NCBI GenBank assembly: GCA_028707125.1 | Contig: JAQTUX010000001.1 | Coordinates: forward strand, 1,130,438-1,194,437 | Direction of reading: 5' to 3' | Length of the DNA stretch: 64,000 nucleotides | Source of the DNA: Candidatus Omnitrophota bacterium | GTDB lineage: Bacteria; Omnitrophota; Gorgyraeia; Gygaellales; JAQTUX01 | Part shown: piece after piece, positions 1 to 64,000 of the stretch | Position numbering within the stretch: the first letter of the stretch is position 1 | Layout of the letters: each line of letters opens with the position of its first letter | Translations under genes and position numbers: made by a program | The notes under the pieces: generated by a model | The model's input: only the letters and a program-made list of their open reading frames with translations | The model's database searches: none | What the model was told of the DNA's origin: nothing

Positions 1-836
1 GGGATCTTTAAAGCCGCGCATCCCAGTATGATGCCGGCGATCCCCCCTATTTCAAATCCCCCTACCTTGGAAAGCACGTCCAGGCCGTCTTCAGGATCTG
101 GCTTATTTAATGCTATCGCCTGCTTTATGACTTCTATCTTGCGCCTGTGTATCGTATCATTGACGCCGGTGCCCCTGCCTGTCACGGATTCAACAGAAGA
201 CCGCGTGATCACAGAGACGATCGCGCTGCTTGAGGTAGTATTACCTATACCCATATCGCCCACTGCCACGATATCAACGCCGCCGCGCGACTCCGACTCA
301 ACCAGTTCAACCCCATAATCCAGGCATTTCTTTACCTCATCTATACCCATTGCCGGCCCCTTTGCCATATTCTTTGTGCCGTAATTTATCTTTTTATCTA
401 CAAAGTTTTGCGCTTTGCGCTTTGCGCTTTTCATGGTTCGACATTGCTCACCATTCACCCTGAGCGCAGTCGAAGGGTTCACTTTCTCTGCCACTCCCAT
501 ATCCACAACCACCACCTCAGCGCCCACGTGCCTGGCCAGGACATTGATGCCCGCGCCGCCGTTAAGGAAATTATAAACCATTTGCGCGGTTACCTCTTTG
601 GGGAAGGCGCTTACCCCTTCTTCCGTCACGCCGTGGTCTGCCGCTAAAACAAAGACGGACTTTTTCTTAATATCAGGCAGCTCCCGGCCCTTTATACCGC
701 AGATCTGCCTGGCAAGTTCCTCAAGCCGGCCTAAACTGCCTTGCGGCTTGGTCAAATTATCCAGCCGCCTCTGCGCCATCTTGATGAATTCCGCGTCAAT
801 ATCCTGTATCTTATTTACTGCCTCCTGAAAATTCAT
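1..836 (-). CDS. cobT: Nicotinate-nucleotide--dimethylbenzimidazole phosphoribosyltransferase (CobT), N-terminal part. The ORF runs off the left window edge with no stop.
   Basis: My translation of the minus strand from the ATG at 836 gives MNFQEAVNKIQDIDAEFIKMAQRRLDNLTKPQGSLGRLEEL...VGDMGIGNTTSSSAIVS. These are CobT family motifs. The ORF overlaps the cobU stop by 4 nt. It is absent from the ORF track because it has no stop within the window. Confidence 0.75.
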   Translation of the reverse strand, partial: MNFQEAVNKIQDIDAEFIKMAQRRLDNLTKPQGSLGRLEELARQICGIKGRELPDIKKKSVFVLAADHGVTEEGVSAFPKEVTAQMVYNFLNGGAGINVLARHVGAEVVVVDMGVAEKVNPSTALRVNGEQCRTMKSAKRKAQNFVDKKINYGTKNMAKGPAMGIDEVKKCLDYGVELVESESRGGVDIVAVGDMGIGNTTSSSAIVSVITRSSVESVTGRGTGVNDTIHRRKIEVIKQAIALNKPDPEDGLDVLSKVGGFEIGGIAGIILGCAALKI

Positions 837-1360
837 TCCTCTCCTTTCAATAATATAGGTATGCCGGACACAACAAAATACGCCTTATCACAACTCCTGG
901 CAAATGCCTGGTTCACCTCACCCGCGATATCCCTGAACCTGCGCGCGATCTCGTTATCGGGAACAATGCCTGAACCAACTTCGTTGGAAATAACTATGGC
1001 ATCTACCTTTGATTTTTTCACGGATTGGATCGCCTCCAAAGAGTATCGGCGTATATCTTTGTCGGCAGCTCCGGAAAAAACAAGGTTAGAGATCCAAAGA
1101 GTAAGGCAGTCAATTATTACGCGGCTTGATACCTTTGACGCCGTTTTTACCGCCCTGGCTAAATCCAGCGGCTCCTCTATGGTCTTCCATGACTTTGGCC
1201 GGGACAATTTATGCCTTCTTACCCTTTCCCGCATCTCCCCGTCTTGCGGCCGGCAGGTGGCTATAAAGCACACCCTGCCCTTCGTTTCTTTGGCAAGCCG
1301 CACCGCGAGATTACTCTTGCCGCTCCTTGCCCCGCCGGTTATGAAAATCAGTTTTGACAT
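833..1360 (-). CDS. cobU: Bifunctional adenosylcobinamide kinase / adenosylcobinamide-phosphate guanylyltransferase
   Basis: Track ORF with P-loop MSKLIFITGGARSGKS and CobU/CobP-like length and sequence. It sits in an operon with cobC and cobT. Confidence 0.8.
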   Translation of the reverse strand: MSKLIFITGGARSGKSNLAVRLAKETKGRVCFIATCRPQDGEMRERVRRHKLSRPKSWKTIEEPLDLARAVKTASKVSSRVIIDCLTLWISNLVFSGAADKDIRRYSLEAIQSVKKSKVDAIVISNEVGSGIVPDNEIARRFRDIAGEVNQAFARSCDKAYFVVSGIPILLKGEE

Positions 1361-1899
1361 ACGCAGATAACGCTGGCTGAATCAATGCTGATATTCCAGA
1401 AATCATCCTCATTCAATCTCAGCGTCTCATATATTATCGCCTTGATCGGGCCGTGATGCGTGACAATGGCGATCGTCTTGTCTGCCGCCCCTGATGCAAC
1501 TTTGTTAAAAAATACCATAACCCGCTTCTTTAAAGCAGAGTAGCTTTCTCCTCCGGGTATCCCTGTATGCAGCGGCCGGTTTAGCCAAAGCGATATTTCA
1601 CGGGGAAACATTTTCTTTATCTGCTCAAATCTTAAACCCTCCCATAGCCCAAAGTCAATCTCCCTTAGATCGGGTTCAATGATTATCTTTTTCCTGCCGG
1701 CTATGAAGCGCGCGGTATCTCTGGCTCGCCTTAAAGGGCTGCTGAATATCGCGTCAAATCTCTCATCCCTGAGAACGCCGGATAAAGACCTTGCCTGCCG
1801 CCTCCCTGTCCTGTTAAGCGGAACATCGCTCTTACCGGCATAGCGCCTGAATTTGTTATAATCCGTCTCCGCGTGCCTTATTAAATATATCCTGCCCAT
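1348..1899 (-). CDS. cobC: Alpha-ribazole phosphatase / histidine phosphatase family (CobC-like)
   Basis: Shows the RHAETD...RHG-type histidine phosphatase signature (LIRHAETDYN...VTHHGPIKA). The likely start is the ATG at 1899 (MGRIY...) rather than the TTG at 1908. It sits in an operon with cobU and cobT. Confidence 0.7.
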   Translation of the reverse strand: MGRIYLIRHAETDYNKFRRYAGKSDVPLNRTGRRQARSLSGVLRDERFDAIFSSPLRRARDTARFIAGRKKIIIEPDLREIDFGLWEGLRFEQIKKMFPREISLWLNRPLHTGIPGGESYSALKKRVMVFFNKVASGAADKTIAIVTHHGPIKAIIYETLRLNEDDFWNISIDSASVICVCQN

Positions 1900-2150
1900 A
1901 CAAAACAAAAACCCCTGACCTGTTCAGTCAAGGGTTGACACCTCTTTTCTTCACCCAAAACCCAATGCCTTACCACGAGGCATTTATACAGGCAGGTCTT
2001 CTGACTTAAAGAGGCATTAACCTACTTGCCGCGCCTTCCCGCTTTCCAAGCAGTGGCTCTTGCGGCGTTCGTTCCTCTTAAACAGCGGCGGGACCGTGTC
2101 GTCTCTTATCGACTTCCCTTTTTATCCGCGCAACGCGGAACCTGTATAGC
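1900..2150 (-). promoter_or_regulatory. Cobalamin (B12) riboswitch with an intrinsic-terminator expression platform upstream of cobC-cobU-cobT
   Basis: Minus-strand RNA reads ...GGTTCCGCGTTGCGCGGATAAAAAGGGAAGTCGATAAGAGACGACACGGTCCCGCCGCTGTTTAAG...AGAGCCACTGCTTGGAAAGCGGGAAGGCG... CGGTCCCGCCGCTGT matches the B12-box consensus CGGTCCCGCCACTGT at 14 of 15 positions. GCCACTG and GGGAAGGC elements are present. The hairpin CCTTGACtgaacagGTCAGGGG followed by TTTTTGTTTTGT lies immediately before the cobC ATG. Confidence 0.7.
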
Positions 2151-2213
2151 TATAAACCAAATTGTAAATATAATATATTACGCGGCTGCGGAGTTGTCAA
2201 TATAAAATTACCC

Positions 2214-3197
2214 TTACATATGCATAAAGCCGTTCTTCCTGCATATCCCGCAAACCGTGGTTATCTCTCCGCTTTTCCCTATGATCTCTTTTCTCGCGCG
2301 GATATACCCGGTATTATTCCATACCTGACGGATGCCGGCGTTGTTGATATTGCCTATATTGTATTGATCGCCATAGACGGCGCAGCAGGGAAAAACATCG
2401 CCGTTCCAATTAATGCTTATCTCCTGCCATGGCTTCCTGCAGGCAGTGATCACCTTTTTCGTCGTGCAGGTATCCTTATTGTAAGCGCTGTATTGAGGGT
2501 TATCCGGTATCCACGCCAGGTCTTTCCTGATCGCCTCATCCTTAGGCCTGAGTATCTCATCCTTCATTGTGACGCGCATCTTGCCGACCCTGAAATTCAC
2601 TCCTATTTCTTCCGCCATCTTTCGCGCCTTCTGGACCTCATGTTCATTATGCTTGAAGACAATGAAATTCCATACCAGATCGACCCTTCCCCCGGACTTC
2701 CTGTTCTCATCCGCTATAAACTTCATGTTCCTCATAACCAGGTCAAAGTCGCCGTCAACCCTGTATTTCCCATATGCCTGGGGCGTGGCCCCATCGCAGG
2801 AGATGATCACTTCATCAATGCCGGACCTGACCAAGTCCGCCAACAATCGGTCATCATTGATATTAAGGTTGGTGCTGGTAATTATCCTCATCCGCTTATT
2901 TCGCAAACGCGCGTATTCCACCATTTTCACAAAATCTTTATTTAAAAGCGGCTCGCCCCAGCTGTAAAAATTCAATACCTCAAGATGCGGCGCCAATTCA
3001 TCAAGAATCTTCTTAAAGGCGGCAAGGCCCATAAATCCCTTTTTCATTGACTTGTCGCCGGATCCGGTGGGGCAAAGCGGGCATTTAAGATTGCAGACGT
3101 TACCCGGCTCAATATTCAATATATGAGGCATATAGGGCAGGCGGCAGATCCTGGTCGCCTTAAAGAACTTCGCCCTTCTTTTATATATCTTGAACAT
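2214..3197 (-). CDS. Radical SAM protein with C-terminal SPASM/twitch-like Cys cluster
   Basis: CNLKCPLC (CxxxCxxC) is near the N-terminus. C-terminal cysteines CCAVYG...CGIC are present. The function is unknown. Confidence 0.7.
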   Translation of the reverse strand: MFKIYKRRAKFFKATRICRLPYMPHILNIEPGNVCNLKCPLCPTGSGDKSMKKGFMGLAAFKKILDELAPHLEVLNFYSWGEPLLNKDFVKMVEYARLRNKRMRIITSTNLNINDDRLLADLVRSGIDEVIISCDGATPQAYGKYRVDGDFDLVMRNMKFIADENRKSGGRVDLVWNFIVFKHNEHEVQKARKMAEEIGVNFRVGKMRVTMKDEILRPKDEAIRKDLAWIPDNPQYSAYNKDTCTTKKVITACRKPWQEISINWNGDVFPCCAVYGDQYNIGNINNAGIRQVWNNTGYIRARKEIIGKSGEITTVCGICRKNGFMHM

Positions 3198-3230
3198 GGA
3201 TATATCCCGGTAATTGAATCATCCTGTATA

Positions 3231-3270
3231 GAATAAAAAATCGGCCCGGCCATTGTTAAGCCGGAGCCAT
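3231..3270 (-). terminator. Rho-independent terminator downstream of the 3537..4298 gene
   Basis: Minus-strand GGCTCCGGcttaacaatgGCCGGGCC hairpin followed by GATTTTTTATTC. Confidence 0.45.
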
Positions 3271-3536
3271 AATCACACATCGCTAATTTCCAATCCGAGC
3301 CTGCGTCCTCCCTGAAATAAACGTTTATGATTAAGACCGTAGTGCCAAGATTATGGTGAACAGTATAATTGGTATTGACTGAGAAACTTTGAGGGCCTGA
3401 ATCATAAAACTTTAATGCCGAGCCCTGCCAGACAGGGATCTCGCCTGATATCTGTAATACCCGTCCGTTATCGCCCTTTCTTAAATTCTGCTATCCATTA
3501 TTATAATAACGACCTCATTAAGAAACAACCTCCTTA

Positions 3537-4298
3537 CTAAATCTTTGCCAAGGCCTTAATCCCTCTCTCTGTTTTGACTCTAAGTTTTGAAGCGCGGGAA
3601 TCGCTGGGCTCTACTAAGACAATTGCGTAAGTAGTACCATCTTTGTGGACTCTTAAAGGAGAGGTCAAAACCCCAGCTGGTTCGCAGGCAATTTTTACTG
3701 CTTCTGTGCCGTCATAAAGACGTAGCCCGATATCAACACTACCCCAAGCTTGAAGTTCATAAATACGAGCGCTGCTCCATCTAGTCTCATTACCGTGCCC
3801 ACCGGTATTGGTAGATATCCAAATTCTTACTCCTGAGCAGTTGAGATTAAGGTCTATGTTCTGCCGTCCGGAATCTTGATGCGTTTGGACATCGCCATCA
3901 TCATCATTTCTGCAATCGCTAAAGGAAGTGTATGGACCGGTAAAATCCTTCCATTCAGAACCGTCAAGATACTGAACCTTTGCATAAGTATCTATTCCCG
4001 GGCTGTTGTCGGCGTATGAATAAGCGTCTAAACCCCATCTAAAAGATAAGCGGGATATCCTGTAATCCTTATTGAAGATATGAGTGGAGCTGGTTTCGTA
4101 ATATCCTCCCCCGCCATAGTTTCCTGCCTGAGGAGTGTCAAAATCACCATCTATCGAGATAGGTCCTGCGCCTACATTTGTCCCTACATATGTATGTGTT
4201 GTGGCGGGTAATGTGACTATATCGGTATCGGCCTGTACATATCCCGCTAATACTATTGATCCGAACAAAACAAATAGAAAAGAGATAATCTTCTTCAT
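3537..4298 (-). CDS. Secreted hypothetical protein, possibly with a discoidin/F5-8 type C-like domain
   Basis: Signal peptide MKKIISFLFVLFGSIVLAGYVQA. The start is taken at the internal Met to avoid overlap with the upstream gene. The C-terminal region has RISRLSFRW...ARIYELQAWG, reminiscent of galactose-binding-like domains. Weak. Confidence 0.5.
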   Translation of the reverse strand: MKKIISFLFVLFGSIVLAGYVQADTDIVTLPATTHTYVGTNVGAGPISIDGDFDTPQAGNYGGGGYYETSSTHIFNKDYRISRLSFRWGLDAYSYADNSPGIDTYAKVQYLDGSEWKDFTGPYTSFSDCRNDDDGDVQTHQDSGRQNIDLNLNCSGVRIWISTNTGGHGNETRWSSARIYELQAWGSVDIGLRLYDGTEAVKIACEPAGVLTSPLRVHKDGTTYAIVLVEPSDSRASKLRVKTERGIKALAKI

Positions 4299-4792
4299 TG
4301 ATCTGTCCTTAGCCAAACCTGGCCTGTCTCAGGTGATGCAGGGTCAGATGTCCTCGTCTCAATAATAAGGCCGCCCGTTGCTTTTATTTTACCTTCGGCC
4401 TCATCAGCTTTTCCCGCCCTCACGGCATAACCGGCAGCGGTGAGCTTCTGTCTGGGTGTCATCTCCGCGTCCGGGGGTATCTGAATGCCAAGCCAATAGG
4501 GCTGGTCGAATTTGACGCTCTCATCCGGGAATGAGCCTAAGATAGTTGAGAAGATGCCGCCGCTTGATACAGGGACGCTCTTTGTGTCGCTCCAGATGGC
4601 GCTGCCCCCTGACTCCTGTGTGTAGAGCCGAAAGGTGATGCTCACTGTTCCTTCCGACAAGGGTTTGCCATCTTTGTCAGTCAGCCGGCCCTGATAGGAG
4701 ATCTCACGAGGGATACCGGCAAAAGAGCTAAAAACGAAAAGTGAGAAATGTAAAATGCAGAGAAAAATGATTGTTTTGAATAGTGGTTTCAT
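4295..4792 (-). CDS. Secreted protein with tail-fibre-like N-terminal domain (paralog A)
   Basis: Signal peptide, then ISYQGRLTDKDGKPLSEGTVSITFRLYTQESGGSAIWSDT. This motif is typical of the N-terminal repeats of 'tail fiber domain-containing' proteins. The first ~125 aa are near-identical to ORF 5647..6438. Confidence 0.6.
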   Translation of the reverse strand: MKPLFKTIIFLCILHFSLFVFSSFAGIPREISYQGRLTDKDGKPLSEGTVSITFRLYTQESGGSAIWSDTKSVPVSSGGIFSTILGSFPDESVKFDQPYWLGIQIPPDAEMTPRQKLTAAGYAVRAGKADEAEGKIKATGGLIIETRTSDPASPETGQVWLRTDQ

Positions 4793-4849
4793 GGTAGGAT
4801 TACCCCCCTCAATAATTATTATGTCAATATTTATTCTACAAGATGTTAT

Positions 4850-4870
4850 GCAGAAACGACGCTGATTTAC
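4850..4870 (-). promoter_or_regulatory. Conserved upstream motif, copy 1 (GCAGAAACGACGCTGATTTAC)
   Basis: 58 nt upstream of the 4295..4792 start. Also shares the AATAATTATTAT block with copy 2. Confidence 0.35.
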
Positions 4871-4878
4871 GTACGGAT

Positions 4879-5634
4879 TTACGCTCTGTGCGCGCTGGAT
4901 TTACGCTGGATCTCGGACGTCTTAGCAGCTTTAACTATCAAATGTTCGCCAAACAACAGCTCCTTTGACAATAAAATCCGGTTAATCCTTGCAAAATTCA
5001 CACCACCCTTTTTATTTGCGCGCATTTCCTTGACCTTAAGTTGAAATTTAATAAGAGGAACAAGAAATGCCAATCCCCGACCTTCATACTTGCTGGTATG
5101 GATGCTCTCTATTCTTAAATCATTGTAACGAAGCAAATATTCCAACTCATGGTATCGCCACGGTATTAAATGTAAATTCCAAATAATTTCTTTTGGATTC
5201 TGCGAATGCTCAAGCGGTATCTCTCTAAAATATTCCCAACAGCCCTCTATAAGAAACCGCATCCTGGATTTCAAGTTCAAGATGTTAGGCGTAGATAAAA
5301 CCAGCTTCCCTCCGGGCTTTAAAATCCGATTCAGCTCTTTAACTACGTCATAAGGATTTTTTAAATGCTCGATTACTTCGGCAAGGACAATAAAATCGAA
5401 ACTATTATCATCGAAAGGCAGCCTTTCGGCAACATTGCATTTCTGAAATTTTATTTGGTCCGCATATTTAAACCGGGCAACATCCATATCAGCGGCTAAA
5501 ACACTAAAACCCATTTTCTGCAAATTATATGCATAGTCCCCATCGCCGCATCCAATATCAAGAACCTTGCCGCGCTTTTCTTTTCCAAAAACAGACAGAA
5601 AGCTTTCCAGTAAACCGTTTATTTTTTTCCCCAT
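4879..5634 (-). CDS. Class I SAM-dependent methyltransferase
   Basis: Motif I VLDIGCGDGDY and post-I LKPGGKLVLSTPN. Confidence 0.75.
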   Translation of the reverse strand: MGKKINGLLESFLSVFGKEKRGKVLDIGCGDGDYAYNLQKMGFSVLAADMDVARFKYADQIKFQKCNVAERLPFDDNSFDFIVLAEVIEHLKNPYDVVKELNRILKPGGKLVLSTPNILNLKSRMRFLIEGCWEYFREIPLEHSQNPKEIIWNLHLIPWRYHELEYLLRYNDLRIESIHTSKYEGRGLAFLVPLIKFQLKVKEMRANKKGGVNFARINRILLSKELLFGEHLIVKAAKTSEIQRKSSAHRA

Positions 5635-5646
5635 TTTTTGCCGATT

Positions 5647-6438
5647 TTAGTTTCCTATTGGTATCCAATAAACAACATCTGCCTCTATCACCTTCCAGTA
5701 ATCATTTTTCCTTACTGGAAACATGATGCTCGCTTCGAATTTATGGTCTCCCTCCGGCGACGTAGTATTACCGACTATCATCCGCTGCGTTGTGGGGGGA
5801 TTGCCGCTGTCGGTATAACCTCTTAATTCATTTCTGTTGTCCTGATTTGTCCTTTGGGCTAATACAAAACCATCGGTTAAGGCCTGATAAACTGTGTCGG
5901 AACTTTTAGATGCCCAACTTCCGAAAAGTTGTTTTACCCGTAAATTCCCGCTACCGACTTCTATTGTATTATTGTCAACCTTATCAGATAGGTATAAGGC
6001 CCCTGCTGTATCATTGCTATCACTTCTAATTATAGCCCGCTCTGCCATATTAGCGCTCTCCGCCCTCACCGCGTACCCTGCCGCGGTGAGCTTCTGTCTG
6101 GGTGTCATCTCCGCGTCAGGAGGTATCTGGATACCGAGCCAGTAGGGTTGGTCAAACTTTACGCTCTCCTCCGGAAACGGGCCCAAGGTGGTTGAGAAGA
6201 TGCCGCCGTTTGATACAGGGACGCTCTTTGTGTCACTCCAGATGGCGCTGCCTCCTCCCTCTGTGGTGTAGAGCCGGAAGGTTATGGTGACTATACCTTC
6301 TGCCAGCGGCTTACCGTCCTTGTCTGTGAGCCGGCCCTGATAGGAGATCTCACGGGGGATACCGGCAAAGGAACTAAAGGTAAAAAGCGAAAGGTGAAAA
6401 ATGCAGATAAAAAATAATATCCTGGTTGATGATTTCAT
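5647..6438 (-). CDS. Secreted protein with tail-fibre-like N-terminal domain (paralog B, longer C-terminus)
   Basis: Signal peptide plus ISYQGRLTDKDGKPLAEGIVTITFRLYTTEGGGSAIWSDT. Paralog of 4295..4792 with a divergent C-terminal 140 aa. Confidence 0.6.
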   Translation of the reverse strand: MKSSTRILFFICIFHLSLFTFSSFAGIPREISYQGRLTDKDGKPLAEGIVTITFRLYTTEGGGSAIWSDTKSVPVSNGGIFSTTLGPFPEESVKFDQPYWLGIQIPPDAEMTPRQKLTAAGYAVRAESANMAERAIIRSDSNDTAGALYLSDKVDNNTIEVGSGNLRVKQLFGSWASKSSDTVYQALTDGFVLAQRTNQDNRNELRGYTDSGNPPTTQRMIVGNTTSPEGDHKFEASIMFPVRKNDYWKVIEADVVYWIPIGN

Positions 6439-6599
6439 TTGGCCCCCCCCTATTTATAATTACGTCTGACGTTGTTGTCAAGGATAATTTCATCGTATCT
6501 CTATGTTTATCAAGGAGTAAGCGAGTTATGATACTAATTTATTTAACAGATAAGGTTATCAATAATTATTATATAAATTTTTATTTTTCAATGAGTTAA

Positions 6600-6620
6600 G
6601 CAGAAACGACACTATTTTCG
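6600..6620 (-). promoter_or_regulatory. Conserved upstream motif, copy 2 (GCAGAAACGACACTATTTTCG)
   Basis: ~160 nt upstream of the 5647..6438 start. 20/21 identical to copy 3. Confidence 0.35.
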
Positions 6621-6623
6621 TTT

Positions 6624-7028
6624 TTACTTTGTGTACCAACTACCACAAAAGATATCTTCAACTATACCATCTTTAAAAGTAACCGTACAATTTGGAGCTA
6701 AAGTTTGCAATAAAGCCCCCTTGTAATACCAAAAATCGTAGTCTTTCCTGTTCCCATCTTCTCTAATCTGATCTTTGGAATAATAGTATATGTCGTTAGG
6801 AGCACCCCAAGATGCTCTCACATCAACTTTTGTCATACCCCTTATAACTCTTCCTTCAATAATGGCCTTTTTCGTTTCGGGAGATAATGCTGGCTGACTC
6901 TGTATATACTCTTTCTTTAAAGCTATGCTGGGTTTCCCCATAGGTCCCGCCGCAGAACAACCTTCAATTACTATCATGGCTAATGATATAACGGCAATAA
7001 AGACGGTACTGGTTTTATCCTCTGCCAT
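6624..7028 (-). CDS. Small lipoprotein, putative immunity protein for the upstream RHS toxin
   Basis: Signal peptide with lipobox-like ...IEGCSA. It lies immediately 3' of the RHS gene (6-nt gap), which is the canonical immunity position. Confidence 0.45.
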   Translation of the reverse strand: MAEDKTSTVFIAVISLAMIVIEGCSAAGPMGKPSIALKKEYIQSQPALSPETKKAIIEGRVIRGMTKVDVRASWGAPNDIYYYSKDQIREDGNRKDYDFWYYKGALLQTLAPNCTVTFKDGIVEDIFCGSWYTK

Positions 7029-7034
7029 AAGATT

Positions 7035-10000
7035 CTATTGAAAATAACGTACTTGACTATTAGGCCCTATGCCATACCAATCAGGATAACCGGATTTATC
7101 TAAAACTGCACTATTAAATGTAGAACAAACATACTGACCAGGCAACATGCCATAAGTAATCTTTTCTTTAGCTAAAGACTTGGCGGCATCAATAACATAC
7201 TGATTGCGACGGAAGCGATTAGAAACATATGCCTGGCGTTTTGAATAGCCTTTTTCAATATTAACTATACCGGTTCCAGTTTCCCAAGTTGAATGCGCCA
7301 TTTCTGTTTTATTTAACATAATCCCTGTATGAGAAAAAATCCCCCCTTCAAATAAAGCTATGCCCCATCCAATAGCGCTATCTGGTTTAAAAAATACGAC
7401 ATCTCCTCCTTCAAGATTTTGTTCTCCTAAGCTTTGCGTAGGTGTAGCAAGTATCCCTCCCACAGTCTGCCCCAAAGAATGTAAACCGCCTTCCCGTGCT
7501 CCCTCGCCAAAATCTCCACCCAGAATCTCAGCAGACACTCCACCGGCAACGATTTCCGCTCCCAGTGGCCAAACACTACCTCCAATATAACCAATTGTCC
7601 CGCCAGCAAATCCTGCTAAAGCGCCTAGGCCAACATCACCTCCCAGCATTGCTGAAGCAGCTGCTCCGGCGCCAGCGCCGCCTAAAGCAGAAGCTGCTAA
7701 TCCAGACCAAAACCCACCTCCCCAGACCGCGCCAACTCCCGCACCTATCCCAAAACCTACTAAACTACTGGCAAACCCTATGCCAAAATTCTGAGCAAAA
7801 TTGCCACGTTGGCTACTGGCAGCAATTAGGCTATATGTTGCCATCCCTAAAAAAGGATTACCAGTAGCGATACCAACAACAGTACCTACAATAGCAGCGA
7901 CAAATCCACTGATCTTTTGCCAAAACTTCTTGAACCATCCGTATCCGCTGGGATCCACATAGTTAATGGGATTATTACGGCAATAAGCGTAACGATTCAG
8001 ATCCTGCGGATCATACGGATGCTGTATTGTCGGATCAGGCGTAATAAATCTGCCAATATACGGGTCGTAATACCTCGCCCCATAATAATACAGACCGAAT
8101 GAATCAAGTTCTTTGCCGGTGAAGTGGTAGTTGGTGGCGGACTCAACGCTCGTTTGTTTGGCGAACGATCCGTATGGCGTATATTCGTTACGCTCTATTG
8201 TCTCTCCGGACTGGTTGGTAATCACATTGCTTGAACCGAGGTGGTCTGAATGGTAATAAATCCTCTGTCCATTTGTGATGGTGCAAATCCTGTTTGAGCC
8301 GAGGAAGACGTGGAATTTAACTGCTCTCTCGCCTCCTGTTGTCTCTTCAATCTCATAGGCAGAGCTAAAATAAGTCGTGGTTGAGCCCGCGCTGATCTTC
8401 TTTATGCGCTCGGTAGATACGCCATATACGAAGTTAGTGCGGCTGCCTTGCGCATCTGTAATTTCTGTAAGCCGGTTATCGTAATCATATTCCATATTAC
8501 GGCCTGCGCCGGAGGTCATATTGCCGTTCAAATCGTAAATATAAGAGTATTGCCCTGCTGATGTTACCGCGTGCGGAAGGTTACCGTCGTAGCGCAGCGC
8601 GCCGACATCGGACTTGTAGGTCATATTACCGATTGAATCATACCTGTATTCCAAGCTTCGGAATGTCCCCGGGAACTGCGGGTCAGGTATATTCTCCGCT
8701 GCCACCAGCCGGTCTAAATCATCGTAGCGGTAGGCGCGGGTTTTATGGTCCGGCAGCATTTCATCGCTAATAGAGGCAACGTTTCCGTTATTATCAAAAT
8801 CATAAGTGAGTTTTTGGATAAGACGGTCAGGGCTGTAGGTATTGATCTCCTTGAGGCGCAGGTCATCTCCGTAAGCATATCTGGTATGGACTCTGTTCCC
8901 AAAATCCACATCATGCATTTTACCCTGGGCATCATAGGTAATGTCGTAGGCGTAAGCGCGCTCCCTGCCCCTTACCATCTCCAGCAGGCCGGAATTACTA
9001 TCGTAAGTATAACTAAGGGTTTCAGTATCGTCAGGATACTGAACCTCAGTAACCCTGCCCAGGATATCGTAAGCGGTCTTGGTTACATAAGTATGCCCGT
9101 CGATAATCTTTCTCGCTTCCTCCGTCCTGCCTTCATTATCATAAAAATATATTGTCTGGTATTCGTTGACATCGGTTACCTTGGTGATCCGGCCGATGCA
9201 ATTTGAATCGTCTATTTGCGGGTCATCATAGGTATCGTAAAGGTATTCTGCCGCGACTTCGCCGTTGTAAATCTTTTGTCTGAGGCGGTTAAGCTCATCA
9301 TAGCGCAATTCAATGGCCTGTCCCTTATTATCGGTCTGGAAGCGCAGGTTGCCCATTTTGTCATATTCATAAGAGGTCAACCCTGTATCCGGGTCGTTCA
9401 GCGAACTCTTCCTTCCCAAGGAATCATACTTTATGTCTGTCGTATTCCCCTTATTGTCAATCACCCGCACAAGGTTATTCTGCGAGTCAAATTGATATTG
9501 GGTGCGGTAATAGCCCCTTCCTGAATCAAAATAAAGCGGCGCCTCCATATTATCGGTGTTTCTGACAAATTCCCTGATCTCCGTAGTGTTGCCGAAGACA
9601 TCCTTGACCGCGCCCTTTCTGTTGCCTCTGGCATCCTCTGTTTCGACATAAGAAACGGTTTTATAGAACGTCCTTGCTGTGGCGTCCTTGCTTGAACCCG
9701 GGAAGTCGGCAGTTACAGAGACCGCCCTTGAGCGCAAGTCATATTCGTATCTGGTATAGGAGATATTGGCCGGCTGCTCATCAAAGTAATGCGGCAGTGA
9801 CTCTGCCTGCACAAACCCGCGCCGGTTATAATAGGTCTCTGTGGCAATATCCCGCCTGTTGTCGCCGTCCTCTCCGTTTGAAACGGCTTTATATTTACGG
9901 CCCAGGCCGTCAAAGTGTTCGGTCGTGACCAGATTAAGCTGGCGGGTGATCTTTGTCTTAAAATCAGGATACTCGTAGGCAGCTACCACTTCCGCGTCTG

Positions 10001-13000
10001 TATTCAATTCTTCAACAAGCCGCCCCAGAGAATCATAATTTGTGGTAGTCGTATGGCCGTTGGCATCTGTAAGTTGATGCACAGCGCCGAATTCAGGATA
10101 ATAGGAATAAGATACTGTATGTCCGAGTTCGTTACTTATGCTCTGCGGGAAGGTGTAAAATTCGGTTTCATACGCGGTATCTACCGCCTTGAGGTTGGCG
10201 TTTATTGCGCGGATAACGTTACCGTAATCATCGTATTGATATTCTGTGGACGGGCTGTCTTGAGGGTCGGTATTCAACCAGGCGATTTCTTTCTTTAACA
10301 GGCCGTCATCATAATACTCAAAGTCCTTACGCGATACTTGGATGCCTTGCTCGTCTTTCAATACTGCATAGTGAACGTTATTAAAACCGACTTCATACGG
10401 AGCATTATATACGGTTATGCCTTCTCTTTCATCGCCCGTGGTCTGGCCTTCTATCTCACTGCCTGCCTGTCCTACCTCGCCGTAACTTATCTCCCGCGCT
10501 ACATTACCCAGTCCATCGTACTCAAATCCGCTCTTTAATGTAATAGACGTGGCCGTATCCTCATATTTTTCATAGGCAGTGGTAAGGACTTCTTTCAGGT
10601 GCGGGAAGGCAATGCCGTCTTGCGGCCCTGCCTTTGCCACTTCCCAGGTATTTATAACCTTGCTTACCAGTTTAGGCGTGATAGACCTGCCGTAGTCCTC
10701 ATAGGCGTAGATCTCCTTGATTTGGCCCTTTAAGGGAACTGTTTCTTCTATCTCACCAAGGTAGAAATACGTCTGTGTATAGTTAAGCGTAACAGGGTCT
10801 ATTGAAGTTACCTTGCCAAAACCGCGGAATTCGCGCTCAACAGCATCATAGTAACCCTGCTCAAACTTAAATTCCTGTGTATATGAATTTGACCTGTCCA
10901 CATCAAAACCAACATCCGATCTGTTAGGATAATAATCGCGCTCTATCGTATCGGTGGTAGTCACCTGACGCGTTATATATAAAGGAAACGGCAAGGCCAA
11001 TTTCTCATCCTGCCTGGTATAGTCATATTCAACGGAGACCAGGCCGCCTTTGCCGTTGTTGACCTCTACCAGAAGATCCGCGGGTCTGCCCGTGCTGGTC
11101 CTCACCGACCATCGCTGCAGGCCGGGCCTCTTTTTATCATACAGCGCGGCGTCGGCAATGCCATCACCATTAATATCAAGGGTGGTGGGCGACTGATCCT
11201 TTGAGCTGGAATAATTGATCCATACGCCGCTGTCGCCATTGAACGCGCTGCCGGTATTTATCGCCTGATGCCAATCCGAGCCGCCTTCAGGCAGATAACC
11301 CACGTCTGTTAAACCATCATTATTAAAATCGGCAACGAAGGCATCTTCCTTAACGGAAAATCCGGAAAGCCAGGTGCCCCTGTCTAAAAACTGCCTGTTA
11401 TTGGAAAGGGCCACCCTGAATTCACCGCTGGTTTTCTTAAATATACAGATGTCTGCCAGGGAATCGCCGTTAAAATCGCCTACCAAGGGTGTCCATTCCT
11501 TGCTTGAGCCAAACCCGCTGATCCACTGCGTAAATCCGGAAAACCCTGAGCCGTTGCCTAACGCAACCCTGGCCTCCCCTGATTCCCAGTTATAAACCCC
11601 AAAATCAGTAAAGGCATCTCCGTTAAAATTGCCGGTTAGAGGCGCCCAGTCATTGCCTGCTTCGCTGAATGCAGCCCATTCGCTTGCGCCTGTAAAAGAC
11701 GACTTGGTAGATGTAGCAATCTTTAATTTGCCGTCCTTATAATTATATACACCTGCATCCCCTACGCCGTCTCCGTTAAAGTCGCCGCCTATGGCAATCC
11801 AGTCCTCGCCGCCAAAGCCGGTCAGCCAGTCACTTACATACCTAACCTCGCCTGCCTCTGAAAGCCCGATTTCCCACTTTCCGTCTTCGGGATTATACAG
11901 CCCTAAATCGCTAAGCCCGTCGCCGTTAAAGTCGCCGCCTATCGGCCGAATTTTATTATCGGGCTCCACAACGTTAAAATGTATGATATCAGACAAAACA
12001 GAACGGCCGTCATCGGTCTCTATCTTAACCTGGATTGTCTCGTTATTACTTACTGCGCTGCCTGCGTTGGTAGTTACGGAGAACTCTGCACCCACAGCAG
12101 TTCCTGAAGCAATCTCTGTCCCGTTCTTCAGGATGGTATAAGTCATACTACGGCCCTCGGGGTCGTAGGCATTAATCATAATATCAAAACTCTCATTCAC
12201 CAGGAATACATAGGGGTCCCTGTTTAAACTCACGCTAACCTCAGGCAGTAGCGAGACATTCAATACCGTAATCTGCACATCCTGGGAAACATCGGCAAAG
12301 CCGTCAGAGGCAACAATCGTTACGATATAAACTCCGGCGTCATTATAGGTGGTCTGCCACCTTCCGTCTGATTCAATGGCCGCGCTCTTGCCTTGCTCAT
12401 TCTGACGAGGAACAAAAGAGTAAACAATGGTATCGCCGGTATCCAAGTCCTCAACTACAGGGCTTATAGTAAACAGCTCGCCCTCATTGGCAGTTAACTC
12501 AACGTCCTGTCCGCTGACATTGATACCGTTAATGCTTACGAAGCGCGGAATCCGGTTAACCCTCTCAACGATAATGCGGAAATACTGCTCGTGATAGACC
12601 TCTGCGGTAACGCTGTCTACCAACTGCACGCTGACCCGTTCATAAATATAATTCCCGTGCCCGGGAGGCACCCTCCAGGTATTCTCACCTATCATCTCCC
12701 AGTCAGTTAAGGGATAACTAAAATTGAACGCATAGTGGTCGCCTTCCCTGGGATTTAAAATCTGCGGGCTAATAGTTATCTCTGTGCCTGCCGAGACCCT
12801 AATTTCATCAATAGGGGCAATCAGCGGCGTAGGACTAACCTGTAAAGTTACGTCGTTGCTGTATACAATATTGCCGGCACTATCTTCCGCGATAAACCTG
12901 ACTGTTTCGCTTCCTAAAAAGTCAGCCGGCTGGCTGAAGCTCACCAGGTTTTCCTGGTTAATCGTAATAACTATCCGATTGTTCCCGCTGAAGGAATACT

Positions 13001-13403
13001 GCAGGGCATCGCCTTCCGGGTCCTGAAAGTAATCATCCAGATCAAAGGCGTTGGGATAATCTGTACCGATGTCCCATGATATAGGGGCTATCTGACGGAT
13101 AAGCACAGGCGGGCTGTTATAGATCAAAGTAGGAATAAAACCTGCGCTAAGGCGGTAGTTTAAGCTTGAAGCAGCGCCTATAAACGGCTCGCCTGCGGAA
13201 TCTAATTGTATTTTATTGTTGAGAGAGCCCTTGCCTGAACCGCCCTCATTGATCGATGAGGACTGGAGCCGGTAATTTAAGCTGGCGGCAACGTCGGCAA
13301 GCGCGTCATTAATAGGGCCGAATGCGGCTATATGCAGAAAGATGAGCGCGATCGCTATCGCGCGCCTTGTTAAACTAAATTGTTTTGACCAGAAAAACTC
13401 CAT
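7035..13403 (-). CDS. RHS-repeat polymorphic toxin (TcC-like), 2122 aa: signal peptide, Ig-like region, FG-GAP/VCBS repeats, YD/RHS repeats, RHS core, glycine-zipper segment, C-terminal toxin domain
   Basis: Repeated GDFNGDG...D.G.YN FG-GAP units and many YD repeats (YEYDGLGN, YDSLGRL, YDELNRL). The RHS core ends in GARYYDPYIGRFITPDP...NYVDPSGYGWFKK. A Gly-rich zipper region follows. The C-terminus carries GDVVFFKP...FSHTGIM...YVCSTF, which suggests a permuted papain-fold (YiiX/LRAT-like) hydrolase. Confidence 0.85.
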   Translation of the reverse strand: MEFFWSKQFSLTRRAIAIALIFLHIAAFGPINDALADVAASLNYRLQSSSINEGGSGKGSLNNKIQLDSAGEPFIGAASSLNYRLSAGFIPTLIYNSPPVLIRQIAPISWDIGTDYPNAFDLDDYFQDPEGDALQYSFSGNNRIVITINQENLVSFSQPADFLGSETVRFIAEDSAGNIVYSNDVTLQVSPTPLIAPIDEIRVSAGTEITISPQILNPREGDHYAFNFSYPLTDWEMIGENTWRVPPGHGNYIYERVSVQLVDSVTAEVYHEQYFRIIVERVNRIPRFVSINGINVSGQDVELTANEGELFTISPVVEDLDTGDTIVYSFVPRQNEQGKSAAIESDGRWQTTYNDAGVYIVTIVASDGFADVSQDVQITVLNVSLLPEVSVSLNRDPYVFLVNESFDIMINAYDPEGRSMTYTILKNGTEIASGTAVGAEFSVTTNAGSAVSNNETIQVKIETDDGRSVLSDIIHFNVVEPDNKIRPIGGDFNGDGLSDLGLYNPEDGKWEIGLSEAGEVRYVSDWLTGFGGEDWIAIGGDFNGDGVGDAGVYNYKDGKLKIATSTKSSFTGASEWAAFSEAGNDWAPLTGNFNGDAFTDFGVYNWESGEARVALGNGSGFSGFTQWISGFGSSKEWTPLVGDFNGDSLADICIFKKTSGEFRVALSNNRQFLDRGTWLSGFSVKEDAFVADFNNDGLTDVGYLPEGGSDWHQAINTGSAFNGDSGVWINYSSSKDQSPTTLDINGDGIADAALYDKKRPGLQRWSVRTSTGRPADLLVEVNNGKGGLVSVEYDYTRQDEKLALPFPLYITRQVTTTDTIERDYYPNRSDVGFDVDRSNSYTQEFKFEQGYYDAVEREFRGFGKVTSIDPVTLNYTQTYFYLGEIEETVPLKGQIKEIYAYEDYGRSITPKLVSKVINTWEVAKAGPQDGIAFPHLKEVLTTAYEKYEDTATSITLKSGFEYDGLGNVAREISYGEVGQAGSEIEGQTTGDEREGITVYNAPYEVGFNNVHYAVLKDEQGIQVSRKDFEYYDDGLLKKEIAWLNTDPQDSPSTEYQYDDYGNVIRAINANLKAVDTAYETEFYTFPQSISNELGHTVSYSYYPEFGAVHQLTDANGHTTTTNYDSLGRLVEELNTDAEVVAAYEYPDFKTKITRQLNLVTTEHFDGLGRKYKAVSNGEDGDNRRDIATETYYNRRGFVQAESLPHYFDEQPANISYTRYEYDLRSRAVSVTADFPGSSKDATARTFYKTVSYVETEDARGNRKGAVKDVFGNTTEIREFVRNTDNMEAPLYFDSGRGYYRTQYQFDSQNNLVRVIDNKGNTTDIKYDSLGRKSSLNDPDTGLTSYEYDKMGNLRFQTDNKGQAIELRYDELNRLRQKIYNGEVAAEYLYDTYDDPQIDDSNCIGRITKVTDVNEYQTIYFYDNEGRTEEARKIIDGHTYVTKTAYDILGRVTEVQYPDDTETLSYTYDSNSGLLEMVRGRERAYAYDITYDAQGKMHDVDFGNRVHTRYAYGDDLRLKEINTYSPDRLIQKLTYDFDNNGNVASISDEMLPDHKTRAYRYDDLDRLVAAENIPDPQFPGTFRSLEYRYDSIGNMTYKSDVGALRYDGNLPHAVTSAGQYSYIYDLNGNMTSGAGRNMEYDYDNRLTEITDAQGSRTNFVYGVSTERIKKISAGSTTTYFSSAYEIEETTGGERAVKFHVFLGSNRICTITNGQRIYYHSDHLGSSNVITNQSGETIERNEYTPYGSFAKQTSVESATNYHFTGKELDSFGLYYYGARYYDPYIGRFITPDPTIQHPYDPQDLNRYAYCRNNPINYVDPSGYGWFKKFWQKISGFVAAIVGTVVGIATGNPFLGMATYSLIAASSQRGNFAQNFGIGFASSLVGFGIGAGVGAVWGGGFWSGLAASALGGAGAGAAASAMLGGDVGLGALAGFAGGTIGYIGGSVWPLGAEIVAGGVSAEILGGDFGEGAREGGLHSLGQTVGGILATPTQSLGEQNLEGGDVVFFKPDSAIGWGIALFEGGIFSHTGIMLNKTEMAHSTWETGTGIVNIEKGYSKRQAYVSNRFRRNQYVIDAAKSLAKEKITYGMLPGQYVCSTFNSAVLDKSGYPDWYGIGPNSQVRYFQ

Positions 13404-13405
13404 AT

Positions 13406-16400
13406 TTAATTCTCTGTTGCCCTCTGGTAATTAAATGTAAGCGCCGGAAAACTCTTGCCGTCGCTGCCGTATTGAGTAACGCTCTTAAGCAATGAGCGGG
13501 ATGTGTCGTCGCTTAAGACATATTCCAACTCATACCTCCAGATTAACCTTGCGTCCAGCAGGACGCGGATGCGCTTAAGCCGCTTATTTATACTGATCTC
13601 CTCCCCGCTGATAAAGCTGGAGGTTACATCAGGCCTGTCTTCGGTCTCAAACTCCACCCTGTGCTTGGGCGCAAAGCCGGCCACGTCGTTACCGGTATAT
13701 TCAACGCTATTGAGATACGCCTTACCTTTATCCTTTATATAATTAAATCTCACATAATTTGCCTTGGTATCCTTGACCTTGGTTACATACCAGGTAAACG
13801 TCCCTCCCGAGCCGTTCTCTTTTGATTCAGGAGTCGCGCCGAATTCCATAACCGTGCCGTTCTTCTCTACGCTGCGCCAGGTATCCGCCTCCTTGTAGAA
13901 CCTGGTAAAGGTTGACTCTATCTTTGCCTGCCAGACGTTATCGGTCAGATGCACCAGCTGCGTTGAGGAGCTCTGGGTGCGGAATACAAAGGTGTCGCTG
14001 TCGTCGTAACGAGCAGGGCCTTTTCGTGTATCCCTGACAATGTATCCCGGCTCAAGCGACCAACCCATGCCTGCCCAGGAATTGGAGCCGGTTGTGCGGT
14101 ATTGCAGAGTTAAATTCGGCTGCATTCCTTTTCTTCCCGGAGGCACGGTTATAGGTACGGAATGACTGAAAGAGCCGGTAAGCATATCAGGCAGAGGGAT
14201 CATTGTGCTTGCGCCGACAGGCGTGCTGGGAGGAGTAAGATTTCCTATGATCGCGTAAGTTGAGAAATGGCCTAACTGGAAAGACGCCTTACCGTAAGAG
14301 TCAACAACCAGGTTTTGCACGGTCTCCATTACCCTGCTTGACTCATTGTAATAGCGAAGTTCTAACGGTGTGCCCGGCACTTCGTGCTGAACAACTGTTA
14401 CCGTCAGCGGTTGACTAAACTGCAGCCCATCAGGCAGGAATTTTATAGCTGTCTTTACGGCATATCCGGGCACCTTATCTTCAAATGCCGCCTTATCCAG
14501 CAACTGCACCCTCATCTGAGCCCTTTGCTCAGCGCCTAATCGCTCATATGTATCCTGCGGAATATCTATAACTACCTTGCCGTCAAAAAGCTCTACCCTT
14601 CTTCCCTCCACCGTCTCCACAGGCTCATCAGGAGGGGGCGACCTGAACAGCTTTATGCCCGAAATCGTATGGTGGGCTTCGGCATTGCCCGCCTTATCCA
14701 CTGACCAATATTCCAAAATATTATTATCTGATTCGCGGGTGATCTGCGGCTGTCCGTTGGCTGCCACACTAAGAGGGGTGCCTGGATCCACGTTATTTAT
14801 GATATAGTAGGTATCCCTGACACCGGAGGTGGCGTCTTGCGTGCTAAGAGGTATAGCAAGGGAAACCCCGTAGTAGGCGCGGGAAGCATCAAAATCTGTG
14901 CTTGTAACCGGGGCGGCGGTATCCAGGATTATATTCTTAGATACAGCATCAGACCAGGCATCTGACTGTCCGGCCCTATTATCGCTTACCCTCACATATA
15001 CCGTCTTCACGCCATCGCCGGAAGCCAAGGCCCAGTTCTTTGTCCGCGCAAATGATTCAGGAACAGACCATGAGTCACCATCATTAGAAAATTGTATCTG
15101 ATCAAGCCCTGTTTGATCATCCCTTGCCTCTATGTTAAGCGTGACTTGTATGCTATTGGTATATTGGGCATCGCTGTTGATACTGAAACCTGTAATTACA
15201 GGGACTATTCTGTCAAGAATAGCAAAATACCACTGTATTTTAGATATATTACCGGCGAAGTCGCTGATGGCCAGATCTATACTGTAAAATATAGAAAATC
15301 TCAATGGCTCCGCGGGGGCGTAAGAGATGATGTCGCCTTCCACTGCGGGCACAACTACTTCTGTTGACGGTTCGACCCTGTCTAACGGCCCAACAACGCT
15401 GAGCGTCATCTCTATGCCGCCGTAATTTACCCCTGAAAGGCCGTCGCCGCACCTCGCGCTAACCGTGGGGGTCTCTTCCAGGAAAGTAACAAGCCAATCC
15501 AGAAGGTTTGTTATCTGAGGCGCTGTCTTATCCAGCTTTATGCCCTCTATTATATGATGGGCTTCTTCATTACCCGCGTTATCCACCGACCAGTACTCCA
15601 ACCTGTTATTAGCGCCTTCTGCGGTAATTACCGGCTGTCCGTCTACCCCTACGGATCTCTGAGGCCCATTGTTGACTTTATAATAAGTATCTGACACTCC
15701 TGATGTTGGGTCTGCCGCGGTCAAATCTACGGCTATATCTGCATTATGCCATGGCTGGCTGTCAAAACTTGTGTTTGTTATCGGAGGGGTCGTATCAAAT
15801 ATGATCGTCTGGGTCAGCATCTCTGACCAGTTACCCGCCTTGTCGCTTACCTTAATAGATACGTTCTTCTGGCCGTCTCCGGGATGCAGGCCCCATCGCC
15901 AACTCTCTTTAAAGTCGTAATCCGGGCTCCAAGACCTGCCCATATGATTTGAAATCCGCATTTGAGCCAGGGCGCCGCTATCATCATTCGCCGCGATGCT
16001 AAGGGTCACCAATCTGTCATTGGTATACTCAGCGCCGTTGTTTATGAGCAGCGACGTAACTACGGGGGGCGCAGTATCAGGTGGCTCATTGGTGCGGAAT
16101 GTAAGGTCGCCTGACTCCTCGGTATTACCGGCCAGATCAGTTACTACTATCTTAAAATGATAAAGGGTGCCTGGCGTTAAGCCCTCCAGGAGCGCTGAAT
16201 TGCTGCGGGTGAACGGCCGTCCGTTTGCGGTCTTTCCGTAATCCTGAGTCAATCCGTAATGGACAACTCCACCGGCCGCCTCGGAAGTCGCCCAGTTGAT
16301 CTCTATATGCGTCTCTCCCTGGTTTGCGAAATAAATCTGCCGTATGTCCGGAGCGGTCTTATCGATCACTACGCCGTCTGAAGGAAGCGACCACCGCGAG

Positions 16401-16792
16401 CTATAGCTCAATGCCATGATGCTTGATACTATTCTTACGCGGTATCGGTATGAGGACTTTGCTGTCTTGGGCGAGGCGGAATTATAAAATGTATCGTGCG
16501 TGTAAGTAAGCGTGCGCCAGACGGCGCCATCTATTGATTCCTGTAATTGATAAAGCGGGTTGCGTGCGGGTATTTCTGTTTCAGGCCTCATCCAGTAAAC
16601 AACATATGTACCTGAACTGGAATCTATATCAAAGCCGCCTTGCTGCCGCGCCTCCTGAGGCGCGGCAGGGACATAATCTCCGATCGCGTCTTCAATGTCG
16701 TCAGCGAAAGCGCTTACACAAGAAGTAAAAAATAAAAGGAAAACAGCTAATAATGCTGTCTTCCTTTGAGTGTCTCTAACCTTAAAAGGCAT
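13406..16792 (-). CDS. TcB-like protein, 1128 aa: signal peptide, fibronectin-III-like domains, C-terminal SpvB (Salmonella virulence plasmid 65 kDa B protein) domain
   Basis: N-terminal signal MPFKVRDTQRKTALLAVFLLFFTSCVSAFA. Repeated FN3-like blocks (TAPDI...HYGLTQDYG...LTPGTLYHFKIV; ILDTAAP...YWSVDKAGNAEAHH). The C-terminal region IPLPDMLTGSFSHSVPITVPPGRKGMQPNLTLQY...GMGWSL...VEYTGN matches the SpvB/TcB N-domain. Its stop lies 2 nt before the RHS gene start. Confidence 0.75.
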   Translation of the reverse strand: MPFKVRDTQRKTALLAVFLLFFTSCVSAFADDIEDAIGDYVPAAPQEARQQGGFDIDSSSGTYVVYWMRPETEIPARNPLYQLQESIDGAVWRTLTYTHDTFYNSASPKTAKSSYRYRVRIVSSIMALSYSSRWSLPSDGVVIDKTAPDIRQIYFANQGETHIEINWATSEAAGGVVHYGLTQDYGKTANGRPFTRSNSALLEGLTPGTLYHFKIVVTDLAGNTEESGDLTFRTNEPPDTAPPVVTSLLINNGAEYTNDRLVTLSIAANDDSGALAQMRISNHMGRSWSPDYDFKESWRWGLHPGDGQKNVSIKVSDKAGNWSEMLTQTIIFDTTPPITNTSFDSQPWHNADIAVDLTAADPTSGVSDTYYKVNNGPQRSVGVDGQPVITAEGANNRLEYWSVDNAGNEEAHHIIEGIKLDKTAPQITNLLDWLVTFLEETPTVSARCGDGLSGVNYGGIEMTLSVVGPLDRVEPSTEVVVPAVEGDIISYAPAEPLRFSIFYSIDLAISDFAGNISKIQWYFAILDRIVPVITGFSINSDAQYTNSIQVTLNIEARDDQTGLDQIQFSNDGDSWSVPESFARTKNWALASGDGVKTVYVRVSDNRAGQSDAWSDAVSKNIILDTAAPVTSTDFDASRAYYGVSLAIPLSTQDATSGVRDTYYIINNVDPGTPLSVAANGQPQITRESDNNILEYWSVDKAGNAEAHHTISGIKLFRSPPPDEPVETVEGRRVELFDGKVVIDIPQDTYERLGAEQRAQMRVQLLDKAAFEDKVPGYAVKTAIKFLPDGLQFSQPLTVTVVQHEVPGTPLELRYYNESSRVMETVQNLVVDSYGKASFQLGHFSTYAIIGNLTPPSTPVGASTMIPLPDMLTGSFSHSVPITVPPGRKGMQPNLTLQYRTTGSNSWAGMGWSLEPGYIVRDTRKGPARYDDSDTFVFRTQSSSTQLVHLTDNVWQAKIESTFTRFYKEADTWRSVEKNGTVMEFGATPESKENGSGGTFTWYVTKVKDTKANYVRFNYIKDKGKAYLNSVEYTGNDVAGFAPKHRVEFETEDRPDVTSSFISGEEISINKRLKRIRVLLDARLIWRYELEYVLSDDTSRSLLKSVTQYGSDGKSFPALTFNYQRATEN

Positions 16793-16849
16793 AGGGTACC
16801 TTTCGTTCTCTGACCCTTAACGCTAGTATACCTTAAGAATCGTGTTTTG

Positions 16850-17343
16850 TCAATGGTTGAACGTATTCCAGGTCATTATTCCCACCGAGCAAAGGGCTGA
16901 AACGATCACCGAAGCCAGCAGCACGCCGCCGATAATGGCGGGGAATGCGTATCTGAAGCGGATTTTGAATAATGAAGCGGCGATCGCGCCTGTCCAGGCG
17001 CCGGTCATAGGCAAAGGTATGCCGACAAAGATCATAAGGCCAAGCGCCTCATAACGCTGAATAATATCGCCCTTTCTCTTTGCCCTTTCAAAAAGCCAGT
17101 CAAAAAACCGGTTGAAACCCGGCAGGTGCCTGAGCCGCTCTGACACCGGCTTAAGGAACACCAGCAGCGGCACAACCGGGATCAAGTTGCCTATGATGGA
17201 AAGGAAAATTACCCTGCCTAATGGCAGGCCTAAATAAAGGCCCCAGGGAATTGAACCCCTCAGTTCTAATATCGGTAAAGACGCGGCGGCTATAACAGAG
17301 GATTCCTTCGGCAGCCCCTGAAGCCAATGTATCAGGCTATTCA
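16850..17343 (-). CDS. Small multidrug export protein family (COG2426-like) membrane protein
   Basis: LPILELRGSIPWGL...GNLIPVVPLLVFLKP...GAWTGAIAASL pattern. The start is placed at the GTG near 17343 to avoid an 86-nt overlap with pcm. Start uncertain. Confidence 0.5.
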
Positions 17344-17978
17344 CAACTATAACTCCCTTGAAGCGGCACGAATACGCATCCGCAGATTTTCTCTTCCCTG
17401 GCCCCCTCTTTCTCTTTATCAACAGCTGTCAACACCTGGCTATACCGCTCTCCTATAGGTATGAGCAGCCGTCCGCCGGCCTTCAACTGTTCAATAAGCG
17501 GCTTCGGCACCTCGGTTGCCGCGGCAGTTACTATTATCTTGTCGTAAGGAGCAAACTCCCGCCAGCCATCGGTGCCGTCTCCCACCCTGACCTTGATATT
17601 TTTATAGCCCAGTCCATCAAAGATCTCTTTCGCCCGCCCGGACAGAGAATCATATTTCTCAACGGTGTAGACATCTTTTGCCAGTTCCGCGAGGAACACC
17701 GTCTGATAACCGGAGCCGGTGCCAATCTCCAACACCTTATCCGTCTCCCGCAAACGCAAACTCTCTGTCATAAGAGCGACTATATAGGGTTGAGAAATGG
17801 TCTGGCCCTCGCCTATTGCCAGGGGGAAATCCCCGTAGGCGCTTGAACGCAGGCCTTCAGGCACAAACTTGTGGCGCTCCACCCTGCCGAAAAGCTCAAG
17901 CACCTTTCTGTCGCTTATGCCCCTCCGCATAAGCTGCTCCTCAACCATCCGCTTACGCGAAAGCGCGTAATCCATCAC
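17337..17978 (-). CDS. pcm: Protein-L-isoaspartate O-methyltransferase
   Basis: GQTISQPYIVALMTE...VLEIGTGSGYQTVFLAEL motifs. Confidence 0.85.
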   Translation of the reverse strand: MMDYALSRKRMVEEQLMRRGISDRKVLELFGRVERHKFVPEGLRSSAYGDFPLAIGEGQTISQPYIVALMTESLRLRETDKVLEIGTGSGYQTVFLAELAKDVYTVEKYDSLSGRAKEIFDGLGYKNIKVRVGDGTDGWREFAPYDKIIVTAAATEVPKPLIEQLKAGGRLLIPIGERYSQVLTAVDKEKEGAREEKICGCVFVPLQGSYSCE

Positions 17979-18640
17979 CGGAATAGTTCGCTGAATAAAA
18001 ACCTGAAGAACCGAAGGGTATCCACAAAGGGGTTTATCTGGCTTTTTCTGTTGAAATAAAGCGTCTTGATGGGGATCGACCGGATCCTGTAACCCATTCT
18101 TGACGCCCGGATCAGGATCTCGGATTCTGTCTCATATTTTGAAGTGCCCAGCTTGACATTCTTCAGGACACCGGGGATAAACAGGCGGAACCCGCATTGG
18201 CTATCGGGTATTCTCTGCCCTGTCAAGCCTGAGATGCCCCAGGACATCAATTTATTGGTCATATAGCGAAGCGGCGGCATAGCCGACGCGTCGCTCATCC
18301 TGTTGCCGATTATGATCTCCGCCCCGTTCTTTTCCGCCTCGTCAATAAACTTATCAATGTCATTCGCGCAGTGCTGTCCGTCTCCGTCCATGGTGATCAC
18401 CGCGTCAAAACCCCCTGACAAGGCGTTATCAAACCCTATTTTCAAGGAAGCGCCCTTGCCCAGGTTGCGCGCGTTACGGACAACCTTCGCGCCGGCATTC
18501 TCCGCGGCTTCCGATGTCTTATCCTCTGAGCCGTCGTCGATCACCAATACATCCAATTCCTTCGCGCGAAGCTCAGAAACCAGGCCGCCTATATTCTCCT
18601 CTTCGTTAAGGGTCGGTATTATTACGCAGGCCTTCATCTT
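17975..18640 (-). CDS. Family 2 glycosyltransferase (polyprenyl-phosphate sugar transferase-like)
   Basis: CVIIPTLNEEENI...LVIDDGSEDKT...MDGDGQH. The start is chosen at MKACVIIPT. Confidence 0.7.
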   Translation of the reverse strand, partial: KMKACVIIPTLNEEENIGGLVSELRAKELDVLVIDDGSEDKTSEAAENAGAKVVRNARNLGKGASLKIGFDNALSGGFDAVITMDGDGQHCANDIDKFIDEAEKNGAEIIIGNRMSDASAMPPLRYMTNKLMSWGISGLTGQRIPDSQCGFRLFIPGVLKNVKLGTSKYETESEILIRASRMGYRIRSIPIKTLYFNRKSQINPFVDTLRFFRFLFSELFR

Positions 18641-19493
18641 AGATCCAGAATTGACGGAACATAAACCACTGCTCGGGATAACGCCTGATATAACCCTCAA
18701 TAATACGCAGGCACCTCTTTGCTAATTCTACCACGTCTTTTTCTTCATTGCCTGTGGCAACCGGCAGGATCGGCTCCTCAAACCTCAGATTGAATTTGCC
18801 GTCCTTCTGGACGGTGATAAATCCCGGGATTATGGGCGTGTTGGCCTTAAAGGCGAGCATCGCCGGCCCTCTAGGTATGATAGCAGTCCTGCCGAAGAAA
18901 TCAAGCCGGAATCCTCCCCGCGTAAAATCCCTGTCGCCTACCAGCGCCACCACCTTGCGCTCTTTAAGCGCCTTGAGGCATTTCTTTACGGCGCCGCCCA
19001 AAGGCACTATTTCAACCCCTGTATGCCCGCGCTGCTTATTGAAAAATTCATCTATCCGCTTATTCTTATGGACCATTGCCACGGCTACCACGGGATAGCC
19101 GCGAAGCGCGGTAACTGCCGCGGCAAGCTCCCAATTGCCGATATGAGCGGTAGTCGCTATTACCCCGCCGTATTTCTTAAGAGATTCGGATATATACTCC
19201 ATATTCTCCATCACCACGTGCTTCTTAATAAATTTATCGTCAATTAACGCGAACTTAAAGAATACCGCCAGGTACCTGCCGAAATTCCTGAACATCTTCC
19301 AGGAAATAAGCAGTATCTCTCCGCGGCTTTTCTCCGGGAATATGGCCCGAAAGTTAGCTATCACAGCCCTTCTGTCTTTTCCGGCAATAATGAATTGGAT
19401 AGTACAGACCAGATCGGCAAGGGTGTAGGAAAGCCGCAGCGGCAGGCATACCGCGATAAAATGTCCTAATCTGTAAATGAGGTAATTGACCAC
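18639..19493 (-). CDS. Lysophospholipid acyltransferase (LPLAT / HtrB-LpxL-like) family protein
   Basis: ~284 aa with an N-terminal TM segment and a GNWE-containing acyltransferase region (TTAHIGNWELAA). Confidence 0.6.
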   Translation of the reverse strand: MVNYLIYRLGHFIAVCLPLRLSYTLADLVCTIQFIIAGKDRRAVIANFRAIFPEKSRGEILLISWKMFRNFGRYLAVFFKFALIDDKFIKKHVVMENMEYISESLKKYGGVIATTAHIGNWELAAAVTALRGYPVVAVAMVHKNKRIDEFFNKQRGHTGVEIVPLGGAVKKCLKALKERKVVALVGDRDFTRGGFRLDFFGRTAIIPRGPAMLAFKANTPIIPGFITVQKDGKFNLRFEEPILPVATGNEEKDVVELAKRCLRIIEGYIRRYPEQWFMFRQFWI

Positions 19494-19494
19494 G

Positions 19495-20622
19495 TCAGGT
19501 ATTCTTACAAAGCCCTAAGAGAAGCCTGGCAATATCTTCTGAAGAGTTCGGCTTGCCGATAGAACGGGCGCTGGCAGACATAGCGCTTAATCTTGAGGGG
19601 CCGGCCAACAATCCACTGATACATCCGGCAAGCTCGTCTATATCGTCGATCTTTATCGCCACGCCGTTATCAAGCAAATACTGCGTATTGCTTTCTTCCT
19701 GCCCGGGTATGGGTTTGACAATAACCATCGGCAGGCCCTTGGCGAGCGCCTCCGCGGTAGTTATGCCTCCGGGCTTAGTAATTACCAGTTCTGAAATATC
19801 CATCAACTGTTCTATGTTGTCGGCAAAACCCAGGATCACTACCTTATTCTTGAACTTATCACTTTTTCCGCTTAATTTCTCATAAAGTTTCTTATTCGAG
19901 CCGCATATTACAACCATTTGCACAGGCCGCTCTAATTTATCCAGGACCTTTATGATCCCGCCTATGGGGCCCAACCCCTGCCCGCCGCCCATGATCAGCA
20001 CAATGGGGATCTCCGGCTCAAGCCCCAGCCGGCCTTTTATCTCTTCTTTATTATTCTGCGGCCGGCTGAATTTCGGCTCGATCGGTATGCCCAACACCTT
20101 TATTTTCTCTTCTTTAACGCCTTTTTTTATAAGCTGCCGGCTGATATTTCCGGAAGGCACGACATAATAATCAACATTTTCATAGACCCAGTATGAGTGC
20201 GCGGTATAATCGGTTACGATCCCTACCAGCGGAAGTTCGGTATTATACGCCTGCTTAAAATAAGCCGCCATTCCGCAGGGGAATGCCTGGGAGCAGGCGA
20301 CTGCCTGCGGCTGGAACTTATCAAACAGGGCCTTAAGCTTGGGCGCGTTGAAACGGTGTATCATTTCCTTGATATTGCGGGTCTTCTCCACAACGGCCGG
20401 GTTATCGTAAAGATACTCCCAGATCTTCGGCGTGCGCTTTATCACGCCCAGATATAATTTATTTATGATCTTCTCTGAGATCGGGTTGGTGTAATTGAAG
20501 GCGTTTATATTGAGGACCTCTGCCCGCGGGTCAATATTCTTTATTGACTTCTCCACCGCTACAGTCGCCTGCTTGTGGCCGGAGACCTCGGAAATATACA
20601 TCAGCAGAATTCTCTTAGACAT
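19495..20622 (-). CDS. GT28-family diacylglycerol glycosyltransferase (MGDG synthase / UgtP-like)
   Basis: N-terminal MGDG-synthase-like region (ILLMYISEVSGHKQA...) and C-terminal GT-B nucleotide-sugar region (ITKPGGITTAEALAKGLPMV). Confidence 0.65.
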   Translation of the reverse strand: MSKRILLMYISEVSGHKQATVAVEKSIKNIDPRAEVLNINAFNYTNPISEKIINKLYLGVIKRTPKIWEYLYDNPAVVEKTRNIKEMIHRFNAPKLKALFDKFQPQAVACSQAFPCGMAAYFKQAYNTELPLVGIVTDYTAHSYWVYENVDYYVVPSGNISRQLIKKGVKEEKIKVLGIPIEPKFSRPQNNKEEIKGRLGLEPEIPIVLIMGGGQGLGPIGGIIKVLDKLERPVQMVVICGSNKKLYEKLSGKSDKFKNKVVILGFADNIEQLMDISELVITKPGGITTAEALAKGLPMVIVKPIPGQEESNTQYLLDNGVAIKIDDIDELAGCISGLLAGPSRLSAMSASARSIGKPNSSEDIARLLLGLCKNT

Positions 20623-20628
20623 CGCTGG

Positions 20629-21792
20629 TTAGACCTTGCCCTTTTGATATGCCTGGAAGAATGCCTCTACTACCCGCGGGTTGAACTGCCTGCCGCTTTG
20701 GCTGCGTAACTCCTCAAACGCCGTCTCCCTGGACAGCGCCTTCCTGTACGGCCTGTCGGTAGTCATGGCGTCAAAGGAGTCCGCGACGGAGATTATGGCG
20801 GCGATAAGAGGTATCCCCTCGCCCTTAAGGCCTTCCGGATAGCCGGAACCGTCGTATCTCTCATGATGGTATTTCACGCCTGCCAGCGCCTCTTCAAGCT
20901 CCTTTATCGGCTGCAGTATGTTGACGCCGATCAAGGTGTGCTCCTCTATCCTCTTTCGCTCAACGGCATCTAACGGGCCTTCTTTATTCAGGATCGATTC
21001 GGGGACGCCTATTTTGCCGATATCGTGCAGTAAGCTGGCAATATGCAGGTTTTCCAGAAACTTGTTGTTGATCTTATTCTTTTTCAGGAAGGACATCTCT
21101 TCCGCGATGGCGATGCTTAATCCTGTTACGCGCGAGGTATGTCCGTGGGTGTAGTGGTCTTTGGCGTCAATGGCGGCGGCAAGGGCGACCGTAGTATGTA
21201 TGAACAATTTGTGCTTCTTATCAAGTTCGTGCTGAAGCTCATCAAACAACTGGGCATTCCTGATAGCCATTGCCACATTAGACGCGAGGGCGACTATAAA
21301 TGCCAGTTCGTCTTTCGCGAAATCGCCTCCCGACTTTTTTCTCCCCAGAAGCAGTATCCCCAGCAGATCGTTCTGGTAGTAACTGGGTATCGCCGCTATC
21401 GTGTCAAATATGTCCAGCTGGTATTTTGCCTTTTCCAGCAAAGCGAGGGTGTTCTTGTTGACCTTATTTTCACGGAGCTTTTTATCTATATCCCGCAGAG
21501 TTACTACCTCGCGCCCGAATATATCTTTATTTTTGCGGTCGCTGAATATCTTGATAAGCGCGCTGTCCTTATCTATCCTGGCAAAGCCGGCAGGGATCTT
21601 AAAACCCTTTTCGCCCCGGGAGACGGTAAGCACATAGGTATCCTTGTCTTTCCTATGCAGCAGTATTCCCGCGTGCACTACCCCTACCTTGCCGACCATT
21701 GTCCTGACGATAAGCTTCGTCAGCGTATCCGGATTATGCACCAGGATCATCGTCTTCGCTGAATTCTCTAACTCTTTCTTATAATCGATCAT
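20629..21792 (-). CDS. GAF + HD-GYP domain protein (putative c-di-GMP phosphodiesterase)
   Basis: HD motif LLHDIGKIGVP and GYP motif YHHERYDGSGYP. Confidence 0.8.
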   Translation of the reverse strand: MIDYKKELENSAKTMILVHNPDTLTKLIVRTMVGKVGVVHAGILLHRKDKDTYVLTVSRGEKGFKIPAGFARIDKDSALIKIFSDRKNKDIFGREVVTLRDIDKKLRENKVNKNTLALLEKAKYQLDIFDTIAAIPSYYQNDLLGILLLGRKKSGGDFAKDELAFIVALASNVAMAIRNAQLFDELQHELDKKHKLFIHTTVALAAAIDAKDHYTHGHTSRVTGLSIAIAEEMSFLKKNKINNKFLENLHIASLLHDIGKIGVPESILNKEGPLDAVERKRIEEHTLIGVNILQPIKELEEALAGVKYHHERYDGSGYPEGLKGEGIPLIAAIISVADSFDAMTTDRPYRKALSRETAFEELRSQSGRQFNPRVVEAFFQAYQKGKV

Positions 21793-21843
21793 AGCACTTC
21801 ATTTTACTATAATATTCGCCGCCACGCAATTATAAATATCTGC

Positions 21844-22746
21844 TCACCACCTGCGCCCTATGCCGGCGGTTATAGCCGCTTCCTTTTCTGATTTGAGCAA
21901 CTTAAGGAATGCCTGGCCGTCGGCTCCCCATATATCGTTTGAAAGCGTCAGGTCCATCTCCGGGCCTTTGCCAAGCCCGTGCTTAAGCCCGAATGTGATC
22001 GCGCCTGTTTCACGCTTGACAGTCCATTTACCGTATAAAACTACCGTCCGCTTAACCGGCTTAAACCCCACACCCACCTCATACTTTATTGAATCCCTGT
22101 TCAATCTGCCCATATCCGCGCGGAGTTCAAAACCGGAATCATCGCTCAAAGAATACGATAAAGCATACGGCCCCTTGATATCCCAACGGCCCCTGAAGGT
22201 CAAAGTCGACTTTCCCTTACCCCGCCTCTTTTTATAACAGTATATCAGGTTATGTTTCTTATCCAGTTCCCAGACGCCTTCAAGGGTCAAGGTGTCATAT
22301 TTGGCCGCTTCCTTCTTCACTCTGAACGTAAGCTGATTGTGTTTATTCGCCTGCCAACTGCCATCCAGCTTAAGAATATTTGTGGATACGCTGTCCTTGC
22401 TTCTGGTGGTTACGGCGAACAGAAGAGTATGCGCCTCAACGTGGGCTATCTCACCTTGCAGGGTAAGTTCATCGCCCAAGGTCTGCCTGTGCCAGTTATC
22501 AAGGGTAAGTTTTAAGTTGTGCTCTTTGGTCAACGACCAATCACCCCTTAACTTCACTTGATGAGGCGCGTCAGGGCCTTGCCTGTCCGGAGCCTTTACG
22601 TGGTATATCAGGGAATTTTTGGGGCCGATCTTGAATTTGCCATCCAGGACCTTGCGGAAGCGCTGCACGCGGGATTTCCTGCCGGTCTCCCCTATAATCA
22701 GCCGGTTATAGGGGTCAACTTCATAGCGAACCTTGTGCAAAGTCAT
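21844..22746 (-). CDS. Hypothetical protein with internal beta-rich repeats
   Basis: 300-aa ORF with a repeated ~40-aa pattern (LTLDNWH...LTLQGEI; LTFRVKK...LTLEGVWELDKKHNL; LTFRGRWDIKG). No recognisable family. Confidence 0.4.
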   Translation of the reverse strand: MTLHKVRYEVDPYNRLIIGETGRKSRVQRFRKVLDGKFKIGPKNSLIYHVKAPDRQGPDAPHQVKLRGDWSLTKEHNLKLTLDNWHRQTLGDELTLQGEIAHVEAHTLLFAVTTRSKDSVSTNILKLDGSWQANKHNQLTFRVKKEAAKYDTLTLEGVWELDKKHNLIYCYKKRRGKGKSTLTFRGRWDIKGPYALSYSLSDDSGFELRADMGRLNRDSIKYEVGVGFKPVKRTVVLYGKWTVKRETGAITFGLKHGLGKGPEMDLTLSNDIWGADGQAFLKLLKSEKEAAITAGIGRRW

Positions 22747-23249
22747 CCTAAATTAATTCGCTTAATCTTTATAATCTTACATAGGCGCATTAAGGTATAT
22801 AAAGTAATATTTTTCCTGCCCTCTTCAATACGCGAAATATCCGGCTGCTTCATGCCTGCTATCTGCGCCAATTGCCTCTGGCTCAAGCCCATTTCAAGGC
22901 GCGCCTCTTTAAGCATCATTCCGACTTTCCGGTATAAGTCAGGCATCCTGCCCGGTGATTTCTTTTGTGTATGGCGGTATTTTTCAATAAGTTGTTCATA
23001 TATTGTCTCCCACCAGTCGCGAAAATCCGACTGCCGGCTCATTTTAACCCAATGAGAACGGATCTTAGGCCAGGCGCGGATAAATTCTTTCTGCGCCACA
23101 ACAGAAAACAGCTCCCTGGGACTGTCGCAGCGGGAAAGCAGGGCAACCATCCGCCTGGCATAATCAGGGTGATTCGGATCTCTTAAAACCTTTTTGACCC
23201 CCCTCAAGGATTTGCGGTTTAAATCCCAGAAATATTTTGAAATATTCAT
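22743..23249 (-). CDS. XRE-family HTH protein (C-terminal HTH_3)
   Basis: LKEARLEMGLSQRQLAQIAGMKQPDISRIEEGRKNITLYTLMRL. It overlaps the upstream AbiEii-like gene by 4 nt. Confidence 0.65.
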   Translation of the reverse strand: MNISKYFWDLNRKSLRGVKKVLRDPNHPDYARRMVALLSRCDSPRELFSVVAQKEFIRAWPKIRSHWVKMSRQSDFRDWWETIYEQLIEKYRHTQKKSPGRMPDLYRKVGMMLKEARLEMGLSQRQLAQIAGMKQPDISRIEEGRKNITLYTLMRLCKIIKIKRINLG

Positions 23250-23977
23250 TCCATTACCTCGCGTATGAACTTCTTTATTTCATCTTCAAGATAAAAAATC
23301 ATCGCTTTTGAATTAAATTTCTTGTCATAAATATCCATATCAAGAAGCGCCAGCTGAAGCTCCTGCCGGGAAAACGTCCGATACCAATGCACCATCCCCC
23401 TCTGCCACAGAGAAGGAACGCCTTTTAAGAATCTGTGCAAAGGCAGGATCTTTTGCGAAAGCATATATAAGTCAAATACATCGCGCGCCGCTTTACGGCC
23501 CTCCATTATCTCCCTGCCAACTTCATCCGCTTCCGGGCGCATGCCTGCGATAGCGCCGATCTTCTGTAGATATATGCTCTTTGCGCTGTATACCCGCACG
23601 CCTTCAAACCTCTCAATATCCGGCTTGTCAAAAAGCACATCCTCAACAAAATCTATCTTCAAATATCTCCTGGAGCCCTTGATCGGAACCGCGTAAAAGC
23701 GCACCCTGGCCTTATTTGGAGAAACGAATTCCGATTCCTGCTTTATGCGCCGGCCGATATTTTTCTGAAGCGCGGCGATAATACTGCCTATTTCTCCTTT
23801 AGCGAATTTCGGCGAAAAAAAGTCCAAATCAGCGGAAAAGCGATGGTGCAGATAATACAGCTCAAGCGCGGTCCCCCCTGCCAGGGCAAAATCCTTCGCC
23901 TTACCGGCAAATACCTTTAGAACGTCTTTCTGCGCCTTCCTTATCGCCCTGTCCATACTGCCCCTCCAATATGCCAA
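23246..23977 (-). CDS. Nucleotidyltransferase, AbiEii/AbiGii toxin family
   Basis: Hallmark FALAGGTALELYYLHHRFSADLDFFS motif. ~240 aa. Confidence 0.65.
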   Translation of the reverse strand: MAYWRGSMDRAIRKAQKDVLKVFAGKAKDFALAGGTALELYYLHHRFSADLDFFSPKFAKGEIGSIIAALQKNIGRRIKQESEFVSPNKARVRFYAVPIKGSRRYLKIDFVEDVLFDKPDIERFEGVRVYSAKSIYLQKIGAIAGMRPEADEVGREIMEGRKAARDVFDLYMLSQKILPLHRFLKGVPSLWQRGMVHWYRTFSRQELQLALLDMDIYDKKFNSKAMIFYLEDEIKKFIREVME

Positions 23978-24084
23978 TAGGTTATAATCTATCTACATAT
24001 AGAATATAACCTATATTATCCTATTTGTCAAGTATTTTTGAGTGGAGTTGCGGCCTTGCGGCCGGGGACGAGATGCGGAGAAGC

Positions 24085-24279
24085 TTACCACTCTATTCCA
24101 AGATACCTACGCATTAGCAAAAAAACAATTATAAAGATAATTATGGAGATTATGCTAACTGCCAGGGATGTCTTACTTTTCATGAGTTCAAACCTTCTCT
24201 TATAATAAAATGCCAACCCAAAGAAAAAGAAGGGGAAGGCTAAAATAGACAGCCAAATTGCATACGGATAATCCACCAA
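24085..24279 (-). CDS. Small hydrophobic ORF, possibly a pseudogene fragment
   Basis: 64-aa two-TM ORF in a degraded-looking AT-rich interval (24085..24612). No RBS support. Confidence 0.2.
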   Translation of the reverse strand: MVDYPYAIWLSILAFPFFFFGLAFYYKRRFELMKSKTSLAVSIISIIIFIIVFLLMRRYLGIEW

Positions 24280-24612
24280 TATAGCAAAAGGAATGTGTAA
24301 GAAACCACTAACGAATGTATACTCTGCACCTATCTTAAATACATAGCTGATGTCTCCTTAAAAGCCAGCCACAGCAATATAAAAACAATGATTTGACCCC
24401 ACCAGCAATATCCTATAACGTCATAGAATTCTTCGCCCGTTCGATTCATATCTTTCTCCTTTTAGTTCAATAACCGCATATTTGTACTCTTTTAATATCC
24501 TCCATTACAAAGAATGGGATTACTTCTGCAGGGATCATAGAAGGAATTATCGGGGAGCGGACTATACAACCAATCATTAGGGGACGGGGACGGTTCTCCT
24601 TGCTGTTATTTA

Positions 24613-25089
24613 TTATACCGCAATAAGTTCTGAGTGCTCAATTATTCTTCTTGCCTTTAGGGTCTTTTCTGTCATCTCTTCTATTATTATGTCTCTGTAA
24701 ATAAGCTGTCTTCTCTCCTGGCTGCTTGCTAAATTGTGGTATAAGGGATCGCCTTGAATTAAAATATCCTTTGCTCCATAGGCATAATGGAGATAGCTGG
24801 AAAACCGATATTCTTCAGGCCCCTTGACTATACCTGCCCTGACAGGATTGAGTTCTATGTACTTGCCGCATTGAATAAGGTATTCCTCATTGTCTATAGT
24901 CTTTGCCTTGAACCTGTCCTGCCAGAGATGGCCGCAGTAGGCATACTTTCTTCTGTAATAGTAGACGTACCTCAGGTTTACCCGCTTCATGAACCTGGAA
25001 AGGTTGCTTGCTTCGTTTACTTCCAGTATCAGGTGTATATGATTGCTCATCAGGCAATCTGATATGAATTTTTTGATATGTGATGGCAA
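24613..25089 (-). pseudogene. IS200-like/Y1 (REP-associated-type) transposase, N-terminally truncated
   Basis: Carries the HxH motif SNHIHLIL and the conserved YCGHLWQDRF...NPVRAGIV block of Transposase_17-like proteins. The ORF begins directly at the HxH region and lacks the usual N-terminal ~50-60 aa. Confidence 0.55.
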
Positions 25090-25145
25090 ACTTTGCGATG
25101 GATGAAAAGTACCTGTTAGACCCGATCCCCCGCTAGGTTCAATAC

Positions 25146-25532
25146 TTACTTTCCTCTATATATCGTAATTATATCTCCATTGTTTGCATTAACAAAAATA
25201 CAAAGATCCCCACCCTTATATGACTCTTCGGCTTGCTTAGGTTTATAGTAATAATACACAGCCCAGTACTCTTTATTCATAAGCTTATTCTGTCTCTCGA
25301 TACAGTAATCGGAATTACAATCTTTTGGTAAATAATCATTCCAAGGTGTATTATATTTAGTAACCTTGATATCCATAATCTTAGTATCATATCCGAGCAT
25401 TATTGCTTCTTTGTTAGCAATCTCAATGATTTGTTCTTTTGTAATATTCATATTATTTCCATATATTTTTAGAAAATATGCTGCTAAAAAAATTATTGTC
25501 AATAAAGTAATCCCTATGTAGATTTTTCTCAC
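25146..25532 (-). CDS. Putative immunity protein (membrane-anchored) for the orphan RHS tip
   Basis: Immediately 3' of the orphan RHS C-terminal ORF. Homologous to ORF 26463..26852 (NITKEQIIEIANKEA.. vs MITLEEAIGIGNKEL..; YWAVYYYYKP...GGDLCIFVNANNGDIITIY vs YWVVSYIPKKP...GGIAIIFIDRTNGKILDFY). Confidence 0.5.
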   Translation of the reverse strand: MRKIYIGITLLTIIFLAAYFLKIYGNNMNITKEQIIEIANKEAIMLGYDTKIMDIKVTKYNTPWNDYLPKDCNSDYCIERQNKLMNKEYWAVYYYYKPKQAEESYKGGDLCIFVNANNGDIITIYRGK

Positions 25533-25555
25533 ATTTCTCTCCTATAAATTTAAAA

Positions 25556-26270
25556 CTACTTCTTTTTATCTTTACGTTTTTCTCCTGAAGGTTGAATATC
25601 TGTCTGTTGATTACTTGATGGTTCATATTTCTTAACTGCGCCACTGGGAGTTCCTAAATATCCTGTCGTTCCTGACCGTCTATTATCCGCTATATCTTGT
25701 AACGAGAAGTTCTCATTATTATAACCAGGATCGTTTGCACCATGAGTATGATAATCTCCTACCACCCTACCGCCCGATGGTCTTGGCCCTAAAGAGGTAC
25801 CCGCTTTACTACCAGGATACGGTTTAGTATAAGAGTATGTTCCGTTAGGATTCTCATATACCCATCCACCATATTCCCGTCCTTCTGAAATTGATTTTGG
25901 ATTTATATCGTTTACTGCATCTTTTCCAGCTGCATCTTCTGTTGGATAGGGATCACCGGGCTTTAACCCCCAAGGATCTATCCAGATTAACGGATTATTA
26001 TAACAATACAAATATAAATTTGTAGCTAAAAATAAGTGCCCCCACGGATCCCTCTGCAAGAACCTCCCCAGCATTGGCGAGTAGTGGCGAGCCCTGTAGT
26101 AATACAGCCCTGTCTCAAGGTCATACTCCCTGCCGGTGAACATGTAGGGATTGCCGATGGATGAGGCAGTGGATGGCTTGCCGTAGGCGTCGTAGGTGTA
26201 GGATTCAACGGTTGAGCCGGATGAGTCGGTGAGAGCGGTCACGCTGCCGAAGCCGTCAAATAGGCAGATA
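25556..26270 (-). CDS. Orphan RHS C-terminal fragment with alternative DUF4329-like toxin domain (displaced toxin tip)
   Basis: Begins within the RHS core (FDGFGSVTALTDSSGSTVESYTYDAYGKPS...GRFLQRDP). Its DNA is identical to the 3' core of RHS 26849..30673, then diverges (..NPLIWIDPWGL + GGWVYENPNGTYSYT...DYHTHGANDPGYNNENFS). An upstream in-frame stop lies at about 26273. Confidence 0.6.
26046..26259. repeat. Direct repeat copy A (~214 bp), identical to 27359..27573
   Basis: An identical nucleotide run is visible in both places. The ORF-track spurious ORFs 26026..26208 and 27304..27522 are identical over 55 aa. Confidence 0.85.
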
Positions 26271-26462
26271 ACTTACGGAGCCTAGCGAACGTAAGTTATA
26301 GGCCGAAGACCACCTGCGAATTTATCCCGAGCTTACGCAGTCCCGACGTATCGTCGGAACAAGTGTTAAGCGAGGGACAAAGCTGTCAAAGAGCAAAAAT
26401 ATTTGTTTTGCAAGCTAGTAAATTACAGCGCTTTATGTAGAGCGTCTGAAGATCCTTTTTAT

Positions 26463-26852
26463 CTATTCCCCTCCATAAAAATCAAGTATTTTTCCATTGG
26501 TTCGATCAATAAAGATTATTGCAATCCCTCCTAGCATCGGCTTTTTTGGTATATATGAAACTACCCAATACTTTCTTCCATCATTATGCAGCTTCCTGAT
26601 TTTTTCTTGTAAAATAATGGGAAAAAATGAATCGACCTCCTCCCAGGCCATCTCTTCATTATCGGCTGTTATCTTCAAATCGTTTTCGGATAAAGAATCG
26701 CCTCTTCTTTCTAACTCTTTATTTCCTATCCCTATTGCTTCTTCTAAAGTTATCATTAACCCCTCTTCCTGTAATGCATTTGAAATTTTGCCCGAGCAAC
26801 CAGAGATAGATAGGACTAACATAACAGCTAAAGATAATTTTAATAGTTTCAT
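26463..26852 (-). CDS. Lipoprotein, putative immunity protein for the RHS DUF4329-like toxin
   Basis: Signal peptide plus lipobox LSISGCSG. It overlaps the RHS stop by 4 nt. Homologous to 25146..25532. Confidence 0.55.
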   Translation of the reverse strand: MKLLKLSLAVMLVLSISGCSGKISNALQEEGLMITLEEAIGIGNKELERRGDSLSENDLKITADNEEMAWEEVDSFFPIILQEKIRKLHNDGRKYWVVSYIPKKPMLGGIAIIFIDRTNGKILDFYGGE

Positions 26853-29800
26853 TTTTTATTAGATGTCCCTTCTTTCAATCCTATCGGTTCTGTGATCTCT
26901 TCTTTTGAATGATCATATTCCTTCTTATTACCACTTGGTGTAATGAGATACCCATCTACACCATTACTATCAGCATAAGGTACATCGCCTTGCCATGTGG
27001 CCGTTCTGCGGTCATAATAGTTTGAAAAGTTCTCATCATCATAATCTGGGCCGCTTTCCGCACCATGAGAATGATAATATGCAGTCCCATTAGGTGGTTT
27101 ATGACCGGGATCCGAACTGTGAGCTGAACCTTCTCGAGGAGGAGTATATGAATACGTTCCATCGCTATTACGATATATCCAACCGGCGTTTTCTCTGTCC
27201 TTCCTTACTGATGGCTCGTGGATATCGTTGAGAGCATCATTTGCAGCATCATCTTGCGTAGGATACCTATCTCCTGGCCTATATCCCCAAGGGTCTAATA
27301 AATTTACAGGGTTGTTGCGAACATACTTATAAAGATTAGAGCCGTCCATGTAATCAAAGGGATCCCTCTGCAAGAACCTCCCCAGCATTGGCGAGTAGTG
27401 GCGAGCCCTGTAGTAATACAGCCCTGTCTCAAGGTCATACTCCCTGCCGGTGAACATGTAGGGATTGCCGATGGATGAGGCAGTGGATGGCTTGCCGTAG
27501 GCGTCGTAGGTGTAGGATTCAACGGTTGAGCCGGATGAGTCGGTGAGAGCGGTCACGCTGCCGAAGCCGTCAAAGTGGTAATAGCAGCGGAGGTTTAAAC
27601 CTCCGCTACCGATCATACAGATCGGTTCATCAATACCTGGGCCGTAGATGTATTTCTTGGTTGGGTTGCCTTGGTCGTCATACTCGGCGATGATTTGGTC
27701 GCCGTCGTAGAGGAAGTTGGTGGTTTTGCCATCGACGGTCTTTGAGGTGCGCCTGCCAAAGGGGTCGTATGTGTAGATTGCTTCCCCGCCAAGATTCGTG
27801 GCGGGTCGCAATGACGATGCGCTGATTAGACGGTTCTCGTAGTCATAGGCGTAGGCGAAGCTGCCGTCATTAGCCAGGTTGCCGTTTGCGTCATAGGCGT
27901 AGTTAGTTGTGCCGACTTTTGTGTATTGGTTGAGGTTATTGGTGGTGTAGTTTGTCGTGCGGTTGCCTGTCTCATCATAGTCGTAGGCAGTGTCAAAGAA
28001 GGCAAAGCCGTCAGGGTAGTTGACGGCTGTTAGCTGGTAGGTCTTATCATATTCATAAGAGTGGTCGCCCTGTTCTGTCTGCATTGTCAAGCGGTTACCC
28101 GCGTTGTCGTAGGTGTAGGAATAGGGGTTAGGTATAGAGTTAGAGACATTGGTAAGGGTTGTCAGGCGGCTGGCTGGGTCATAGTCGTAGAGAGAATAGG
28201 TGTTGTTGGGATAGTCAAGCCGCGTCCTGCGGGAGAGGGGGTCGTAGGTGTAGGAGGCGACGGCCCCGCTTTGCCCCATAAATGGAGCAACTACATTAGT
28301 GAGACGGTTGAGTTCATCATATATATAGGTAATGTAGGTATTGTCCGGATATGTTAGTTTAGTACGATTGGAATTGGCGTCATATTCATAAAAGACGGAT
28401 TTATTGCCGGGAGAAGTTACCTTGCTGACGCGGTTGGCTGTATCATAGTCGTAATGTAGTGTTCCGGTTTGATCAATAATATCAAGCAGCCGGGAGCCGA
28501 TGTCATACACGTAGTCAACGCTTGATTTATCAGGATAGGTCTTTAAGTCCAGCCGGTTAAGCGGGTCATAGCCGTAGCTGATGATCTGGCCTTTGGGGTC
28601 TTTCTTGGCTGTGAGGTTGGAACTGAAGTCATAGGCGTATTCCTCTTTTGAGCCGTCAGCATAGGTGGTAGAGATGGGCCGGTCAAAGCTGTCATAGGCG
28701 TAGGTTGTGGTATTTCCTTTGGAGTCGGTAATTTCTTTGAGGTTGCTGTTTGCGTCGTAGGAGTATTCGGTAGTGTTGTCTGCGGCGTCGGTTACCTTCC
28801 ATAAGAGGTTACGTTCATCATATTCGTAGCAGGTAGAGTTGCCTTCTGCGTCCTCTACCTGGCTGCGGTTGCCGTTGGCATCGTAACTAAAGGTGGTGAT
28901 ATTGCCTAATTCGTCTTTTACGGTCTCTATACGGTCTAAAAGATCATAGGTGTAGTAGGTTGTCTGCCAGGGGTTATCCGTCTCACCTGTCTGCCTGCGG
29001 AGTTCAATCAAGTTATCATTCTCGTCATATTTATAGATGGTTTCGTAGTTAAAAGGCGGGCTGGATATAGCTTTAATCAGGTTATTGTGGCTGTCGTATT
29101 CAAAGGTGGTGGTGTTGCCTCTGGGGTCTGTCGTTGTCTTGAGGTTGCCTGCAGTATCATAGGTAAACTGGGTAGCGATGTTAAGAGCACCCTGTGCAGC
29201 GGTTGTCTTGATTAAGTAGCCGGTATCAGGGTTGTATTCGTAGGTAGTTACATTGTTATTGGAGTCGGTTACGCTTGTGAGCTGGCCAAAGGTATTGTAG
29301 GTGAAGGTTACCTCTGGCGTCCTGCCTGAGACAGCCGGATAGGTTATGTTTGTGAGGTTGCCTTTTGAGTCGTATTCATAGGTGGTGGTGCTGCCTTTGG
29401 GGTCGGTTGCGGTCTTAATCTGGTTAAAGCTCGACTCATAGGTAAAGGCAGTTACTATGTCATTTGCAGGGTCATTACTGTCAGGGGTGTTGGCTTTCTT
29501 ACGCCTGATTTCTAAGATGTTCCCCTTGTTATCATAGGTGTATTTGACCCAGTTGCCTCTGGGAGAGGTTATCCTGGTGCGCTCGCGGCCCTGGTTGTAT
29601 TCGTATTTGGTCTGATAATAAGAAGTGCCGGTATAATACTGCCTCTGGCTTTTTACTGTGCCGTTGGAATTGAGTTCGTATTCTGTCTTAAAACCCCTGG
29701 GGTCAATAAGGGTAGTGAGGTTGGTCTTGTAGGTAAATTGGTATTTGCCGCCTGCGTAGACAAGTTCCTTGACGCGGCTGTCCTCATCATACTCCAAAGA

Positions 29801-30673
29801 TAGGTATTGGCTGCCTCGGGCATCGGCGATAGAGGTTAGCCGGTGTTTATCGTCATAGGTATATACGGTGGTTGTGCCTGCGGGATAATCCTCTGTGGGA
29901 GGAGTAGTTACATAGATTGGGTTGCCGTCTGAATCGTATTCATATGAAGTCAGGCGGCCGCTGAAGTCCCTTAGCCGGCTTACCTTATGTTCAGGATTAT
30001 AGGTAAACTCAATAAAGCGGCCTGAACTGTCGCTAACCTTACTCAATACGGCTGTTTGCGGGTCATACTCCAGAGAGATGACATTATTGTTTCGGTCGGT
30101 AATTGAATTCAGGCGGCCTTCTAAGCCAAAACGATAGATTAAACCGTGCTTATCATGGATAACATAGCCGCCTGCCTCTTTGGTCAAAGTATCGTAACAG
30201 CCGGCAGGAGCTGTGTAAGAGCCGTCGGAATTCTGCAGGAACTTGTCCTTTGAGCCGTTGGCATTGCGCCTTAGAACGTAATCCTCCCTACCGTCTGAAA
30301 ACTCCAACAGGAAGATGTTGTAACTGTGGCTTGTGCCTATGCCAAATGGGCCCTCGTAGGCATCTAAACTACTGTAGAAACGCCTTATCTCTAAGGGGAG
30401 GCCTCGTGAGGGGACAAATAAGTCCTTATTTTGGTAGAAGAAATTACCGTTTGAGATGTCAACAGGGTCTGCTGCCTCTGTCCTGTTCTTCTGGTTTATA
30501 TCAGGGGGCTGGGCCGCTGCAGCGTCTGAGGCGTCTACTCCGCCCTCCCCGGAAGCAAGCGAGGCGTCATTCCAACAAGGAAGCTCGGCAAATGCTACTG
30601 GAGATAGAAAAATATTAAAGGCAAAGAAGAAAAGCGTAAATACCGAGATAACCTTTAAGAGGCGGCTATTCAT
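26849..30673 (-). CDS. RHS-repeat protein (1274 aa) with C-terminal DUF4329-like toxin domain
   Basis: Signal peptide and dozens of YD repeats. The RHS core ends ...YYYRARHYSPMLGRFLQRDP...NLLDPWGY. The tail GWIYRNSDGTYSYT...AYYHSHGAESGPDYDDENFS...DGYLITPSGNKKEY resembles DUF4329, as I recall it. Confidence 0.8.
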   Translation of the reverse strand: MNSRLLKVISVFTLFFFAFNIFLSPVAFAELPCWNDASLASGEGGVDASDAAAAQPPDINQKNRTEAADPVDISNGNFFYQNKDLFVPSRGLPLEIRRFYSSLDAYEGPFGIGTSHSYNIFLLEFSDGREDYVLRRNANGSKDKFLQNSDGSYTAPAGCYDTLTKEAGGYVIHDKHGLIYRFGLEGRLNSITDRNNNVISLEYDPQTAVLSKVSDSSGRFIEFTYNPEHKVSRLRDFSGRLTSYEYDSDGNPIYVTTPPTEDYPAGTTTVYTYDDKHRLTSIADARGSQYLSLEYDEDSRVKELVYAGGKYQFTYKTNLTTLIDPRGFKTEYELNSNGTVKSQRQYYTGTSYYQTKYEYNQGRERTRITSPRGNWVKYTYDNKGNILEIRRKKANTPDSNDPANDIVTAFTYESSFNQIKTATDPKGSTTTYEYDSKGNLTNITYPAVSGRTPEVTFTYNTFGQLTSVTDSNNNVTTYEYNPDTGYLIKTTAAQGALNIATQFTYDTAGNLKTTTDPRGNTTTFEYDSHNNLIKAISSPPFNYETIYKYDENDNLIELRRQTGETDNPWQTTYYTYDLLDRIETVKDELGNITTFSYDANGNRSQVEDAEGNSTCYEYDERNLLWKVTDAADNTTEYSYDANSNLKEITDSKGNTTTYAYDSFDRPISTTYADGSKEEYAYDFSSNLTAKKDPKGQIISYGYDPLNRLDLKTYPDKSSVDYVYDIGSRLLDIIDQTGTLHYDYDTANRVSKVTSPGNKSVFYEYDANSNRTKLTYPDNTYITYIYDELNRLTNVVAPFMGQSGAVASYTYDPLSRRTRLDYPNNTYSLYDYDPASRLTTLTNVSNSIPNPYSYTYDNAGNRLTMQTEQGDHSYEYDKTYQLTAVNYPDGFAFFDTAYDYDETGNRTTNYTTNNLNQYTKVGTTNYAYDANGNLANDGSFAYAYDYENRLISASSLRPATNLGGEAIYTYDPFGRRTSKTVDGKTTNFLYDGDQIIAEYDDQGNPTKKYIYGPGIDEPICMIGSGGLNLRCYYHFDGFGSVTALTDSSGSTVESYTYDAYGKPSTASSIGNPYMFTGREYDLETGLYYYRARHYSPMLGRFLQRDPFDYMDGSNLYKYVRNNPVNLLDPWGYRPGDRYPTQDDAANDALNDIHEPSVRKDRENAGWIYRNSDGTYSYTPPREGSAHSSDPGHKPPNGTAYYHSHGAESGPDYDDENFSNYYDRRTATWQGDVPYADSNGVDGYLITPSGNKKEYDHSKEEITEPIGLKEGTSNKK
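27359..27573. repeat. Direct repeat copy B (inside the RHS core coding region)
   Basis: Identical to 26046..26259. Confidence 0.85.
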
Positions 30674-31103
30674 CTGCTTCCTTGTTGTTGATTACAACCT
30701 CTTTTATTCCAATGGCCGAGGGGCCGGATTTATCCCAGAAATTAACAATTATTTTATGCGTGCCATTTTCGTATTGGGCGGTATCTAAAACACAACCGAA
30801 GGAGAACCGCGCATCGCTGCCTTCTTCAATGCCTGTAGTCTGGTGAATCAATTGTTCATCTAAAAAATACTCTACCAGATACCTATCCCGTTCTATTTTA
30901 TCAGGAACGAGGCTGATGTTAACAAAAATTTTCCCGTAAACCTCCAGCGGCTCTAATTTAGGCGCGGGCGCTGTCATCTTAGAGGTGCTTTCTTTGGGAA
31001 AGATTAGTTCCAAAAGCAATTGTTTGTCGGGCGCCTCTTTTGCTAATGCGCTAAAGTAAAACAAAGTGATAAAAACCATAAGCCAAAAAAACTTCTTCAT
31101 CAT
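30666..31103 (-). CDS. Secreted hypothetical protein
   Basis: Signal peptide MMKKFFWLMVFITLFYFSALA. It overlaps the RHS start by 8 nt. Confidence 0.45.
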   Translation of the reverse strand: MMKKFFWLMVFITLFYFSALAKEAPDKQLLLELIFPKESTSKMTAPAPKLEPLEVYGKIFVNISLVPDKIERDRYLVEYFLDEQLIHQTTGIEEGSDARFSFGCVLDTAQYENGTHKIIVNFWDKSGPSAIGIKEVVINNKEADE

Positions 31104-31119
31104 CTTACCCGCCTTTATG

Positions 31120-34100
31120 CTAATAGAAAATTTCTGTATGTAAGGTATAACCTTCCGAGTAATTTCCGTCTTTTTCCGCCTGGATTACTGCTCTATAGAA
31201 ACCTTCGGCTAACAACTTTCCCTGGTTATTTCTGCCGTCCCAGATAAAAGAATTACTACCCTGCGCGCAGGGATGGTTATTCAGCAAATTACGCACCGGA
31301 TTGCCTTCAGAATCATAAATATTTATCGTAACATTGGCGTCTCTGGGAAGAATAAAAGAAATTATGCTTTCTGAAACAGATGTACTGTAAGGATTGTCAT
31401 AAGGGCTAAAACGCATCGGCCCGACAGCCGGCCTGCTGATTACAGGCCTGCCTCCCACCACCATAATAGAATTCTCATCCAATGTATAGCCCCAGATAGC
31501 AAAGGTAAAATCAGCGGGGTTAACAAAATTTCCCGCCTCATCCCTGCCGTCCCAGAGTATCTGATGCATGCCTGAAGAAACCGGCTCCTGATATTTTAAC
31601 ACCCTGACAGCCGGGCCAGAATATCTCTCGTAGCGGACCTTGAGGTTTATTTTGGCTGCCTGGGGTAAAGTATAATTTATGACGCAGAATTGATTTAAAA
31701 GCGGCTTAAAGTCGCCGGCAGAGAGAGTAATGCTTTTAGAGATATCCCTTCCGCCTGTGCCGCGCGGGTCATAGACAACCATGGGCCTGCCGCCTGCGCT
31801 ATCCTCAATGATAAAATAGTATGCACCATCAGGCACAATCCTGCCGGTGTTATCTTTTCCGTCCCAGGACTCTGAGTAAGCGCCTGCCTGCCGATCTTGA
31901 TTTAGAATAATATTTTTTACTAATTCGTCCCTGCTATTATAAACCTTAATGCTTAAAATGCCTTCGTGTGACATTCTATAAGATATGGTTACTGCCCCTC
32001 CTGTGTAAGGATTGATTTTGTCCGTAGAAATACGGATGTTAGAAATAAACAATATGGAGACATTCAGATAAACAGAAGATACCTCTTCTCCGTTCTCTGC
32101 TCTGGCGCCTATTTTTATGGTATATCTTCCTTCAGGAAGGTATGCGCCCTGCTCGTCTTTACCGTCCCAGATTGTGCTATGGTTACCATAAGAAAGGAAT
32201 TGATTGTCTGTTAACTTTCTCACCAAGGCGCTTTGCTGGTTATAAATCTCTACGCTGACATAAGAATTCTCGGATAGACTATAAGAAATGGCGGTTGTTT
32301 CGTCTACGCCGTCACCGTCCGGAGAGAAGGGATTGGGCGTAATTCTGGCAGTAGTGATAAATACATTTTTGCTCACGTTAATTGTCGCTGCCTTCTGTCT
32401 GTTAACGCTTCCCGCATTTACAATAAGCGTATATGTGCCATTGGGAACCGGGTTGCCGTTCTGGTCGCGGCCATTCCATTGCAGATTTATCAAGTTGCTC
32501 TGGGGCTCCGGAGTCAATACTCCATAAACAAACTGCCTGACTATTTGACCGTTACTGTCAAGAACCTTAATATCAAAAAAGCCCTGTTTAGTGGTTGTAA
32601 AGGAAATGTTGGCGATATCATCCAGGATGCGGTTAGGGCCGGGGTCGTTGAATATTTCTCCTGTATCTATGTCTACCCAGGTGCCGCTTTCGTCCGGAGA
32701 AAAGGGATTTGGCATAACCGAAATATCGCCTATATCAGGAATTTCATTTGATAAAGAAATACTATAACTACCCCTAGCATCAATATTGTGGTCAGAGACA
32801 AAAATGTAATAAATCCCTGCTGCAGGCAAAGAATGAATGATGCTGCCGGAAGTAGAGTCGGCGATCATCTTCCCTGCGTTATCATAGAGCCACACATAAG
32901 GAGAAAAATAATTATTACCGCTGACTTTAGAAAAACATATATCCGCGTATAAATTATCTCCTTCATTTATGGTAAATCTGTATACATCCATATCTATAGG
33001 CGAGGAGATCTCAGAGGTTACTGTCTCGCCGAAGGCGATATTTGTTGCATTTGCCGGATTATTTAAATTCTGCACGCTCATCTTATACCCGCCTGTCTTG
33101 TAGTTATTATAATCCATTGCGTAGATGTAGTAGGTGCCTGCCCGGGCAAGTGAGACACTTAAGGATGTTGAGGTAGAGGTATAAATCCTGTTAAGCTGAT
33201 TGCCATTGTCGTCATAGACGGCTATGTAAGGCGTAAATACCCCTGTTGTCTTGATGAGATTTATAATCAGAGTATCTGCCGCGCTTACTGTAAAGGAGTA
33301 GGCATCTATTTCAGCGGGAGCCGAGATAGCGGCGTCTATGGTCTGACCCGCAGTTAAGGCAACTGCTCCTGCCGGGTTGTTGAGCCGCTGCAGGCTAAAG
33401 GAATAATTTCCTGAACTTACATATGTAGTGTCAATAATATTTACATATTCATAGTCCGTAAGAATGAGCGCGTATCTGCCTGTCTTGGGAAGCTTCTCCA
33501 TGAAATGGTTATCTATTGTATCTGTTGCGGTTGATGTTGAATTCAAATGATTGCCTGTATCGTCATAAAGTGCGGCAGAGACATTAAAATTGCTACTGCC
33601 TCCTGTCTTGGCTAAGGCGACGTAGATATAGTCGTCTTTATTGGCATTAAAGGTATAGGACTTAAGGGGAATAAGGGGCGATAACAGGCCTGACTTGCTT
33701 TGGCCAAGAGAGATCTCCTCTGCCTGGGCTGGATCATTCATCCGCTGAGCCGTTAAAGCATATGTGCCTGTATGTATGCCAGAGTGGTCGGTTACAGTAA
33801 GCATGAATGTACCTGCGGTAGCAGGCCGGACAAATAAACAGCTGGCTGTCCGGGTATCGCCAGAGGCAATATCTCCACCTTGGGAGTCAAACAGGCGAAG
33901 GTATGGCCGGAATTTATCTCCTCCTCCTATCTTGGCAAAAAGTATGTAGATATTATCGTCTTTAGAGACACTAAGAGAGTATGTGGCAGTAGGGCTGTCG
34001 GATGAGATTGCGCCTGTGACTGTAGTGCCGAAGGAGAGCTGGGTAATATCAGGATTGTTGACGCTCTGCACGCTCATCTTATACACGCCTGTCTTGTAGT

Positions 34101-37100
34101 TATCTTTGTCCCTTACGTAGATGTAGTAGGTACCTGCTCGGGCAAGTGGCACGTTTAAAGATGTTGAAGTATAGGTATAATCGCTTTCAAGCGGATTACC
34201 CTTATCGTCAAAGACCACTATGTAAGGTATAAACGTCCCTATTGCCCAGGTGAGGTTTATAATCAAAGCATCTGCTGCGCTTACTGTAAAGGAGTAGGCG
34301 TCTATTTCAGTTGGCTTTGAAATAGTGGTATCTATGGTCTGACCCGCAGTTAAGGCAACTGCTCCTGCCGGGTTGTTGAGCCGCTGCAGAGTCAAGGCAT
34401 AATTACCTGTATTCTGGCCTGTCAGATCTGAAATAGACAGAATAAACCTGCCTGAATAAGGTAAATGTTGCAATAAGTGATTAACTCCTTCTTGCGGCCA
34501 GGAGTATTTGGTATCCGCCGACTCGATAAGATTACCAGTTGAATTATATAGTTTTAAACGAGGACTAAGATTACCGCTTGTTTTAGCAAAAGGCACGTAG
34601 ATCAGGTCGTCCTTGTTGGCATTGAAGGTATAGGTAGTTACGGGCCTGCCTGCTGAGACTATGCCGGTGACCGTAGAGCCAAACTCAAGATTGGCCTGGG
34701 GGTTATTTACGCTCTGCAGGGTTATAGTATAACTGCCTGTCCCATAATCAGAGTCATTCCCTACATGGATATAATAAGTGCCTGCCTGAGGCAGAGCCAC
34801 CCGTAAAGTGAAAGCGACAGTTGACTCCGGGTAGATATACGCGCTTGTTGTGCCCAGTCGCTTGCCTTCGCTGTTATATATATCTATATAAGGTCGGAAT
34901 TGACCGGAGGATTTGATAAGGTCTATAAACAGAAAATCGGCCGAGGTAGATGTGAAGCGATAGAAGTCAATTTCAGCAGGTGTTAATATGGAGGCGGATA
35001 TGGTTTGGCCGGCTGAAAGTTCTACTGCGCCGCCTGGGTTATTCAGCCGCTGCAGGGTCAGAGAATAATTGCCTGTGTTTGTACCGGTAGAATCCGATAC
35101 AACTAACGCATATCTGTCTGTTGCCGGGAGTACCTTACTAAGGGTAGCGGATCCTGTGGTAGATACATAATCAATGCGAGCACCGCTTGAGTTAAACAGC
35201 TGAAGATGTGGCTTGAAGTTACTGCCTGCTGTCTTAGCAAAAGGTATATAGAGCTGGTCGTCCTTGTTAGCGTTAAAGGTGTAGGTAGTTGCGGGGCTGG
35301 CGGCTGAGATTGTGCCGGTAACTGTGGAGCCGAACTCAAGATTGGGAACCTCTTGGCTATTTACGCCCTGCAGGGTTATGGTATAACTGCCTGCAGCATC
35401 TACATTATCGTCGGAAATTAAAATGTGGTATGTCCCTGTAACTGATAATAAATGAACTATTCTGTCAGAGGCGTACTCAGCAACCATCCCCCCTTTATTG
35501 TCATAGAGCCGCACATAGGGAGAGAAAGAACTATTACCGCTGACTTGAGAGAAACGTATATCCGCGTATAAATTATCTCCTTCATTTACGGTAAACCTGT
35601 ATACATCCATATCTATAGGCGAGGAGATCTCAGAGGTTACTGTCTCGTTGGGAGTAATATCCACCGCGCCGCCTGGGTTGTTGAACCGCTGAGCGGTCAG
35701 AGTGTAATCACCTGTGTTGGTGCCGGTGTAATCTGAAACAATGCAAGTGAAAGTACCTGAAGAGTCCGCCTTTTCAATCCGATAAAAGGTTGTATCGGTA
35801 CTTGCTGATTCAATATATGTGGTAGCTGAACCAAACAGCTGCAACCGCGGTCGAAGAGTACCTCCTGTATTGGCAGCAGCAATATAAATATAGTCATCCT
35901 TGTCAGCATTAAAGGTGTAAGTGTCAGAGGGACTGTCGGCTGAGATTGTTCCAGTGACAGTAGAGCCGAATTCGAGGTTGGGAATATCGGGATTGTTTGT
36001 GCTCTGCAGGGTTATCGAGTAGGTACCTGTTGAATAGTCGCCTGTATAGTAGCTGGTGCCGTCTATTACGTATACGTAATATGTACCTGCTCGGGGAAGC
36101 GATACATTGAAATTCAAGGAAGCAGTCGAGTCCCAGACGAGGTCTCCTGCTCCCAACCAATCACCTCGACTGTCATATATCTCCACGCTAGGCCTAAATT
36201 CTCCTCCCGTCTTGATCAAATTGATAATTAAGGAACCGGCCGAGGCGGCGGTGAATCTGTAGGCGTCAATCTCGGTAGGAGACGATATAGAGGCAGACAA
36301 TGTCTGTCCGTCCGAAAGCTCTACCGTCCCACCCGGGTTGTTCATTCGTTGCACGGTCAGAGTGTAATCACCTGTGTTGGTGCCGGAAACATCTGAGACG
36401 GCGAGAGTAAAGGTGCCTGAGGAATTGAGTTTGCCGTATAAGCAGCCGGGTATCAGCATCAAGGGGAATTCCTCGTATGGCTCGGATAAATAGAGACCTG
36501 AAGCATCAAACAGCTGTGGCTGCGGCTGCAGGCTGCCGCCGGTATTGGCAAAAGGTATGTAAATATAGTCGTCCTTCTCGGCGCTAAAGGTGTAATAAAT
36601 AACGGGGCTGCTCTCTGAGATTGTGCCGGTGACCGTGGAGCCGAACTCAAGCTCGGTAATCTCGGGATTGCTTACGTCGCGCAGGGATATTGAGTAGCTG
36701 CCTGTGTTATATAACAAAGAATCCATTACATATATATAATATGGCCCTCCTTCGGGAAGTAAGATACCTAAAGTACCTGAATCATATATGGTTTTATAAC
36801 CCAAGATATTACCCTTTGTATCATGCGCTTCTACGTAAAGTTCGGATGAGCCGGAGGATTTGGTAAGATCTATCAGTAAAGAACCATCTGAGGTAGATGT
36901 GAAACTATAGGCATCTATCTCGGTAGGGGCCGATATATCGGCAGACAAGGTTTGGCCGGCTGAAAGTTCTACTGCACCGTCTGGGTTATTCAATCGCTGC
37001 GCGGTTAACACATAATTACCGGCGCGCATACCGGTGTAGTCTGAAACGGTGAGATTAAAGGTGCCCGAAGAAGTAATCTTACCGGATAAGTATGCGGTTG

Positions 37101-38793
37101 TCTGATAATCAATATAATAAATACCTAATAAACCGCGCGCCTCCAACATAGGTTGCGGCTGCAGCCATGGTTGAAGATCTCCTTCTGTCATGGCAACAGC
37201 GATATAAATGTAGTCATCTTTGTTTACATTGAAGGCGTAAGTATCAGAAGAGTTGCCTGTTGAGATTGTGCTGGTGACCGTGGAGCCGAACTCAAGCTCG
37301 GTAATCTCGGGATTGCTTACGTCGCGCAGGGATATTGAGTAGCTGCCTGTCTTGTAATCATCGCCAGCCATTACATATATATAATAAGTACCTACTTGTG
37401 GCAGAGATATACTTAAGGAGGCCGAGTCCTCTATTCTTCTATAATCAAGAACGTTGCCCTCTGTATCATATACCTCTATGTAGGGCCGGAACTCACCAGA
37501 AGATTTGATAATGTCTATAAGTAAACAATTGGCTGATGTGGCTGTAAAACTATAGGCGTCAATCTCGGTAGGTGCTGATATGGAAGCAGATCGGGTTTGG
37601 CCGGATGAGAGAGCTGTTACTACCCCACCTGGGTTGTTGAACCGTTGAAGGGTAAAGGCATAATCGCCTGTGTTTGTGCCGGTATAATCAGAGACAATCA
37701 GTGTAAAGGTGCCTGAAGAAGCGAGTTTGCCTGATAGGTAGTTTCGTACCTCGAACATTACTGGTCCTAGTAAGACAGGGGCGCCTGATGAGTCCAAAAG
37801 TGCCAGATAAGGCAAAAGAGCGCCCCGGGTCTCAACCGCTAGAATAGAAATATAATCATCTTTGTTGGCGCTGAAAGTATAGGTTCTAATAGGGTTTTGT
37901 TTAGAAATAGTATCTATTATGGTCTGTCCAAAAGAGATCTGTCCAGCAGAGATAATGCGGCTTTTAGTCCCTCTAATCTTAATCCCGCTTGTCTCCTTCC
38001 AGCCAGATTCAAAATTATTTATGTCTTTGGCATATAAAGAGACGACCTCTCTTATATTGCGGCTGGTATTGTTTACGAATAGGATGGGCCATTTGACCTC
38101 TAACGTATTTCTTGAGCCGCTTATCTTGACTTCAGAGCAGTCCAACGTTGCCTGCCACTCAGTCAGGTCTACCTGTATGGTCCGCTCTGCGCCCGGGGCA
38201 TAGCCGCCGCTCCACTCTGAAAGATTACCCGAAGCATATAACCTATTCTCCTGTAGGTTATACCTAAAGTAAGCCCCTCCGATAGACATATATACATCCT
38301 GTAGGTCCTGCCAGCCGGCATTGTCAAAATAAGTGGCGCTAAGTTCCAATTGCTCATTGGAACGGACTATCTCATCCTCGGGACTAACTGAGCCCGTGTA
38401 GGGTGTGGAGTTGTGTATAATGGTGTATACGGCTGTCTTTTGGTCGGTCTCTACCCCGTCTGTTACCCAGAAGGTGATAGGGTGTGTTCCTACATCGGTT
38501 TCTTCTGGCATCCAGTAGAACCTGCCTGTCTGGGCGTCTAAAGTGGCGTTTCCCCGTAATCCTTCTGCGCCAAAGACCAGTTGATTTGTGCGGTTGTATT
38601 GAACTCGCAGCGTGAATGAAATCGGCCGGCTGCCGGCCATGATAGTGCGGCCTCTAATACCGTTTAACGTCAGGCCAACATTGGCTGAGGCAGATATATC
38701 TGCGAATGCAAATGGCAGGATAAACAAAAACAGGGATATACAGAATATCCCTGTTTTAATGGCGCGGATTATGGGCCTTTTGGTTTTAAGCAC
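31120..38793 (-). CDS. Giant secreted repeat protein (2557 aa): ~8 alternating PPC/pre-peptidase-C-terminal-like repeat pairs plus five C-terminal FlgD-Ig-like domains
   Basis: GTG start with AAGGA RBS, and a signal peptide. Recurring blocks ..NNPGGAVELSAGQT.SA.IS.PTEIDAY.FT...AGTYYIYV..D...TG.Y..SLQ and ..NPEI..LEFGSTVTGTIS...DTYTFNANKDDYIYI.. Ends with repeated PNPFSPDGDG...V.IYN..G..V..L...WDGKD..G..VP.G.Y units. Confidence 0.8.
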   Translation of the reverse strand: MLKTKRPIIRAIKTGIFCISLFLFILPFAFADISASANVGLTLNGIRGRTIMAGSRPISFTLRVQYNRTNQLVFGAEGLRGNATLDAQTGRFYWMPEETDVGTHPITFWVTDGVETDQKTAVYTIIHNSTPYTGSVSPEDEIVRSNEQLELSATYFDNAGWQDLQDVYMSIGGAYFRYNLQENRLYASGNLSEWSGGYAPGAERTIQVDLTEWQATLDCSEVKISGSRNTLEVKWPILFVNNTSRNIREVVSLYAKDINNFESGWKETSGIKIRGTKSRIISAGQISFGQTIIDTISKQNPIRTYTFSANKDDYISILAVETRGALLPYLALLDSSGAPVLLGPVMFEVRNYLSGKLASSGTFTLIVSDYTGTNTGDYAFTLQRFNNPGGVVTALSSGQTRSASISAPTEIDAYSFTATSANCLLIDIIKSSGEFRPYIEVYDTEGNVLDYRRIEDSASLSISLPQVGTYYIYVMAGDDYKTGSYSISLRDVSNPEITELEFGSTVTSTISTGNSSDTYAFNVNKDDYIYIAVAMTEGDLQPWLQPQPMLEARGLLGIYYIDYQTTAYLSGKITSSGTFNLTVSDYTGMRAGNYVLTAQRLNNPDGAVELSAGQTLSADISAPTEIDAYSFTSTSDGSLLIDLTKSSGSSELYVEAHDTKGNILGYKTIYDSGTLGILLPEGGPYYIYVMDSLLYNTGSYSISLRDVSNPEITELEFGSTVTGTISESSPVIYYTFSAEKDDYIYIPFANTGGSLQPQPQLFDASGLYLSEPYEEFPLMLIPGCLYGKLNSSGTFTLAVSDVSGTNTGDYTLTVQRMNNPGGTVELSDGQTLSASISSPTEIDAYRFTAASAGSLIINLIKTGGEFRPSVEIYDSRGDWLGAGDLVWDSTASLNFNVSLPRAGTYYVYVIDGTSYYTGDYSTGTYSITLQSTNNPDIPNLEFGSTVTGTISADSPSDTYTFNADKDDYIYIAAANTGGTLRPRLQLFGSATTYIESASTDTTFYRIEKADSSGTFTCIVSDYTGTNTGDYTLTAQRFNNPGGAVDITPNETVTSEISSPIDMDVYRFTVNEGDNLYADIRFSQVSGNSSFSPYVRLYDNKGGMVAEYASDRIVHLLSVTGTYHILISDDNVDAAGSYTITLQGVNSQEVPNLEFGSTVTGTISAASPATTYTFNANKDDQLYIPFAKTAGSNFKPHLQLFNSSGARIDYVSTTGSATLSKVLPATDRYALVVSDSTGTNTGNYSLTLQRLNNPGGAVELSAGQTISASILTPAEIDFYRFTSTSADFLFIDLIKSSGQFRPYIDIYNSEGKRLGTTSAYIYPESTVAFTLRVALPQAGTYYIHVGNDSDYGTGSYTITLQSVNNPQANLEFGSTVTGIVSAGRPVTTYTFNANKDDLIYVPFAKTSGNLSPRLKLYNSTGNLIESADTKYSWPQEGVNHLLQHLPYSGRFILSISDLTGQNTGNYALTLQRLNNPAGAVALTAGQTIDTTISKPTEIDAYSFTVSAADALIINLTWAIGTFIPYIVVFDDKGNPLESDYTYTSTSLNVPLARAGTYYIYVRDKDNYKTGVYKMSVQSVNNPDITQLSFGTTVTGAISSDSPTATYSLSVSKDDNIYILFAKIGGGDKFRPYLRLFDSQGGDIASGDTRTASCLFVRPATAGTFMLTVTDHSGIHTGTYALTAQRMNDPAQAEEISLGQSKSGLLSPLIPLKSYTFNANKDDYIYVALAKTGGSSNFNVSAALYDDTGNHLNSTSTATDTIDNHFMEKLPKTGRYALILTDYEYVNIIDTTYVSSGNYSFSLQRLNNPAGAVALTAGQTIDAAISAPAEIDAYSFTVSAADTLIINLIKTTGVFTPYIAVYDDNGNQLNRIYTSTSTSLSVSLARAGTYYIYAMDYNNYKTGGYKMSVQNLNNPANATNIAFGETVTSEISSPIDMDVYRFTINEGDNLYADICFSKVSGNNYFSPYVWLYDNAGKMIADSTSGSIIHSLPAAGIYYIFVSDHNIDARGSYSISLSNEIPDIGDISVMPNPFSPDESGTWVDIDTGEIFNDPGPNRILDDIANISFTTTKQGFFDIKVLDSNGQIVRQFVYGVLTPEPQSNLINLQWNGRDQNGNPVPNGTYTLIVNAGSVNRQKAATINVSKNVFITTARITPNPFSPDGDGVDETTAISYSLSENSYVSVEIYNQQSALVRKLTDNQFLSYGNHSTIWDGKDEQGAYLPEGRYTIKIGARAENGEEVSSVYLNVSILFISNIRISTDKINPYTGGAVTISYRMSHEGILSIKVYNSRDELVKNIILNQDRQAGAYSESWDGKDNTGRIVPDGAYYFIIEDSAGGRPMVVYDPRGTGGRDISKSITLSAGDFKPLLNQFCVINYTLPQAAKINLKVRYERYSGPAVRVLKYQEPVSSGMHQILWDGRDEAGNFVNPADFTFAIWGYTLDENSIMVVGGRPVISRPAVGPMRFSPYDNPYSTSVSESIISFILPRDANVTINIYDSEGNPVRNLLNNHPCAQGSNSFIWDGRNNQGKLLAEGFYRAVIQAEKDGNYSEGYTLHTEIFY
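32950..37900. repeat. Intragenic tandem DNA repeats (~360-750 nt period) within the giant gene
   Basis: Recurrent near-identical stretches, e.g. gggttgttgagccgctgcag, gtagatat(a/c)gtcgtccttgttggc, and gaccgtggagccgaactcaagctcggtaatctcgggattgcttacgtcgcgcagggatattgagtagctgcctgt, which occurs twice exactly. Confidence 0.6.
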
Positions 38794-38834
38794 TGTGTTC
38801 TTTCCTTATGTTTCGGGCTGACCCGTGCCCTGAC

Positions 38835-38860
38835 GTAGGGGACATTTAAATGTCCCCTAC
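38835..38860. promoter_or_regulatory. Perfect 26-bp palindrome GTAGGGGACATTTAAATGTCCCCTAC between the RR gene stop and the giant gene start
   Basis: 11-bp arms around a TTAA centre. It lies 42-67 nt upstream of the GTG start at 38793 and has no U-tract. An AGGGGAC half-site recurs at 38911-38918. Confidence 0.35.
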
Positions 38861-38930
38861 AAATCATAATAAATATACCCTATAATAAACCGCTTGTCAA
38901 GCACCTTATATGAAAGGTTGAGGGGACTTA

Positions 38931-39317
38931 TTATTTCTTCTTACTTGCGGATTTGACGAGCTTCATTACGACTTTTTCTAATTCATCCAGCTGCAGCGGC
39001 TTGTGGATATAGCTGACAGCGCCAAGTTCTTCCGCCTGACGGCCGGAGCCGTCTTTTTCCGGCTCCCTGCCGGTAACCATCACTACCTTGACATCTTTAT
39101 CGGTTTCCCTTATGCGCCGTAAGGTTTCTATGCCGTCTATGCCTCCCGGCATAAGTATATCCAGCAGGATTATCCGCGGCTTCTCTTTTGCTACCTTGCG
39201 CAGCGCCTCCTCGCCGTTAGCGGCAATGCACACGTCAACATCGCGCTTACTGAAAAATCTGGCGGCAAATTCTCGAACATCGGCTTCATCATCCACAATC
39301 ATCAGTTTAACCTTCAT
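38931..39317 (-). CDS. Single-domain response regulator (CheY-like receiver)
   Basis: IVDDEADVRE...LLDILMPGGIDGIE...K motif set. Confidence 0.8.
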   Translation of the reverse strand: MKVKLMIVDDEADVREFAARFFSKRDVDVCIAANGEEALRKVAKEKPRIILLDILMPGGIDGIETLRRIRETDKDVKVVMVTGREPEKDGSGRQAEELGAVSYIHKPLQLDELEKVVMKLVKSASKKK

Positions 39318-39327
39318 GTTGCACCTC

Positions 39328-42231
39328 CTACGCTAGCGGTAAATGGATAATAAACTTGGTGCCTTTGCCATGTTCTGACTCAACCTCAACCGAACCTTTA
39401 TGCATTTCGGAGATTATGCGCCTGATAACGTAAAGCCCCAGGCCTGTCCCCTTGTTCGCGGTGGCCTTGGTAGTGAAAAACGGCGTGAACATCTTCTTCA
39501 AATTCCCCTCTTTTACGCCCATGCCGTTATCCTCCACGACGATCTCCAGGGACTTGCCCTCCGGCCGCGCGGAAATCCTTATCCTGCCCTTGTATCCCTC
39601 TTCCTTTAACGTTTCCTTGCGTTCCTTGATCGCGTCGTAGCCGTTATCAATCAAATTGAAGAACACTTCCTGCAGCTGGACTAAATTACCGTAGATTTTA
39701 TGGTCTTTTTCGGGATAATCCTTGACCAGTTCAAAATCCGCCAGCTTGACCTTGTATTGCACCATTTCCAGCGTATTCTCAATGATCTCGCTCAGGGATA
39801 CAGCCTTAAATCCTTCTTCGCCTTTCTTACTGTATTTCAACAGGCCCTTGACTATTTCGCCTCCCTGAAGAACATTTGCCTGGACCCTGCCAAAGGCATA
39901 TTCTAATTCATCAAATAATTCCCGCATCTCCTTGCCTTGAACGCCTTTTTCTTTCTCAAAGATCTTTAATGTATCCAGCGTGTTTCCGGAAATCAGGGCC
40001 AGAGCGTGGAAACGGTTGTTTATCTGATGGGAAAGCCCGTCTGCCATAGTGCCGATGGTAGCCATTTTCTCTGCCTGCGCTATCTGTTCCTGCATCTCCT
40101 GCGCCTCCTGGTAGAATTCGGCGTTCTCAATTGCCAGGGCCGCCTGGCTGGCGAGCACAGAAAACACATTGATATCTTCAGGCGTATAGGGCTTGCCGGA
40201 AAATTTATCGCCAAGCGCGAGAAACCCCAAAAACTTATCCTCCAGAAAAGTCGGCACTATCATATTCGCCTCAAGCATAGCCATTTGTTCAAGCGCGCCG
40301 GAAACATTCGTATCAAATTCATCCTGGACCTGCTGTTTTAACTCATCGTATACAAACGGTTCTTTCATGTCGGACATCAGCGTGGTCAATGGACTTGACG
40401 CGTTGATTTCCCGCGGATAGGCAGCGCTGTCCTTGCCTCTCTGCGATTTTAAGACAAAGCAGCCATTTTTTTCGTCTAAAAGATAGATCGCCACGCGTTT
40501 AATCTTTACTATCTTGGTAAGAACATGAGTAATGAGATTCAGCAGCCGCTGAAGGTTGCGCACGCGCGTCATTCCTCTGGATGCCTGTTTCAGGGTATTG
40601 TGATACCTATTTTGTTCCCACAACAGACGCTCCTCTGCTCTATGTTGAATATATAGGTAAATATACGGACCTGAGGTTGCTAAGGCAGCCATTAACCCTA
40701 AAGGCGCTATCCACCATCTGCCGCCAAATAAGGTAATGAGTGTGCTACTGCCCCAGGTGGCAAGGGCAAAAGGAAGGCCTAAAACCAGCGTATACACAAA
40801 AACGAATATGCCGGCGCGGGTAAGGGCGATATTGATATTAAGAAGCCGGAATTTTAAGATCGCGTAGGTAACAACACAGGCATACAGAACAATACCAAAA
40901 TTGCCAAAAGGATAAAAAATGTCTATGCCGAATTCCGGCAGGAATGTTGAAGTGCCTCCGATAAACCCGCATAAAAATCCAAATATTATATAAAGAGCTT
41001 GGGTTCGCTGAGTGCCCCTGGATTTTCCAAGGAATCTGGTAAGTTCAAAATAACTCAAAACAATTAAAGACACATAGCAAATAATTCCTAACAAAAGTAA
41101 CGGCGTAACTTCGTTATAATAAATCCCAAAGGCAACTCTAGTCTTATTTATAAGATAAGGGGTACATAAATTTAATATATTGAATAAAATGGCTTGCGTA
41201 TACGCGAATTGTAATACCCGCCTTCGTGATACCTTGCATAATACGCACACCAGATGATAGAAGAACGTCCCTATAAAAAATCCGCCGAAATGAGCGATCT
41301 TCCAACCTAATATTCCAATCGATTCTCTAGTAGCTACACCCGCTATAAATGAGCCGACACCCCAGAAAGTCACAGCAATATTAAACAGCATTAATAATCT
41401 ATGTAATTTAGTTTTGCCGACAACCAAAGTAATAAAAGACAAAATAAAGCAGAAAACTCCCACCGTTAAACCAGCCAATGCAAACAAATTCATTAACAAG
41501 AATCCTATGGGCATACCTACAACTAAAGCAAGGATCATAGCGTAGACGGCTATTCGCGAGAAGGCGATCCGGATATCCATAAACCTATATTTTAAAATTG
41601 CGTAAGTAATAATTGAACAATATATTAATATACTAAAATTGCCTACTGGATAAACATCAAGCCCGAATTCCGGTAAGAATGTTGAAATTCCACCTAAAAA
41701 GCCAATAAGGAATCCCGAAATCATATAAATAGTCTGCCGGCGCTTTTCTGCTTTGGTACTCGGTAAATATTTTAATAATTCATAGAAACTTGAACATACA
41801 AGTGATAACCATATTATTACAGTCGCAAAATAAAATAACGTCCCTTCATTAATATATATTGAATTAAAAGCGAATCTTACTCTATTTATAACTAGGTCTG
41901 TCATAAAAATAAGAGAAAGCATGATTAACCCAGTTACATAAATTGTAAGAACCGTCTTTTTTCTTTTAAGGCCGCAAAACACACATACCATATGATAAAA
42001 AAGTATACCTATGGGAATACCTCCGAGATGCGCAATCTTCCAACCCAAGATTGCTTTCGATGGGGTAGATGATATTCCCGCAATGAATAAACCCAATCCC
42101 CATAGAAGTACAGCGCCGTTAAAAAAGGCTAATATTCTATGTAGTTTGGTTTTACCATATATTAACGATACGAACATCAACACTAAGCCAAAAATAGATA
42201 CCAATAATCCTGACAGCGCAAATAGATTCAT
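39328..42231 (-). CDS. Sensor histidine kinase: tandem duplicated 7TM N-domain, GAF, HisKA, HATPase_c
   Basis: Two ~240-aa membrane repeats both start MNLFAL(S/A)GL... GAF region present. HisKA LSHQINNRFHAL. ATPase motifs DNGMGV...GTGLGL. Confidence 0.8.
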   Translation of the reverse strand: MNLFALSGLLVSIFGLVLMFVSLIYGKTKLHRILAFFNGAVLLWGLGLFIAGISSTPSKAILGWKIAHLGGIPIGILFYHMVCVFCGLKRKKTVLTIYVTGLIMLSLIFMTDLVINRVRFAFNSIYINEGTLFYFATVIIWLSLVCSSFYELLKYLPSTKAEKRRQTIYMISGFLIGFLGGISTFLPEFGLDVYPVGNFSILIYCSIITYAILKYRFMDIRIAFSRIAVYAMILALVVGMPIGFLLMNLFALAGLTVGVFCFILSFITLVVGKTKLHRLLMLFNIAVTFWGVGSFIAGVATRESIGILGWKIAHFGGFFIGTFFYHLVCVLCKVSRRRVLQFAYTQAILFNILNLCTPYLINKTRVAFGIYYNEVTPLLLLGIICYVSLIVLSYFELTRFLGKSRGTQRTQALYIIFGFLCGFIGGTSTFLPEFGIDIFYPFGNFGIVLYACVVTYAILKFRLLNINIALTRAGIFVFVYTLVLGLPFALATWGSSTLITLFGGRWWIAPLGLMAALATSGPYIYLYIQHRAEERLLWEQNRYHNTLKQASRGMTRVRNLQRLLNLITHVLTKIVKIKRVAIYLLDEKNGCFVLKSQRGKDSAAYPREINASSPLTTLMSDMKEPFVYDELKQQVQDEFDTNVSGALEQMAMLEANMIVPTFLEDKFLGFLALGDKFSGKPYTPEDINVFSVLASQAALAIENAEFYQEAQEMQEQIAQAEKMATIGTMADGLSHQINNRFHALALISGNTLDTLKIFEKEKGVQGKEMRELFDELEYAFGRVQANVLQGGEIVKGLLKYSKKGEEGFKAVSLSEIIENTLEMVQYKVKLADFELVKDYPEKDHKIYGNLVQLQEVFFNLIDNGYDAIKERKETLKEEGYKGRIRISARPEGKSLEIVVEDNGMGVKEGNLKKMFTPFFTTKATANKGTGLGLYVIRRIISEMHKGSVEVESEHGKGTKFIIHLPLA

Positions 42232-43760
42232 GTCTTACCCTTACTTTTTTTTATCTTGTTTTTATTTAAAATTGCCTCTGCCGCCTGTTCTCCTGCGTAT
42301 AAAACCATGGATACGCCACCGCCCATACGCGTCCAGGCGCTTGCCAAATATAGGTTCCTTATGGGGGTTCTGTTGTCTAGCCGGTTCATACCGCTCTGAG
42401 ATACAACCTGGCTCCACCCGTAAACTGCTCCTTTATAATTTCCGGTATACCTTTCCATCGTTACGGGCGTGGCTACCTCAACTTTCTCAATATAAGAAGA
42501 TAGATTCGGTATGATCTTTTCGCTGGCCTTGATCAATTCCCGCGAAACCCTTATTTTCTCCTGCAAGTACTGCTCTTTTGTTAATTTAGCCCAAGAGTCA
42601 TAATAAGAAAAGAAAGTAATCCCCATGCTGAATTTTCCTTGCGGGGCCGCGTCGGGATCGATATTAGAATATAACGTCAAACAGAACAATGCATCTTTTA
42701 TGTCAAACTCTCCGGAACATGCAGCGAATTGCTTATTAATATCATAATGCGGATTATAAAAAATCTCATAATCTGAAAATCCCAATTCTCTCAAATCTCT
42801 GTTTAATCCTAAATATACCTGAGCGATAGAGATTGACGGCTCCATCTGCCGAATCTTACTAATAAATTTTACCGGCAGATATTGTTCGCCAATCAATTCA
42901 AGAAAAGTCATACGCGCGTCAACATTTGAGATAAAAAAACTGGCGGAAAATTCTTCGCCTTTATCGGTTATAACCTTTTTTGCGTTCTTATTTTCTAGAA
43001 CTATCTTAGTAATTTTAGAATTTAGTAATACCACCCCTCCATATTCCTTGGTGCTATGTAAAAGGGCATCTGTAATGCTCTGTACGCCTCCCTTTAAATA
43101 ATAACCGCCATTGCGAAAGAAATCATAGGAAGGAAAGACAAAATAAACAGAGGACAATTTATCAAATGGCAGGCCATAATATGGCCAAAACTGCCCAATT
43201 ATAACTTTTAACCTCTCATCTTTTATAAACCTGTCTAATAAATTCTTGTATGGTTTATTGTGATATTTAAATAATGTACGATATTTAAATGGGAGAAAGG
43301 AAGACTCTATGTTCAAGGGTAGATCAGAATACACAAACTTTCTTATATCGGAATATAATTTAGCCATTTCCTTAAATAATTTCTCAATACCTTTCCGTTC
43401 TGAAGGAAAATAGTTTGCTAAAGCACCTATCTGTCCGGAAGAATCAAATTGAGGTAATCGGAAATCAAGATCAGGATATATGGAACGGTATAAATATTGC
43501 GACCTTAGAAAATTAACTCTATTTAGTGCCCCGCATTTTTTAAGGACATTATAAGAAAGCCCTCCTTCACTACAACCATTCATCAAATGCAGCGAGGCGT
43601 CAAAATTAAAATCTCCCCGCCGGAAATTCACGGCATAGCCGCCGGCGACATGGTTTTTCTCCAGGACCAGCACCTTTTTACCGTTTTTTGCCAAGATGGC
43701 GGCTGCGGTTAAGCCGCCTATCCCTGCGCCGATTATGATGACATCGTATTTATTGCTCAT
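42228..43760 (-). CDS. FAD-dependent oxidoreductase, phytoene desaturase (CrtI)-like family
   Basis: N-terminal Rossmann YDVIIIGAGIGGLTAAAILAKNGKKVLVLEKNHVAGG. ~510 aa. C-terminal CrtI-like region. Confidence 0.65.
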   Translation of the reverse strand: MSNKYDVIIIGAGIGGLTAAAILAKNGKKVLVLEKNHVAGGYAVNFRRGDFNFDASLHLMNGCSEGGLSYNVLKKCGALNRVNFLRSQYLYRSIYPDLDFRLPQFDSSGQIGALANYFPSERKGIEKLFKEMAKLYSDIRKFVYSDLPLNIESSFLPFKYRTLFKYHNKPYKNLLDRFIKDERLKVIIGQFWPYYGLPFDKLSSVYFVFPSYDFFRNGGYYLKGGVQSITDALLHSTKEYGGVVLLNSKITKIVLENKNAKKVITDKGEEFSASFFISNVDARMTFLELIGEQYLPVKFISKIRQMEPSISIAQVYLGLNRDLRELGFSDYEIFYNPHYDINKQFAACSGEFDIKDALFCLTLYSNIDPDAAPQGKFSMGITFFSYYDSWAKLTKEQYLQEKIRVSRELIKASEKIIPNLSSYIEKVEVATPVTMERYTGNYKGAVYGWSQVVSQSGMNRLDNRTPIRNLYLASAWTRMGGGVSMVLYAGEQAAEAILNKNKIKKSKGKT

Positions 43761-43788
43761 TTAAGTCGCCATTCAAATTAAATATAAA

Positions 43789-43865
43789 TCATCAACTTCA
43801 AAACCCTAAACACTAAACTCTAAACACTAAACAAACCCAAAACATAAAACACAAAACTCAAAACA
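43789..43865. repeat. G-free AC-rich tract (CTAAAC/AAAC low-complexity) flanking the four-helix-bundle gene
   Basis: ~77 nt with no G on the plus strand. Complementary in composition, and partly in sequence, to the GT-only tract at 44196..44270. Confidence 0.7.
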
Positions 43866-44225
43866 TTACTTGGATTTCTCAACTATGGAGCCGAAAATCT
43901 TTGTTAACTCAGTTGCCTCCTGGATCAAGGCATCCCTTTCCTGAATTTGACCGTCCTTTGGCTCGGTTAACTCAAGCCAATACCTGCTTTCTTTTGCTTC
44001 TTTCCTTGATATTTTTATTCTCATTATGAAATCTTTCTTGCTAAGGGATTCTTCGGCTTCAATATAATTGGCTCCAACAGAACCTGAGGCCCTAATAAGC
44101 TGAACTCCATCTTCAATATCGGCGATACTTCTCGGTAAATCTTTTATATAATTCCTGACTCTTATTGCAAATTTCTTTGTCCTCTCTCCTAAGTCATATG
44201 GTTTTGGGTTTTGAGTTTGGGTCAT
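43866..44225 (-). CDS. Four-helix-bundle protein (TIGR02436, '23S rRNA-intervening sequence protein' family)
   Basis: 119 aa with ...ASGSVGANYIEAEESLSKKDFIMRIKISRKEAKESRYWLEL... typical of this family. Confidence 0.7.
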   Translation of the reverse strand: MTQTQNPKPYDLGERTKKFAIRVRNYIKDLPRSIADIEDGVQLIRASGSVGANYIEAEESLSKKDFIMRIKISRKEAKESRYWLELTEPKDGQIQERDALIQEATELTKIFGSIVEKSK

Positions 44226-44270
44226 TTGGGTTTATTTAGAGTTTAGGGTTTCGGGTTTAGTGTTTGTTTT
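44196..44270. repeat. C-free GT-rich tract, inverted partner of 43789..43865
   Basis: ~75 nt with no C on the plus strand (ggttttgggttttgagtttggg...gtttagggtttcgggtttagtgtttgtttt). It overlaps the first 10 codons of the gene. Confidence 0.7.
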
Positions 44271-44275
44271 ATTGT

Positions 44276-45547
44276 TCATATTTTCCTGAATACCACCGCC
44301 GCGTTGAAGCCGGCGAAGCCGCAGGCGGTTTTTACAACAGTCCTGAGATTGATTCTTGTGAATTCCCTTACGGGAGTAATATTCAGCTTAGGATCCGGTA
44401 TGCCGCAATTTAATACCGGAGGCACCAGGTTATTTTCTAAAGATAAAAGCAAGATCGCGGTTTCCAACAAAGCGGTGCTGCCTAAATTGTGGCCCACATA
44501 GGGTTTGAATGCCGTGATAAGCGGCCTTTTGGGGTTTTTGCCGAACACGGCGGTGATCGCCTTTGCCTCGTATGCGTCGGTAACAGGCGTGGCAACTCCG
44601 TGAGGCACTATTAAATCCACCTTCTTTTTATTGACGCGCGCGTTTTTTATGGCGCCTTCAATGACGCCTTTATATGAATCGCTGGTCATATCCGGCACGG
44701 AAATCTTCCAGCCCTCCATATGGAAGGCGCCGCCGGCATACTCCGCGTATATACGCGCTCCCCTCTTTTTAGCGCTCTTTAAATCCTCCAATACGATGCC
44801 TGCTCCGCCGTCGCCTAAGACAAACCCGTCCCTGTTTTTGGCGAACGGCTTTATCAATCCGTCCCGCGCGTACATACCCAGGCGCCTGAACCAGGATTGC
44901 TTAAAAATGCTCGGCCTGTCAGCCGCCGCCACGATCACGGAGTCGCATTTACCGCTCTTTATGATGCCTGCCCCTGCCTCAAGCGCGTACAGGCCTGAAG
45001 CGCAGGCATTGTTTACAAATAAAGAGTAGCCGTGAATACCCAGCGCCTTTGCCGCGTAATATAAGAATACAAATGTCTGTAGATCGTGCCCTCTTTTGGC
45101 GAACCCTTCGTTGATACCTTTGAAAAACCCAAGCTTATTCTCCTGCTTTAATTTATAAAACTCATCTACTACATCAGTATAGAATTCATCCAGGCCGGGA
45201 TTCTCATGCGCGAGGACCAAGCCGATCCTGTTTCCGTCAATCTCTGTATGGCTGTCATCCAGGGCAAGCTTCGCCGCTGCTATAAGGTAAAACAAATCCT
45301 GCGGCTCTCTCCCGTCTTTCCACTGCCGGATATCCGCTAAGACCTGCTTATCAATATTGAAATTGCCGATATTAAAATCCTTGATCTTATGCGCAAAATA
45401 TTTATCGATCAATGTGCCGTCCAGAGAGAACTCTTCCTGCGTAAGGCCTGTGTCCCTGTTCAACACAGAATGCCAGACATTATCCCTGCCCGCGCCTATC
45501 GCCGATAACGGCCCTAAACCAGTTATGACAACTCGTTTATCCTTCAT
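44276..45547 (-). CDS. Beta-ketoacyl-ACP synthase (KAS I/II family; catalytic Cys present)
   Basis: NACASGL active-site Cys. VPHGVATP and VGHNLGSTA His positions are retained. Confidence 0.75.
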   Translation of the reverse strand: MKDKRVVITGLGPLSAIGAGRDNVWHSVLNRDTGLTQEEFSLDGTLIDKYFAHKIKDFNIGNFNIDKQVLADIRQWKDGREPQDLFYLIAAAKLALDDSHTEIDGNRIGLVLAHENPGLDEFYTDVVDEFYKLKQENKLGFFKGINEGFAKRGHDLQTFVFLYYAAKALGIHGYSLFVNNACASGLYALEAGAGIIKSGKCDSVIVAAADRPSIFKQSWFRRLGMYARDGLIKPFAKNRDGFVLGDGGAGIVLEDLKSAKKRGARIYAEYAGGAFHMEGWKISVPDMTSDSYKGVIEGAIKNARVNKKKVDLIVPHGVATPVTDAYEAKAITAVFGKNPKRPLITAFKPYVGHNLGSTALLETAILLLSLENNLVPPVLNCGIPDPKLNITPVREFTRINLRTVVKTACGFAGFNAAVVFRKI

Positions 45548-46754
45548 ATTTTTTAAACACTACTGTCGCGTTGTTGCCGCCGAAGGCAAAGCCGTTGTTC
45601 AATGCCACCCTCACAGCGGCTTTCCTCGCCTTATTGGGAACACAGTCAATATCACATTCCGGATCAGGGGTCTCAAAATTTATGGTCGGAGGCACAATAC
45701 CTTCTTTTATGGCAAGGCAGCAGGCAGCTGATTCAATGGCAGACGCCGCGCCCATAGGATGGCCCAGCATTGATTTTATGGAACTGACCATTACCTCTTT
45801 ATATCGCTCTTTTAATACCTGTTTGATCGCCTGGCATTCCACCTTATCGTTCAAAGGCGTGCCTGTGCCGTGCGCGCTGATGTAATCCACGTCCTTATAA
45901 CCGATACCGGATTCTTTGAGCGCCTTCTCCATCGCCCTGGCGATGCTTTGCGGCTCAGGGGCGGTAGCGTGATAGGCGTCGCAGGAAAGGCCGTATCCCA
46001 GGACCTCCGCGTAGATATCGGCGCCTCTTTTAAGGGCGGAATCAAGGTTTTCAAGAAGGACTATACCGGAGCCCTCTCCCAGTATCATACCCTTTCTGTT
46101 CTTGTCAAACGGCTGGCATTTCTCAGGCGCCATCGCGTAAATGCGCTGGAAGCCGGCAAATGCCACGTGAGAGAAAGCGTCAGAGCCGCCTGCCAGGGCG
46201 TAATCAAGCGCCCCGCTCCTGATCAAATCAGAGCCGTAGCCGACGGCGTAGTTGCCCGCGGCGCAGGCAGTGGGAAAGAGGAAATTCTCTCCCTGCGCCT
46301 TGAACTGCAGAGCAACGTTGGCGGAAATGTTGTTCACCGACGCCTGCATTATCTTCTGCCGGTCAAGTTCCTTCAAGCCGCCTTTAGCCCATACCTCTAT
46401 CAATTCCTCCAATGGCTTCTCCCCGGTGGTAGTGCCTACCAATACGCCTGTTTTCTTCTTAGGCATATCAGCAGCGGCCAATCTCGCGTCCTCCAAAGCC
46501 AGCGTAGACGCGGCGATCGCCAATTGCGACGCCTTCCCCAGGAATTTGACCTTTCTTTTGGGGATGAAAGATTTCGGATTAAAATTTTTTACCTCTCCCC
46601 CATTATGGCACTTGAGGATGCTGGTATCAAGGGAGGTGACTTCGCTTATGCCGGATTTACCGCTGATGACAGACCTCCAGAACTCCTCTCTTCCTATGCC
46701 CACAGAAGAAACTATGCCTATGCCGGTTACAACTATGCGCCTATTGCTTTTCAT
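45537..46754 (-). CDS. fabF: Beta-ketoacyl-ACP synthase II-like (FabF family)
   Basis: PTACAAGNYA Cys. SAHGTGTPLND and IKSMLGHPMGAAS His motifs. Confidence 0.75.
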   Translation of the reverse strand: MKSNRRIVVTGIGIVSSVGIGREEFWRSVISGKSGISEVTSLDTSILKCHNGGEVKNFNPKSFIPKRKVKFLGKASQLAIAASTLALEDARLAAADMPKKKTGVLVGTTTGEKPLEELIEVWAKGGLKELDRQKIMQASVNNISANVALQFKAQGENFLFPTACAAGNYAVGYGSDLIRSGALDYALAGGSDAFSHVAFAGFQRIYAMAPEKCQPFDKNRKGMILGEGSGIVLLENLDSALKRGADIYAEVLGYGLSCDAYHATAPEPQSIARAMEKALKESGIGYKDVDYISAHGTGTPLNDKVECQAIKQVLKERYKEVMVSSIKSMLGHPMGAASAIESAACCLAIKEGIVPPTINFETPDPECDIDCVPNKARKAAVRVALNNGFAFGGNNATVVFKKYEG

Positions 46755-47190
46755 TGTTCTTTATTTTAACGGCAAACGATGTGGTGCTCTTAGCCACTAC
46801 CCTATCCCCCACCCTTGCCGTTGTTTCTATTACCCCGCCTTTGTCTATGATCTTTACATTAACCGCTTCCAATATTAACGTATCGCCGGGATATACGGGA
46901 GACAAAAATTCCGCTTTTACCTTCGCCAGATAATAATCCGGATTCGTTTGGGCGATCTCCGGCTTCTTTGTGTAATAAAGCACTATTGACGCCTGCGCCA
47001 TCGCCTCAATGATCAGCACGCCCGGCATTATCGGTTTACCCGGAAAATGCCCTCTGAAGAAATCCTCTTTTGGGTCAAGGAATCTCCTGGCTACGATGCG
47101 CCTGCCTTCTTCCACCTCAATGACCTCGTCAATGAAGAGGAACGGCTCTCGCTGCGGCAATATGCTTTTGACCTTTTCCTTGTCCCACAT
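46741..47190 (-). CDS. fabZ: 3-hydroxyacyl-ACP dehydratase (FabZ-like hot-dog)
   Basis: HFPGKPIMPGVLIIEAMAQ motif. 149 aa. Confidence 0.8.
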   Translation of the reverse strand: MWDKEKVKSILPQREPFLFIDEVIEVEEGRRIVARRFLDPKEDFFRGHFPGKPIMPGVLIIEAMAQASIVLYYTKKPEIAQTNPDYYLAKVKAEFLSPVYPGDTLILEAVNVKIIDKGGVIETTARVGDRVVAKSTTSFAVKIKNNEKQ

Positions 47191-47198
47191 ATTTATTA

Positions 47199-47432
47199 TT
47201 ACCCCTTTAACTGCCTTGCCATCTCAATTATTTTATTCAGCGTCCTTGCCTTTGGTATCTGGTCTTCAGGCACGACTATCTTGAGCTTCCTTTCGATTGC
47301 CGCCACAATCTCAAGCGACTTCATTGAATCAACTTCCATATCGGCAAAGTCCTTATCGGGCTCAATCTCATTTGCCGGGATCTCAATGATCTCCGATACT
47401 AATTGTGTTATCTGGTTTACCAATTCGTCCAT
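47199..47432 (-). CDS. Acyl carrier protein
   Basis: 77 aa with phosphopantetheine site DMEVDSMKSLEIV. Confidence 0.7.
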   Translation of the reverse strand: MDELVNQITQLVSEIIEIPANEIEPDKDFADMEVDSMKSLEIVAAIERKLKIVVPEDQIPKARTLNKIIEMARQLKG

Positions 47433-47443
47433 ACAAATCCTCC

Positions 47444-48667
47444 TTAGTATTTACCGATCAAACACGACGCGTTATTCCCGCCGGGGGCGAAGTTATTTAT
47501 AAGCACGGCGCCTACTTTCCGCTCTCTGCATTTATTAGGCACATAATCCAGATCGCACTCGGGGTCCCTTTCTTCGTAATTGATCGTGGGCGGCAGAAAA
47601 CCCTCTGATATCGCTCCCACCGAAGCCGCGACCTGCAGGATGCCGGAGGCGCTTACCGGCTCGCCTATCATTGACTTGATGGAGCTCACTGCCACATCCC
47701 CGGCACTGTCTCCGAAGATCTCCTTGATAGCCTCGGTCTCCAGGCGGTCGTGCTGGAGCACGGAATTTGCCGACGCGCAGATATAGCCGATGTCCCGCGG
47801 CCGCAGGCCCGCGTCCTTGATAACGCCTGTCATAGTCCTTTTCAGGCCTTCAGCGCGAGGATGATACTTTCCGCTGCGGTAGGCGTCAAAGAGCGTCGCG
47901 GCGGCAAGCGCCCGCGCGTAGATACGGGCGTTCCTCGCCCTGGCATGTTCCTCATCCTCAACTATCACTACGCCTGCCCCCTCTCCCAGGATTATGCCGT
48001 TCCTCCTTTTGTCAAACGGACACGAGGCCTCAATGCCTTTAATGCCTGCCAGAAAGCCGATCTTGTAAAATCCCACAAAACTCTGAAATGACAAGCCATC
48101 AACCCCACAGACCAATACAGCCTTGGCGCGGCCAAGGCGTATGAAATCAAGCGCGTATTTCAACGCGTCCAGCCCTGCCGTGTAACCGGTGGAGACGGTA
48201 GTGTTGAACCCCTTGATATTGTAACGGATGGATACCTGGCTGGAAGGGGCGTTGATCGTCGTGCCCGGGAACATAGCGGGATTTACGAACTGGGCGCCCT
48301 CCTGCGCGATCTCCTTGCCGAATTCGGCAACATTCCATATTGAAGATAACGTGGTTGCCGTTACCACACCCATGTCATGGGTATTCTCTTCGTTGATCAC
48401 AAGCCCCGAATCATCCAGCGCCATCTTTACCGCCGCGCAAAGAAACCTGGTGCTCCTGTCCATATTCCTGATACCCTTCGCGCCCAGGAACTTCTCCGCC
48501 TCAAAACCGCTGATCTCGCCGGCGAGCTTGGTCTTAAAGAACCCCGTTTCAAAAGAGGTTATCGGCTTGACGCCTGAACGGCCGGCTCTTAATGCCTGCC
48601 AGAATTCATCTTTGCCGATCGCGTTCGGCGCGACAACCCCGATCCCCGTGATCACTATCTTCTTCAT
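47444..48667 (-). CDS. Ketosynthase-like protein lacking the catalytic Cys and second His (chain-length-factor-like)
   Basis: KAS fold throughout, but the active-site position reads VSTGYTAGL (no Cys) and the KSMIGEPVSASG position has Glu for His. Confidence 0.65.
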   Translation of the reverse strand: MKKIVITGIGVVAPNAIGKDEFWQALRAGRSGVKPITSFETGFFKTKLAGEISGFEAEKFLGAKGIRNMDRSTRFLCAAVKMALDDSGLVINEENTHDMGVVTATTLSSIWNVAEFGKEIAQEGAQFVNPAMFPGTTINAPSSQVSIRYNIKGFNTTVSTGYTAGLDALKYALDFIRLGRAKAVLVCGVDGLSFQSFVGFYKIGFLAGIKGIEASCPFDKRRNGIILGEGAGVVIVEDEEHARARNARIYARALAAATLFDAYRSGKYHPRAEGLKRTMTGVIKDAGLRPRDIGYICASANSVLQHDRLETEAIKEIFGDSAGDVAVSSIKSMIGEPVSASGILQVAASVGAISEGFLPPTINYEERDPECDLDYVPNKCRERKVGAVLINNFAPGGNNASCLIGKY

Positions 48668-49407
48668 CGCATTATCATTCCGCCGTCAATGATTATGACC
48701 TGTCCTGTAATGAATCCCGCCTTATCGCTAAGCAGAAAACTCACCAGTTTTGCCACTTCCTCCGGCCTGCCAAACCTGCCCAGAGGGATCTTCTTCAGCA
48801 TCTCTTCTCTGTATTTCTCCTTCAACTCCTTCGTCATATCAGTTTCAATGAACCCGGGCGCGACCGCGTTTACCCTTATGTTGTAGGCAGCAACTTCCCG
48901 CGCCAGCGCCCTGGTAAATCCGATCATCCCTGCCTTCGCGGCTGCATAATTGGTCTGGCGAGGCATGCCGGATATGCCTGTCACCGAAGCAACATTGACA
49001 ATATCGCCGCTTTTCTGTTTTACCAACGTAATTATCGCGGCATTCGTAAGGTTAAACACCCCGTTTAAATTGGTGTCTATCACCTTGTGCCAGTCATCCT
49101 TAGCCATAAGCGCCAGCGCCTTGTCGTTGGTGATGCCGGCGTTGTTAATGACGATATCCAGCGCGCCGAAATATTCCTTTGTATCCTTGACCCACTGCTT
49201 CACCGCTTCAAGATCCCTGATGTCCACCCGGTATGCCTTTGCCTTTACGCCCAAAGACGCGATCTCTTTTTCAAGCTCAACGGCGGTATCCACGCTTTGC
49301 AGGTAATTGAACGATACATTGGCGCCGCCTTTGGCCAACTCCAGAGCGATAGCCCTGCCTATGCCGCGCGTGCCTCCGCTTATAATGGCTGTCCTGCCTT
49401 TAATCAT
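48664..49407 (-). CDS. fabG: 3-oxoacyl-ACP reductase (SDR, FabG-like)
   Basis: TAIISGGTRGIGRAIA, NNAG, YAAAKAG SDR motifs. Confidence 0.8.
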   Translation of the reverse strand: MIKGRTAIISGGTRGIGRAIALELAKGGANVSFNYLQSVDTAVELEKEIASLGVKAKAYRVDIRDLEAVKQWVKDTKEYFGALDIVINNAGITNDKALALMAKDDWHKVIDTNLNGVFNLTNAAIITLVKQKSGDIVNVASVTGISGMPRQTNYAAAKAGMIGFTRALAREVAAYNIRVNAVAPGFIETDMTKELKEKYREEMLKKIPLGRFGRPEEVAKLVSFLLSDKAGFITGQVIIIDGGMIMR

Positions 49408-49780
49408 TGCCCAGGTTCCTTTTGACCTTATCGATCAGCTCGGTTATATCAAAGGGCTTAAATATATAATCCGCGACCTTCAAATCCAGCGCCTCTTTAT
49501 ATTTGCTCTCATCGGCGTAACCGGTGATCAGTATTTCGGGCACGGGTTTCTTGCCTGCCTCCTTCAAATAATCCCGGATCCGCCTGATCGTCTCTATCCC
49601 GTCTATATCGGGCATCCTGATATCGGAAATGATAAGATGGAAGTCCACTTTTTTGACCTCCTCTATCGCCTCTTTTCCGCTCTTTACCACTGTCGCGTTG
49701 TGGCCCTGGCTGCTGAGTAATTTACGCAAACTTTTAACTATCAGCTCATCATCATCAATGACTAAGATGTTCTTGCTCAT
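49400..49780 (-). CDS. Single-domain response regulator (CheY-like)
   Basis: ILVIDDDEL...IISDIRMPDIDGIE. Paralog of 38931..39317. Confidence 0.8.
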   Translation of the reverse strand: MSKNILVIDDDELIVKSLRKLLSSQGHNATVVKSGKEAIEEVKKVDFHLIISDIRMPDIDGIETIRRIRDYLKEAGKKPVPEILITGYADESKYKEALDLKVADYIFKPFDITELIDKVKRNLGND

Positions 49781-49783
49781 CGG

Positions 49784-51964
49784 CTACCTCCCCTTGCCGG
49801 CGTCCGCCGCGTTTGCTGCCGGTAATCTGACAGTAACAACCGTCCCCTTATTCAACTCGGAATCAATGCTGATCGTGCCTTTGTGCTTTTCAACAATGGA
49901 CTGGCATATGGAAAGGCCCAGCCCCAGCCCCTTTCCCACGTCCTTGGTAGTGAAAAAAGGGTCAAAGATCTTCCGTTGTATATCCCTGGATATGCCTGTG
50001 CCTTCATCCTCCACGGCTATCGCGACCCATTTGCCGTTCCTGGATAATGTTACGCGGATGTCCCCGCTTTTCTTTATCTTCCTTATGGCGTCCCTGCCGT
50101 TTAAGATTATATTGGTCAATACCTGTTCCAGTTCGTTGGGATTGCCCTTGACAACATAGCCGTCCTTCTTAAGGTCGGCGACGATCCTGACGTTCTCCTG
50201 TTCCAGCTGATAGCCGATAAAACTCATCACGCTCTTGAACACATCCGACAGATCCACTTCGGAAAAATCTACCGCTTCAAGCGGCTTCCTGCCGTAGGCC
50301 ATCAGCTTCTGCACGATCGTGCGGCACCTCCTGGTCGCCTCTTCTATGATCTCAAGGGACTCCCTGTCCATCCCTGTATCTACGGCTAAAAGCATCTGGA
50401 CGTTGGTCAGTATCGCCGCCAGAGGATTGTTGATCTCATGCGCCACGCCGCCTGCCAGAGTACCTACCGTCGCCAGTTTCTCCGCCTGGACCAGCTGTTT
50501 CTGCACCTCAACCAGCTCCCTGGTCCTCTGCCTGACCTGATCTTCTATGTTCTCATACAAGAGGGCGTTCTCAATGGCTAAAGCGGCCTGGCTTGCCAGA
50601 ACAGAAAAGGCATTCAGATCTTCCTGCGTATAGGTCTTCTCAGAAAGCTTGTCCCCCAATATAAGAAAACCCAGCAGCTTATCTTCCGAAAAGCTGGGCA
50701 CGACTACGGCGGCGTCCAAAAGTTCCAACTGTTTTTCCAAACTCTCAAGCCCGGAATCAACATCTTCTTCTGTTTCCCGCTTTATTTCTTCGTGCACTAT
50801 CGGCTCGCGCCCGTCTTCAAGGCATTTGATCAACCGGGTTTCTCTGCCTATGGACGCGGGCTGACCCTGTTTCAAATTCCCCCCCGCCTTCAAAACAAAC
50901 TTTCCGCCTTCTTTATCATATAAATATATCGCCGAATGAGAAATATGGACGTTCTGAATGACAATATTCACGAAAAAATGCAATAACTCCTGCAGGCTGT
51001 GGATCCGGGTCATCCCCATCCCCGCCTGCTTTAAGATCTCCTGATAACGCCTCTGCTCCTTAAGCAGGCCTTCTTCGGCTTTACGCTGCAGGTAAATATA
51101 AACCAGGGTGGCAACCGTAGCCAGGACCGCTATTGAACCCGACGGCAGTATCCACCAATTTACCCCGAAATTAGCGACGAAGAGGTCCTTAAGCCGCAAA
51201 GCCAGGGCAAAAGGTATACCCAAAAGCAAGGTATAAACCGCTATAAAGATCCCTGTGCGGGTAATGGCGACCTTTATATCCATAAGACGGTAGCGGAGTA
51301 TGGCGTAAGTGACCATAAAGAAGTATAAGGGGACGGTAAAGTTCAAAATGGGATAAAGGTTCAGGCCGAAACAGGGCAGGAAAGACGTCCCCCCGCCCGC
51401 GAAGCCCAAAGCGGCGGCAGAGAGAAAATACTTGATCTGATCGCGCTTCAGGCCGCTCATCTTTTTATAATTTATTACCAGTTCAATATGGCCGTACAGC
51501 ACCAGTCCGGCAAAGTAAAAGATGACGAACAGATAAAGCAGCGGCCCGCCGGGATAAACAAAATATACCGGCTTGACCCACTTCAAGTCCGTAAAATATA
51601 AGGTACAGCTATTGATAAAAAGGCCCTTAAAGAAAATGTCGGATACCAGGAATATAACAGCCCATAACCCTAAGAATCTGATAAAAAGAGGATGTTTAAT
51701 GTGCAGGAATTCATAAATAAGGTATACAAATGAGAACGGTATTAAAATGATCCCCACATAAGCGAACTGCCACCAGAAAAATGCCTCTGACGCGCTTTCG
51801 GCGTGGCTGACCATAAATGCCCCGAACCCGTAAAAAGAGGTAGCGAAAGCAAAAATAGACCACTTCCTGGCCAGTTTAGTCCTGTAGCCTTTGACATAGA
51901 CAAAGACCGCCATGGATAGACTGGTGATCGCCGTTAATATACTGGATATGCCGTAAAGGTTCAT
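49784..51964 (-). CDS. Sensor histidine kinase (7TM N-domain, GAF, HisKA, HATPase_c)
   Basis: N-terminal 7TM. HisKA VAHEINNPLAAI. ATPase DEGTGI...GLGLGL. Paralog of 39328..42231 with a single 7TM unit. Confidence 0.8.
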   Translation of the reverse strand: MNLYGISSILTAITSLSMAVFVYVKGYRTKLARKWSIFAFATSFYGFGAFMVSHAESASEAFFWWQFAYVGIILIPFSFVYLIYEFLHIKHPLFIRFLGLWAVIFLVSDIFFKGLFINSCTLYFTDLKWVKPVYFVYPGGPLLYLFVIFYFAGLVLYGHIELVINYKKMSGLKRDQIKYFLSAAALGFAGGGTSFLPCFGLNLYPILNFTVPLYFFMVTYAILRYRLMDIKVAITRTGIFIAVYTLLLGIPFALALRLKDLFVANFGVNWWILPSGSIAVLATVATLVYIYLQRKAEEGLLKEQRRYQEILKQAGMGMTRIHSLQELLHFFVNIVIQNVHISHSAIYLYDKEGGKFVLKAGGNLKQGQPASIGRETRLIKCLEDGREPIVHEEIKRETEEDVDSGLESLEKQLELLDAAVVVPSFSEDKLLGFLILGDKLSEKTYTQEDLNAFSVLASQAALAIENALLYENIEDQVRQRTRELVEVQKQLVQAEKLATVGTLAGGVAHEINNPLAAILTNVQMLLAVDTGMDRESLEIIEEATRRCRTIVQKLMAYGRKPLEAVDFSEVDLSDVFKSVMSFIGYQLEQENVRIVADLKKDGYVVKGNPNELEQVLTNIILNGRDAIRKIKKSGDIRVTLSRNGKWVAIAVEDEGTGISRDIQRKIFDPFFTTKDVGKGLGLGLSICQSIVEKHKGTISIDSELNKGTVVTVRLPAANAADAGKGR

Positions 51965-53235
51965 TTCAGCCGTTTAGCGAATCTTTTAGCAAGCGCGATT
52001 ATAGTCAAGATGGGCGGCACTCCGGGGCTTTTCGGCAATACGCTCGCGTCGCAGACAAAAAGCCTTTTTATCCGCGTTTCCAGTTCCCTGTCAACCACCT
52101 CGTCTATGGCCGCCGTGCCGCCGGGATGCGCCCCGCGTACCTTTGTCACGGCTATCGTGCGCGGCAGGCATCCTGCCTCAAGCAATATCCTGCCTGAGAT
52201 CTCGGCGCCCTTATTCAATTTGGACAAATCAGCAGGGGTCAACGTTTTCTCCACTACCCCGTCTTTACGCACGCCGCCTTGCGGATCATCGTCTATCTTT
52301 GTCATAATCCCGAGCATCCTGTCTCTATGCCTGAATTTCAGAATGTGCCTGAAAGGCGAAACGGATACGTAGGCAAGCGCGCAGTCAATAAAGGGTGACA
52401 AAAGAAAACCGTCCTGTATATTCACCGCCGCCATCGTTACTTCTTTATCCATTCCTGTGTCTTTAGTCAGCCCGATAGTGACGTTAAAAAGGTCTAAAAA
52501 CAATTTCCTGCCTGCCTCTATCCCTGAATTCTGCAAGATCACCGGCGTGCCGATGCCTCCCGCCGCCAGGATCACTGTGTTGGCGCGTATCTCTATCTTT
52601 CTTCCCGCCCTGCCGCGGCCTTCTACTCCCGCGGCCCTGCCTTCGGAAACAAGGACTTTAGTAATATCAGCGCCCGCGAGCAAAGAAGCGCCGTTGTCCC
52701 GCGCCTCTTTCAAATAAGTAAGCGCACTCCATCTTGCCGTAGTGCGGCAGCCCAGCACACAGTTGCCGCAAGAAACGCATTTCCTGAAATCAATGATCTT
52801 CGGCATAGGCATCATCTTAAAACCGAGTTTATCCGCCGCATCCATGATCCTTTTCGTGCCTCTGCCTATAAACCTGTCCGGCACCGGCGTGACAGCGAGT
52901 TCCTTTTCGGCCTCAAGGAACTCCTGCGTCAGATCCATGCCCAGGTTCTTGAATTCCGCCTCAAGCCCCCTGACGCCGTTACCGCAGCTGACAAGGGAGG
53001 TGCCGCCTACTGCTATGGAACGATAAAAGAAAACCCCTTGCCTGCTCCTGCTCAACAGGCCTAACCTATCGTACAGGTTGACTGCCGCGTAAAATTGCGA
53101 ACCGAATTTCTTCCGAGCCAGATCAGGGCCCTTCTCCACGACCAGGACCTTCCTGCCGTTCTTCGCCAGCTCTCTGGCTAAAGTTGACCCTGCTACACCG
53201 GAACCAACGATGACAATATCGCTATCCATCCTCAT
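51961..53235 (-). CDS. GMC-family FAD-dependent oxidoreductase
   Basis: DIVIVGSGVAGSTLARELAKNGRKVLVVEKG. C-terminal GMC-type HPGGTAAI...FVCDASVLP motifs. Confidence 0.65.
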   Translation of the reverse strand: MRMDSDIVIVGSGVAGSTLARELAKNGRKVLVVEKGPDLARKKFGSQFYAAVNLYDRLGLLSRSRQGVFFYRSIAVGGTSLVSCGNGVRGLEAEFKNLGMDLTQEFLEAEKELAVTPVPDRFIGRGTKRIMDAADKLGFKMMPMPKIIDFRKCVSCGNCVLGCRTTARWSALTYLKEARDNGASLLAGADITKVLVSEGRAAGVEGRGRAGRKIEIRANTVILAAGGIGTPVILQNSGIEAGRKLFLDLFNVTIGLTKDTGMDKEVTMAAVNIQDGFLLSPFIDCALAYVSVSPFRHILKFRHRDRMLGIMTKIDDDPQGGVRKDGVVEKTLTPADLSKLNKGAEISGRILLEAGCLPRTIAVTKVRGAHPGGTAAIDEVVDRELETRIKRLFVCDASVLPKSPGVPPILTIIALAKRFAKRLK

Positions 53236-53264
53236 CAGCCACCCCTCTTAAGATATCCCGCGCT

Positions 53265-54833
53265 TCAGACCTTTATCGTTTCTTTTACCCTGCCTACCAT
53301 TGAGGCGTCCACTAATTTATCTCCCCAATAAAAATCAGACACCTCAAAGCCGTGTTTGGCGCCCAACAACCGTATCTCTTCCATTTTTTCGGACGTGATG
53401 TTTCCTCTGCCGAAACTGAAATTCTCGTAGCGTTTCTCAAGCGCCAAAATGATCGCCTCGGAAAAACAGCCGTAGAGGACGTTTCCCGGCGGAAGCCCTA
53501 TATCAATAGGTATATGAATGGGCGTGGGCGCCTTTGCCATGCCGCCTGAAAATATCAGCACATCCTGCCTGGATACCGGCGCGTAAGAGATATTCTTGGG
53601 GTATCCCACGTCGCAGATTATGGCGCCGGGCTTAAACCACTCTATCTTCAGAATGGAGGCGCTGGCTGCTGCCGCGGCGATAACAATATCGGCGTCCCTC
53701 ACGGCTGCCTCGTTATCGGTCGTGGCCGCTATCCTTGCCTTTCTCTTCTTTGACAGCTCCTTTTTCATCTTCGCGAGGTTTGATTTTGTGCGCCCGGTTA
53801 TGGTCACCTGCGCCGCCTTTTCCGACAACACCCTGGCGCAGGCGCTTCCGATGTCGCCGGTGCCTCCTATAACGGTGGCCTTCGCGGCTGAGATGTCCAG
53901 ATCCAGCATACGGGAGGCCTTGAGCACGCCTTCAACAGCCATTGCCGCGGTAAAGGTATTTCCCGTCGTCACTGCCACGTCCACCTCGTTGGCGATCTCC
54001 TGCCCTATCCTCTCCGCCACAATAGAGGTAAAGCCGCCGAGAGTGACTATGCCCACGCCGTATTTCTCGGCGATCCTGCAGGCCCTGACCACCTTGGCGA
54101 ATATGGACCACATATCCTTCTCTATCATATCGGGGATAAATGTGGCGATGATAAAACAGCCGTTTGTGACCGCGCCGGCATTTGACTTGACGTTCATAAT
54201 ATCGTATAGCTTGAAAGAAGGCGCTACGTTGAAAAGCTGGCCGAGGAATTCCCGCGAAGGCATCTTGATATCGGGCTTGAGCGCCTGGAGGTATTTCTGC
54301 CAGTGGTTATAATTATAGGGATGGCCGATGATCCCGAAACCCGCCACCTTGTCTTTGTCGCCGTGCTTGAAACTGGCGTAACGCAGAGATATCAGGCGGC
54401 GCTCCATCGCGTCCAGGATCGCCTCAAAATTACTCGTGACCAGCTTCTTTATAAAATCGTCGGCGAAGTCGGCGATCACGGGTATGCCCACCCTTATCTG
54501 GACATTCACAATCACCTCGGTGCCTTCGGGGTGCTTCTTGAAGATCCACTCGCCCTTGAACTCTTCCAGGTCGCCCTCTACGGCATTAAAACGGACGGTG
54601 TTATTCCTCAGATCAAGAGTGTCTTCCTCTACCCAGCTTATGGGGACATTGTTGACCTCAACCCTCCATTTCGTCTTCATCTTGTTGCGGCTTTTCTCTA
54701 CGACCGACGCCTCTTTTACATGCACCATATAACTGGGGAAATCCTCAACCTTTGTTATGAGGCGGATCACCTTCCATTCCGGGGCAGGCACCACCTTTGA
54801 TAAACGTATCTTCATTACCTCCTCTTTAGCCAT
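53265..54833 (-). CDS. Fusion protein: N-terminal SRPBCC (START/polyketide-cyclase-like) domain + long-chain acyl-ACP reductase (cyanobacterial AAR)-like domain
   Basis: C-terminal ~340 aa has GFGIIGH, LGGFTSI, TTGNTFTAA, VIGGTGDIGSACARVL, DVGYPKN, FSFGRGNITSEKMEEI...HGF. These match the conserved blocks of acyl-ACP reductase (Pfam Shikimate_DH-like). The N-terminal ~150 aa resembles an SRPBCC ligand-binding fold. Confidence 0.6.
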   Translation of the reverse strand: MAKEEVMKIRLSKVVPAPEWKVIRLITKVEDFPSYMVHVKEASVVEKSRNKMKTKWRVEVNNVPISWVEEDTLDLRNNTVRFNAVEGDLEEFKGEWIFKKHPEGTEVIVNVQIRVGIPVIADFADDFIKKLVTSNFEAILDAMERRLISLRYASFKHGDKDKVAGFGIIGHPYNYNHWQKYLQALKPDIKMPSREFLGQLFNVAPSFKLYDIMNVKSNAGAVTNGCFIIATFIPDMIEKDMWSIFAKVVRACRIAEKYGVGIVTLGGFTSIVAERIGQEIANEVDVAVTTGNTFTAAMAVEGVLKASRMLDLDISAAKATVIGGTGDIGSACARVLSEKAAQVTITGRTKSNLAKMKKELSKKRKARIAATTDNEAAVRDADIVIAAAAASASILKIEWFKPGAIICDVGYPKNISYAPVSRQDVLIFSGGMAKAPTPIHIPIDIGLPPGNVLYGCFSEAIILALEKRYENFSFGRGNITSEKMEEIRLLGAKHGFEVSDFYWGDKLVDASMVGRVKETIKV

Positions 54834-55416
54834 GCGTCATCTCCTCTATTGTATTTTTTAATTTATGGATACATTCCTGCATATAAATATCATCTATTAT
54901 CTCGTGGTGCATCTTCATAAGGTATTGCGGCTTGCCTATCATGATCCTGATAGGGCGCAGCCTGGGGAACTTCGCGCTTCTGGGGAACGCCTCGAAGGCG
55001 CCCATGATGGCGCAGGGCAGTATGGGCCTGCCGGTCTTAAGCGCCAGAAGCGCCACGCCCCTTCTGAACGGCCTCATCTTGCCGTCGCGCGTGCGCGTGC
55101 CTTCGGGAAAGAGCCCGACATTCCTGTCGTGGAACAACAGGTCTACCGCGTGCTTTGAAGAGCTCCCGCTCGCCAGCGTTTTGAGCCTGCGCATAAACCA
55201 ACGCAAGCCCAGCATAAAATGGAACTGCCTTAAGGCGATCCAGTAGATCTTTTTCGGTATTGCCGCGCCCACAATAAACGGGTCAAGGAAACTTACGTGG
55301 TTTGCCACTACGATAAAATTCCCCTTCCTCGGTATATTATCCCTGCCCTCTATCTTAAGCCGGAAAAACACCTTGAGTATAATAAACCCTAAATCCCTGA
55401 ATATCCAATACCACAT
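54826..55416 (-). CDS. 1-acyl-sn-glycerol-3-phosphate acyltransferase (PlsC-like)
   Basis: HX4D motif VANHVSFLD and FPEGTRTRDG. The start is placed at the internal Met so that it abuts the upstream HTH gene. Confidence 0.7.
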   Translation of the reverse strand: MWYWIFRDLGFIILKVFFRLKIEGRDNIPRKGNFIVVANHVSFLDPFIVGAAIPKKIYWIALRQFHFMLGLRWFMRRLKTLASGSSSKHAVDLLFHDRNVGLFPEGTRTRDGKMRPFRRGVALLALKTGRPILPCAIMGAFEAFPRSAKFPRLRPIRIMIGKPQYLMKMHHEIIDDIYMQECIHKLKNTIEEMTHG

Positions 55417-55417
55417 A

Positions 55418-55654
55418 CTAAAGTTGTTGTTCTGCCTTCCGCCGCTCTTTGCCGGTGGTATGATACTCAATCTTTTCCTGCATCCATCGTTCCAACGACT
55501 TGCGTTGGAACCGCCAATCCGCCCCGATCTTAAACGCCGGGATCCTGCCCTGCCTTGCCATACGCTGTACAGTCAATGGGTGAATGTTAAGGAATTCCGC
55601 CACGTCCTTAGTTGTCATTATCTGTTTTGATATTTTATTATTTGACATATCCAC
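55418..55654 (-). CDS. Small HTH DNA-binding protein (excisionase/MerR-like HTH_17)
   Basis: MTTKDVAEFLNIHPLTVQRMARQGRIPAFKIGADWRF. First gene after the consensus promoter. Confidence 0.6.
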   Translation of the reverse strand: MDMSNNKISKQIMTTKDVAEFLNIHPLTVQRMARQGRIPAFKIGADWRFQRKSLERWMQEKIEYHTTGKERRKAEQQL

Positions 55655-55694
55655 CCCAACCTAAACATACCTAAACATATTATATGAGATAATA

Positions 55695-55723
55695 ATTATA
55701 GAGGACGGGCGCTATTATGTCAA
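55695..55723 (-). promoter_or_regulatory. Sigma70 consensus-type promoter TTGACA-N17-TATAAT for the HTH-led operon
   Basis: Minus strand reads TTGACAtaatagcgcccgtcctcTATAAT, ~35 nt upstream of the HTH start at 55654. Confidence 0.5.
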
Positions 55724-55768
55724 GAGGTAAAATTATTGGATTAGATTTCTTGCTGTTTGCTGCGGAAT

Positions 55769-56983
55769 TTAAAACACTATGGCGGAATTAAAACTGATCT
55801 CGTCGCGGTTTAAGAATTCGGGTATCCGCGGGTAAGGCGCGGCGTTGATCACGGCCTCCCTGGCAAAATCCTGCAGTTCGGGGTCATCCGCATAAGCGTA
55901 GGCCTCTTTTACGCTGCCGTCTGAAGCAATGGTGAAATCTATGTCTACCTTGCCTCTCGCGGATACATATCCCCTCGAGGCATACTCAGCCAGCTGCTCC
56001 TTGACGGCGTTGTAATAATCGGAGGCATTGCTGTATCCGGCTGTTCTCCTGTATGCGTCCTGGCGTGATTCTGCGACATAAGCGTCATATTGGCGTGAAT
56101 ATTCGTAGTCAGTTCTCTCATGGGAGCTTTTTTGCCTTTCTTCGATCCTGCTATCAGGCCAAGCGTAGACCAGTTTAAATCCTAAGCCGTATTCTGTGGA
56201 ATTGTTCTCCGGTTCAATCCACCCATCCCCATCAGGATCAATAGTAACTTCCGAATCTTTAATATCCCAATATCGTATAAAGGGCTCTATTATAAAATCC
56301 ACTATCTTGCCTTCCCTTTTAAGCTTTAGAGATCCTCTTAAGCCATAACCTTTCTCCTGATCATTCTCAATGTCATAGTACCCGGGCAGAATACCCATAT
56401 GGCTCTTTTGTTTACCCCACCAAAAATAATCATACTCAAATAAACCGCCTATAGACCATCCATCCTCCAATTTAGCGGCGATCTCTATACCTATGGGGCT
56501 ATATAAATAATTTGATTCCCTTTCATAAAAAGCGCCGCCAGTTGTGCTGATCTTTCCGGCGCCATCATCGTTCAGATATCTATATCCTATACCTGTATAA
56601 GGCGTAATAACACTGGTTGTATACGATGAAGAAAAGTCATACCCTGCTAATCCCCTGGCTTCCCACAAATAATCATCAATATCATCTATGCTGCCCGAGC
56701 TTGAAGAAGTATAATCCACCTCACCAGCGGCAAACCTGCCTTCCACTTTTAACATATAACTACTGACATTTGAGACAGGCAAAGACAATGCATCACGATA
56801 TGTATAAGAACCTGCCACTCCGTAGAATACGCCCTTCTCCTCCATGACACCGGGTTCTTCATAGGTAATGTGAGATATTTCTGTGCCCAACTCCATCTTA
56901 TGTCGTATCGGCTCTGCAGCAAAAACAGTAAGCGTGCCTGTCATCCCAAAATAAAGGAATACAGCTATCAATATTCTCTTCAT
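55769..56983 (-). CDS. Secreted protein: beta-rich (possible OM beta-barrel) N-domain fused to TonB C-terminal-like domain
   Basis: Signal peptide. Tyr/Gly-rich alternating region. C-terminal GKVDIDFTIASDGSVKEA...AREAVINAAPYPRIPEF resembles TonB_C. Confidence 0.5.
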   Translation of the reverse strand: MKRILIAVFLYFGMTGTLTVFAAEPIRHKMELGTEISHITYEEPGVMEEKGVFYGVAGSYTYRDALSLPVSNVSSYMLKVEGRFAAGEVDYTSSSSGSIDDIDDYLWEARGLAGYDFSSSYTTSVITPYTGIGYRYLNDDGAGKISTTGGAFYERESNYLYSPIGIEIAAKLEDGWSIGGLFEYDYFWWGKQKSHMGILPGYYDIENDQEKGYGLRGSLKLKREGKIVDFIIEPFIRYWDIKDSEVTIDPDGDGWIEPENNSTEYGLGFKLVYAWPDSRIEERQKSSHERTDYEYSRQYDAYVAESRQDAYRRTAGYSNASDYYNAVKEQLAEYASRGYVSARGKVDIDFTIASDGSVKEAYAYADDPELQDFAREAVINAAPYPRIPEFLNRDEISFNSAIVF

Positions 56984-56998
56984 TATCTGAGTTCCTCC

Positions 56999-58006
56999 TT
57001 ATTTAAACTCTATGCTTATCGTGAATCTCTTGCTTGCTTCGGTTATATCAGCGGGAAACGCCGGAAACGGCGCTGACTTCTCAATCGCCGTTACAACCGC
57101 GCCTCGTAAAGCAACGTCATCGGTTGAGCCGTTTAATATCTCCACATCTACCAAATCTCCATCAGAAGATAAAGTAAATGCCGCGTTCACCACGCCGCTG
57201 CCTGAGTCAAGGGGCTTAACCAACGCTTTACCTATCATATCATGTAATATTTTATAATAGTCCATATACGTAACTATGGTTGGCGTAAGTGTAGACCCTA
57301 CGGTACTGATGGGTTCTACTGTCTGCATCTTCTCATATCCGCTGCGGCCTAACGGTATCCTTAACTCCTGGACAAATTTATTATTCGCTTCCTTCAATGC
57401 GCGTACTGCATACGCAGCCGGACCATCATAAAAGACATCCTTATCTTCAAAGCTATGCCTGACATTACCCTCCCATAGAATCCTTCTGCCAGCGACATCA
57501 ATAACTCTGATATTGCCATATTCGACATCAGCCCCAACTGTCTTGGGATTAGCCATTGCTTCAGCAAGCACACCTACCATACCAAATAATACGGATGCGC
57601 CTGCCGCTCCTTTTTGGAACCCATAGAAATGCCTGATATCGCCATCTATAACTAACTCTACGCCATCCTTATTTAACATCGCCGCATCTTCCAGATTTAT
57701 ATCCCTAAACTCTACTGAGGTAAATACCCTGGCCTTTCTCAGATGCTCTGCAAGCATCTTAGAAATCTGCACATCAACGTTATCCCTAAACATCTTATCA
57801 TTTGTATATATAAAGCCCTTTCTGTTGCCAGTCCCGGACCGCTCTCCTGCGGGCCTCGCGTCTTCAAATACGTCAACCAGAACCTTATATTCCATCGGCT
57901 GATCTTTCTTGTAAAGGCCCTTATCAAAAGCATACTTAATAGATGTAGCACACCCACTAAGAAATAGAGCTAAAAGCATCGTAGTGATTATCTTATATGG
58001 ACGCAT
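56999..58006 (-). CDS. Lipoprotein with C-terminal TonB-C-like domain
   Basis: Lipobox LFLSGCAT. C-terminal GSGVVNAAFTLSSDGDLVDVEILNGSTDDVALRGAVVTAIEKSAPFPAFP. Confidence 0.5.
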   Translation of the reverse strand: MRPYKIITTMLLALFLSGCATSIKYAFDKGLYKKDQPMEYKVLVDVFEDARPAGERSGTGNRKGFIYTNDKMFRDNVDVQISKMLAEHLRKARVFTSVEFRDINLEDAAMLNKDGVELVIDGDIRHFYGFQKGAAGASVLFGMVGVLAEAMANPKTVGADVEYGNIRVIDVAGRRILWEGNVRHSFEDKDVFYDGPAAYAVRALKEANNKFVQELRIPLGRSGYEKMQTVEPISTVGSTLTPTIVTYMDYYKILHDMIGKALVKPLDSGSGVVNAAFTLSSDGDLVDVEILNGSTDDVALRGAVVTAIEKSAPFPAFPADITEASKRFTISIEFK

Positions 58007-58048
58007 ATATCCTTTCTTTTGCCATCTCTGTTTAGTCCCTATTTACTC

Positions 58049-58801
58049 TTACTCAACAGAATAAATCACAGTGCAATTAGCGGTAATTTTCAGGTATCCC
58101 GATTCAATCTGCGGAGCTATTTCTGCTTTGGCAATCGCTCTCTTAGCAAAGGAATCAGCCAGTTGTTCTTCCCTGAGAAAATCATAGCCGTCGCTTACGC
58201 CGCTTTGTATTTTTAAAACTTTGCCTAAGGTGGCGCCGCTACCTTCAGCTAATTGCAACGCCTTCTGCCTGGCATTATCCGCTGCCTTCTTTAGGGCATC
58301 TATCCTTAACTGCTCAACGTTGGTAGCGGTATATGTAAGGCCGCTAACAGTGGTCTCGGCTATGTCGGCAAGACGCGCCAATATCTTTCCTAAATCATCA
58401 AGTTTATATAAAGTTATCTTGAGATTATGAATGACCTCGTAGCTGGTTGGCCTGGCTATGGTGCTAAAAATCCTTTTGCCTTCGTATAAAGGATAATAGA
58501 CATATCCCAGATTTCTTATGTCTTCTTTTTTCACCCCGAAAGATGTCAGCGTTTCCTGTATGGAATTGATTCTTTCCGTACTTACTTCAAAGGCGCGCTC
58601 TAATTTCTTCTCCTCAGCCCTCATCCTTATATTAAAATAGGCCTTGTCTGCGATTACTTCAATTTCTCCCTGGCCCTCAACTATCAACTTGGGATACTCC
58701 TCGTCACAGCACCTTGTATTGCATTCAGAAGCAGCGTAAGCTGTATATGACAACGCGGCGATAAATAAAGTCAATACGCCGACCATCATGTATTTCTTCA
58801 T
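58049..58801 (-). CDS. SIMPL-domain (DUF541 / YggE-like) periplasmic protein
   Basis: Signal peptide. Layout and conserved segments are typical of the SIMPL family (...GYDFLREEQLADSFAKRAIAKAE...). Confidence 0.6.
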   Translation of the reverse strand: MKKYMMVGVLTLFIAALSYTAYAASECNTRCCDEEYPKLIVEGQGEIEVIADKAYFNIRMRAEEKKLERAFEVSTERINSIQETLTSFGVKKEDIRNLGYVYYPLYEGKRIFSTIARPTSYEVIHNLKITLYKLDDLGKILARLADIAETTVSGLTYTATNVEQLRIDALKKAADNARQKALQLAEGSGATLGKVLKIQSGVSDGYDFLREEQLADSFAKRAIAKAEIAPQIESGYLKITANCTVIYSVE

Positions 58802-58909
58802 CTTTTTACCCCCTCTCTCTATTCCTCACTATCTACCTACACAACTCCAACTCAAAACACACCAAAGAACGAGAATTTATCTGTAACTTAAATCATGATA
58901 ATCGACTAC

Positions 58910-58930
58910 GCAGAAACGACACTATTTTTC
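58910..58930 (-). promoter_or_regulatory. Conserved upstream motif, copy 3 (GCAGAAACGACACTATTTTTC)
   Basis: ~110 nt upstream of the SIMPL gene start (58801). Confidence 0.35.
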
Positions 58931-59031
58931 TATTTTCTGGCAAAATTCATGTCAATATTTGTGCCTAACTCTCATAGCTGTGGATAGTTATGTAAAACGT
59001 CTGGGGTGCTATTTTATTAGGATTGCCTCCC

Positions 59032-59517
59032 TCATTTTTTCCAATTATTTCTTATTTGTCTGCCATTAAAGACAAAATAATAAATATCATGCCAGCCTTT
59101 TTTGAGAATTTTTTTGAAATAACGAGGGGTGACACTATCAGAATTACTATCGATTTCATCAACTACTTTATCCCATTCTAATTCTTTGTTACAAACTGGG
59201 CATCGTGGGATTGCATCTATTGTAAATTTTCCACCACAGGAACATGGCTGTAAACCCTTGGAGATCGCTATCTTCATTTTCTTGATATTTTCTTCAAATA
59301 TAGCTAAGTCTTGTTTTCTATGTGTATTATACTTTCTCCCTAAAATATATTTTTCATAGAATCTACCCTTGGACATTTCTTCGCTATATGTATCTACGGT
59401 AGCCACTATCCCACATTGGTCACAATAAAAGAATATCTCGTCGCCAAAACCAGCGTGAGCAAATTCAAAATTAAAAGACGAATTACAGTGATAACAATGC
59501 AATATTTTCTCTGGCAT
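59032..59517 (-). CDS. Putative immunity protein with zinc-ribbon-like Cys pairs
   Basis: Starts 2 nt after the RHS stop. CxxC...CxxC (CYHC..CDQC) and CSC..CPVC pairs. Confidence 0.5.
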   Translation of the reverse strand: MPEKILHCYHCNSSFNFEFAHAGFGDEIFFYCDQCGIVATVDTYSEEMSKGRFYEKYILGRKYNTHRKQDLAIFEENIKKMKIAISKGLQPCSCGGKFTIDAIPRCPVCNKELEWDKVVDEIDSNSDSVTPRYFKKILKKGWHDIYYFVFNGRQIRNNWKK

Positions 59518-59519
59518 TT

Positions 59520-62500
59520 TTAGTTTGGATTAGGATAGGCATCTATAACTCTATTTTCTCCATGTATTTGGAATTGAGGGGCGCCTCCTCCTGTATTAGG
59601 CAATCTAAATACAGCATTATTCGGTGCTAACACATCAACAAACCACTCTCCAACACCGGCGCGTGGTTGACTTACAAACCTCCTAAACTCGGCTGGATTC
59701 AGTCTCATCGCCATTTTTCCTGTAGCTGGATCGATAGCATTGTGGAGCGTAACATAAGAATCAGGGTTCAATCCCCAAGGAGATTTTCTAATAAGCGCCG
59801 CTGATACCTTATCGGTCCCATGCAAATATCTCCCCCAACCATACCTCTTTGTGCTGCGCGCTGTTGAAGCAGTTGCCTCTGCTGCTAAGCCAGCTTGGGG
59901 GATAGCTCCTGCGCCAGCGCCAACAGGTGGGGATACAATTGGCGGTAAGACACCTTGACTTACAAAATGATCTACGGATAATCCGTGCGCAAAAGTCTGA
60001 TAGCCGCCTAAATAGGAACCCTCAATTAAACCGCCGGTTATCGCACCTATGCCAAAGCCGATACCACCGGCTTTCATTGCATCACCAAAGCTTCCACCTG
60101 AACCCAATGTCTCACCGAAGGCACCGCCAAAACCCGCGGTTCCCATCTCAGCGGCGCCGATGAGGAAACCACCGCCAAAGGTATAAGTTGATTCGCCAAG
60201 GCCTTTCGCTATGCCGGTGGCCCAACCAACACCCGCCATCCCGCCTAAGATACCGCCTGCTAACCCACCTGCAAAACCACCCCAGTTCCCGGTGTTGACC
60301 GCATTACCGAAGGAATTAAACAAATTAAACAGCTGGAAGCCAAACATCATGTTGCCGGTAAGGAGAGTACCAAGGATTCCAGCTATGATACCGAAAAACT
60401 TACCGAAGTGCTTCTTAAACCACCCATGACCTGTCGGATCAACCAGGTTGATCGGATTGTTATTGCAATAGGAGTAGCGGTTGAGGGTTTGCGGATTGTA
60501 GGAATCCTGGACTATGGTATCCGCTTGGGTGAAGCGGCCGATGGTTGGGTCGTAGTAGCGGGCGCCGTAGTAATACAACCCGCTCTGGTCGAGCTCTTTG
60601 CCGTTGTAGTAGCGGTTAGCGGCGACTGATCTGTCGTCAGGGGTTGGCGAGCCGGAAACAAACTCTCCATACGGTGCGTAGTGGGCCTCCTGGACAATCG
60701 CACCGCTGTTATTGGTGATGACGCTGGAGGAGCCGAGGTGATCGCTATGGAAATATGAAATTACTTCGTTGGTACCTTCAATATTATCTTGCAGTGGTGA
60801 GCTAGTTATTGTGCAGATACGGTTGCTTCCCAAAAAGATATGTTTAGTACGTTTCGTCAATAAAGCCGCTGAAATAGCCCTAACAATGGAATTATCACCA
60901 TTGCCTGAACCTGTGGTAATCTCATATAGAGAACCAACATATTTGGTAGCTATGTCCCCTGCTGTCTTCTTCACCCTTCCGCCGTCGCCGTCGTAGGCGT
61001 AAGAAGCGAGGGTCTCCAGCGTAGAAACCGGCTGGCTGGTAACAGTAAGGGCGGCGCCGTTTGAAGAGGTAACGTAGACATAATAGTTTCTGTTAACTTC
61101 CAGTGCCTCAAAGTCATTGAATTTCGCGATACCCACGTAGTGCTCGTAGCTTTGCGTGCTGGTATTGTAGCGGGAGATCTGGTCAAATTCTCCTTTTATC
61201 GGCGCGAAGATCTGGTCTATACGGCTGTCTTCCGGCAGACGCGGGAAGAAAATGAGGTTCCAGCCCTGATGCAGCTCATAGGTGTCTATCCCGTCGTCAA
61301 ACGCTCCTCTCTCTATACAGGTGAGCCGGTTCTCTATGTCATAGATGAAGTTCTGGCCTGCCTTGACCGTCATGTTGCCGTTGGCGTCGTATTCAAACTC
61401 CGTGCCGTCGGAAAGCGCCCTTACCGCGTGGGGCTTGTTGCGGCTGTCGTAGGTGAATGTCAGGCCGTCTTTTTCAATGATGTTGCCTATGGAATCGTAA
61501 TCATAGGACTTTACGCCGTAGGCGCCTTGCGCCTGCGTGAGCCGGCCCAGGTCATCATAGGTAAAGGACTGATCAAAAGAGCGGTTCTTGTTGTCGGTTA
61601 TGTTGCTTATATTGCCGTCGTTGTAGAAATCATAATGCAAACTTTGGAGCGTGCCGGCGCTGGACTCTGTTGATATATCTGAAAGCCGCAGCATATTGTC
61701 GTAGGCGTAATCGGTAACCGCGCCGTTACCATAGGTAATGCTCTTGATCTGGCCTGTAGAGTGATAAATGACATTCTGGACAATGGTTCCCTGGGGGATG
61801 TTAGAAACTGACGTTGTATCTTCCGCAATGCGCTCCTGGCCGGGCGGGGTAAAGTTTGAGTTCCAGCGGGCAATGCCTTTTGAGACGCGGAATTCATCAA
61901 GCCGGCCGTCAAGGTGATGCTTGCCTTCCATATCCACGCTGATCTTTAGCGGCGCGTTGGAATCGGGCATTGTCCCAAAAGGACTATACGCCGTCACATT
62001 AAGCGCGGCTCCGTTCAGGAACATACGGCAGGCGCTCCCGTCCCTTACCACCGCGAAATGATACCAGGTATCAGTGGTGACGTTAAAACCGGAACCTACA
62101 AAGTCGCCCGCGTAAACCCCTTCGGACAGCGCGCTAAAGCCCGCGTTCCCTGCCGGCGGATTGAGAGTAATATACCAAAGGTTTTTGTAATCACTGTCGG
62201 TTTGCTGGGCGATCGTAACGGAGGACGCCATAGTATTAAACTTGACCCAGAAATCTATGGTGAAGTCACCGCTGCCAAAATTCCAGCCCTCGTTGTCGGT
62301 TATTGAAAGATAGCTTCCTTCCTTCCCGTCTAATAGAAGCGAGCCGCTGCCGAATCTCTGCTCCTGGGTATCTATATAGGCGTTGCCAGAGAAGGCCACC
62401 GGATTACCCAGGTCGTCAAAGGTAAATGTGTCGCCCTGGCTGCCGTCAAATCCCAGCTGCAGCCGCGTATAGCTGTCGGGATTGGCGTATGTATCAGGCA

Positions 62501-64000
62501 GAGACGCGACATCGGGCGGCTGTCCGGGATTTATATTACGGTTACCGGCTTCGGAGCCGTTCCCGGTAACGTGCACGGCTCCCTGCGGGCCGTAGGCATA
62601 CCATACGCGCGATGAATCGGGATAGATCACTGAAGTAAGCCGGTCAAGCGGGTCGTAGGCGCGTTCAACCGTATACGAAACGCCGTCTATTGACTTGAGC
62701 GACTTGACTTCCCTGCCCAGGTTGTCATAGAAGAAATCAGTTGAGCCGGATGGATAGGTCACGCGGGAAAGCCGGCCGATGCAATTTTGTTTGGAAGAAT
62801 CATCGTAGGCGTACGCCGCTAATATTGTTGAGTCGGTATATTTTCTGGTCAGGCGGTTCAGGGCATCGTAGTCAAATCTTAACACCTGGCCTTTCGCGTC
62901 GGTCTGATTCATAAGGTTGCCGGCCGCGTCATATTCATAACGCCACTCCCCCATATCCGGGTCGTTCATATAGAGTTTTCTGCCGAGGGAGTCGTAGGTT
63001 ATTCGCGTGGTATTGCCTTGATCATCAACAATCCCGGTTAAGTTACCCAGTGGATCATAAACATACCTGGTGGTGTATTGCGCGCCTTCATTAAATTCCC
63101 GCGCCTGGGCCACCCTGCCGAAGCTGTCGGATACAGTGGTCTTATAACGGCCTGCCTCATCGGTCACGGTCACCTCTAAGCCGTTATACGCGGTTGATAC
63201 GTACGTCCCATCGGGATTGGTAACCCGGCTTATTCTGCCCGCGGGGTCATAGTCATAGACGACCTTGGTGATATCGGAGATGACGTCTCTGTTAAGCTGG
63301 GCGCTGGAGCGGACATAGTAGGGCCGGTATTTCTCTTTGGCTCTGCCTGCCGCGTCGTAAACCACCCTGCCTGAAACCACCTGTTTGCCTGATTCGTTCG
63401 CCGGCGACTTCTCCTGCATCAGGCGGCCCAGGCCGTCAAAAAATGAGTAAGAGTGATAATAGCCGGCCGGTTGAGAAGAATATTTTACCTTCTTTATGAC
63501 CTTGACCGGGCTGGTGTCCAGCCGGTATTCATAAGAAACTGCGGGATACTCCTCGGTATCATTTGGGCCGACTACCTTCCAGAGCCGGCCGAGCTTATCG
63601 TAGATGTTCCTGGTCGTCTGGCCGTTGGGGTCGGTGGTGGACTTTACCTGGCCGAACAGGCCAAAGCCGAAACCGTTACTTTCATTTACGCCGTAGTATT
63701 CGGTCTTAACTGTGTGGCCCAGGGCATTACGCACCTCAACCGGAAAGGCGCGGTAGGTGTTATCATAAATAGTAGTGGTGACATTCCCCTTAGGGTCGGT
63801 CGTCTTTACAAGGTTGCCGTAATCGGCATAGAGCGGATCTGATGAAGACAGGCCATTATCATACGTATAGCCCGAAGTGTATAATGTATCGCTGTTTGTC
63901 AGGGGGTTGTGGCAGGTGACCGCCTCGGATGACGGCTGGCCGTTAGAATTGTACGCGACGGATTTCCTGTTCCAGGTAGTGTCATCTGAAATTACATTTA
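59520..64000 (-). CDS. RHS-repeat polymorphic toxin with LamG/ConA-like insert, glycine-zipper segment and C-terminal toxin domain. The reading frame stays open to the right window edge, so the gene is 5'-partial.
   Basis: YD repeats continue in frame from 64000 with no stop (the track start at 63734 is just the first GTG). LamG-like block ...LDGRLDEFRVS... RHS core ends GARYYDPTIGRFTQADT...NLVDPTGHGWFKK. It is followed by a Gly-rich zipper and a unique ~150-aa tail. Confidence 0.8.
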   Translation of the reverse strand, partial: NVISDDTTWNRKSVAYNSNGQPSSEAVTCHNPLTNSDTLYTSGYTYDNGLSSSDPLYADYGNLVKTTDPKGNVTTTIYDNTYRAFPVEVRNALGHTVKTEYYGVNESNGFGFGLFGQVKSTTDPNGQTTRNIYDKLGRLWKVVGPNDTEEYPAVSYEYRLDTSPVKVIKKVKYSSQPAGYYHSYSFFDGLGRLMQEKSPANESGKQVVSGRVVYDAAGRAKEKYRPYYVRSSAQLNRDVISDITKVVYDYDPAGRISRVTNPDGTYVSTAYNGLEVTVTDEAGRYKTTVSDSFGRVAQAREFNEGAQYTTRYVYDPLGNLTGIVDDQGNTTRITYDSLGRKLYMNDPDMGEWRYEYDAAGNLMNQTDAKGQVLRFDYDALNRLTRKYTDSTILAAYAYDDSSKQNCIGRLSRVTYPSGSTDFFYDNLGREVKSLKSIDGVSYTVERAYDPLDRLTSVIYPDSSRVWYAYGPQGAVHVTGNGSEAGNRNINPGQPPDVASLPDTYANPDSYTRLQLGFDGSQGDTFTFDDLGNPVAFSGNAYIDTQEQRFGSGSLLLDGKEGSYLSITDNEGWNFGSGDFTIDFWVKFNTMASSVTIAQQTDSDYKNLWYITLNPPAGNAGFSALSEGVYAGDFVGSGFNVTTDTWYHFAVVRDGSACRMFLNGAALNVTAYSPFGTMPDSNAPLKISVDMEGKHHLDGRLDEFRVSKGIARWNSNFTPPGQERIAEDTTSVSNIPQGTIVQNVIYHSTGQIKSITYGNGAVTDYAYDNMLRLSDISTESSAGTLQSLHYDFYNDGNISNITDNKNRSFDQSFTYDDLGRLTQAQGAYGVKSYDYDSIGNIIEKDGLTFTYDSRNKPHAVRALSDGTEFEYDANGNMTVKAGQNFIYDIENRLTCIERGAFDDGIDTYELHQGWNLIFFPRLPEDSRIDQIFAPIKGEFDQISRYNTSTQSYEHYVGIAKFNDFEALEVNRNYYVYVTSSNGAALTVTSQPVSTLETLASYAYDGDGGRVKKTAGDIATKYVGSLYEITTGSGNGDNSIVRAISAALLTKRTKHIFLGSNRICTITSSPLQDNIEGTNEVISYFHSDHLGSSSVITNNSGAIVQEAHYAPYGEFVSGSPTPDDRSVAANRYYNGKELDQSGLYYYGARYYDPTIGRFTQADTIVQDSYNPQTLNRYSYCNNNPINLVDPTGHGWFKKHFGKFFGIIAGILGTLLTGNMMFGFQLFNLFNSFGNAVNTGNWGGFAGGLAGGILGGMAGVGWATGIAKGLGESTYTFGGGFLIGAAEMGTAGFGGAFGETLGSGGSFGDAMKAGGIGFGIGAITGGLIEGSYLGGYQTFAHGLSVDHFVSQGVLPPIVSPPVGAGAGAIPQAGLAAEATASTARSTKRYGWGRYLHGTDKVSAALIRKSPWGLNPDSYVTLHNAIDPATGKMAMRLNPAEFRRFVSQPRAGVGEWFVDVLAPNNAVFRLPNTGGGAPQFQIHGENRVIDAYPNPN

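Follow-up and report, generated by a model that had tools for sequence, protein, structure and literature searches.

Three genes in the 64-kb stretch of DNA analysed here (the window) probably constitute a polymorphic RHS-cocoon toxin operon of the 'TcdB/TcaC type', which works without TcA and builds its cocoon from two separately Sec-exported proteins. The products of genes 1 and 2 together carry the full TcB-TcC domain set, and the third gene encodes a candidate antidote. Systems of this general kind are known, as the combination of signal peptide, SpvB, propeller and RHS repeats without TcA was defined as the 'TcdB/TcaC' polymorphic toxin class, including an N-terminal ZU5 autopeptidase and NlpC/P60 tips, by Zhang et al. 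2012 (Biol Direct 7:18; PMC3482391); the term 'undescribed' used in a first-pass annotation of this DNA was therefore too strong. What is new is the division into two genes, together with the tip of the toxin and the family of the antidote, a variant that we found, among the genomes examined here, only in those labelled as or resembling Omnitrophota. Judged by nearest relatives and synteny, the source bacterium is itself probably a member of Omnitrophota.

Organization of the locus

The three open reading frames, all on the minus strand, lie as initially described (Table 1). On the basis that the gaps between them measure 2 nt (genes 1 and 2, in different frames, joined as TAA-at-ATG) and 6 nt (genes 2 and 3) and that terminator-like sites are absent at both junctions, genes 1-3 probably form an operon. 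The region's best promoter-like match precedes gene 1, but it is weak evidence because the total count of such sites was not above shuffled expectation.

Table 1. Features of the toxin locus and its neighbours (positions in the window; a slash within a motif marks the predicted cut)
Feature	Positions	Strand	Description
Promoter-like site TTGACA-17-TATACT	16825..16853	-	11/12 match; in 57-nt gap upstream of gene 1
Gene 1	13406..16792	-	1128 aa: signal peptide, adhesin-like beta domains, ZU5-like domain, TcB-type SpvB shell segment
Sec-type signal peptide	16703..16792	-	aa 1-30, ...SAFA/DD; read by eye from sequence
Variable adhesin-like region	14642..16702	-	fn3, Ig-like domains (Big_13, Big_3_2, Big_7, DUF7743), two OmpL47-type beta-barrel domains
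ZU5-like domain	14240..14641	-	aa 718-851; Pfam matches in orthologues and fold match
Predicted ZU5 autocleavage site HF/S	14261..14269	-	His842-Phe843-Ser844; conserved motif, cleavage inferred
SpvB / TcB N-terminal shell segment	13409..14197	-	aa 866-1128, up to stop codon
Gene 2	7035..13403	-	2122 aa: leader, Ig-like module, FG-GAP propeller, TcB-mid and TcC-like RHS shell, Rhs core, toxin tip
Conserved leader / signal peptide	13296..13403	-	aa 1-36; L..LH...FGPIRDALA/, invariant His in hydrophobic core
Conserved N-terminal motif pair	13104..13295	-	SxSYKL...GG ... SxSYxLxAGFIP...NPP
Ig-like module (Big_9 and PKD-like)	11964..13103	-	domain matches
FG-GAP beta-propeller	11259..11963	-	FG-GAP_3 1.4e-10; FG-GAP 2.1e-7
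TcdB_toxin_midN shell region	10776..11252	-	E=5.2e-17
RHS / YD-repeat shell	8184..10775	-	RHS_repeat E=2.8e-25
Rhs-associated core with PxxxxDxxG	7941..8183	-	TIGR03696 (Rhs_assc_core) end to end, E=1.6e-22
Gly/Ala-rich hydrophobic 'glycine-zipper-like' pre-toxin segment	7437..7940	-	aa 1822-1989
Toxin tip, predicted circularly permuted NlpC/P60 domain	7038..7436	-	His2025 at 7329..7331; Cys2093 at 7125..7127
Gene 3	6624..7028	-	134-aa lipoprotein, cognate immunity candidate; weak resemblance to BamE
Secreted protein, 263 aa	5647..6438	-	MAT-fibre-like N-terminal domain, variable C-terminus; recurrent neighbour of these loci
Paralogue, 165 aa	4295..4792	-	same N-terminal domain (82% identical), different C-terminus; recurs beside these loci

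The first-pass annotation had held that the two large proteins reconstitute a TcB-TcC architecture, with gene 1 ending in an SpvB/TcB N-domain and gene 2 supplying the propeller, the RHS shell and the C-terminal tip. Pfam and NCBIfam searches agreed with this assignment: SpvB, FG-GAP, TcdB_toxin_midN, RHS_repeat and Rhs_assc_core were all matched, the matches to SpvB (PF03534, aa 872-1025 of protein 1, E=6.4e-18) and to the Rhs core are both significant, and TcdB_toxin_midC was not detected in the locus proteins. Moreover, a family profile of protein 1 matched the TcdB2 N-terminus (E=8.9e-20), and its AF2 model (pLDDT 88.5) matched YenB and TcdB2 (Foldseek E about 2e-15). Both N-termini appeared Sec-type by eye, as had been reported, with a positive start, a hydrophobic core of 10-14 residues and AFA/D or ALA/D at the end; a lipobox-like FTSC lies inside the signal peptide of gene 1, and relatives show no consistent lipobox. 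The FN3/Ig-like surface domains fared less uniformly: the fn3 match of protein 1 is borderline, just above its cut-off (25.9 versus 25 bits), but the Ig-like domains of this protein score below their Pfam cut-offs. Among relatives, the adhesin-like region ranges in length from none to about 700 aa. In protein 2, the N-terminal motif pair region gave a weak match to NCBIfam CPR_pilus_PamT (25.6 bits versus a cut-off of 240).

A ZU5 domain with an HFS motif, absent from the first-pass annotation, directly precedes SpvB, an association described by Zhang et al. (PMC3482391). Pfam ZU5 was matched by orthologues (P0014, E=7.8e-7, above the cut-off), the window's own region remained below Pfam significance, and the AF2 model over this region (pLDDT about 90) matched the ankyrin ZU5 domain 3f59 (probability 1.0, TM 0.55). 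HFS(T/A/V)Y is present in 10 of 10 aligned relatives that have the ZU5-like region, and autocleavage is predicted at HF/S (842-844). Similarly, the Rhs core, with PxxxxDxxG as defined in PMC7861908, is predicted to cleave itself after Tyr1821 (...VDPSGY/GWFKK).

Cargo and candidate antidote

The 301-aa cargo behind the Rhs core comprises a glycine-rich hydrophobic segment followed by a predicted circularly permuted NlpC/P60 domain. The segment (26% Gly) contains 16 GxxxG motifs, where composition-matched shuffles gave 11.0 ± 2.5, and 49 small-xxx-small motifs, where they gave 39.6 ± 3.3, in keeping with the glycine zipper noted previously. It is long, nearly uncharged and kept in tip homologues, its Pfam search returned no match, and at another locus (L007) a segment of the same kind (GWWKKFW...) stands before a tip that is different. 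The His-before-Cys order of a permuted papain fold, also recognized at first reading, was recovered in a nine-sequence tip alignment in which His2025 and Cys2093 are invariant and no third catalytic residue is conserved. A tip profile aligned with the canonical NlpC/P60 structure 7cfl in two pieces of swapped order (E=9e-4) and with YiiX (0.012) and 3kw0 (0.0014) in the same order. Pfam Peptidase_C92 accounts for 16 of 49 distant hits of the tip family; the window's tip itself has no direct match to this family, the link being transitive and structural. A tip model built from 10 sequences only had an overall pLDDT of 58.8; much of the tip itself scored about 80-90, falling locally to the 50s-60s. 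A permuted papain (NlpC/P60) fold is supported for the tip.

The small lipoprotein pointed out earlier in the immunity position behaves as a candidate cognate immunity gene. At all five tip homologues for which the next gene downstream was examined, that gene encodes a homologue of the lipoprotein (32-41% identity); the lipobox Cys is invariant among the homologues compared. Two RHS genes with another tip family are followed by lipoproteins that form a separate branch of this family. This lipoprotein immunity gene, together with orphan tip-immunity cassettes, argues for bacterial targets.

The gene split and competing interpretations

The stop after SpvB is a real, conserved split. The 46 closest SpvB relatives are all short, and their precomputed Pfam annotation consists of SpvB alone or, in some, of SpvB and ZU5. 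In an alignment of 14 relatives, 13 share the column at which the protein ends, and the one from Nitrospirota runs on into an FG-GAP repeat. Among 66 scored genome loci, 20 (40-49% identity) end no more than 6 residues away from the position of the stop in the window; most are labelled Omnitrophota, a few Planctomycetia or just 'bacterium'. The fused form occurs in more distant relatives (Planctomycetes, Verrucomicrobia, Kiritimatiellae, Kangiella, Desulfobacteria and others) and in some Omnitrophota-labelled loci. The 2-nt gap, the differing frames and the fused homologues in other phyla could nevertheless suggest that a single BC-fusion gene has been interrupted, whether through a frameshift, a sequencing error or recent pseudogene decay, and the first-pass annotation had named an error at the 13403-13408 junction as a concern. 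We consider such breakage vanishingly improbable, since 20 independent loci share the stop, gene 2 adds a leader and about 450 aa of extra domains, and other genes lie between the SpvB gene and the shell gene in L003 and L004. Matches (tblastn) reaching the leader came only from split loci and from L061, where the SpvB match is truncated; the motif-pair part of the N-terminal module (query aa 1-480) was found only in split loci, and a fused locus (L073) gave only a weak match to aa 348-443. Furthermore, an independent assembly (Logan SRR22315508) encodes an identical gene-1 protein, with the same gene order and lengths called. That the split is a conserved design was beyond the reach of the single sequence first annotated. 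Given two genuine genes, their products might act independently, ZU5-SpvB as a separate surface protein, like the stand-alone N-domain of Salmonella SpvB, and the RHS protein closing its shell alone. The SpvB N-domain does occur outside cocoons (6p0x), and at L015 and L019 no shell gene was found up to 10 kb from the split SpvB gene. However, 17 of the 20 split loci keep a same-strand downstream shell gene, the shell protein's distinctive N-terminal module occurs almost exclusively at split loci, distant relatives have both parts fused in canonical TcB order, and a shell devoid of SpvB would miss a segment that all solved TcB structures have ahead of the propeller. We accordingly assign independence a low probability and favour a joint cocoon.

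A further possibility is that the genes encode the BC module of a classical Tc (ABC) toxin that docks through its propeller on a TcA encoded elsewhere in the genome and injects eukaryotic or other host cells. In its favour, the domains are homologous to those of TcB and TcC, orphan TcC genes of Photorhabdus lie far from tcA (PMC7861908), and our search covered 64 kb of the genome. Against this, no TcA is present in the window, as previously stated, where the other ORFs of at least 1000 aa encode two further RHS proteins and an adhesin (FlgD_ig, PPC domains). No ORF above 1349 aa besides the shell genes was found within 10 kb of 23 split-type locus records, in which other long ORFs, judged by eye and not by a TcA-domain scan, looked like histidine kinases, EF-G, PPDK and an RND transporter, with ORFs of 1090 and 1349 aa unassigned. 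Both proteins carry signal peptides, and we know of none in classical TcB or TcC. As the immunity gene and orphan cassettes also point to bacterial targets, and as Zhang et al. (PMC3482391) treat this architecture as an export class of its own, a distant TcA is very unlikely. For the TcA-less cocoon, the activity of the tip is the point on which readings diverge. By analogy with Tox-Act1, a characterised permuted NlpC/P60 toxin that hydrolyses membrane lipids (PMC12994826), the tip enzyme is most likely a membrane-lipid hydrolase; cutting of the cell wall is the less likely alternative. With the same architecture, the tip could be a peptidoglycan amidase/endopeptidase like T6SS Tae effectors, or the glycine-rich segment a lethal pore former. 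We rate this reading as unlikely, albeit appreciable: cell-wall degradation by NlpC/P60 tips was predicted by Zhang et al. (PMC3482391), the tip has weak sequence matches to NlpC/P60 cell-wall hydrolases, a periplasmic lipoprotein immunity protein is equally compatible with a cell-wall target, and the length, near lack of charge and conservation of the glycine-rich segment fit a pore.

Proposed assembly and relation to known systems

For the lipid-hydrolase cocoon, we propose that both proteins cross the inner membrane unfolded and that the shell would fold around its cargo, which the Rhs core would free inside by the cut after Tyr1821. The SpvB segment is predicted to extend a beta-sheet at the rim of the shell and so dock there, in the way that TcB and TcC join in Tc toxins. 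ZU5 cleavage would leave the cocoon hung non-covalently on the adhesin-like stalk, from which it could come free at the cell surface or upon contact. Insertion of the glycine-rich segment into a membrane at the target cell could then place the permuted NlpC/P60 enzyme at the envelope, while the lipoprotein would shield the producer and its kin in the periplasm. No outer-membrane secretion system was detected beside the locus.

Bacillus subtilis WapA and other Sec-exported RHS toxins likewise combine a Sec signal peptide, an RHS shell, a C-terminal toxin and a downstream immunity gene in contact-dependent antagonism. To our knowledge, SpvB, propeller and ZU5 modules are all missing from WapA, which is made as one polypeptide by a bacterium with a single membrane. 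With the TcdB/TcaC type (PMC3482391) the locus shares the signal peptide, the optional N-terminal ZU5 autopeptidase, SpvB, the integrin-like propeller and the RHS repeats. Both also have a polymorphic toxin at the C-terminus, which in that class can be of the NlpC/P60 type, along with an immunity gene and, in relatives, orphan cassettes, and both lack TcA. The locus differs in being split exactly at the SpvB-propeller boundary, in the second protein's own conserved leader and Ig-like module, and in its permuted tip (His before Cys), the word 'permuted' being absent from that paper, which names no immunity partner for Tox-NLPC/P60 and whose immunity families include only one of lipoproteins. 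The Tc BC cocoons TcdB2-TccC3 (4O9X, 6H6G) and YenB-YenC (4IGL) resemble it in the homologous SpvB shell segment (E about 1e-19 in sequence and 2e-15 in fold comparison), the propeller, the TcdB mid region, the RHS shell and the Rhs core with PxxxxDxxG, and its 301-aa cargo falls within their typical range of 201-400 aa. By contrast, the window locus has no TcA, breaks the polypeptide after SpvB instead of between TcB and TcC, and adds Sec signals, adhesin-like domains, a ZU5 domain and an immunity gene. The T6SS effectors Tox-Act1 and TseH (permuted NlpC/P60 core; PMC12994826) and YiiX/YaeF (Peptidase C92; 2IF6, 3KW0; PMC3142127) as a group resemble the tip system in the His-before-Cys permuted fold, the conserved His/Cys pair, an envelope-located immunity protein and the context of antibacterial conflict.

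Two neighbours of the operon that the first-pass annotation did not mention (5647..6438 and 4295..4792) matched NCBIfam Bdello_MAT_N with E=3e-8 and 1.8e-9 (33.6 and 37.6 bits, both below the curated cut-off of 60 bits). Like the mosaic adhesive trimer (MAT) fibres of Bdellovibrio (PMC10769870), they have a signal peptide, then a beta-rich conserved N-terminal domain of about 110-130 aa and variable C-termini, but are far shorter (165 and 263 aa) than the constructs described there (hundreds to >1000 residues). These proteins may contribute to target recognition.

A predicted TcB-TcC-type cocoon encoded by two adjacent genes

The three open reading frames proposed by the first-pass annotation are present exactly, all on the same strand: gene 1, whose product (protein 1) ends in an SpvB segment; gene 2, which encodes the shell protein (protein 2); and gene 3, which encodes a small lipoprotein. 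Inspection of the sequence places the stop codon of gene 1 next to the start codon of gene 2 (TAA-at-ATG), with a 2-nt spacer and a change of frame, and a gap of 6 nt separates gene 2 from gene 3. Because the 57-nt gap upstream of gene 1 holds the best promoter-like match of the region (11/12) and no terminator-like site occurs at either gene junction of the set, the three genes plausibly form an operon. In an independent public assembly (Logan SRR22315508) the gene-1 protein is identical and the surrounding gene calls agree in order and lengths. Gene calls on the identical Logan contig also include an AbiEii-type toxin and HTH antitoxin pair upstream of the locus.

Positions of the features discussed (all in the window except the last, which is on the contig of L004, a related locus)
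Feature	Position	Strand	Length	Content
Gene 1	13406..16792	-	1128 aa	Stalk, ZU5-like domain, SpvB segment
Gene 2 (shell gene)	7035..13403	-	2122 aa	Leader, Ig-like module, propeller, RHS shell, cargo
Leader of gene 2	13296..13403	-	36 aa	Signal-peptide features
C-terminus of the tip	7035..7060	-		
Gene 3	6624..7028	-	134 aa	Lipoprotein
MAT-like paralogue	5647..6438	-		
MAT-like paralogue	4295..4792	-		
Secreted protein	3537..4316	-	259 aa	
AbiEii-type toxin and HTH antitoxin	22743..23977	-		
Further RHS protein	26849..30673	-		
Surface protein	31120..38793	-	2557 aa	FlgD_ig, PPC, CHU_C/Por_Secre_tail
Histidine kinase	39328..42231	-		HisKA_7TM-GAF-HATPase
Further RHS protein	59520..63734	-		
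Split SpvB gene to shell gene in L004 (JGI 3300028032)	8503..13716		5.4 kb between the genes	Intervening genes

Domain scans recovered the TcB-TcC domain series across both proteins, complete and in canonical order. The C-terminal domain of protein 1 is SpvB (PF03534, E=6.4e-18), as had been read from the sequence; searched as a profile, this region finds the N-termini of TcdB2, TcdB1, YenB and Salmonella SpvB (E about 1e-19), and an AlphaFold model built from a 41-sequence alignment (pLDDT 88.5) shares its fold with YenB and TcdB2 (Foldseek E about 2e-15). The FG-GAP and RHS assignments made earlier for protein 2 are likewise borne out by matches to FG-GAP_3 (1.4e-10), TcdB_toxin_midN (5.2e-17), RHS_repeat (2.8e-25) and the Rhs-associated core (TIGR03696, E=1.6e-22, positions 1-75 of 76), and TcdB_toxin_midC was not detected in domain scans of the protein pair. 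The break in the polypeptide comes after the SpvB segment and before the propeller; at the TcB-TcC border there is none, and TcB-mid and TcC are fused.

The first-pass annotation had raised the possibility of a sequencing error at the gene junction. When one genome per species was scanned, 67 related loci emerged, and in 20 of the 66 that were scored by script the SpvB gene stops at most 6 residues from the stop in the window. This conserved stop excludes a sequencing error, a frameshift or a recent pseudogene as the origin of the two reading frames, and the two-gene split is real and conserved. The SpvB segment has as its 46 closest relatives only short proteins (243-510 aa), for which precomputed Pfam annotation lists SpvB with or without ZU5 only, and most of the few with a source name come from Candidatus Omnitrophota. 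The C-terminal end falls in the same column as that of protein 1 (...F.YQxxx, then the stop) in 13 of 14 aligned relatives; the exception, from Nitrospirota, continues into an FG-GAP repeat. Labels of the 20 split loci are mostly Omnitrophota, with a few Planctomycetia or plain 'bacterium', while fused forms, with both parts in one polypeptide, occur in more distant relatives (Planctomycetes, Verrucomicrobia, Kiritimatiellae, Lentisphaerae, Kangiella, Desulfobacteria, Bacteroidetes and others) and in some Omnitrophota-labelled loci.

Of the 20 split loci, 17 carry the shell gene on the same strand as the SpvB gene and downstream of it. No shell gene was found within 10 kb of the split SpvB gene in L015 and L019, or in L034 within a downstream sequence just 1.6 kb long, and in L003 and L004 the SpvB and shell genes are parted by other genes. 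The intervening genes of L004 comprise a bAvd-like gene (a diversity-generating retroelement accessory), genes resembling those of Bdellovibrio mosaic adhesive trimer (MAT) fibres, and four tandem small-gene pairs, one with a weak PIN match. Genes of the order LpxL-GT2-PCMT lie upstream in both L007 and the window. Nearest relatives and synteny make Omnitrophota the probable source phylum of the window.

Protein 2 begins with a leader (aa 1-36) bearing signal-peptide features as read by eye, which is followed by a conserved pair of SxSYxL motifs and by a Big_9/PKD-like Ig module that extends to about aa 480. Among orthologues (alignment A8 of shell-protein leaders) the leader is conserved far past what a generic signal peptide would be (L..LH...FGPIRDALA), with an invariant His inside its hydrophobic core. 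Matches by tblastn that cover the leader were confined to split loci and to L061, where the SpvB match is truncated; the sole match in the fused locus L073 is weak and covers shell-protein aa 348-443. A word-indexed protein search with the A8 alignment as query found no other proteins with this leader at E<=1e-3. A donor-strand or pilin-like reading of the N-terminal motif was rejected, the sole likeness, to the CPR pilus tip protein PamT (CPR_pilus_PamT), being too weak at about 22-26 bits where the cut-off is 240.

A ZU5-like domain between the stalk and the SpvB segment

Protein 1 opens with a Sec-type signal peptide (aa 1-30, ...AFA/DD, judged by eye), followed by about 690 aa of adhesin-like beta domains: Ig-like domains, two OmpL47-type barrels and an fn3 match that is borderline. 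A lipoprotein anchor (FTSC within the signal peptide) was considered and rejected, relatives having SPase-I-like sites. Absent from the earlier domain list was a ZU5-like domain of about 134 aa that immediately precedes SpvB. In P0014, a ZU5-bearing orthologue, this domain matches Pfam (PF00791) at E=7.8e-7 and 29.7 bits against a cut-off of 21; the copy in the window gives no Pfam match, even at E<=1. The region is modelled with a pLDDT of about 90 and resembles the ZU5 domains of ankyrin and UNC5b, although the match to ankyrin ZU5 (3f59), with a probability of 1.0 and a TM of 0.55, reaches an E of only 9e-3. A disordered linker separates it from SpvB in the model.

The ZU5-like domain contains a GHFSTY motif (His842-Phe843-Ser844), and HFS(T/A/V)Y is kept in 10 of 10 aligned relatives bearing the region. 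HFS is the autocleavage site in PIDD ZU5-type domains and in the related Nup98 domain. We infer that the domain would cut between Phe843 and Ser844, leaving a 285-aa SpvB fragment non-covalently attached to the adhesin-like stalk. ZU5 domains in TcdB/TcaC toxins have been proposed to free the toxin at the cell surface (Zhang et al. 2012, PMC3482391).

The cargo and its candidate immunity lipoprotein

The Rhs core ends in PINYVDPSGY/GW, in which PINYVDPSG fits PxxxxDxxG, the autocleavage motif of TcC proteins (PMC7861908), which places the predicted cargo at aa 1822-2122 (301 aa) of protein 2; it is made up of a glycine-rich segment (aa 1822-1989) and a toxin tip. The segment is 26% Gly and 16% Ala, with a single charged residue between 1831 and 1922, and has 16 GxxxG motifs, against 11.0 +/- 2.5 in shuffled sequences, and 49 small-xxx-small motifs, against 39.6 +/- 3.3. 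The first-pass annotation had named a glycine zipper here; Pfam scans matched the segment to no family, glycine zippers included. As the segment is conserved in homologues of the tip, and a similar segment (GWWKKFW...) stands ahead of an unrelated tip in L007, the comparison suggests a reusable membrane-insertion module.

The tip (the last ~130 aa) belongs to a rare family: a first search gave 9 homologues, and when 1.84 billion representatives were searched exhaustively with a profile, 53 matches reached E<=1e-3 and 16 reached E<=1e-10. Several matches form the C-terminal end of proteins 2100-2800 aa long. Among the matches that were scanned, nine carry RHS repeats and five carry SpvB, FG-GAP and TcdB-mid domains. 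The tip alignment shows no variation at His2025 (FSH[TV]G) or Cys2093 (VCST), and the permuted papain-like fold previously deduced from this His-before-Cys order is upheld: the alignment of the tip profile with 7cfl, a canonical NlpC/P60 structure, falls into two pieces of swapped order (E=9e-4), and that with YiiX (0.012) and 3kw0 (0.0014) keeps the same order. These alignments and the distant profile matches, 16 of 49 of which carry Peptidase_C92 (PF05708) and others LRAT, NLPC_P60 or CHAP, show the fold of a circularly permuted NlpC/P60 domain. On its own, the tip gives only a sub-threshold NLPC_P60 match (E=0.05-0.1) in Pfam and NCBIfam and no direct above-threshold match to PF05708; since the link to PF05708 is only transitive, via the distant matches, we file the tip as a new family inside the permuted NlpC/P60 group and not as a C92 member. 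A model of the whole cargo is poor overall (pLDDT 58.8), but values of about 80-90 are reached across a large part of the tip, falling in places to the 50s-60s. The C-terminus of the tip in the window is ~10 residues shorter than in homologues and is without their conserved terminal F.ITR.YG. motif.

Which substrate such a tip might act on was judged by analogy. Because of the phospholipase findings for Tox-Act1/TseH, where this activity was also found for TseH (PMC12994826), we prefer a lipid target, with the tip predicted to act as a hydrolase or acyltransferase on lipid acyl groups; the lipid-binding pockets reported for YiiX and 3kw0 (PMC3142127) point the same way. The main alternative to this lipid target is a cell-wall target.

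Gene 3 had been singled out as an immunity candidate. [quoted passage not shown] Such pairing of tip and lipoprotein is the usual signature of cognate immunity and argues for gene 3 as the candidate cognate immunity gene. Behind the main RHS genes of L008 and L011, which carry a different tip family, the lipoprotein belongs to the same family but to a separate branch of it. The orphan cassettes, each a tip with its lipoprotein, stand behind fused SpvB-RHS genes. The fused SpvB-FG-GAP-RHS genes of L008, L009/L010 and L011, which are Omnitrophota-type contigs, encode 2400-2900 aa; the L008 orphan cassette retains an Rhs core fragment, and the L009 array adjoins a Y1 transposase. The gene 3 lipoprotein itself has no BamE match, and 4 of 7 members of its family match the BamE domain model weakly (best E=1.1e-4). 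Against solved structures the family profile finds BamE weakly (E=0.026-0.5) amid mostly chance haemagglutinin matches, so that a BamE-like fold of the family is only suggestive.

Relation to known toxins and MAT-like neighbours

The locus resembles Tc (ABC) toxins in its SpvB shell segment, beta-propeller and TcB mid region, and in its TcC-type RHS shell with a PxxxxDxxG core motif and a 301-aa cargo, which falls inside the 201-400 aa of TcC-type proteins (PMC7861908). It differs in the place of the division, since Tc toxins divide between TcB and TcC whereas the locus divides after SpvB, with signal-peptide features on both proteins. Classical TcB and TcC proteins are cytoplasmic, and we know of no signal peptides in them. 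Fusions of B and C and orphan TcCs are on record (PMC7861908). A further difference concerns the pentameric TcA injector, which Tc toxins encode with or near the BC genes: as stated in the first-pass annotation, ORFs and domain scans reveal none in the 64-kb window. A 2557-aa ORF was examined because it has the size of a TcA and was ruled out as an adhesin with FlgD_ig, PPC and CHU_C domains. A TcA injector may nevertheless be encoded outside the 64-kb window; within 10 kb of 23 split-type locus records, no ORF above 1349 aa besides the shell genes was seen by size and eye. Toxins of the TcdB/TcaC type combine a signal peptide, in some cases ZU5, SpvB, a propeller, RHS and a polymorphic tip, NlpC/P60 tips being listed, with no TcA (PMC3482391). 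The system suspected earlier to be undescribed therefore belongs to a class that Zhang et al. defined in 2012. Its signal peptide, SpvB, integrin-like propeller, RHS and variable tip are all here in canonical order, but over two polypeptides, and the locus shares with the class an immunity gene directly downstream and the exchange of tips as cassettes.

Several features are new: the conserved division into two genes where the SpvB segment meets the propeller, the second protein having a leader and an Ig-like module of its own; a YiiX-like, permuted family of tips after a glycine-rich segment, plus the lipoprotein family that is its candidate immunity; a recurrent MAT-like neighbour; and the occurrence in genomes labelled or resembling Omnitrophota. 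The Omnitrophota literature that was checked contained no description of SpvB/RHS cocoon toxins, and the locus offers a first toxin system to study in genomes from this phylum.

The MAT-like neighbours in the window are two paralogues that the first-pass annotation did not list. They have in common a signal peptide and a ~130-aa N-terminal domain (82% identical) and differ in their C-termini. The placing of the domain right behind the signal peptide and the variable C-termini agree with the MAT fibre family, in which a conserved beta-rich domain holds that place and the trimeric fibre has a variable tip. Both match Bdello_MAT_N (NF053851; E=3e-8 and 1.8e-9), at 33.6 and 37.6 bits, below the cut-off of 60; this domain is the conserved N-terminus of Bdellovibrio prey-recognition fibres (PMC10769870). 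A phmmer search of solved structures with a MAT-like protein gave no match. MAT-like homologues occur at 23 of 66 SpvB loci, all in Omnitrophota and the related (PVC-type) group, and on the same strand as the SpvB locus except at one locus. Eleven split loci have them 36-560 nt downstream from the SpvB gene; elsewhere they stand mostly 0.5-3.8 kb upstream. This recurrence suggests a functional link to the toxin loci and connects these loci with genes resembling prey-recognition fibres.

Many Omnitrophota have been proposed to live as very small predators on other microbes or as their parasites. An injector-free weapon of Omnitrophota type can be drawn from these parts, although we think it unlikely that the picture holds in full: the RHS cocoon would assemble outside the cytoplasm from two exported halves, the adhesin stalk, cleaved at ZU5, would keep it on the cell surface as a breakable tether, MAT-like fibres would direct it toward prey, and the glycine-zipper segment of the cargo would bring an enzyme that cuts lipids into the envelope of the prey. 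If true, Tc-like cocoons would be delivered without TcA or a type VI secretion system, and predation in an uncultured phylum would gain a molecular handle. How TcB-TcC-type cocoons are delivered without TcA has been a question since the comparative-genomics definition of 2012, and the locus offers a natural experiment in which the shell is cut at a second position, the halves are apparently exported separately and a putatively self-cleaving domain joins an adhesin-like stalk, giving direct predictions on extracytoplasmic assembly and release. It also adds a rare, predicted permuted NlpC/P60 toxin family with a candidate cognate lipoprotein immunity.

The secreted protein downstream of the MAT-like paralogues has no family match, and its C-terminal 80 aa are 44% identical to the product (251 aa) of the gene next after the MAT-like one in L004/L005. 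With two further RHS proteins in 64 kb, one with DUF6531, RHS and a DUF4329 tip and the other with DUF6443, Laminin_G_3 and RHS, the organism therefore has several RHS toxin loci of different delivery types. The 2557-aa surface protein has four FlgD_ig, PPC and internal CHU_C/Por_Secre_tail matches, and these T9SS-type C-terminal sorting domains, in a genome that probably belongs to Omnitrophota, may hint at an outer-membrane export route. A HisKA_7TM-GAF-HATPase histidine kinase lies ~22 kb from the locus, and kinases of this architecture, often with a response regulator, are found within a few kb of the SpvB/RHS loci L002, L004/L005, L008, L022, L024, L034 and L042, a recurrence that could reflect a regulatory link.

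Follow-up and report, generated by a model that had tools for sequence, protein, structure and literature searches.

A glycine-zipper module with predicted membrane affinity follows the RHS core in two toxins of an Omnitrophota bacterium

Two of three RHS proteins carry a glycine-rich module

The window, that is, the whole 64-kb stretch of Candidatus Omnitrophota DNA analyzed here, encodes three RHS proteins. RHS1 (7035..13403, minus strand) is an open reading frame whose 2122-aa translation comprises a Sec-type N-terminus, Ig/PKD domains, an FG-GAP propeller, TcdB_midN, the RHS cage, a glycine-zipper module and a toxin tip, with Pfam matches to RHS_repeat, TcdB_toxin_midN, FG-GAP and Big_9. 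Its RHS-associated core (7944..8183, minus strand; aa 1741-1820) ends in VDPSG, the presumed autoproteolysis site, and matched NCBIfam model TIGR03696 with 83.7 bits over model positions 1-75 of 76. RHS2 (59520..64000, minus strand), which is cut by the window end and visible over 1492 aa, consists of DUF6443, an inserted Laminin_G_3 domain, the RHS cage, the module and a tip; its core matched the same model with 80.4 bits over positions 1-76 of 76. Because TIGR03696 ends on the residues DPSG in RHS1 and DPTG in RHS2, the segment of interest starts exactly at the core end, confirming the initial annotation, which had placed it behind the DPxG site in both proteins.

The junctions read DPSGYGWFKK in RHS1 (aa 1817-1826; GWFKK at nt 7940..7926) and DPTGHGWFKK in RHS2 (GWFKK at nt 60425..60411). 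From here, the whole glycine-zipper module extends over 7443..7955 in RHS1 (minus strand; 171 aa, 16.3 kDa, GRAVY +0.67) and over 59982..60440 in RHS2 (minus strand; 153 aa, 15.0 kDa), where it closes with the conserved end GGLIEGSYLGGYQTFAHG. The range originally given for it, 7630..8000, starts in the core end and misses the last third of the RHS1 module. The fragment after DPxG measures 306 aa and 31.3 kDa in both RHS1 and RHS2. In the third RHS of the window (26849..30673), DPWG leads directly into a 148-aa polar DUF4329 tip without any module; the post-core cargo is 16.6 kDa in this protein versus 31 kDa in RHS1 and RHS2.

The tip of RHS1 (7038..7442, minus strand) is predicted to be a permuted NlpC/P60 (YiiX/YaeF-like) papain-fold domain, with a conserved H in FSHxG and a conserved C in KVCST. 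The AF2 model reached a pLDDT of ~65-94 across most of the tip, its top Foldseek matches being 3kw0, 2if6 (YiiX), MepS/Spr and HRASLS3, with weak E-values and probabilities of up to 1.0, and weak hints pointed to NCBIfam YaeF and Pfam NLPC_P60. The candidate immunity protein for this tip (6624..7028, minus strand; 134 aa) has, at its N-terminus, a hydrophobic stretch and then G-C, its maximum Kyte-Doolittle 19-residue mean (KD19) being 2.28 at residue 9, and is predicted to be lipoprotein-like and exported. A homologue is equally placed after protein P0005 (locus L011, 5494..5865). We dropped a 'BamE-like' identity for this candidate, as HMM support from Pfam and NCBIfam was absent.

The tip of RHS2 (59523..59981, minus strand; 153 aa, pI 9.8) carries an invariant YLHGTD and falls into a cluster of eight tips. 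Pfam and PDB sequence searches gave no match, and the Foldseek matches, to Tpt1/KptA, CNFy and PARP10/14, were weak (E = 0.3-3, probability no higher than 0.66). The same type of tip also occurs without the module, behind a Fic-like region in P0020. It is an autonomous domain, and the fold matches hint at an ART-like identity. Translation of 59032..59517 (minus strand) yields its candidate immunity protein, a 161-aa zinc-ribbon protein according to Pfam/NCBIfam hints, which has a maximum KD19 of 0.81 and no hydrophobic segment and is predicted to be cytoplasmic. The two tips had been described as unrelated, and indeed BLASTP found no match between RHS1 and RHS2 tips and their fold matches differ too.

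Homology between the two modules covers the first helical hairpin

The initial annotation had proposed one module shared by both proteins. DPxG, GWFKK and a Gly-rich stretch are present in each, but detectable homology was confined to the first 50-75 aa. BLASTP with composition correction aligned the first 44 aa at 43% identity (E = 4e-8), and profile-profile comparison with hhalign extended this match to ~75 columns (query columns 1-81; probability 98.8%, E = 1e-16), or to ~53 columns (1-53) with a richer profile. Over the remaining 90-100 aa, neither local nor global hhalign, also when run with a 66-sequence profile, gave a probability above ~1%, and we therefore rejected homology of the whole modules.

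The alignments thus identify the common part, 50-75 aa in length, as the W-F-K-K stretch next to the core together with the first hairpin of helices. In RHS1 it occupies 7725..7955 (minus strand; aa 1817-1893) and runs through DPSGYGWFKKFWQK, a helix, a GN turn and a second helix; in RHS2 it occupies 60213..60440 (minus strand), with DPTGHGWFKKHFGK, the first hairpin and GNWGG. By the same comparisons, the later parts are alike in composition and belong to separate families. The C-terminal 90-100 aa of the RHS1 module are accordingly family-specific, featuring YSLIAASGQGGNFG, GGDVGLGALAG, GADAVAGG and GGDFGEGA.

The module is a conserved domain missing from Pfam, NCBIfam and PDB sequences

A profile search of 1.84 billion (1.84e9) protein representatives with the RHS2-type module recovered 98 representative clusters, which makes it rare, and in every relative with upstream sequence (~55) the module starts at the RHS core end. 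The junction follows a conserved pattern, DP[TS]G[HY][SG]W[FW][KS]KF[WF], in which position +7 is aromatic in 51/57 relatives and positions 7-14 include a basic residue in 50/57. GWFKK, initially put forward as the motif to look for in other genomes, was found in its exact form in 9/57 relatives only; it is the broader pattern that persists. Module length is constant, at ~150 aa in the RHS2 type and 165-171 aa in the RHS1 type. The RHS2-type alignment (A3) contains 13 invariant columns, among them F88, G91, G95, E98, G100, F104, Y143, Q148 and H152, and the RHS1 type has 33 (A4; alignments A1 and A4). In 14/14 orthologue pairs, module identity equalled or exceeded tip identity.

These data bear directly on the notion of a low-complexity linker, in which Gly/Ala richness alone would account for the similarity. 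Between the two window modules, the last 90-100 aa indeed cannot be aligned beyond composition, and BLAST similarity in these parts vanishes under composition-based statistics. Within each family, however, length is fixed, many invariant residues are not Gly and identity lies above that of the enzymatic tip; moreover, 1.84e9 proteins yielded no more than the 98 clusters, all members with upstream sequence sitting behind an RHS core. The conservation pattern largely refutes the linker reading, which we regard as very improbable, and characterizes the segment as a conserved domain rather than a loose or variable linker.

Neither Pfam (hmmscan of both 306-aa fragments, E up to 10) nor NCBIfam matched the module, and the Gly-zipper_Omp/YMGG/OmpA, Rick_17kDa_Anti, PT-TG, PT-VENN and PT-HINT models did not match it either. 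Profile A3 of the RHS2 type found no match among 177,635 PDB sequences (E up to 10), so neither solved RHS toxin fragments of the Tse5 kind nor an SGS1 chain came up. Likewise, a description of the module is absent from the 2012 polymorphic-toxin catalogue (PMC3482391) and from a study of Omnitrophota (bioRxiv 10.1101/2023.11.21.568195). The earlier statement that the module falls outside the usual account of RHS proteins is hence borne out for these resources; hydrophobic or TM-like segments within RHS/YD cages as such have, however, been published for Tse5 (PMC10684867), SGS1 (PMC9935623) and BiTLP (PMC13018210).

Tips are exchanged behind the RHS2-type module

BLAST clustering of 82 tips following RHS2-type modules resulted in 27 distinct clusters, and the tip representatives of ten of these had no significant Pfam match. 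Orphan cassettes in loci L012 and L013 start within the module or at its end, the one in L012 keeping the last module residues. Judged by these junctions and clusters, the RHS2-type module is truly modular and occurs with no fewer than 27 tip families that are unrelated to one another. A search with a module-only alignment of the RHS1 type recovered only same-tip or truncated proteins; since this module was seen with a single tip family, pre-toxin modularity is shown for the RHS2 type only.

Full-length carriers are ~2100 aa long, combine SpvB, FG-GAP, TcdB_midN and RHS domains, and have Sec-type N-termini, Ig-like domains and immunity genes downstream. We found neither TcA-like nor T6SS genes within the 64-kb window.

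Composition and helix predictions suggest a membrane location

Beyond their first ten residues, the modules are rich in Gly (27% in RHS1, 31% in RHS2) and almost uncharged, with 9/161 charged residues in RHS1 and 8/143 in RHS2 (~5.6%). We counted zipper motifs of the (G,A,S)xxxGxxxG type and derived expectations from composition and shuffles: RHS2 contains 20 such patterns versus 9.9 expected (shuffle P = 0.0005) and RHS1 18 versus 11.2 (P = 0.017), so the glycine-zipper character ascribed to the segments exceeds what composition provides. Gly-Gly pairs were enriched at lag 4 (observed/expected 1.68 and 1.43 for the two modules) and depleted at lag 2.

AF2 predicted, with low to moderate confidence (pLDDT 41-79), 4-7 helices of 14-34 residues per module: seven over residues 4-170 in RHS1 (pLDDT 43-64) and five in RHS2 (6-28, 31-50, 53-86, 88-113 and 118-144; pLDDT 41-79). 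The maximum KD19 values of the two modules, 1.50 and 1.54, lie slightly below the classical threshold of 1.6. Complementarily, we identified small polytopic membrane proteins that stand alone and are homologous to the C-terminal two-thirds of the module (residues 46-152; hhalign probability 98.3%, E = 1.9e-14). They have its two invariant motifs, equally spaced, and reach a maximum KD19 of up to 1.9. The predicted helices, the low charge of ~5.6% and this homology to polytopic membrane proteins indirectly support a membrane location of the module.

Stand-alone homologues and two less likely roles for the module

In two loci, the toxin gene and a soluble immunity candidate are followed, in third place, by a gene for a membrane protein homologous to the module (L012, 1324..1770; L018, 1669..2298). 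A metagenome scan for further contexts of stand-alone homologues gave, among the matches listed, at least one locus, which is identical to L017; contigs L016, L017 and L019 end too near the stand-alone homologue to include its neighbours. No such module-like (P0099-like) membrane gene was found in the window (six-frame motif scan), in L001-L010 and L023-L026, or next to other full-length carriers.

The third genes in L012 and L018 would fit a second immunity protein directed against the module, as expected if the module itself were a pore-forming or depolarizing toxin of the Tse5-CT, EsxX or BiTLP-CTD kind and each RHS protein held two warheads. Its composition and glycine zippers are akin to those of known membrane-depolarizing toxins (PMC10684867; PMC12744356; PMC13018210). 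The lack of a module-like membrane gene in the window loci and most others argues against this, as does the correlation of immunity candidates with the tip family instead of the module. In addition, no complete protein ends after the module: profile matches that do so comprise short fragments, the stand-alone membrane family and a single protein of 2171 aa, in which the match to the module reaches only profile position 106/153. The tip therefore seems obligatory. We consider a second warhead unlikely, albeit worth bearing in mind.

Alternatively, the module could act solely on the producer side, as an unfolded filler or tether by which the tip stays unfolded and in position within the cage, or as a leader, being the first part to pass through the propeller gate or a TcA-like channel, with no role at the target membrane. 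Its restriction to the ~2100-aa, TcB-TcC-like large-cage carriers and its absence from the small RHS of the window are compatible with this, and so is the mostly disordered state of RHS and Tc cage cargo (PMC10684867). Moreover, inside its cage Tse5-CT is ordered over no more than its first 27 residues (PMC10684867), in keeping with the post-DPxG stretch being the most widely conserved part here. A filler, in turn, would have no need for invariance at Glu, Tyr, Gln and His, for i+4 Gly periodicity or for homology to membrane proteins, and a TcA-like gene is absent from the window. Taken jointly, we rate the filler, tether and leader variants as improbable.

Candidate immunity proteins point to several compartments

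Immunity candidates follow the tip family, not the module. They are predicted to be cytoplasmic for RHS2 of the window and in L007, L008 (with an ART-like tip), L009 and L012, and to be exported or membrane-bound for RHS1 of the window and in L001-L006, L010, L023 and L026. Judged by these predictions, the toxin targets would lie in the periplasm, the membrane and the cytoplasm. Because several tips have cytoplasmic immunity candidates, these tips would need to pass a membrane; the mixture of compartments, in turn, speaks against translocation into the cytoplasm as the common function of the module. Of the membrane-inserting translocation segment suggested in the initial annotation, membrane location is thus indirectly supported, while translocation to the cytoplasm does not fit the exported immunity candidate of RHS1 and others like it. 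The module looks, from its gene neighbourhoods, like a general domain for membrane insertion and delivery, beyond entry into the cytoplasm alone.

Discussion

With modest confidence, we lean towards a model in which the module of the released fragment enters the membrane of the target cell, anchoring the tip there and/or helping it across. The cleavage-site sequence motif, YYDPxxGRF ... VDPxG, is present; aspartyl-protease cleavage at DPxG would free a C-terminal fragment from the RHS cage, and the module would be the constant portion with which this fragment begins. An aromatic and basic interfacial stretch (W-F-K-K-F-W) would be followed by 4-7 nearly uncharged Gly/Ala/aromatic helices with i/i+4 glycine faces, which the large, TcB-TcC-like cage may keep from water. 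After delivery and release, the module could partition into the target cell's membrane and there seat the enzymatic tip and/or disturb the bilayer enough for the tip to pass. These steps, from cleavage at DPxG and shielding by the cage to insertion into the membrane and to anchoring or translocation, are ones that we infer. In the RHS2 type, the module also acts as a constant region, with tip cassettes swapped at its 3' end (GSYxAGWQxxxHG). The two window proteins carry two versions, with the first hairpin in common and family-specific later helices. Since homology ends after 50-75 aa, one mechanism for both modules is an extrapolation.

A bolder version, which strikes us as rather unlikely, regards the module as a self-sufficient translocation device that operates without TcA or T6SS, and the stand-alone homologues as decoy immunity proteins. 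TcB-TcC-like cages of ultra-small Omnitrophota would then deliver enzymes into prey or competitors by way of the module, and the stand-alone proteins, which copy the last hairpin (TF.GGF.GG.IELE ... GGLIQGSYxAGWQ), could neutralize it within the membrane by mimicking its helix-helix interface. To our knowledge, immunity by toxin mimicry has not been described so far for polymorphic toxins.

How RHS toxins cross envelopes without a T6SS spike or TcA channel is poorly understood. Here, in a TcB-TcC-like RHS lineage, the fragment presumed to be released appears itself to bear a conserved domain of membrane type, fused to dozens of different enzymes. Should the module insert or translocate alone, it would be a compact and directly testable delivery module, and if this holds true, it would explain how Omnitrophota, many of which are ultra-small epibionts or predators, intoxicate other cells. 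For annotation, the polymorphic junction comes to lie 150 aa behind the DPxG motif, a shift to be heeded when toxin/immunity boundaries are drawn, and the membrane-protein homologues beside some cassettes offer a handle on producer self-protection.

Comparison with known delivery systems

The carriers resemble the TcB-TcC cocoon of Tc toxins in their SpvB, FG-GAP propeller, TcdB_midN and RHS domains, and their encapsulated C-terminal region of ~300 aa is near the TcC hypervariable region (HVR) in size. They differ in the lack of a TcA in the window, in their Sec-type N-termini, Ig-like domains and immunity genes, and in the hydrophobic N-terminal half of their cargo; we know of no canonical TcC HVR with such a half. 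CdiA-CT, a bipartite unit of cytoplasm-entry domain and toxin, and the PT-VENN/PT-TG pre-toxin domains share with the module the logic of a conserved segment between delivery scaffold and variable tips (PMC3482391, PMC9424206), with tips exchanged at the segment end, as in the L012 cassette. CdiA entry domains, however, are soluble and use specific inner-membrane proteins (PMC3482391, PMC9424206), and unlike CdiA-CT, many module-borne tips appear to act outside the cytoplasm.

In Tde1, a T6SS DNase of Agrobacterium, an N-terminal glycine zipper is needed for membrane permeabilization and delivery, not for catalysis, and, as in the module, consecutive GxxxG motifs lie on a TM-like stretch N-terminal to the enzymatic toxin domain (PMC10240207). 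The Tde1 region differs in being ~60 aa long and N-terminal in a small cargo effector, which an adaptor loads onto VgrG outside any RHS cage; its tips are all Ntox15, whereas the module occurs with at least 27 tip families, and the likeness drawn here is one of logic. Catalytically dead Tde1 mutants reportedly lost all toxicity.

Tse5, a P. aeruginosa Rhs protein (PA2684), likewise has a membrane-inserting hydrophobic fragment directly after the aspartyl-protease site (PMC10684867, PMC9637101). Its cage chaperones the membrane toxin Tse5-CT (PMC10684867), which is soluble and disordered inside and requires cleavage for activity (PMC10684867, PMC9637101). Tse5-CT differs in that its 149 aa are the entire toxin, with no enzymatic tip, and in its carrier, a small PAAR-type T6SS Rhs. 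The mosquito protein SGS1, in turn, is eukaryotic and not polymorphic, has no immunity genes, and its helices are classically hydrophobic instead of glycine-zipper-like. The order of its parts nevertheless matches: a TcB-TcC-like cage with a propeller, an autoproteolysis site, TM helices and a further C-terminal domain, the YD shell enclosing 'daisy-chained' predicted TM helices (~230-300 aa) ahead of the Tox-SGS domain (PMC9935623). Together, these comparisons and the profile searches mark the module as a domain absent from Pfam, NCBIfam and PDB sequences, with precedents of like kind in Tde1, Tse5 and SGS1.

Glycine-rich modules at the RHS core ends

Two of the three RHS proteins encoded in the window, RHS1 (7035..13403, minus strand, 2122 aa) and RHS2 (59520 to past the window end, minus strand, incomplete at the window edge), have core ends whose translations both read ...NNPINxVDP(S/T)G(Y/H)GWFKK. 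The NCBIfam core model TIGR03696 matched each over its full length with its last position on DPxG, confirming that the glycine-rich segment follows the DPxG of the RHS core, as stated in the initial annotation. The remainder measured exactly 306 aa (31.3 kDa) in both proteins and comprised a Gly/Ala/aromatic-rich module, that is, the first 171 aa in RHS1 (nt 7443..7955, minus strand) and the first 153 aa in RHS2 (nt 59982..60440, minus strand), followed by C-terminal toxin tips of 135 aa and 153 aa, respectively, which are ordinary polar domains. Beyond the first 10 module residues, glycine content was 27% in RHS1 and 31% in RHS2, with 9/161 and 8/143 charged residues. The tips had been described as unrelated, and BLASTP indeed found no similarity between them. 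The smaller RHS3 (26849..30673, minus strand, 1274 aa; DUF6531 and RHS) has no Gly-zipper module: its DPWG is directly joined to a 148-aa polar DUF4329 tip, and an Imm-NTF2-2-type immunity gene lies downstream (26463..26852, minus strand). The segment is therefore not general to RHS ends, even within this genome.

A 1128-aa ORF encoding fn3/Ig domains and, C-terminally, SpvB (13406..16792, minus strand) stops 3 nt ahead of the RHS1 start, and the two ORFs jointly constitute a split TcB-TcC-like protein. Locus L026, elsewhere, has a like split (a 338-aa SpvB ORF, then an RHS ORF), unlike P0032, P0035 and P0066, in which SpvB is fused within a single polypeptide. Between the RHS loci lie a gene for a 2557-aa surface protein (31120..38793, minus strand) with repeated FlgD-Ig domains, a PPC domain and C-terminal CHU_C / Por_Secre_tail (T9SS-type) sorting signals, followed by a small ORF (30666..31103), and a lipid or polyketide-type biosynthesis cluster (42228..56983, minus strand). 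Flanking the latter are two 7TM-GAF histidine kinases and a response regulator; its genes encode three ketoacyl synthases, an SDR reductase, a polyketide cyclase/dehydrase fusion, an acyltransferase, a GMC oxidoreductase and an amine oxidase, with none of T6SS or TcA-like type.

Two module families with a common first hairpin

BLASTP with composition-based statistics retained only residues 1-44 of the RHS1 and RHS2 modules (43% identity, E = 4e-8). Comparing profiles of the RHS1-type and RHS2-type families extended the match to ~75 columns (probability 98.8%, E = 1e-16), which shrank to ~53 columns with a 66-sequence profile; the last 90-100 aa did not align (probability ~1% or less). The common part is therefore the W-F-K-K-F-W stretch plus the first helix-turn(GN)-helix hairpin, to which the claim of one shared module has to be restricted; judged by their profiles, the later helices form two separate families. 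The GWFKK motif expected behind other RHS cores occurred exactly in 9/57 relatives, whose post-core consensus is the broader DP[TS]G[HY][SG]W[FW][KS]KF[WF], with an aromatic residue at +7 in 51/57 and a basic residue somewhere in positions 7-14 in 50/57.

Within families, module lengths were constant. The RHS1-type alignment (n=8 sequences) held 33 invariant columns and the RHS2-type 13, among them the non-glycine F88, E98, F104, Y143, Q148 and H152, with a strongly conserved end (GGLIEGSYxAGWQxxxHG). In 14/14 orthologue pairs, conservation of the module equalled or exceeded that of the enzymatic tip (87% vs 49% and 68% vs 51%, for instance). The proposed glycine-zipper character was borne out in both modules: glycine at i+4 exceeded expectation (observed/expected 1.68 in RHS2, 1.43 in RHS1), i+2 was avoided, and zipper patterns were more frequent than in composition-preserving shuffles (P = 0.0005 and P = 0.017, respectively). 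AlphaFold2 predicted helices only, five in RHS2 (6-28, 31-50, 53-86, 88-113, 118-144; pLDDT 41-79) and seven in RHS1 (pLDDT 43-64).

Searching 1.84 billion representative proteins with the RHS2-type profile returned only 98 clusters, and in every match with upstream sequence the module started at the RHS core end. Their 82 tips, 130-185 aa long, fell into 27 BLAST-distinct clusters; representatives of 10 clusters had no significant Pfam match. This distribution, together with the constant length, invariant residues, conservation and i+4 periodicity, largely refutes a mere low-complexity linker of variable length, the least probable of three rival explanations, and argues that the module is a domain.

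Among species-representative genomes, carriers were Candidatus Velamenicoccus archaeovorus LiM, Omnitrophota MAGs, MAGs labelled Planctomycetales/Planctomycetia, and one 'Actinomycetota' and one 'Desulfobacteraceae' MAG, labels that may reflect binning. Full-length carriers (~2100 aa) combine SpvB, FG-GAP, TcdB_midN and RHS and are TcB-TcC-like cages. Orphan cassettes in L012 and L013 start within the module (MEFGLGGFGSGFG...) or ~20 aa ahead of its end (...AGAAIGAVTGAVIEGSYRAGWQDKLHG), each bringing a new tip and then its own small ORF; the RHS2-type polymorphic junction is therefore the module end (GSYxAGWQxxxHG), not DPxG. Those at L012 2009..2494 and 3180..3647, and the same in L013, have different tips, each followed by a polytopic membrane ORF. 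In module-only searches, the RHS1-type was seen solely with its own tip.

An RHS toxin end at L018 3..1115 has a Gly-rich post-core region of a third kind (DPTGYSWKSFWKSFVG..., GGVSSYQTGGWSG), and a fourth, ending SQQFxNWQ, precedes a papain-like tip (TNC..WAL) in P0094, P0096, P0098 and P0101. Post-core Gly-zipper regions thus appear to form a superfamily whose members share the first hairpin and diverge in the later helices.

Toxin tips and candidate immunity proteins

The AlphaFold2 model of tip 1 (RHS1), mostly of good confidence (pLDDT about 65-94), best matched permuted NlpC/P60 papain-fold proteins (3kw0, YiiX (2if6), MepS/Spr, HRASLS3), in agreement with a weak NCBIfam hint to YaeF. 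Its immunity candidate (134 aa) is encoded 6 nt downstream (6624..7028, minus strand). The hydrophobic N-terminus of this protein, behind which G-C follows, and a homologue at the same place behind P0005 in L011 suggest that it is exported and lipoprotein-like, and hence that tip 1 acts in the periplasm. Tip 2 (RHS2) has an invariant YLHGTD motif and gave only weak ART-fold matches in structure searches. The same domain stands behind a Fic-like region (PF02661) in P0020 (184 aa), without RHS or Gly-zipper part; tip 2 is therefore an autonomous domain moving between scaffolds. Its neighbour, a zinc-ribbon protein without hydrophobic segment (59032..59517, minus strand), suggests a cytoplasmic target.

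Elsewhere, post-toxin genes were of cytoplasmic type in L007, L008 (ART-like tip), L009 and L012, carried a signal peptide or N-terminal anchor in L001, L003 and L023, and were polytopic membrane proteins in L002, L004, L005, L006, L010 and L026. The module would therefore accompany toxins against all three compartments, which argues against a function restricted to cytoplasm entry.

Stand-alone membrane homologues

Six weaker profile matches were not RHS proteins but polytopic membrane proteins of 114-209 aa (P0090, P0093, P0097, P0099, P0100, P0105). They carry TF.GGF.GG(V/I)IELE and GG(L/I)(I/V)QGSYxAGWQ, spaced as in the module, and stop right after GWQ; hhalign aligned them to module residues 46-152 (107 columns, probability 98.3%, E = 1.9e-14). 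Their helices are classically hydrophobic (KD19 up to 1.9). This homology provides the strongest indirect evidence that the module resides in membranes. In L012 (P0099, 1324..1770) and L018 (P0090, 1669..2298), the homologue comes third, after toxin and small soluble protein, weakly suggesting a second immunity function against the module; as such immunity proteins, they could act from within the membrane by mimicking its hairpin. These genes also lend weight to the likeliest rival, that the module itself is a pore toxin, but most loci lack them (none was found in the window or beside the other carriers examined) and the tip seems obligatory.

Proposed mechanism and comparison with known systems

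The module is best interpreted as a domain for membrane insertion and delivery, carried by the released toxin fragment. Inside the cage it would be shielded from water (31 kDa of cargo here versus 16.6 kDa in RHS3, which lacks the module). Upon release, the Gly-zipper helices would enter the target membrane together with the W/K interfacial stretch, and the tip would be kept there or moved across. A producer-side role in packaging or threading ranks between the pore toxin and the linker in probability. Cleavage, shielding and insertion are proposed for the delivery domain by analogy with Tse5, a membrane toxin chaperoned as hydrophobic cargo by its RHS cage, with cleavage essential (PMC10684867); Tde1, whose delivery, but not catalysis, needs a glycine zipper (PMC10240207); and SGS1, with predicted TM helices behind the aspartyl-protease site, within the YD shell, and then another domain (PMC9935623).

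The module had been considered outside the standard RHS description. As a family this holds: it matched nothing in Pfam, NCBIfam or PDB sequences, an Omnitrophota paper about giant genes (bioRxiv 10.1101/2023.11.21.568195) makes no mention of it, and nothing like it appears in the 2012 polymorphic-toxin domain catalogue, which lists the accessory domains PT-VENN, PT-TG, PT-HINT, W-TIP and annexin (PMC3482391). The principle, however, is already published: RHS cages that enclose hydrophobic cargo, effector delivery assisted by glycine zippers, and bipartite toxin C-termini. New are the domain family itself, its stand-alone membrane homologues, and the finding that at least 27 tips share it as their constant region within the TcB-TcC-like RHS proteins of Omnitrophota and relatives.

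Follow-up and report, generated by a model that had tools for sequence, protein, structure and literature searches.

How can a single RHS protein come to have two alternative toxin tips, one attached to the complete protein and one lying behind it on a fragment? We addressed this question at a locus within 64,000 nt of DNA (the window) from a Candidatus Omnitrophica metagenome-assembled genome (MAG). We conclude, with a probability of about 0.85, that the locus follows the classical rhs "main plus orphan" plan of polymorphic toxins, in a diderm genome; the host is taken as diderm because it encodes a lipid A acyltransferase (18639..19493). This architecture is already known: it is an ordinary bacterial RHS toxin/immunity locus with a spare tip/immunity pair, not a novel system, and what is notable here is only the uncultivated host and the export of the immunity proteins. 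Every structural element proposed in an earlier, sequence-only reading (a full RHS gene, an orphan RHS C-terminus, homologous partner proteins and a repeat) was found, and the interpretation is supported.

Organization of the RHS locus

31120..38793, minus strand: repetitive surface protein, 2557 aa (FlgD_ig E 4.6e-44; PPC; CHU_C/Por_Secre_tail-like)
30666..31103, minus strand: secreted protein, 145 aa; its stop and the RHS start share 8 nt
30666..38793, minus strand: genes upstream of the RHS gene, in one closely spaced string with it (gene spacing)
26849..30673, minus strand: full-length RHS toxin gene, 1274 aa (PF05593, PF20148, TIGR03696 and PF14220 matches)
27360..27574, minus strand: repeat copy A, core-end segment within the full RHS gene (215 nt, 100%)
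26852..27283, minus strand: tip 1, Tox-JAB-2/DUF4329, residues 1131-1274 of the full RHS protein (profile match, motif, alignment)
26463..26852, minus strand: immunity gene 1 (imm1), 129 aa, Imm-NTF2-2 (PF15631 E 4.3e-7, 30.4 bits, cut-off 26)
26261..26462, minus strand: non-coding spacer from imm1 to the orphan module, single copy
25556..26272, minus strand: orphan RHS module (TIGR03696 E 3.4e-24; PF14220 E 1.2e-26)
26046..26260, minus strand: repeat copy B, core-end fragment heading the orphan module (215 nt, 100%)
25559-25963, minus strand: tip 2, Tox-JAB-2/DUF4329, orphan residues 94-228 (PF14220 E 1.2e-26)
25146..25532, minus strand: immunity gene 2 (imm2), 128 aa, Imm-NTF2-2 (PF15631 E 3.7e-6, 27.4 bits)
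24613..25089, minus strand: truncated REP-associated tyrosine transposase, RAYT/IS200-like (PF01797 E 1.3e-11; NF047646)

The main gene encodes a Sec-exported RHS/YD-repeat shell protein whose tip follows a DPxG..DPxGL aspartyl autoprotease motif. Its N-terminus, read from the sequence as MNSRLLKVISVFTLFFFAFNIFLSPVAFA followed by ELP, forms a Sec-type signal peptide (residues 1-29) with predicted cleavage after ..VAFA. The protein carries DUF6531 (residues 69-141, PF20148 E 1.9e-14), a PF05593 YD/RHS-repeat shell matched in 11 stretches (E 2.3e-91), the Rhs-associated core (residues 1056-1130, TIGR03696 E 8.5e-24), which ends NPVNLLDPWGY, and DUF4329 (residues 1141-1261, PF14220 E 7e-19), and is thus the full RHS protein that had been claimed. 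From gene spacing only, we infer that the upstream genes and the RHS gene form one operon.

The orphan frame opens just past a TAA at 26273-26275, and its earliest possible start is a GTG at 26242, which has no Shine-Dalgarno sequence before it and would give 228 aa. Within it are the 215-nt core end shared with the main gene, an autoprotease half-motif of its own and tip 2, and its own Imm-NTF2-2 gene follows; the core fragment ends ..NPLIWIDPWGL, and the protein is identical to an NCBI protein of a Candidatus Omnitrophica MAG. This agrees with the proposal of an orphan RHS C-terminus: part of the Rhs core joined to a DUF4329 tip that diverges from the main one.

Both tips had been called DUF4329-like; a PF14220 profile search identified them as bona fide DUF4329/Tox-JAB-2 domains, 42% identical to each other (E 1e-28). 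Tip 1 has the motif residues E (RENAGW), HSH, S (ENFS) and D, and is one of 81 aligned family members in all of which Y71, H72, H74, D90 and P106 are invariant. Judged by alignment, both tips keep the E/HxH/S/D motif, with the residues of a JAMM-type zinc hydrolase intact. The AlphaFold model of tip 2 (pLDDT 93.8) has as its best Foldseek matches JAMM1 (5lda/5ld9) and Rpn11 homologues (probability 1.0), and the predicted fold matches the JAMM/Rpn11 type.

Directly behind each tip lies one of the two small genes, whose products are homologous, as previously proposed (32% identity, E 2e-8), and are assigned by profile to the named immunity family PF15631 Imm-NTF2-2 (YbbC/YhhH). Both had been described as lipoproteins, which holds for imm1 only (lipoprotein signal ..VLSISG before C, lipobox LSISGC); imm2 has an N-terminal hydrophobic signal/anchor without Cys or lipobox, a hydrophobic N-terminus being common to its homologues. 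The two belong to different sub-lineages, lipoprotein and signal-anchor. The start codon of imm1 and the RHS stop codon overlap within an ATGA, an arrangement suggestive of translational coupling between the two genes, and imm2 starts at a GTG 7 nt past an AGGAG Shine-Dalgarno sequence. The mature part of imm2 was modeled with a pLDDT of 90.3; an NTF2 fold of the immunity protein was not confirmed.

The spacer has about 50% GC and is strongly structured (MFE -62.3 kcal/mol, z = -4.4); searches of it gave no RHS-core homology, no further copy, no Rfam match and no promoter-like site. On the other side, the truncated RAYT/IS200-like gene adjoins the orphan module and delimits the RHS island distally; it covers positions 53-146 of the 146 in NF047646, and the N-terminal part is absent in every frame.

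The perfect repeat and possible tip exchange

A repeat search found a single direct repeat of 215 nt, whose two copies (26046-26260 and 27360-27574) are 100% identical, are spaced 1314 nt apart and share one reading frame, which encodes FDGFGSVTALTDSSGSTVESYTYDAYGKPSTASSIGNPYMFTGREYDLETGLYYYRARHYSPMLGRFLQRDP. The exact duplication reported earlier is thus real, but its extent (214 bp, 26046..26259 and 27359..27573) was off by one. It was also placed over the last ~70 codons of the RHS core: the repeat is indeed a core-end segment, but it runs only as far as the first Asp-Pro of the autoprotease motif (DPxG-x18-DPxGL), which leaves about 25 codons up to the DPWG[YL] tip boundary, and these exist in a separate version in each module. 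Nor do the copies bound the locus, as had been stated; each heads a tip module at its 5' end. Beyond the tip-side boundary the modules share ~69% DNA identity (in a 171-nt alignment that includes 30 identical repeat bases), and the DNA adjoining the perfect block is about 63% identical between modules, while on the core side no similarity at all was found between the flanks of the two copies. Because identity falls to ~69% on one side and similarity is absent on the other, the perfect block is a sharp recombination or gene-conversion tract, not a product of chance.

A perfect repeat in a MAG raises the concern of an assembly artefact, which the earlier reading had named as grounds for refutation: the assembler may have collapsed or duplicated a segment, or merged two strains with one tip each into a chimera. 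At 215 nt the repeat exceeds typical assembly k-mers, so that mis-resolution is possible. We therefore compared the window with an independent assembly, the Logan contigs of SRR22315508 (k=31). Two contigs match the window at 100%: one (L098, 27389..26231) starts 30 nt inside copy A and ends 30 nt inside copy B, and the other (L097, 26075..24991) starts 30 nt inside copy B. These breakpoints lie exactly k-1 = 30 nt within the repeat copies; therefore all three junctions (repeat to tip 1, spacer to repeat, repeat to tip 2) are present in the reads, and a path that uses every edge must be either the assembled order or its tandem amplification. The locus also sits on a 1.26-Mb NCBI contig, and related loci have the same layout. 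The repeat is genuine, and an artefact, already largely refuted, is now scarcely credible.

What could such a repeat do? Recombination through it would leave the core and the orphan tip joined in one frame, in keeping with the tip-switching footprint first proposed. A RecA-type crossover between the copies would delete tip 1 and imm1; performed in silico, the crossover gives an in-frame 1267-aa chimeric RHS with tip 2. Given a prior duplication of the region, as in Salmonella LT2, both versions could persist. The orphan is probably the former or a reserve tip. Fusion of an orphan tip to the main core by recombination is experimental in Salmonella Typhimurium LT2 (Koskiniemi et al. 2014, PMC3967940), where, as in the window, an orphan tip and its immunity gene lie behind rhs-main and the immunity gene of the latter, and a core-end homology block is common to both. 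The block is 522 bp at 95% in LT2 and 215 bp at 100% here; the LT2 toxins are of other families and delivered by T6SS, and for the window recombination is a prediction from the sequence.

Origin and role of the orphan module

The tips and immunity genes have 27-43% GC, compared with about 50% in the core, which points to a horizontal origin of the cassettes. In-place tandem duplication followed by divergence, with nothing acquired or displaced, would explain why the tips (42%) and the immunity proteins (32%) are homologous and why the pairs lie in tandem behind a common repeat. It is nevertheless very improbable: the tips are closer to those of other organisms (67-68%) than to each other, the immunity proteins have outside relatives at 70% and about 39%, the pairs come from different immunity sub-lineages, both cassettes are lower in GC than the core, and a perfect 215-nt block beside about 63%-identical DNA is unlike uniform post-duplication divergence.

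Co-variation across about 90 related loci, whose absence would have refuted the earlier reading, showed that tips track the downstream immunity gene and not the core end. Tips resemble each other more when they lie beside the same immunity cluster (46.4% vs 41.6%, permutation p = 0.0005), and core end and immunity cluster showed no association (p = 0.22); taken globally, tips and immunity proteins correlate weakly (Mantel rho 0.15, p = 0.017). The four tips nearest tip 2 (67, 66, 64 and 61%) carry the four nearest imm2 relatives (70, 58, 50 and 45%), and the closest imm1 relatives sit behind the closest relatives of tip 1, and three of these four also have a lipobox. The pair occurs in Omnitrophica, Planctomycetota, Bdellovibrionales, Pseudomonadales, Serratia and many metagenomes, and core-end repeats between main and orphan copies in related loci are 84-96% identical. 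The closest relatives of tip 2 (68%) and imm2 (70%) form an orphan module behind a full RHS gene on a Hainich groundwater contig (L001), likewise with core-end DNA repeats between modules, but there in a long array of at least five orphan modules with differing tips and with core fragments 88-95% identical, compared with the perfect copy here.

The same domain pair and gene order are found in E. coli K-12 (rhsD-ybbC-ylbH, also rhsB-yhhH): RhsD ends in a DUF4329 tip (E 1e-37), YbbC is a PF15631 Imm-NTF2-2 protein (E 4e-26) with a hydrophobic, Cys-containing N-terminus, and a core-fragment orphan (ylbH) follows ybbC. However, the E. coli orphan is a pseudogene with a tip of a different family from the main one, whereas the window's is intact, of the same toxin family, with a core fragment 100% identical to the main gene. 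E. coli Rhs proteins are also of the PAAR/VgrG (T6SS) type, whereas the window's starts with a Sec signal peptide and its neighbourhood contains no T6SS genes.

Instead of a recombination reserve, the orphan might be kept mainly for immunity against neighbours firing tip 2, or act as a self-contained toxin-antitoxin pair from an internal GTG, as is reported for the Salmonella rhs orphan (PMC7043789). Consistent with this, imm2 has its own strong Shine-Dalgarno sequence and nearby promoter-like hexamers, the orphan frame is intact with its catalytic residues conserved, and the GTG at 26242 is available. We consider it unlikely, though. That GTG and the spacer lack the signals expected for expression, as described above; lacking an RHS shell and signal peptide, the tip would have no way into the periplasm, where its immunity protein is located; and a core fragment 100% identical to that of the main gene suggests that the two have exchanged sequence recently, or still do, rather than that the orphan leads an independent life. 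These roles do not, in any case, exclude one in recombination.

Where Tox-JAB-2 acts

The Tox-JAB-2/Imm-NTF2-2 pairing was described by Zhang et al. 2012 (PMC3482391) for an RHS-borne DUF4329 toxin with an E/H[ST]H/S/D motif and the same immunity family, with "T2SS"/Sec among the trafficking modes given. In that account Imm-NTF2-2 is noted in E. coli only and export of the immunity protein is not noted; here it occurs in many lineages and is nearly always exported. Among Imm-family neighbours of RHS-linked tips, 34-35 of 39 have a hydrophobic N-terminus; Imm-NTF2-2-like proteins without a signal peptide occur at four loci (L031, L035, L041 and L089). Since both immunity proteins of this locus are exported, as are those of most related loci, Tox-JAB-2 is most likely a metallo-hydrolase with its site of action in the periplasm or cell envelope, and the exported immunity protein would block it there. 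This points to a periplasmic target, against the "RNase" label of the literature. Such action may not be universal, since a Salmonella survey lists Rhs-DUF4329 proteins with non-exported CdiI-type partners (PMC10469887).

Periplasmic immunity could instead guard the Sec-exported toxin's transit through the producer, without marking the target compartment. A rival reading makes Tox-JAB-2 a cytoplasmic nuclease or RNase, with exported immunity protecting only during export, as predicted for the toxin from RadC-like divergence and a lost ubiquitin-tail tunnel (Zhang et al. 2012, PMC3482391); later papers call DUF4329 an RNase, and a minority of partners do lack signal peptides. We regard this as possible but doubtful. 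Experimental support was not found in the searchable literature, and immunity is exported even with T6SS-linked Rhs proteins that bypass the producer's periplasm: in Serratia, where VgrG lies upstream and the immunity protein of the VgrG-Rhs-Imm locus has a signal peptide, and in E. coli with YbbC. Moreover, JAMM isopeptidases give the best structural matches, and conservation extends to the peptidase-type E and S residues.

Main gene, orphan module and the perfect repeat

Every gene between 24.6 and 38.8 kb lies on the minus strand, including those of a main RHS gene (carrying tip 1), an orphan RHS module (25556..26272, carrying tip 2) and the small gene that follows each (imm1 and imm2).

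26849..30673, minus strand: main RHS ORF, 1274 aa, with repeat copy A inside
main RHS N-terminus, minus strand: Sec-type signal peptide, read from the sequence (..SPVAFA/ELP)
main RHS: DUF6531 (E 1.9e-14)
main RHS: RHS/YD repeats (PF05593, E 2.3e-91, 11 stretches; TIGR01643, E 2.6e-61)
main RHS residues 1056-1130: Rhs-associated core, ending NPVNLLDPWGY (TIGR03696, E 8.5e-24)
main RHS residues 1141-1261: DUF4329 (E 7e-19)
26463..26852, minus strand: imm1
25556..26242, minus strand: orphan ORF headed by repeat copy B, 228 aa, GTG start; frame open from just after the TAA at 26273-26275
orphan residues 17-93: Rhs-associated core, ending NPLIWIDPWGL (TIGR03696, E 3.4e-24)
orphan residues 104-214: DUF4329 (E 1.2e-26)
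25146..25532, minus strand: imm2

The main gene has the organization of an RHS polymorphic toxin, with multiple YD/RHS repeats that form the shell. Both modules carry the PxxxxDPxGL core end together with the upstream autoprotease Asp-Pro (QRDPFDY-x18-DPWGY in the main gene, QRDPWGH-x19-DPWGL in the orphan). DUF4329 follows DPxGL in both as the variable C-terminal putative toxin, and a small putative immunity gene matching PF15631 lies directly downstream of each tip, with a 4-nt overlap in one module and a 23-nt gap in the other.

The two modules share a direct repeat of 215 nt at 100% identity (26046-26260, copy B; 27360-27574, copy A), the sole long perfect repeat that a repeat search found in the 64-kb window. 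The sequence-only reading was right that this repeat exists, but its length (214 bp) and its coordinates were each one base off. Both copies share one reading frame (...FDGFGSVTALTDSS... through ...MLGRFLQRDP). The end of the repeat coincides with the first Asp-Pro of the DPxG-x18-DPxGL autoprotease motif, which leaves each module to bring its own last ~25 core codons. Because no similarity to the RHS gene was found on the core side of copy B (upstream of 26260), and identity drops on the tip side to ~69% over a 171-nt alignment (30 identical repeat bases counted in), the block is, as judged from its borders, a sharp recombination or conversion tract.

The concern that the repeat might be an assembly artefact, raised when it was described, is not supported by the Logan assembly of SRR22315508 (k = 31), an independent assembly but not necessarily an independent sample. 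One Logan contig (L098) matches window positions 27389..26231 perfectly, another (L097) matches 26075..24991 perfectly, and their ends lie exactly 30 nt (k-1) into the repeat copies. Such breaks are what a de Bruijn graph produces where a true repeat is entered by two paths and left by two. Breaks k-1 inside the copies mean that the reads contain all three junctions (repeat to tip 1, spacer to repeat, and repeat to tip 2), and the assembled order is the sole path through all edges of the graph. An NCBI entry from a Candidatus Omnitrophica MAG (1.26-Mb contig) matches the orphan protein at 100% identity; exact-sequence look-ups with the orphan protein, the NCBI protein P0001 and two versions of imm1 returned no record, and only alternative start choices are recorded.

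The orphan lacks the N-terminus and most of the core, retains the 215-nt core end at 100% identity, and lies directly downstream of the main rhs-rhsI pair, beginning 202 nt past imm1. Architecture, reading frames and junctions at the locus are direct observations. When the two copies are crossed over in silico, the product is an in-frame chimera with the main gene, a 1267-aa ORF with one terminal stop, the motif DPWGH..DPWGL intact, and tip 2 at its end. Such recombination between the copies may occur in nature, and the orphan is probably a former or reserve tip. Because no Shine-Dalgarno sequence precedes the orphan GTG and no promoter-like site was found in the 202-nt spacer, the orphan alone is most likely silent; imm2 has its own ribosome-binding site.

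Main and orphan modules of related loci likewise share core-end repeats, with identities of 84-96%:

L078: core-end repeat, 258 nt, 95.7%
L001 (Hainich groundwater contig): core-end repeat, 1023 nt, 94.7%
L006 (Serratia nevei): core-end repeat, 272 nt, 87.5%

At 100%, the window repeat lies at the upper extreme, which suggests a recent event or ongoing conversion. In Salmonella LT2, a homology block of 522 bp at 95% identity, compared with 215 nt at 100% here, supports such recombination following local duplication (PMC3967940).

The window locus has the main/orphan layout of classical rhs loci, with a toxin-immunity pair known from a 2012 catalogue. Its layout is reproduced by rhsD, ybbC and ylbH of E. 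coli K-12 (NC_000913, 523261-528659), where the pseudogene ylbH is an orphan consisting of an rhs core fragment. The Serratia tip and immunity gene matched nothing in E. coli genomes at the DNA level; the 'YbbC/YhhH' family name led to the K-12 locus instead. The 22-kb Hainich contig carries, at 1-16000, a full RHS gene (at least 1642 residues; Peptidase_C39 and RHS domains) and then an array of five or more orphan modules, with a small gene downstream of each; tip 2-imm2 has its closest known relative in the fifth (68% and 70%). The locus as such adds little beyond extending the textbook rhs tip-switching architecture to the ultra-small, uncultivated Omnitrophica; it has a Sec-type N-terminus, and its substrate for recombination is unusually well preserved.

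Toxin tips and their partner proteins

Zhang et al. described Tox-JAB-2 as an RHS-borne domain that overlaps DUF4329, has conserved E, H[ST]H, S and D residues, and is partnered by 'Imm-NTF2 family 2' (PMC3482391). The DUF4329-like character proposed for the tips from sequence was confirmed for both, with PF14220 scores of 68.3 bits (tip 1) and 93.4 bits (tip 2) against a cut-off of 28.6, at a mutual identity of 42%. The conserved residues can be read directly in both tips; in an alignment of 81 sequences that includes them, Y71, H72, H74, D90 and P106 are invariant and E30, T73 and S87 are at least 90% conserved. Structure prediction, also suggested by the sequence-only reading, gave an AlphaFold model of tip 2 (pLDDT 93.8) with the JAB/MPN (deaminase-like) fold, whose best PDB matches in Foldseek are JAMM/MPN+ enzymes (probability 1.0, TM 0.5-0.58), namely JAMM1 of P. 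furiosus (5lda/5ld9) and Rpn11 homologues of Caldiarchaeum. Given the conserved residues and the JAMM/MPN+ match of the tip 2 model, both tips look like intact metallo-hydrolases. Sequence searches of the PDB gave no meaningful match for tip 2 or imm1.

The two small proteins are homologous, as had been proposed (32% identity, both PF15631), and score just above the Imm-NTF2-2 cut-off of 26 bits (imm1, 30.4; imm2, 27.4), a marginal match confined to the C-terminal half; an iterated family HMM ties both to Serratia- and E. coli-type members. Their description as two lipoproteins holds for imm1, whose ATG overlaps the RHS stop (ATGA) and which has a lipobox (LSISG/C), but not for imm2, which starts with GTG 7 nt past AGGAG and has a hydrophobic N-terminal segment with no Cys. 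Nearly all imm2 homologues carry an N-terminal hydrophobic signal or anchor. The AlphaFold model of imm2 (pLDDT 90.3) is a helix-on-sheet alpha+beta roll with no Foldseek match at E <1e-3; the best hits are weak (TM 0.39-0.49) and of PepSY type (YpeB, YpmB, CD1622, FoxB). A conserved Met at the first position of the mature imm2 domain, together with promoter-like hexamers at 25502-25473, was considered as an alternative start for a cytoplasmic isoform and rejected, as other subfamilies have F, Y, I or L there; it is, from this pattern, a structural hydrophobic position.

We collected loci by tip profile (13 from species-representative genomes and 80 from metagenomes), scanning with a 22-sequence tip alignment because the 81-sequence alignment was too diverse for this use. 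An RHS core end precedes 55 of the 81 unique tips, and 39 of these 55 have an Imm-NTF2-2-like member (iterated HMM) downstream. Hydrophobic N-termini are found in 34-35 of the 39 family neighbours and in 12 of the 15 downstream ORFs that the HMM missed; a lipobox-like motif is present in 6 of the 39, and in 7 over all family matches, the addition being L067, which has no RHS core end.

The small proteins co-vary with the tips, as the sequence-only reading required. Tip identity is 46.4% within the same immunity BLAST cluster and 41.6% between clusters (permutation p = 0.0005), while core-end identity shows no such effect (46.6% vs 45.7%, p = 0.22); the global Mantel correlation between tip and immunity identity is weak (rho 0.15, p = 0.017), and co-variation is judged instead from the cluster permutation and from nearest neighbours. 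Nearest neighbours agree in both window pairs, as expected for Imm-NTF2-2 genes immediately downstream of Tox-JAB-2: the four nearest relatives of tip 2 (67, 66, 64 and 61%) carry the four nearest relatives of imm2 (70, 58, 50 and 45%) in the same order, and behind the four closest relatives of tip 1 lie the nearest relatives of imm1 (L087, L056, L081 and L045), of which L045, L081 and L087 share its lipobox-like motif.

Both window pairs resemble pairs of other organisms much more closely than they resemble each other, and the GC content of both cassettes is 27-43%, compared with ~50% in the core. On these grounds we rejected an origin of the cassettes by duplication in place, and the same observations argue for separate acquisition of tip 1-imm1 and tip 2-imm2.

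Outside RHS genes, DUF4329 was seen in genomes and metagenomes (L009-L011, L013-L016, L032, L038-L039, L047 and L061). In Isosphaeraceae and Mesorhizobium it makes up short stand-alone proteins, and the next ORF is unrelated, ~110 aa long and signal-less (..ISLIHLIQ..); Rhodobacterales have stand-alone proteins with a signal peptide and no obvious partner.

Delivery and site of action

The N-terminus of the main RHS protein is a Sec signal peptide followed by DUF6531, and the window proteins that were scanned contain no PAAR, VgrG or other T6SS domain; this combination places the protein with the Sec-type RHS toxins, termed 'T2SS' by Zhang et al. (PMC3482391). The window also carries a gene for a lipid A acyltransferase, indicating a diderm host. 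We infer the delivery route; in Omnitrophica, RHS toxins appear to be exported by Sec instead of carried by a T6SS.

Exported immunity, as read from N-termini, is not limited to Sec-type RHS proteins. In Serratia nevei (L006), a VgrG gene is followed by an Rhs gene (DUF6531 and DUF4329) and then by a 104-aa Imm-NTF2-2 protein with a typical signal peptide, named 'YbbC/YhhH family' by NCBI. The RhsD protein of E. coli K-12 has DUF4329 (E 1e-37) at its C-terminus, and YbbC matches PF15631 (E 4e-26) and begins with the signal/lipobox-like N-terminus MKYSSIFSMLSFFILFAC. T6SS effectors do not pass through the periplasm of the producer, so periplasmic immunity in such systems points to a periplasmic site of action, for which a JAMM-type amidase or isopeptidase fits better than an RNase.

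The competing view is the routine annotation of this domain as an RNase. This label, found in later papers, goes back to prediction, and the literature searched contained no experimental report on DUF4329/Tox-JAB-2. The domain is widespread, occurring also in E. coli K-12 RhsB and RhsD, and almost always has an exported immunity partner, a near-constancy that calls the annotation into question; if the signal/lipobox N-terminus of YbbC holds, it argues against 'RNase' for the RhsD tip in particular. There are exceptions to exported immunity: CdiI-type partners have been reported for Rhs-DUF4329 in Salmonella (PMC10469887), and family members in L031, L035, L041 and L089 are signal-less.

The boldest reading, at a probability of roughly 0.4, takes Tox-JAB-2 to be a JAMM-type metallo-(iso)peptidase of the periplasm that cleaves an envelope amide or isopeptide bond, rather than an RNase or other nuclease; the Omnitrophica locus would then represent its Sec-dependent, T6SS-independent delivery. 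Targets of this enzyme could be, for example, peptidoglycan cross-links or the lipoprotein-peptidoglycan link. Periplasmic action is itself an inference; an envelope metallopeptidase would account for the Sec export or lipid anchoring of Imm-NTF2-2 partners in hosts ranging from Omnitrophica to E. coli K-12 (YbbC).

A hydrophobic N-terminus is lacking in a minority of Imm-NTF2-2-like partners (L031, L035, L041-L043 and L089, e.g. MMQALLGADGAILKAFVAAYEAF...), which are either a cytoplasmic branch of the family or products of mis-set gene starts, and which bear on the site of action.

Spacer and surrounding genes

The spacer (26261-26462, minus strand) is 202 nt long with a GC content of ~50%, unlike the AT-rich cassettes, and folds at -62.3 kcal/mol (z = -4.4 relative to shuffled sequence) into a long imperfect hairpin around CCGACGATACGTCGG and a 10-bp stem (ATAACTTACG/CGTAAGTTAT). 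No Rfam family or tRNA was found in it. We rejected a REP element tied to the neighbouring RAYT, as no other copy occurs in the window or in the 98 loci collected; the spacer could be a terminator, an insulator or the footprint of a recombination site.

22743-23977, minus strand: AbiEii nucleotidyltransferase toxin (E 2e-19) and adjacent HTH protein
24613-25089, minus strand: RAYT/IS200-like transposase, first ~50 codons missing, starting 56 nt past the imm2 stop
within 30666-38793, minus strand: repetitive secreted protein, 2557 aa, with PPC-like modules, ~650/1300-nt DNA periodicity and four FlgD Ig-like domains
13406..16792, minus strand: SpvB-domain protein, 1128 aa, second RHS system
7035..13403, minus strand: FG-GAP, TcdB_toxin_midN and RHS-repeat protein, 2122 aa, second RHS system
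59520-63734, minus strand: third RHS-repeat protein, 1404 aa, with DUF6443 and Laminin_G_3
59032..59517, minus strand: 161-aa ORF after the 1404-aa RHS gene

The RHS island appears to have inserted into, or truncated, the RAYT gene, near which no REP-like repeats were found. Just beyond RAYT lies the AbiEii/HTH pair, by its domains a type IV toxin-antitoxin or abortive-infection pair, and the island is in a neighbourhood of defence genes and mobile elements. Directly upstream of the RHS gene are the genes for the 2557-aa protein, which has weak matches to T9SS C-terminal domains, and for a 145-aa secreted protein with no family match (16-nt gap, then 8-nt overlap); both proteins might help to display the RHS protein on the surface or to deliver it.

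The SpvB and TcdB_toxin_midN genes are, from their domains, a Tc-toxin B/C-like pair. [quoted passage not shown] The last 199 residues of the 1404-aa protein likewise have no Pfam match. With RHS genes at 7035-16792, 26849-30673 and 59520-63734, three different RHS-type toxin systems are present within 64 kb.
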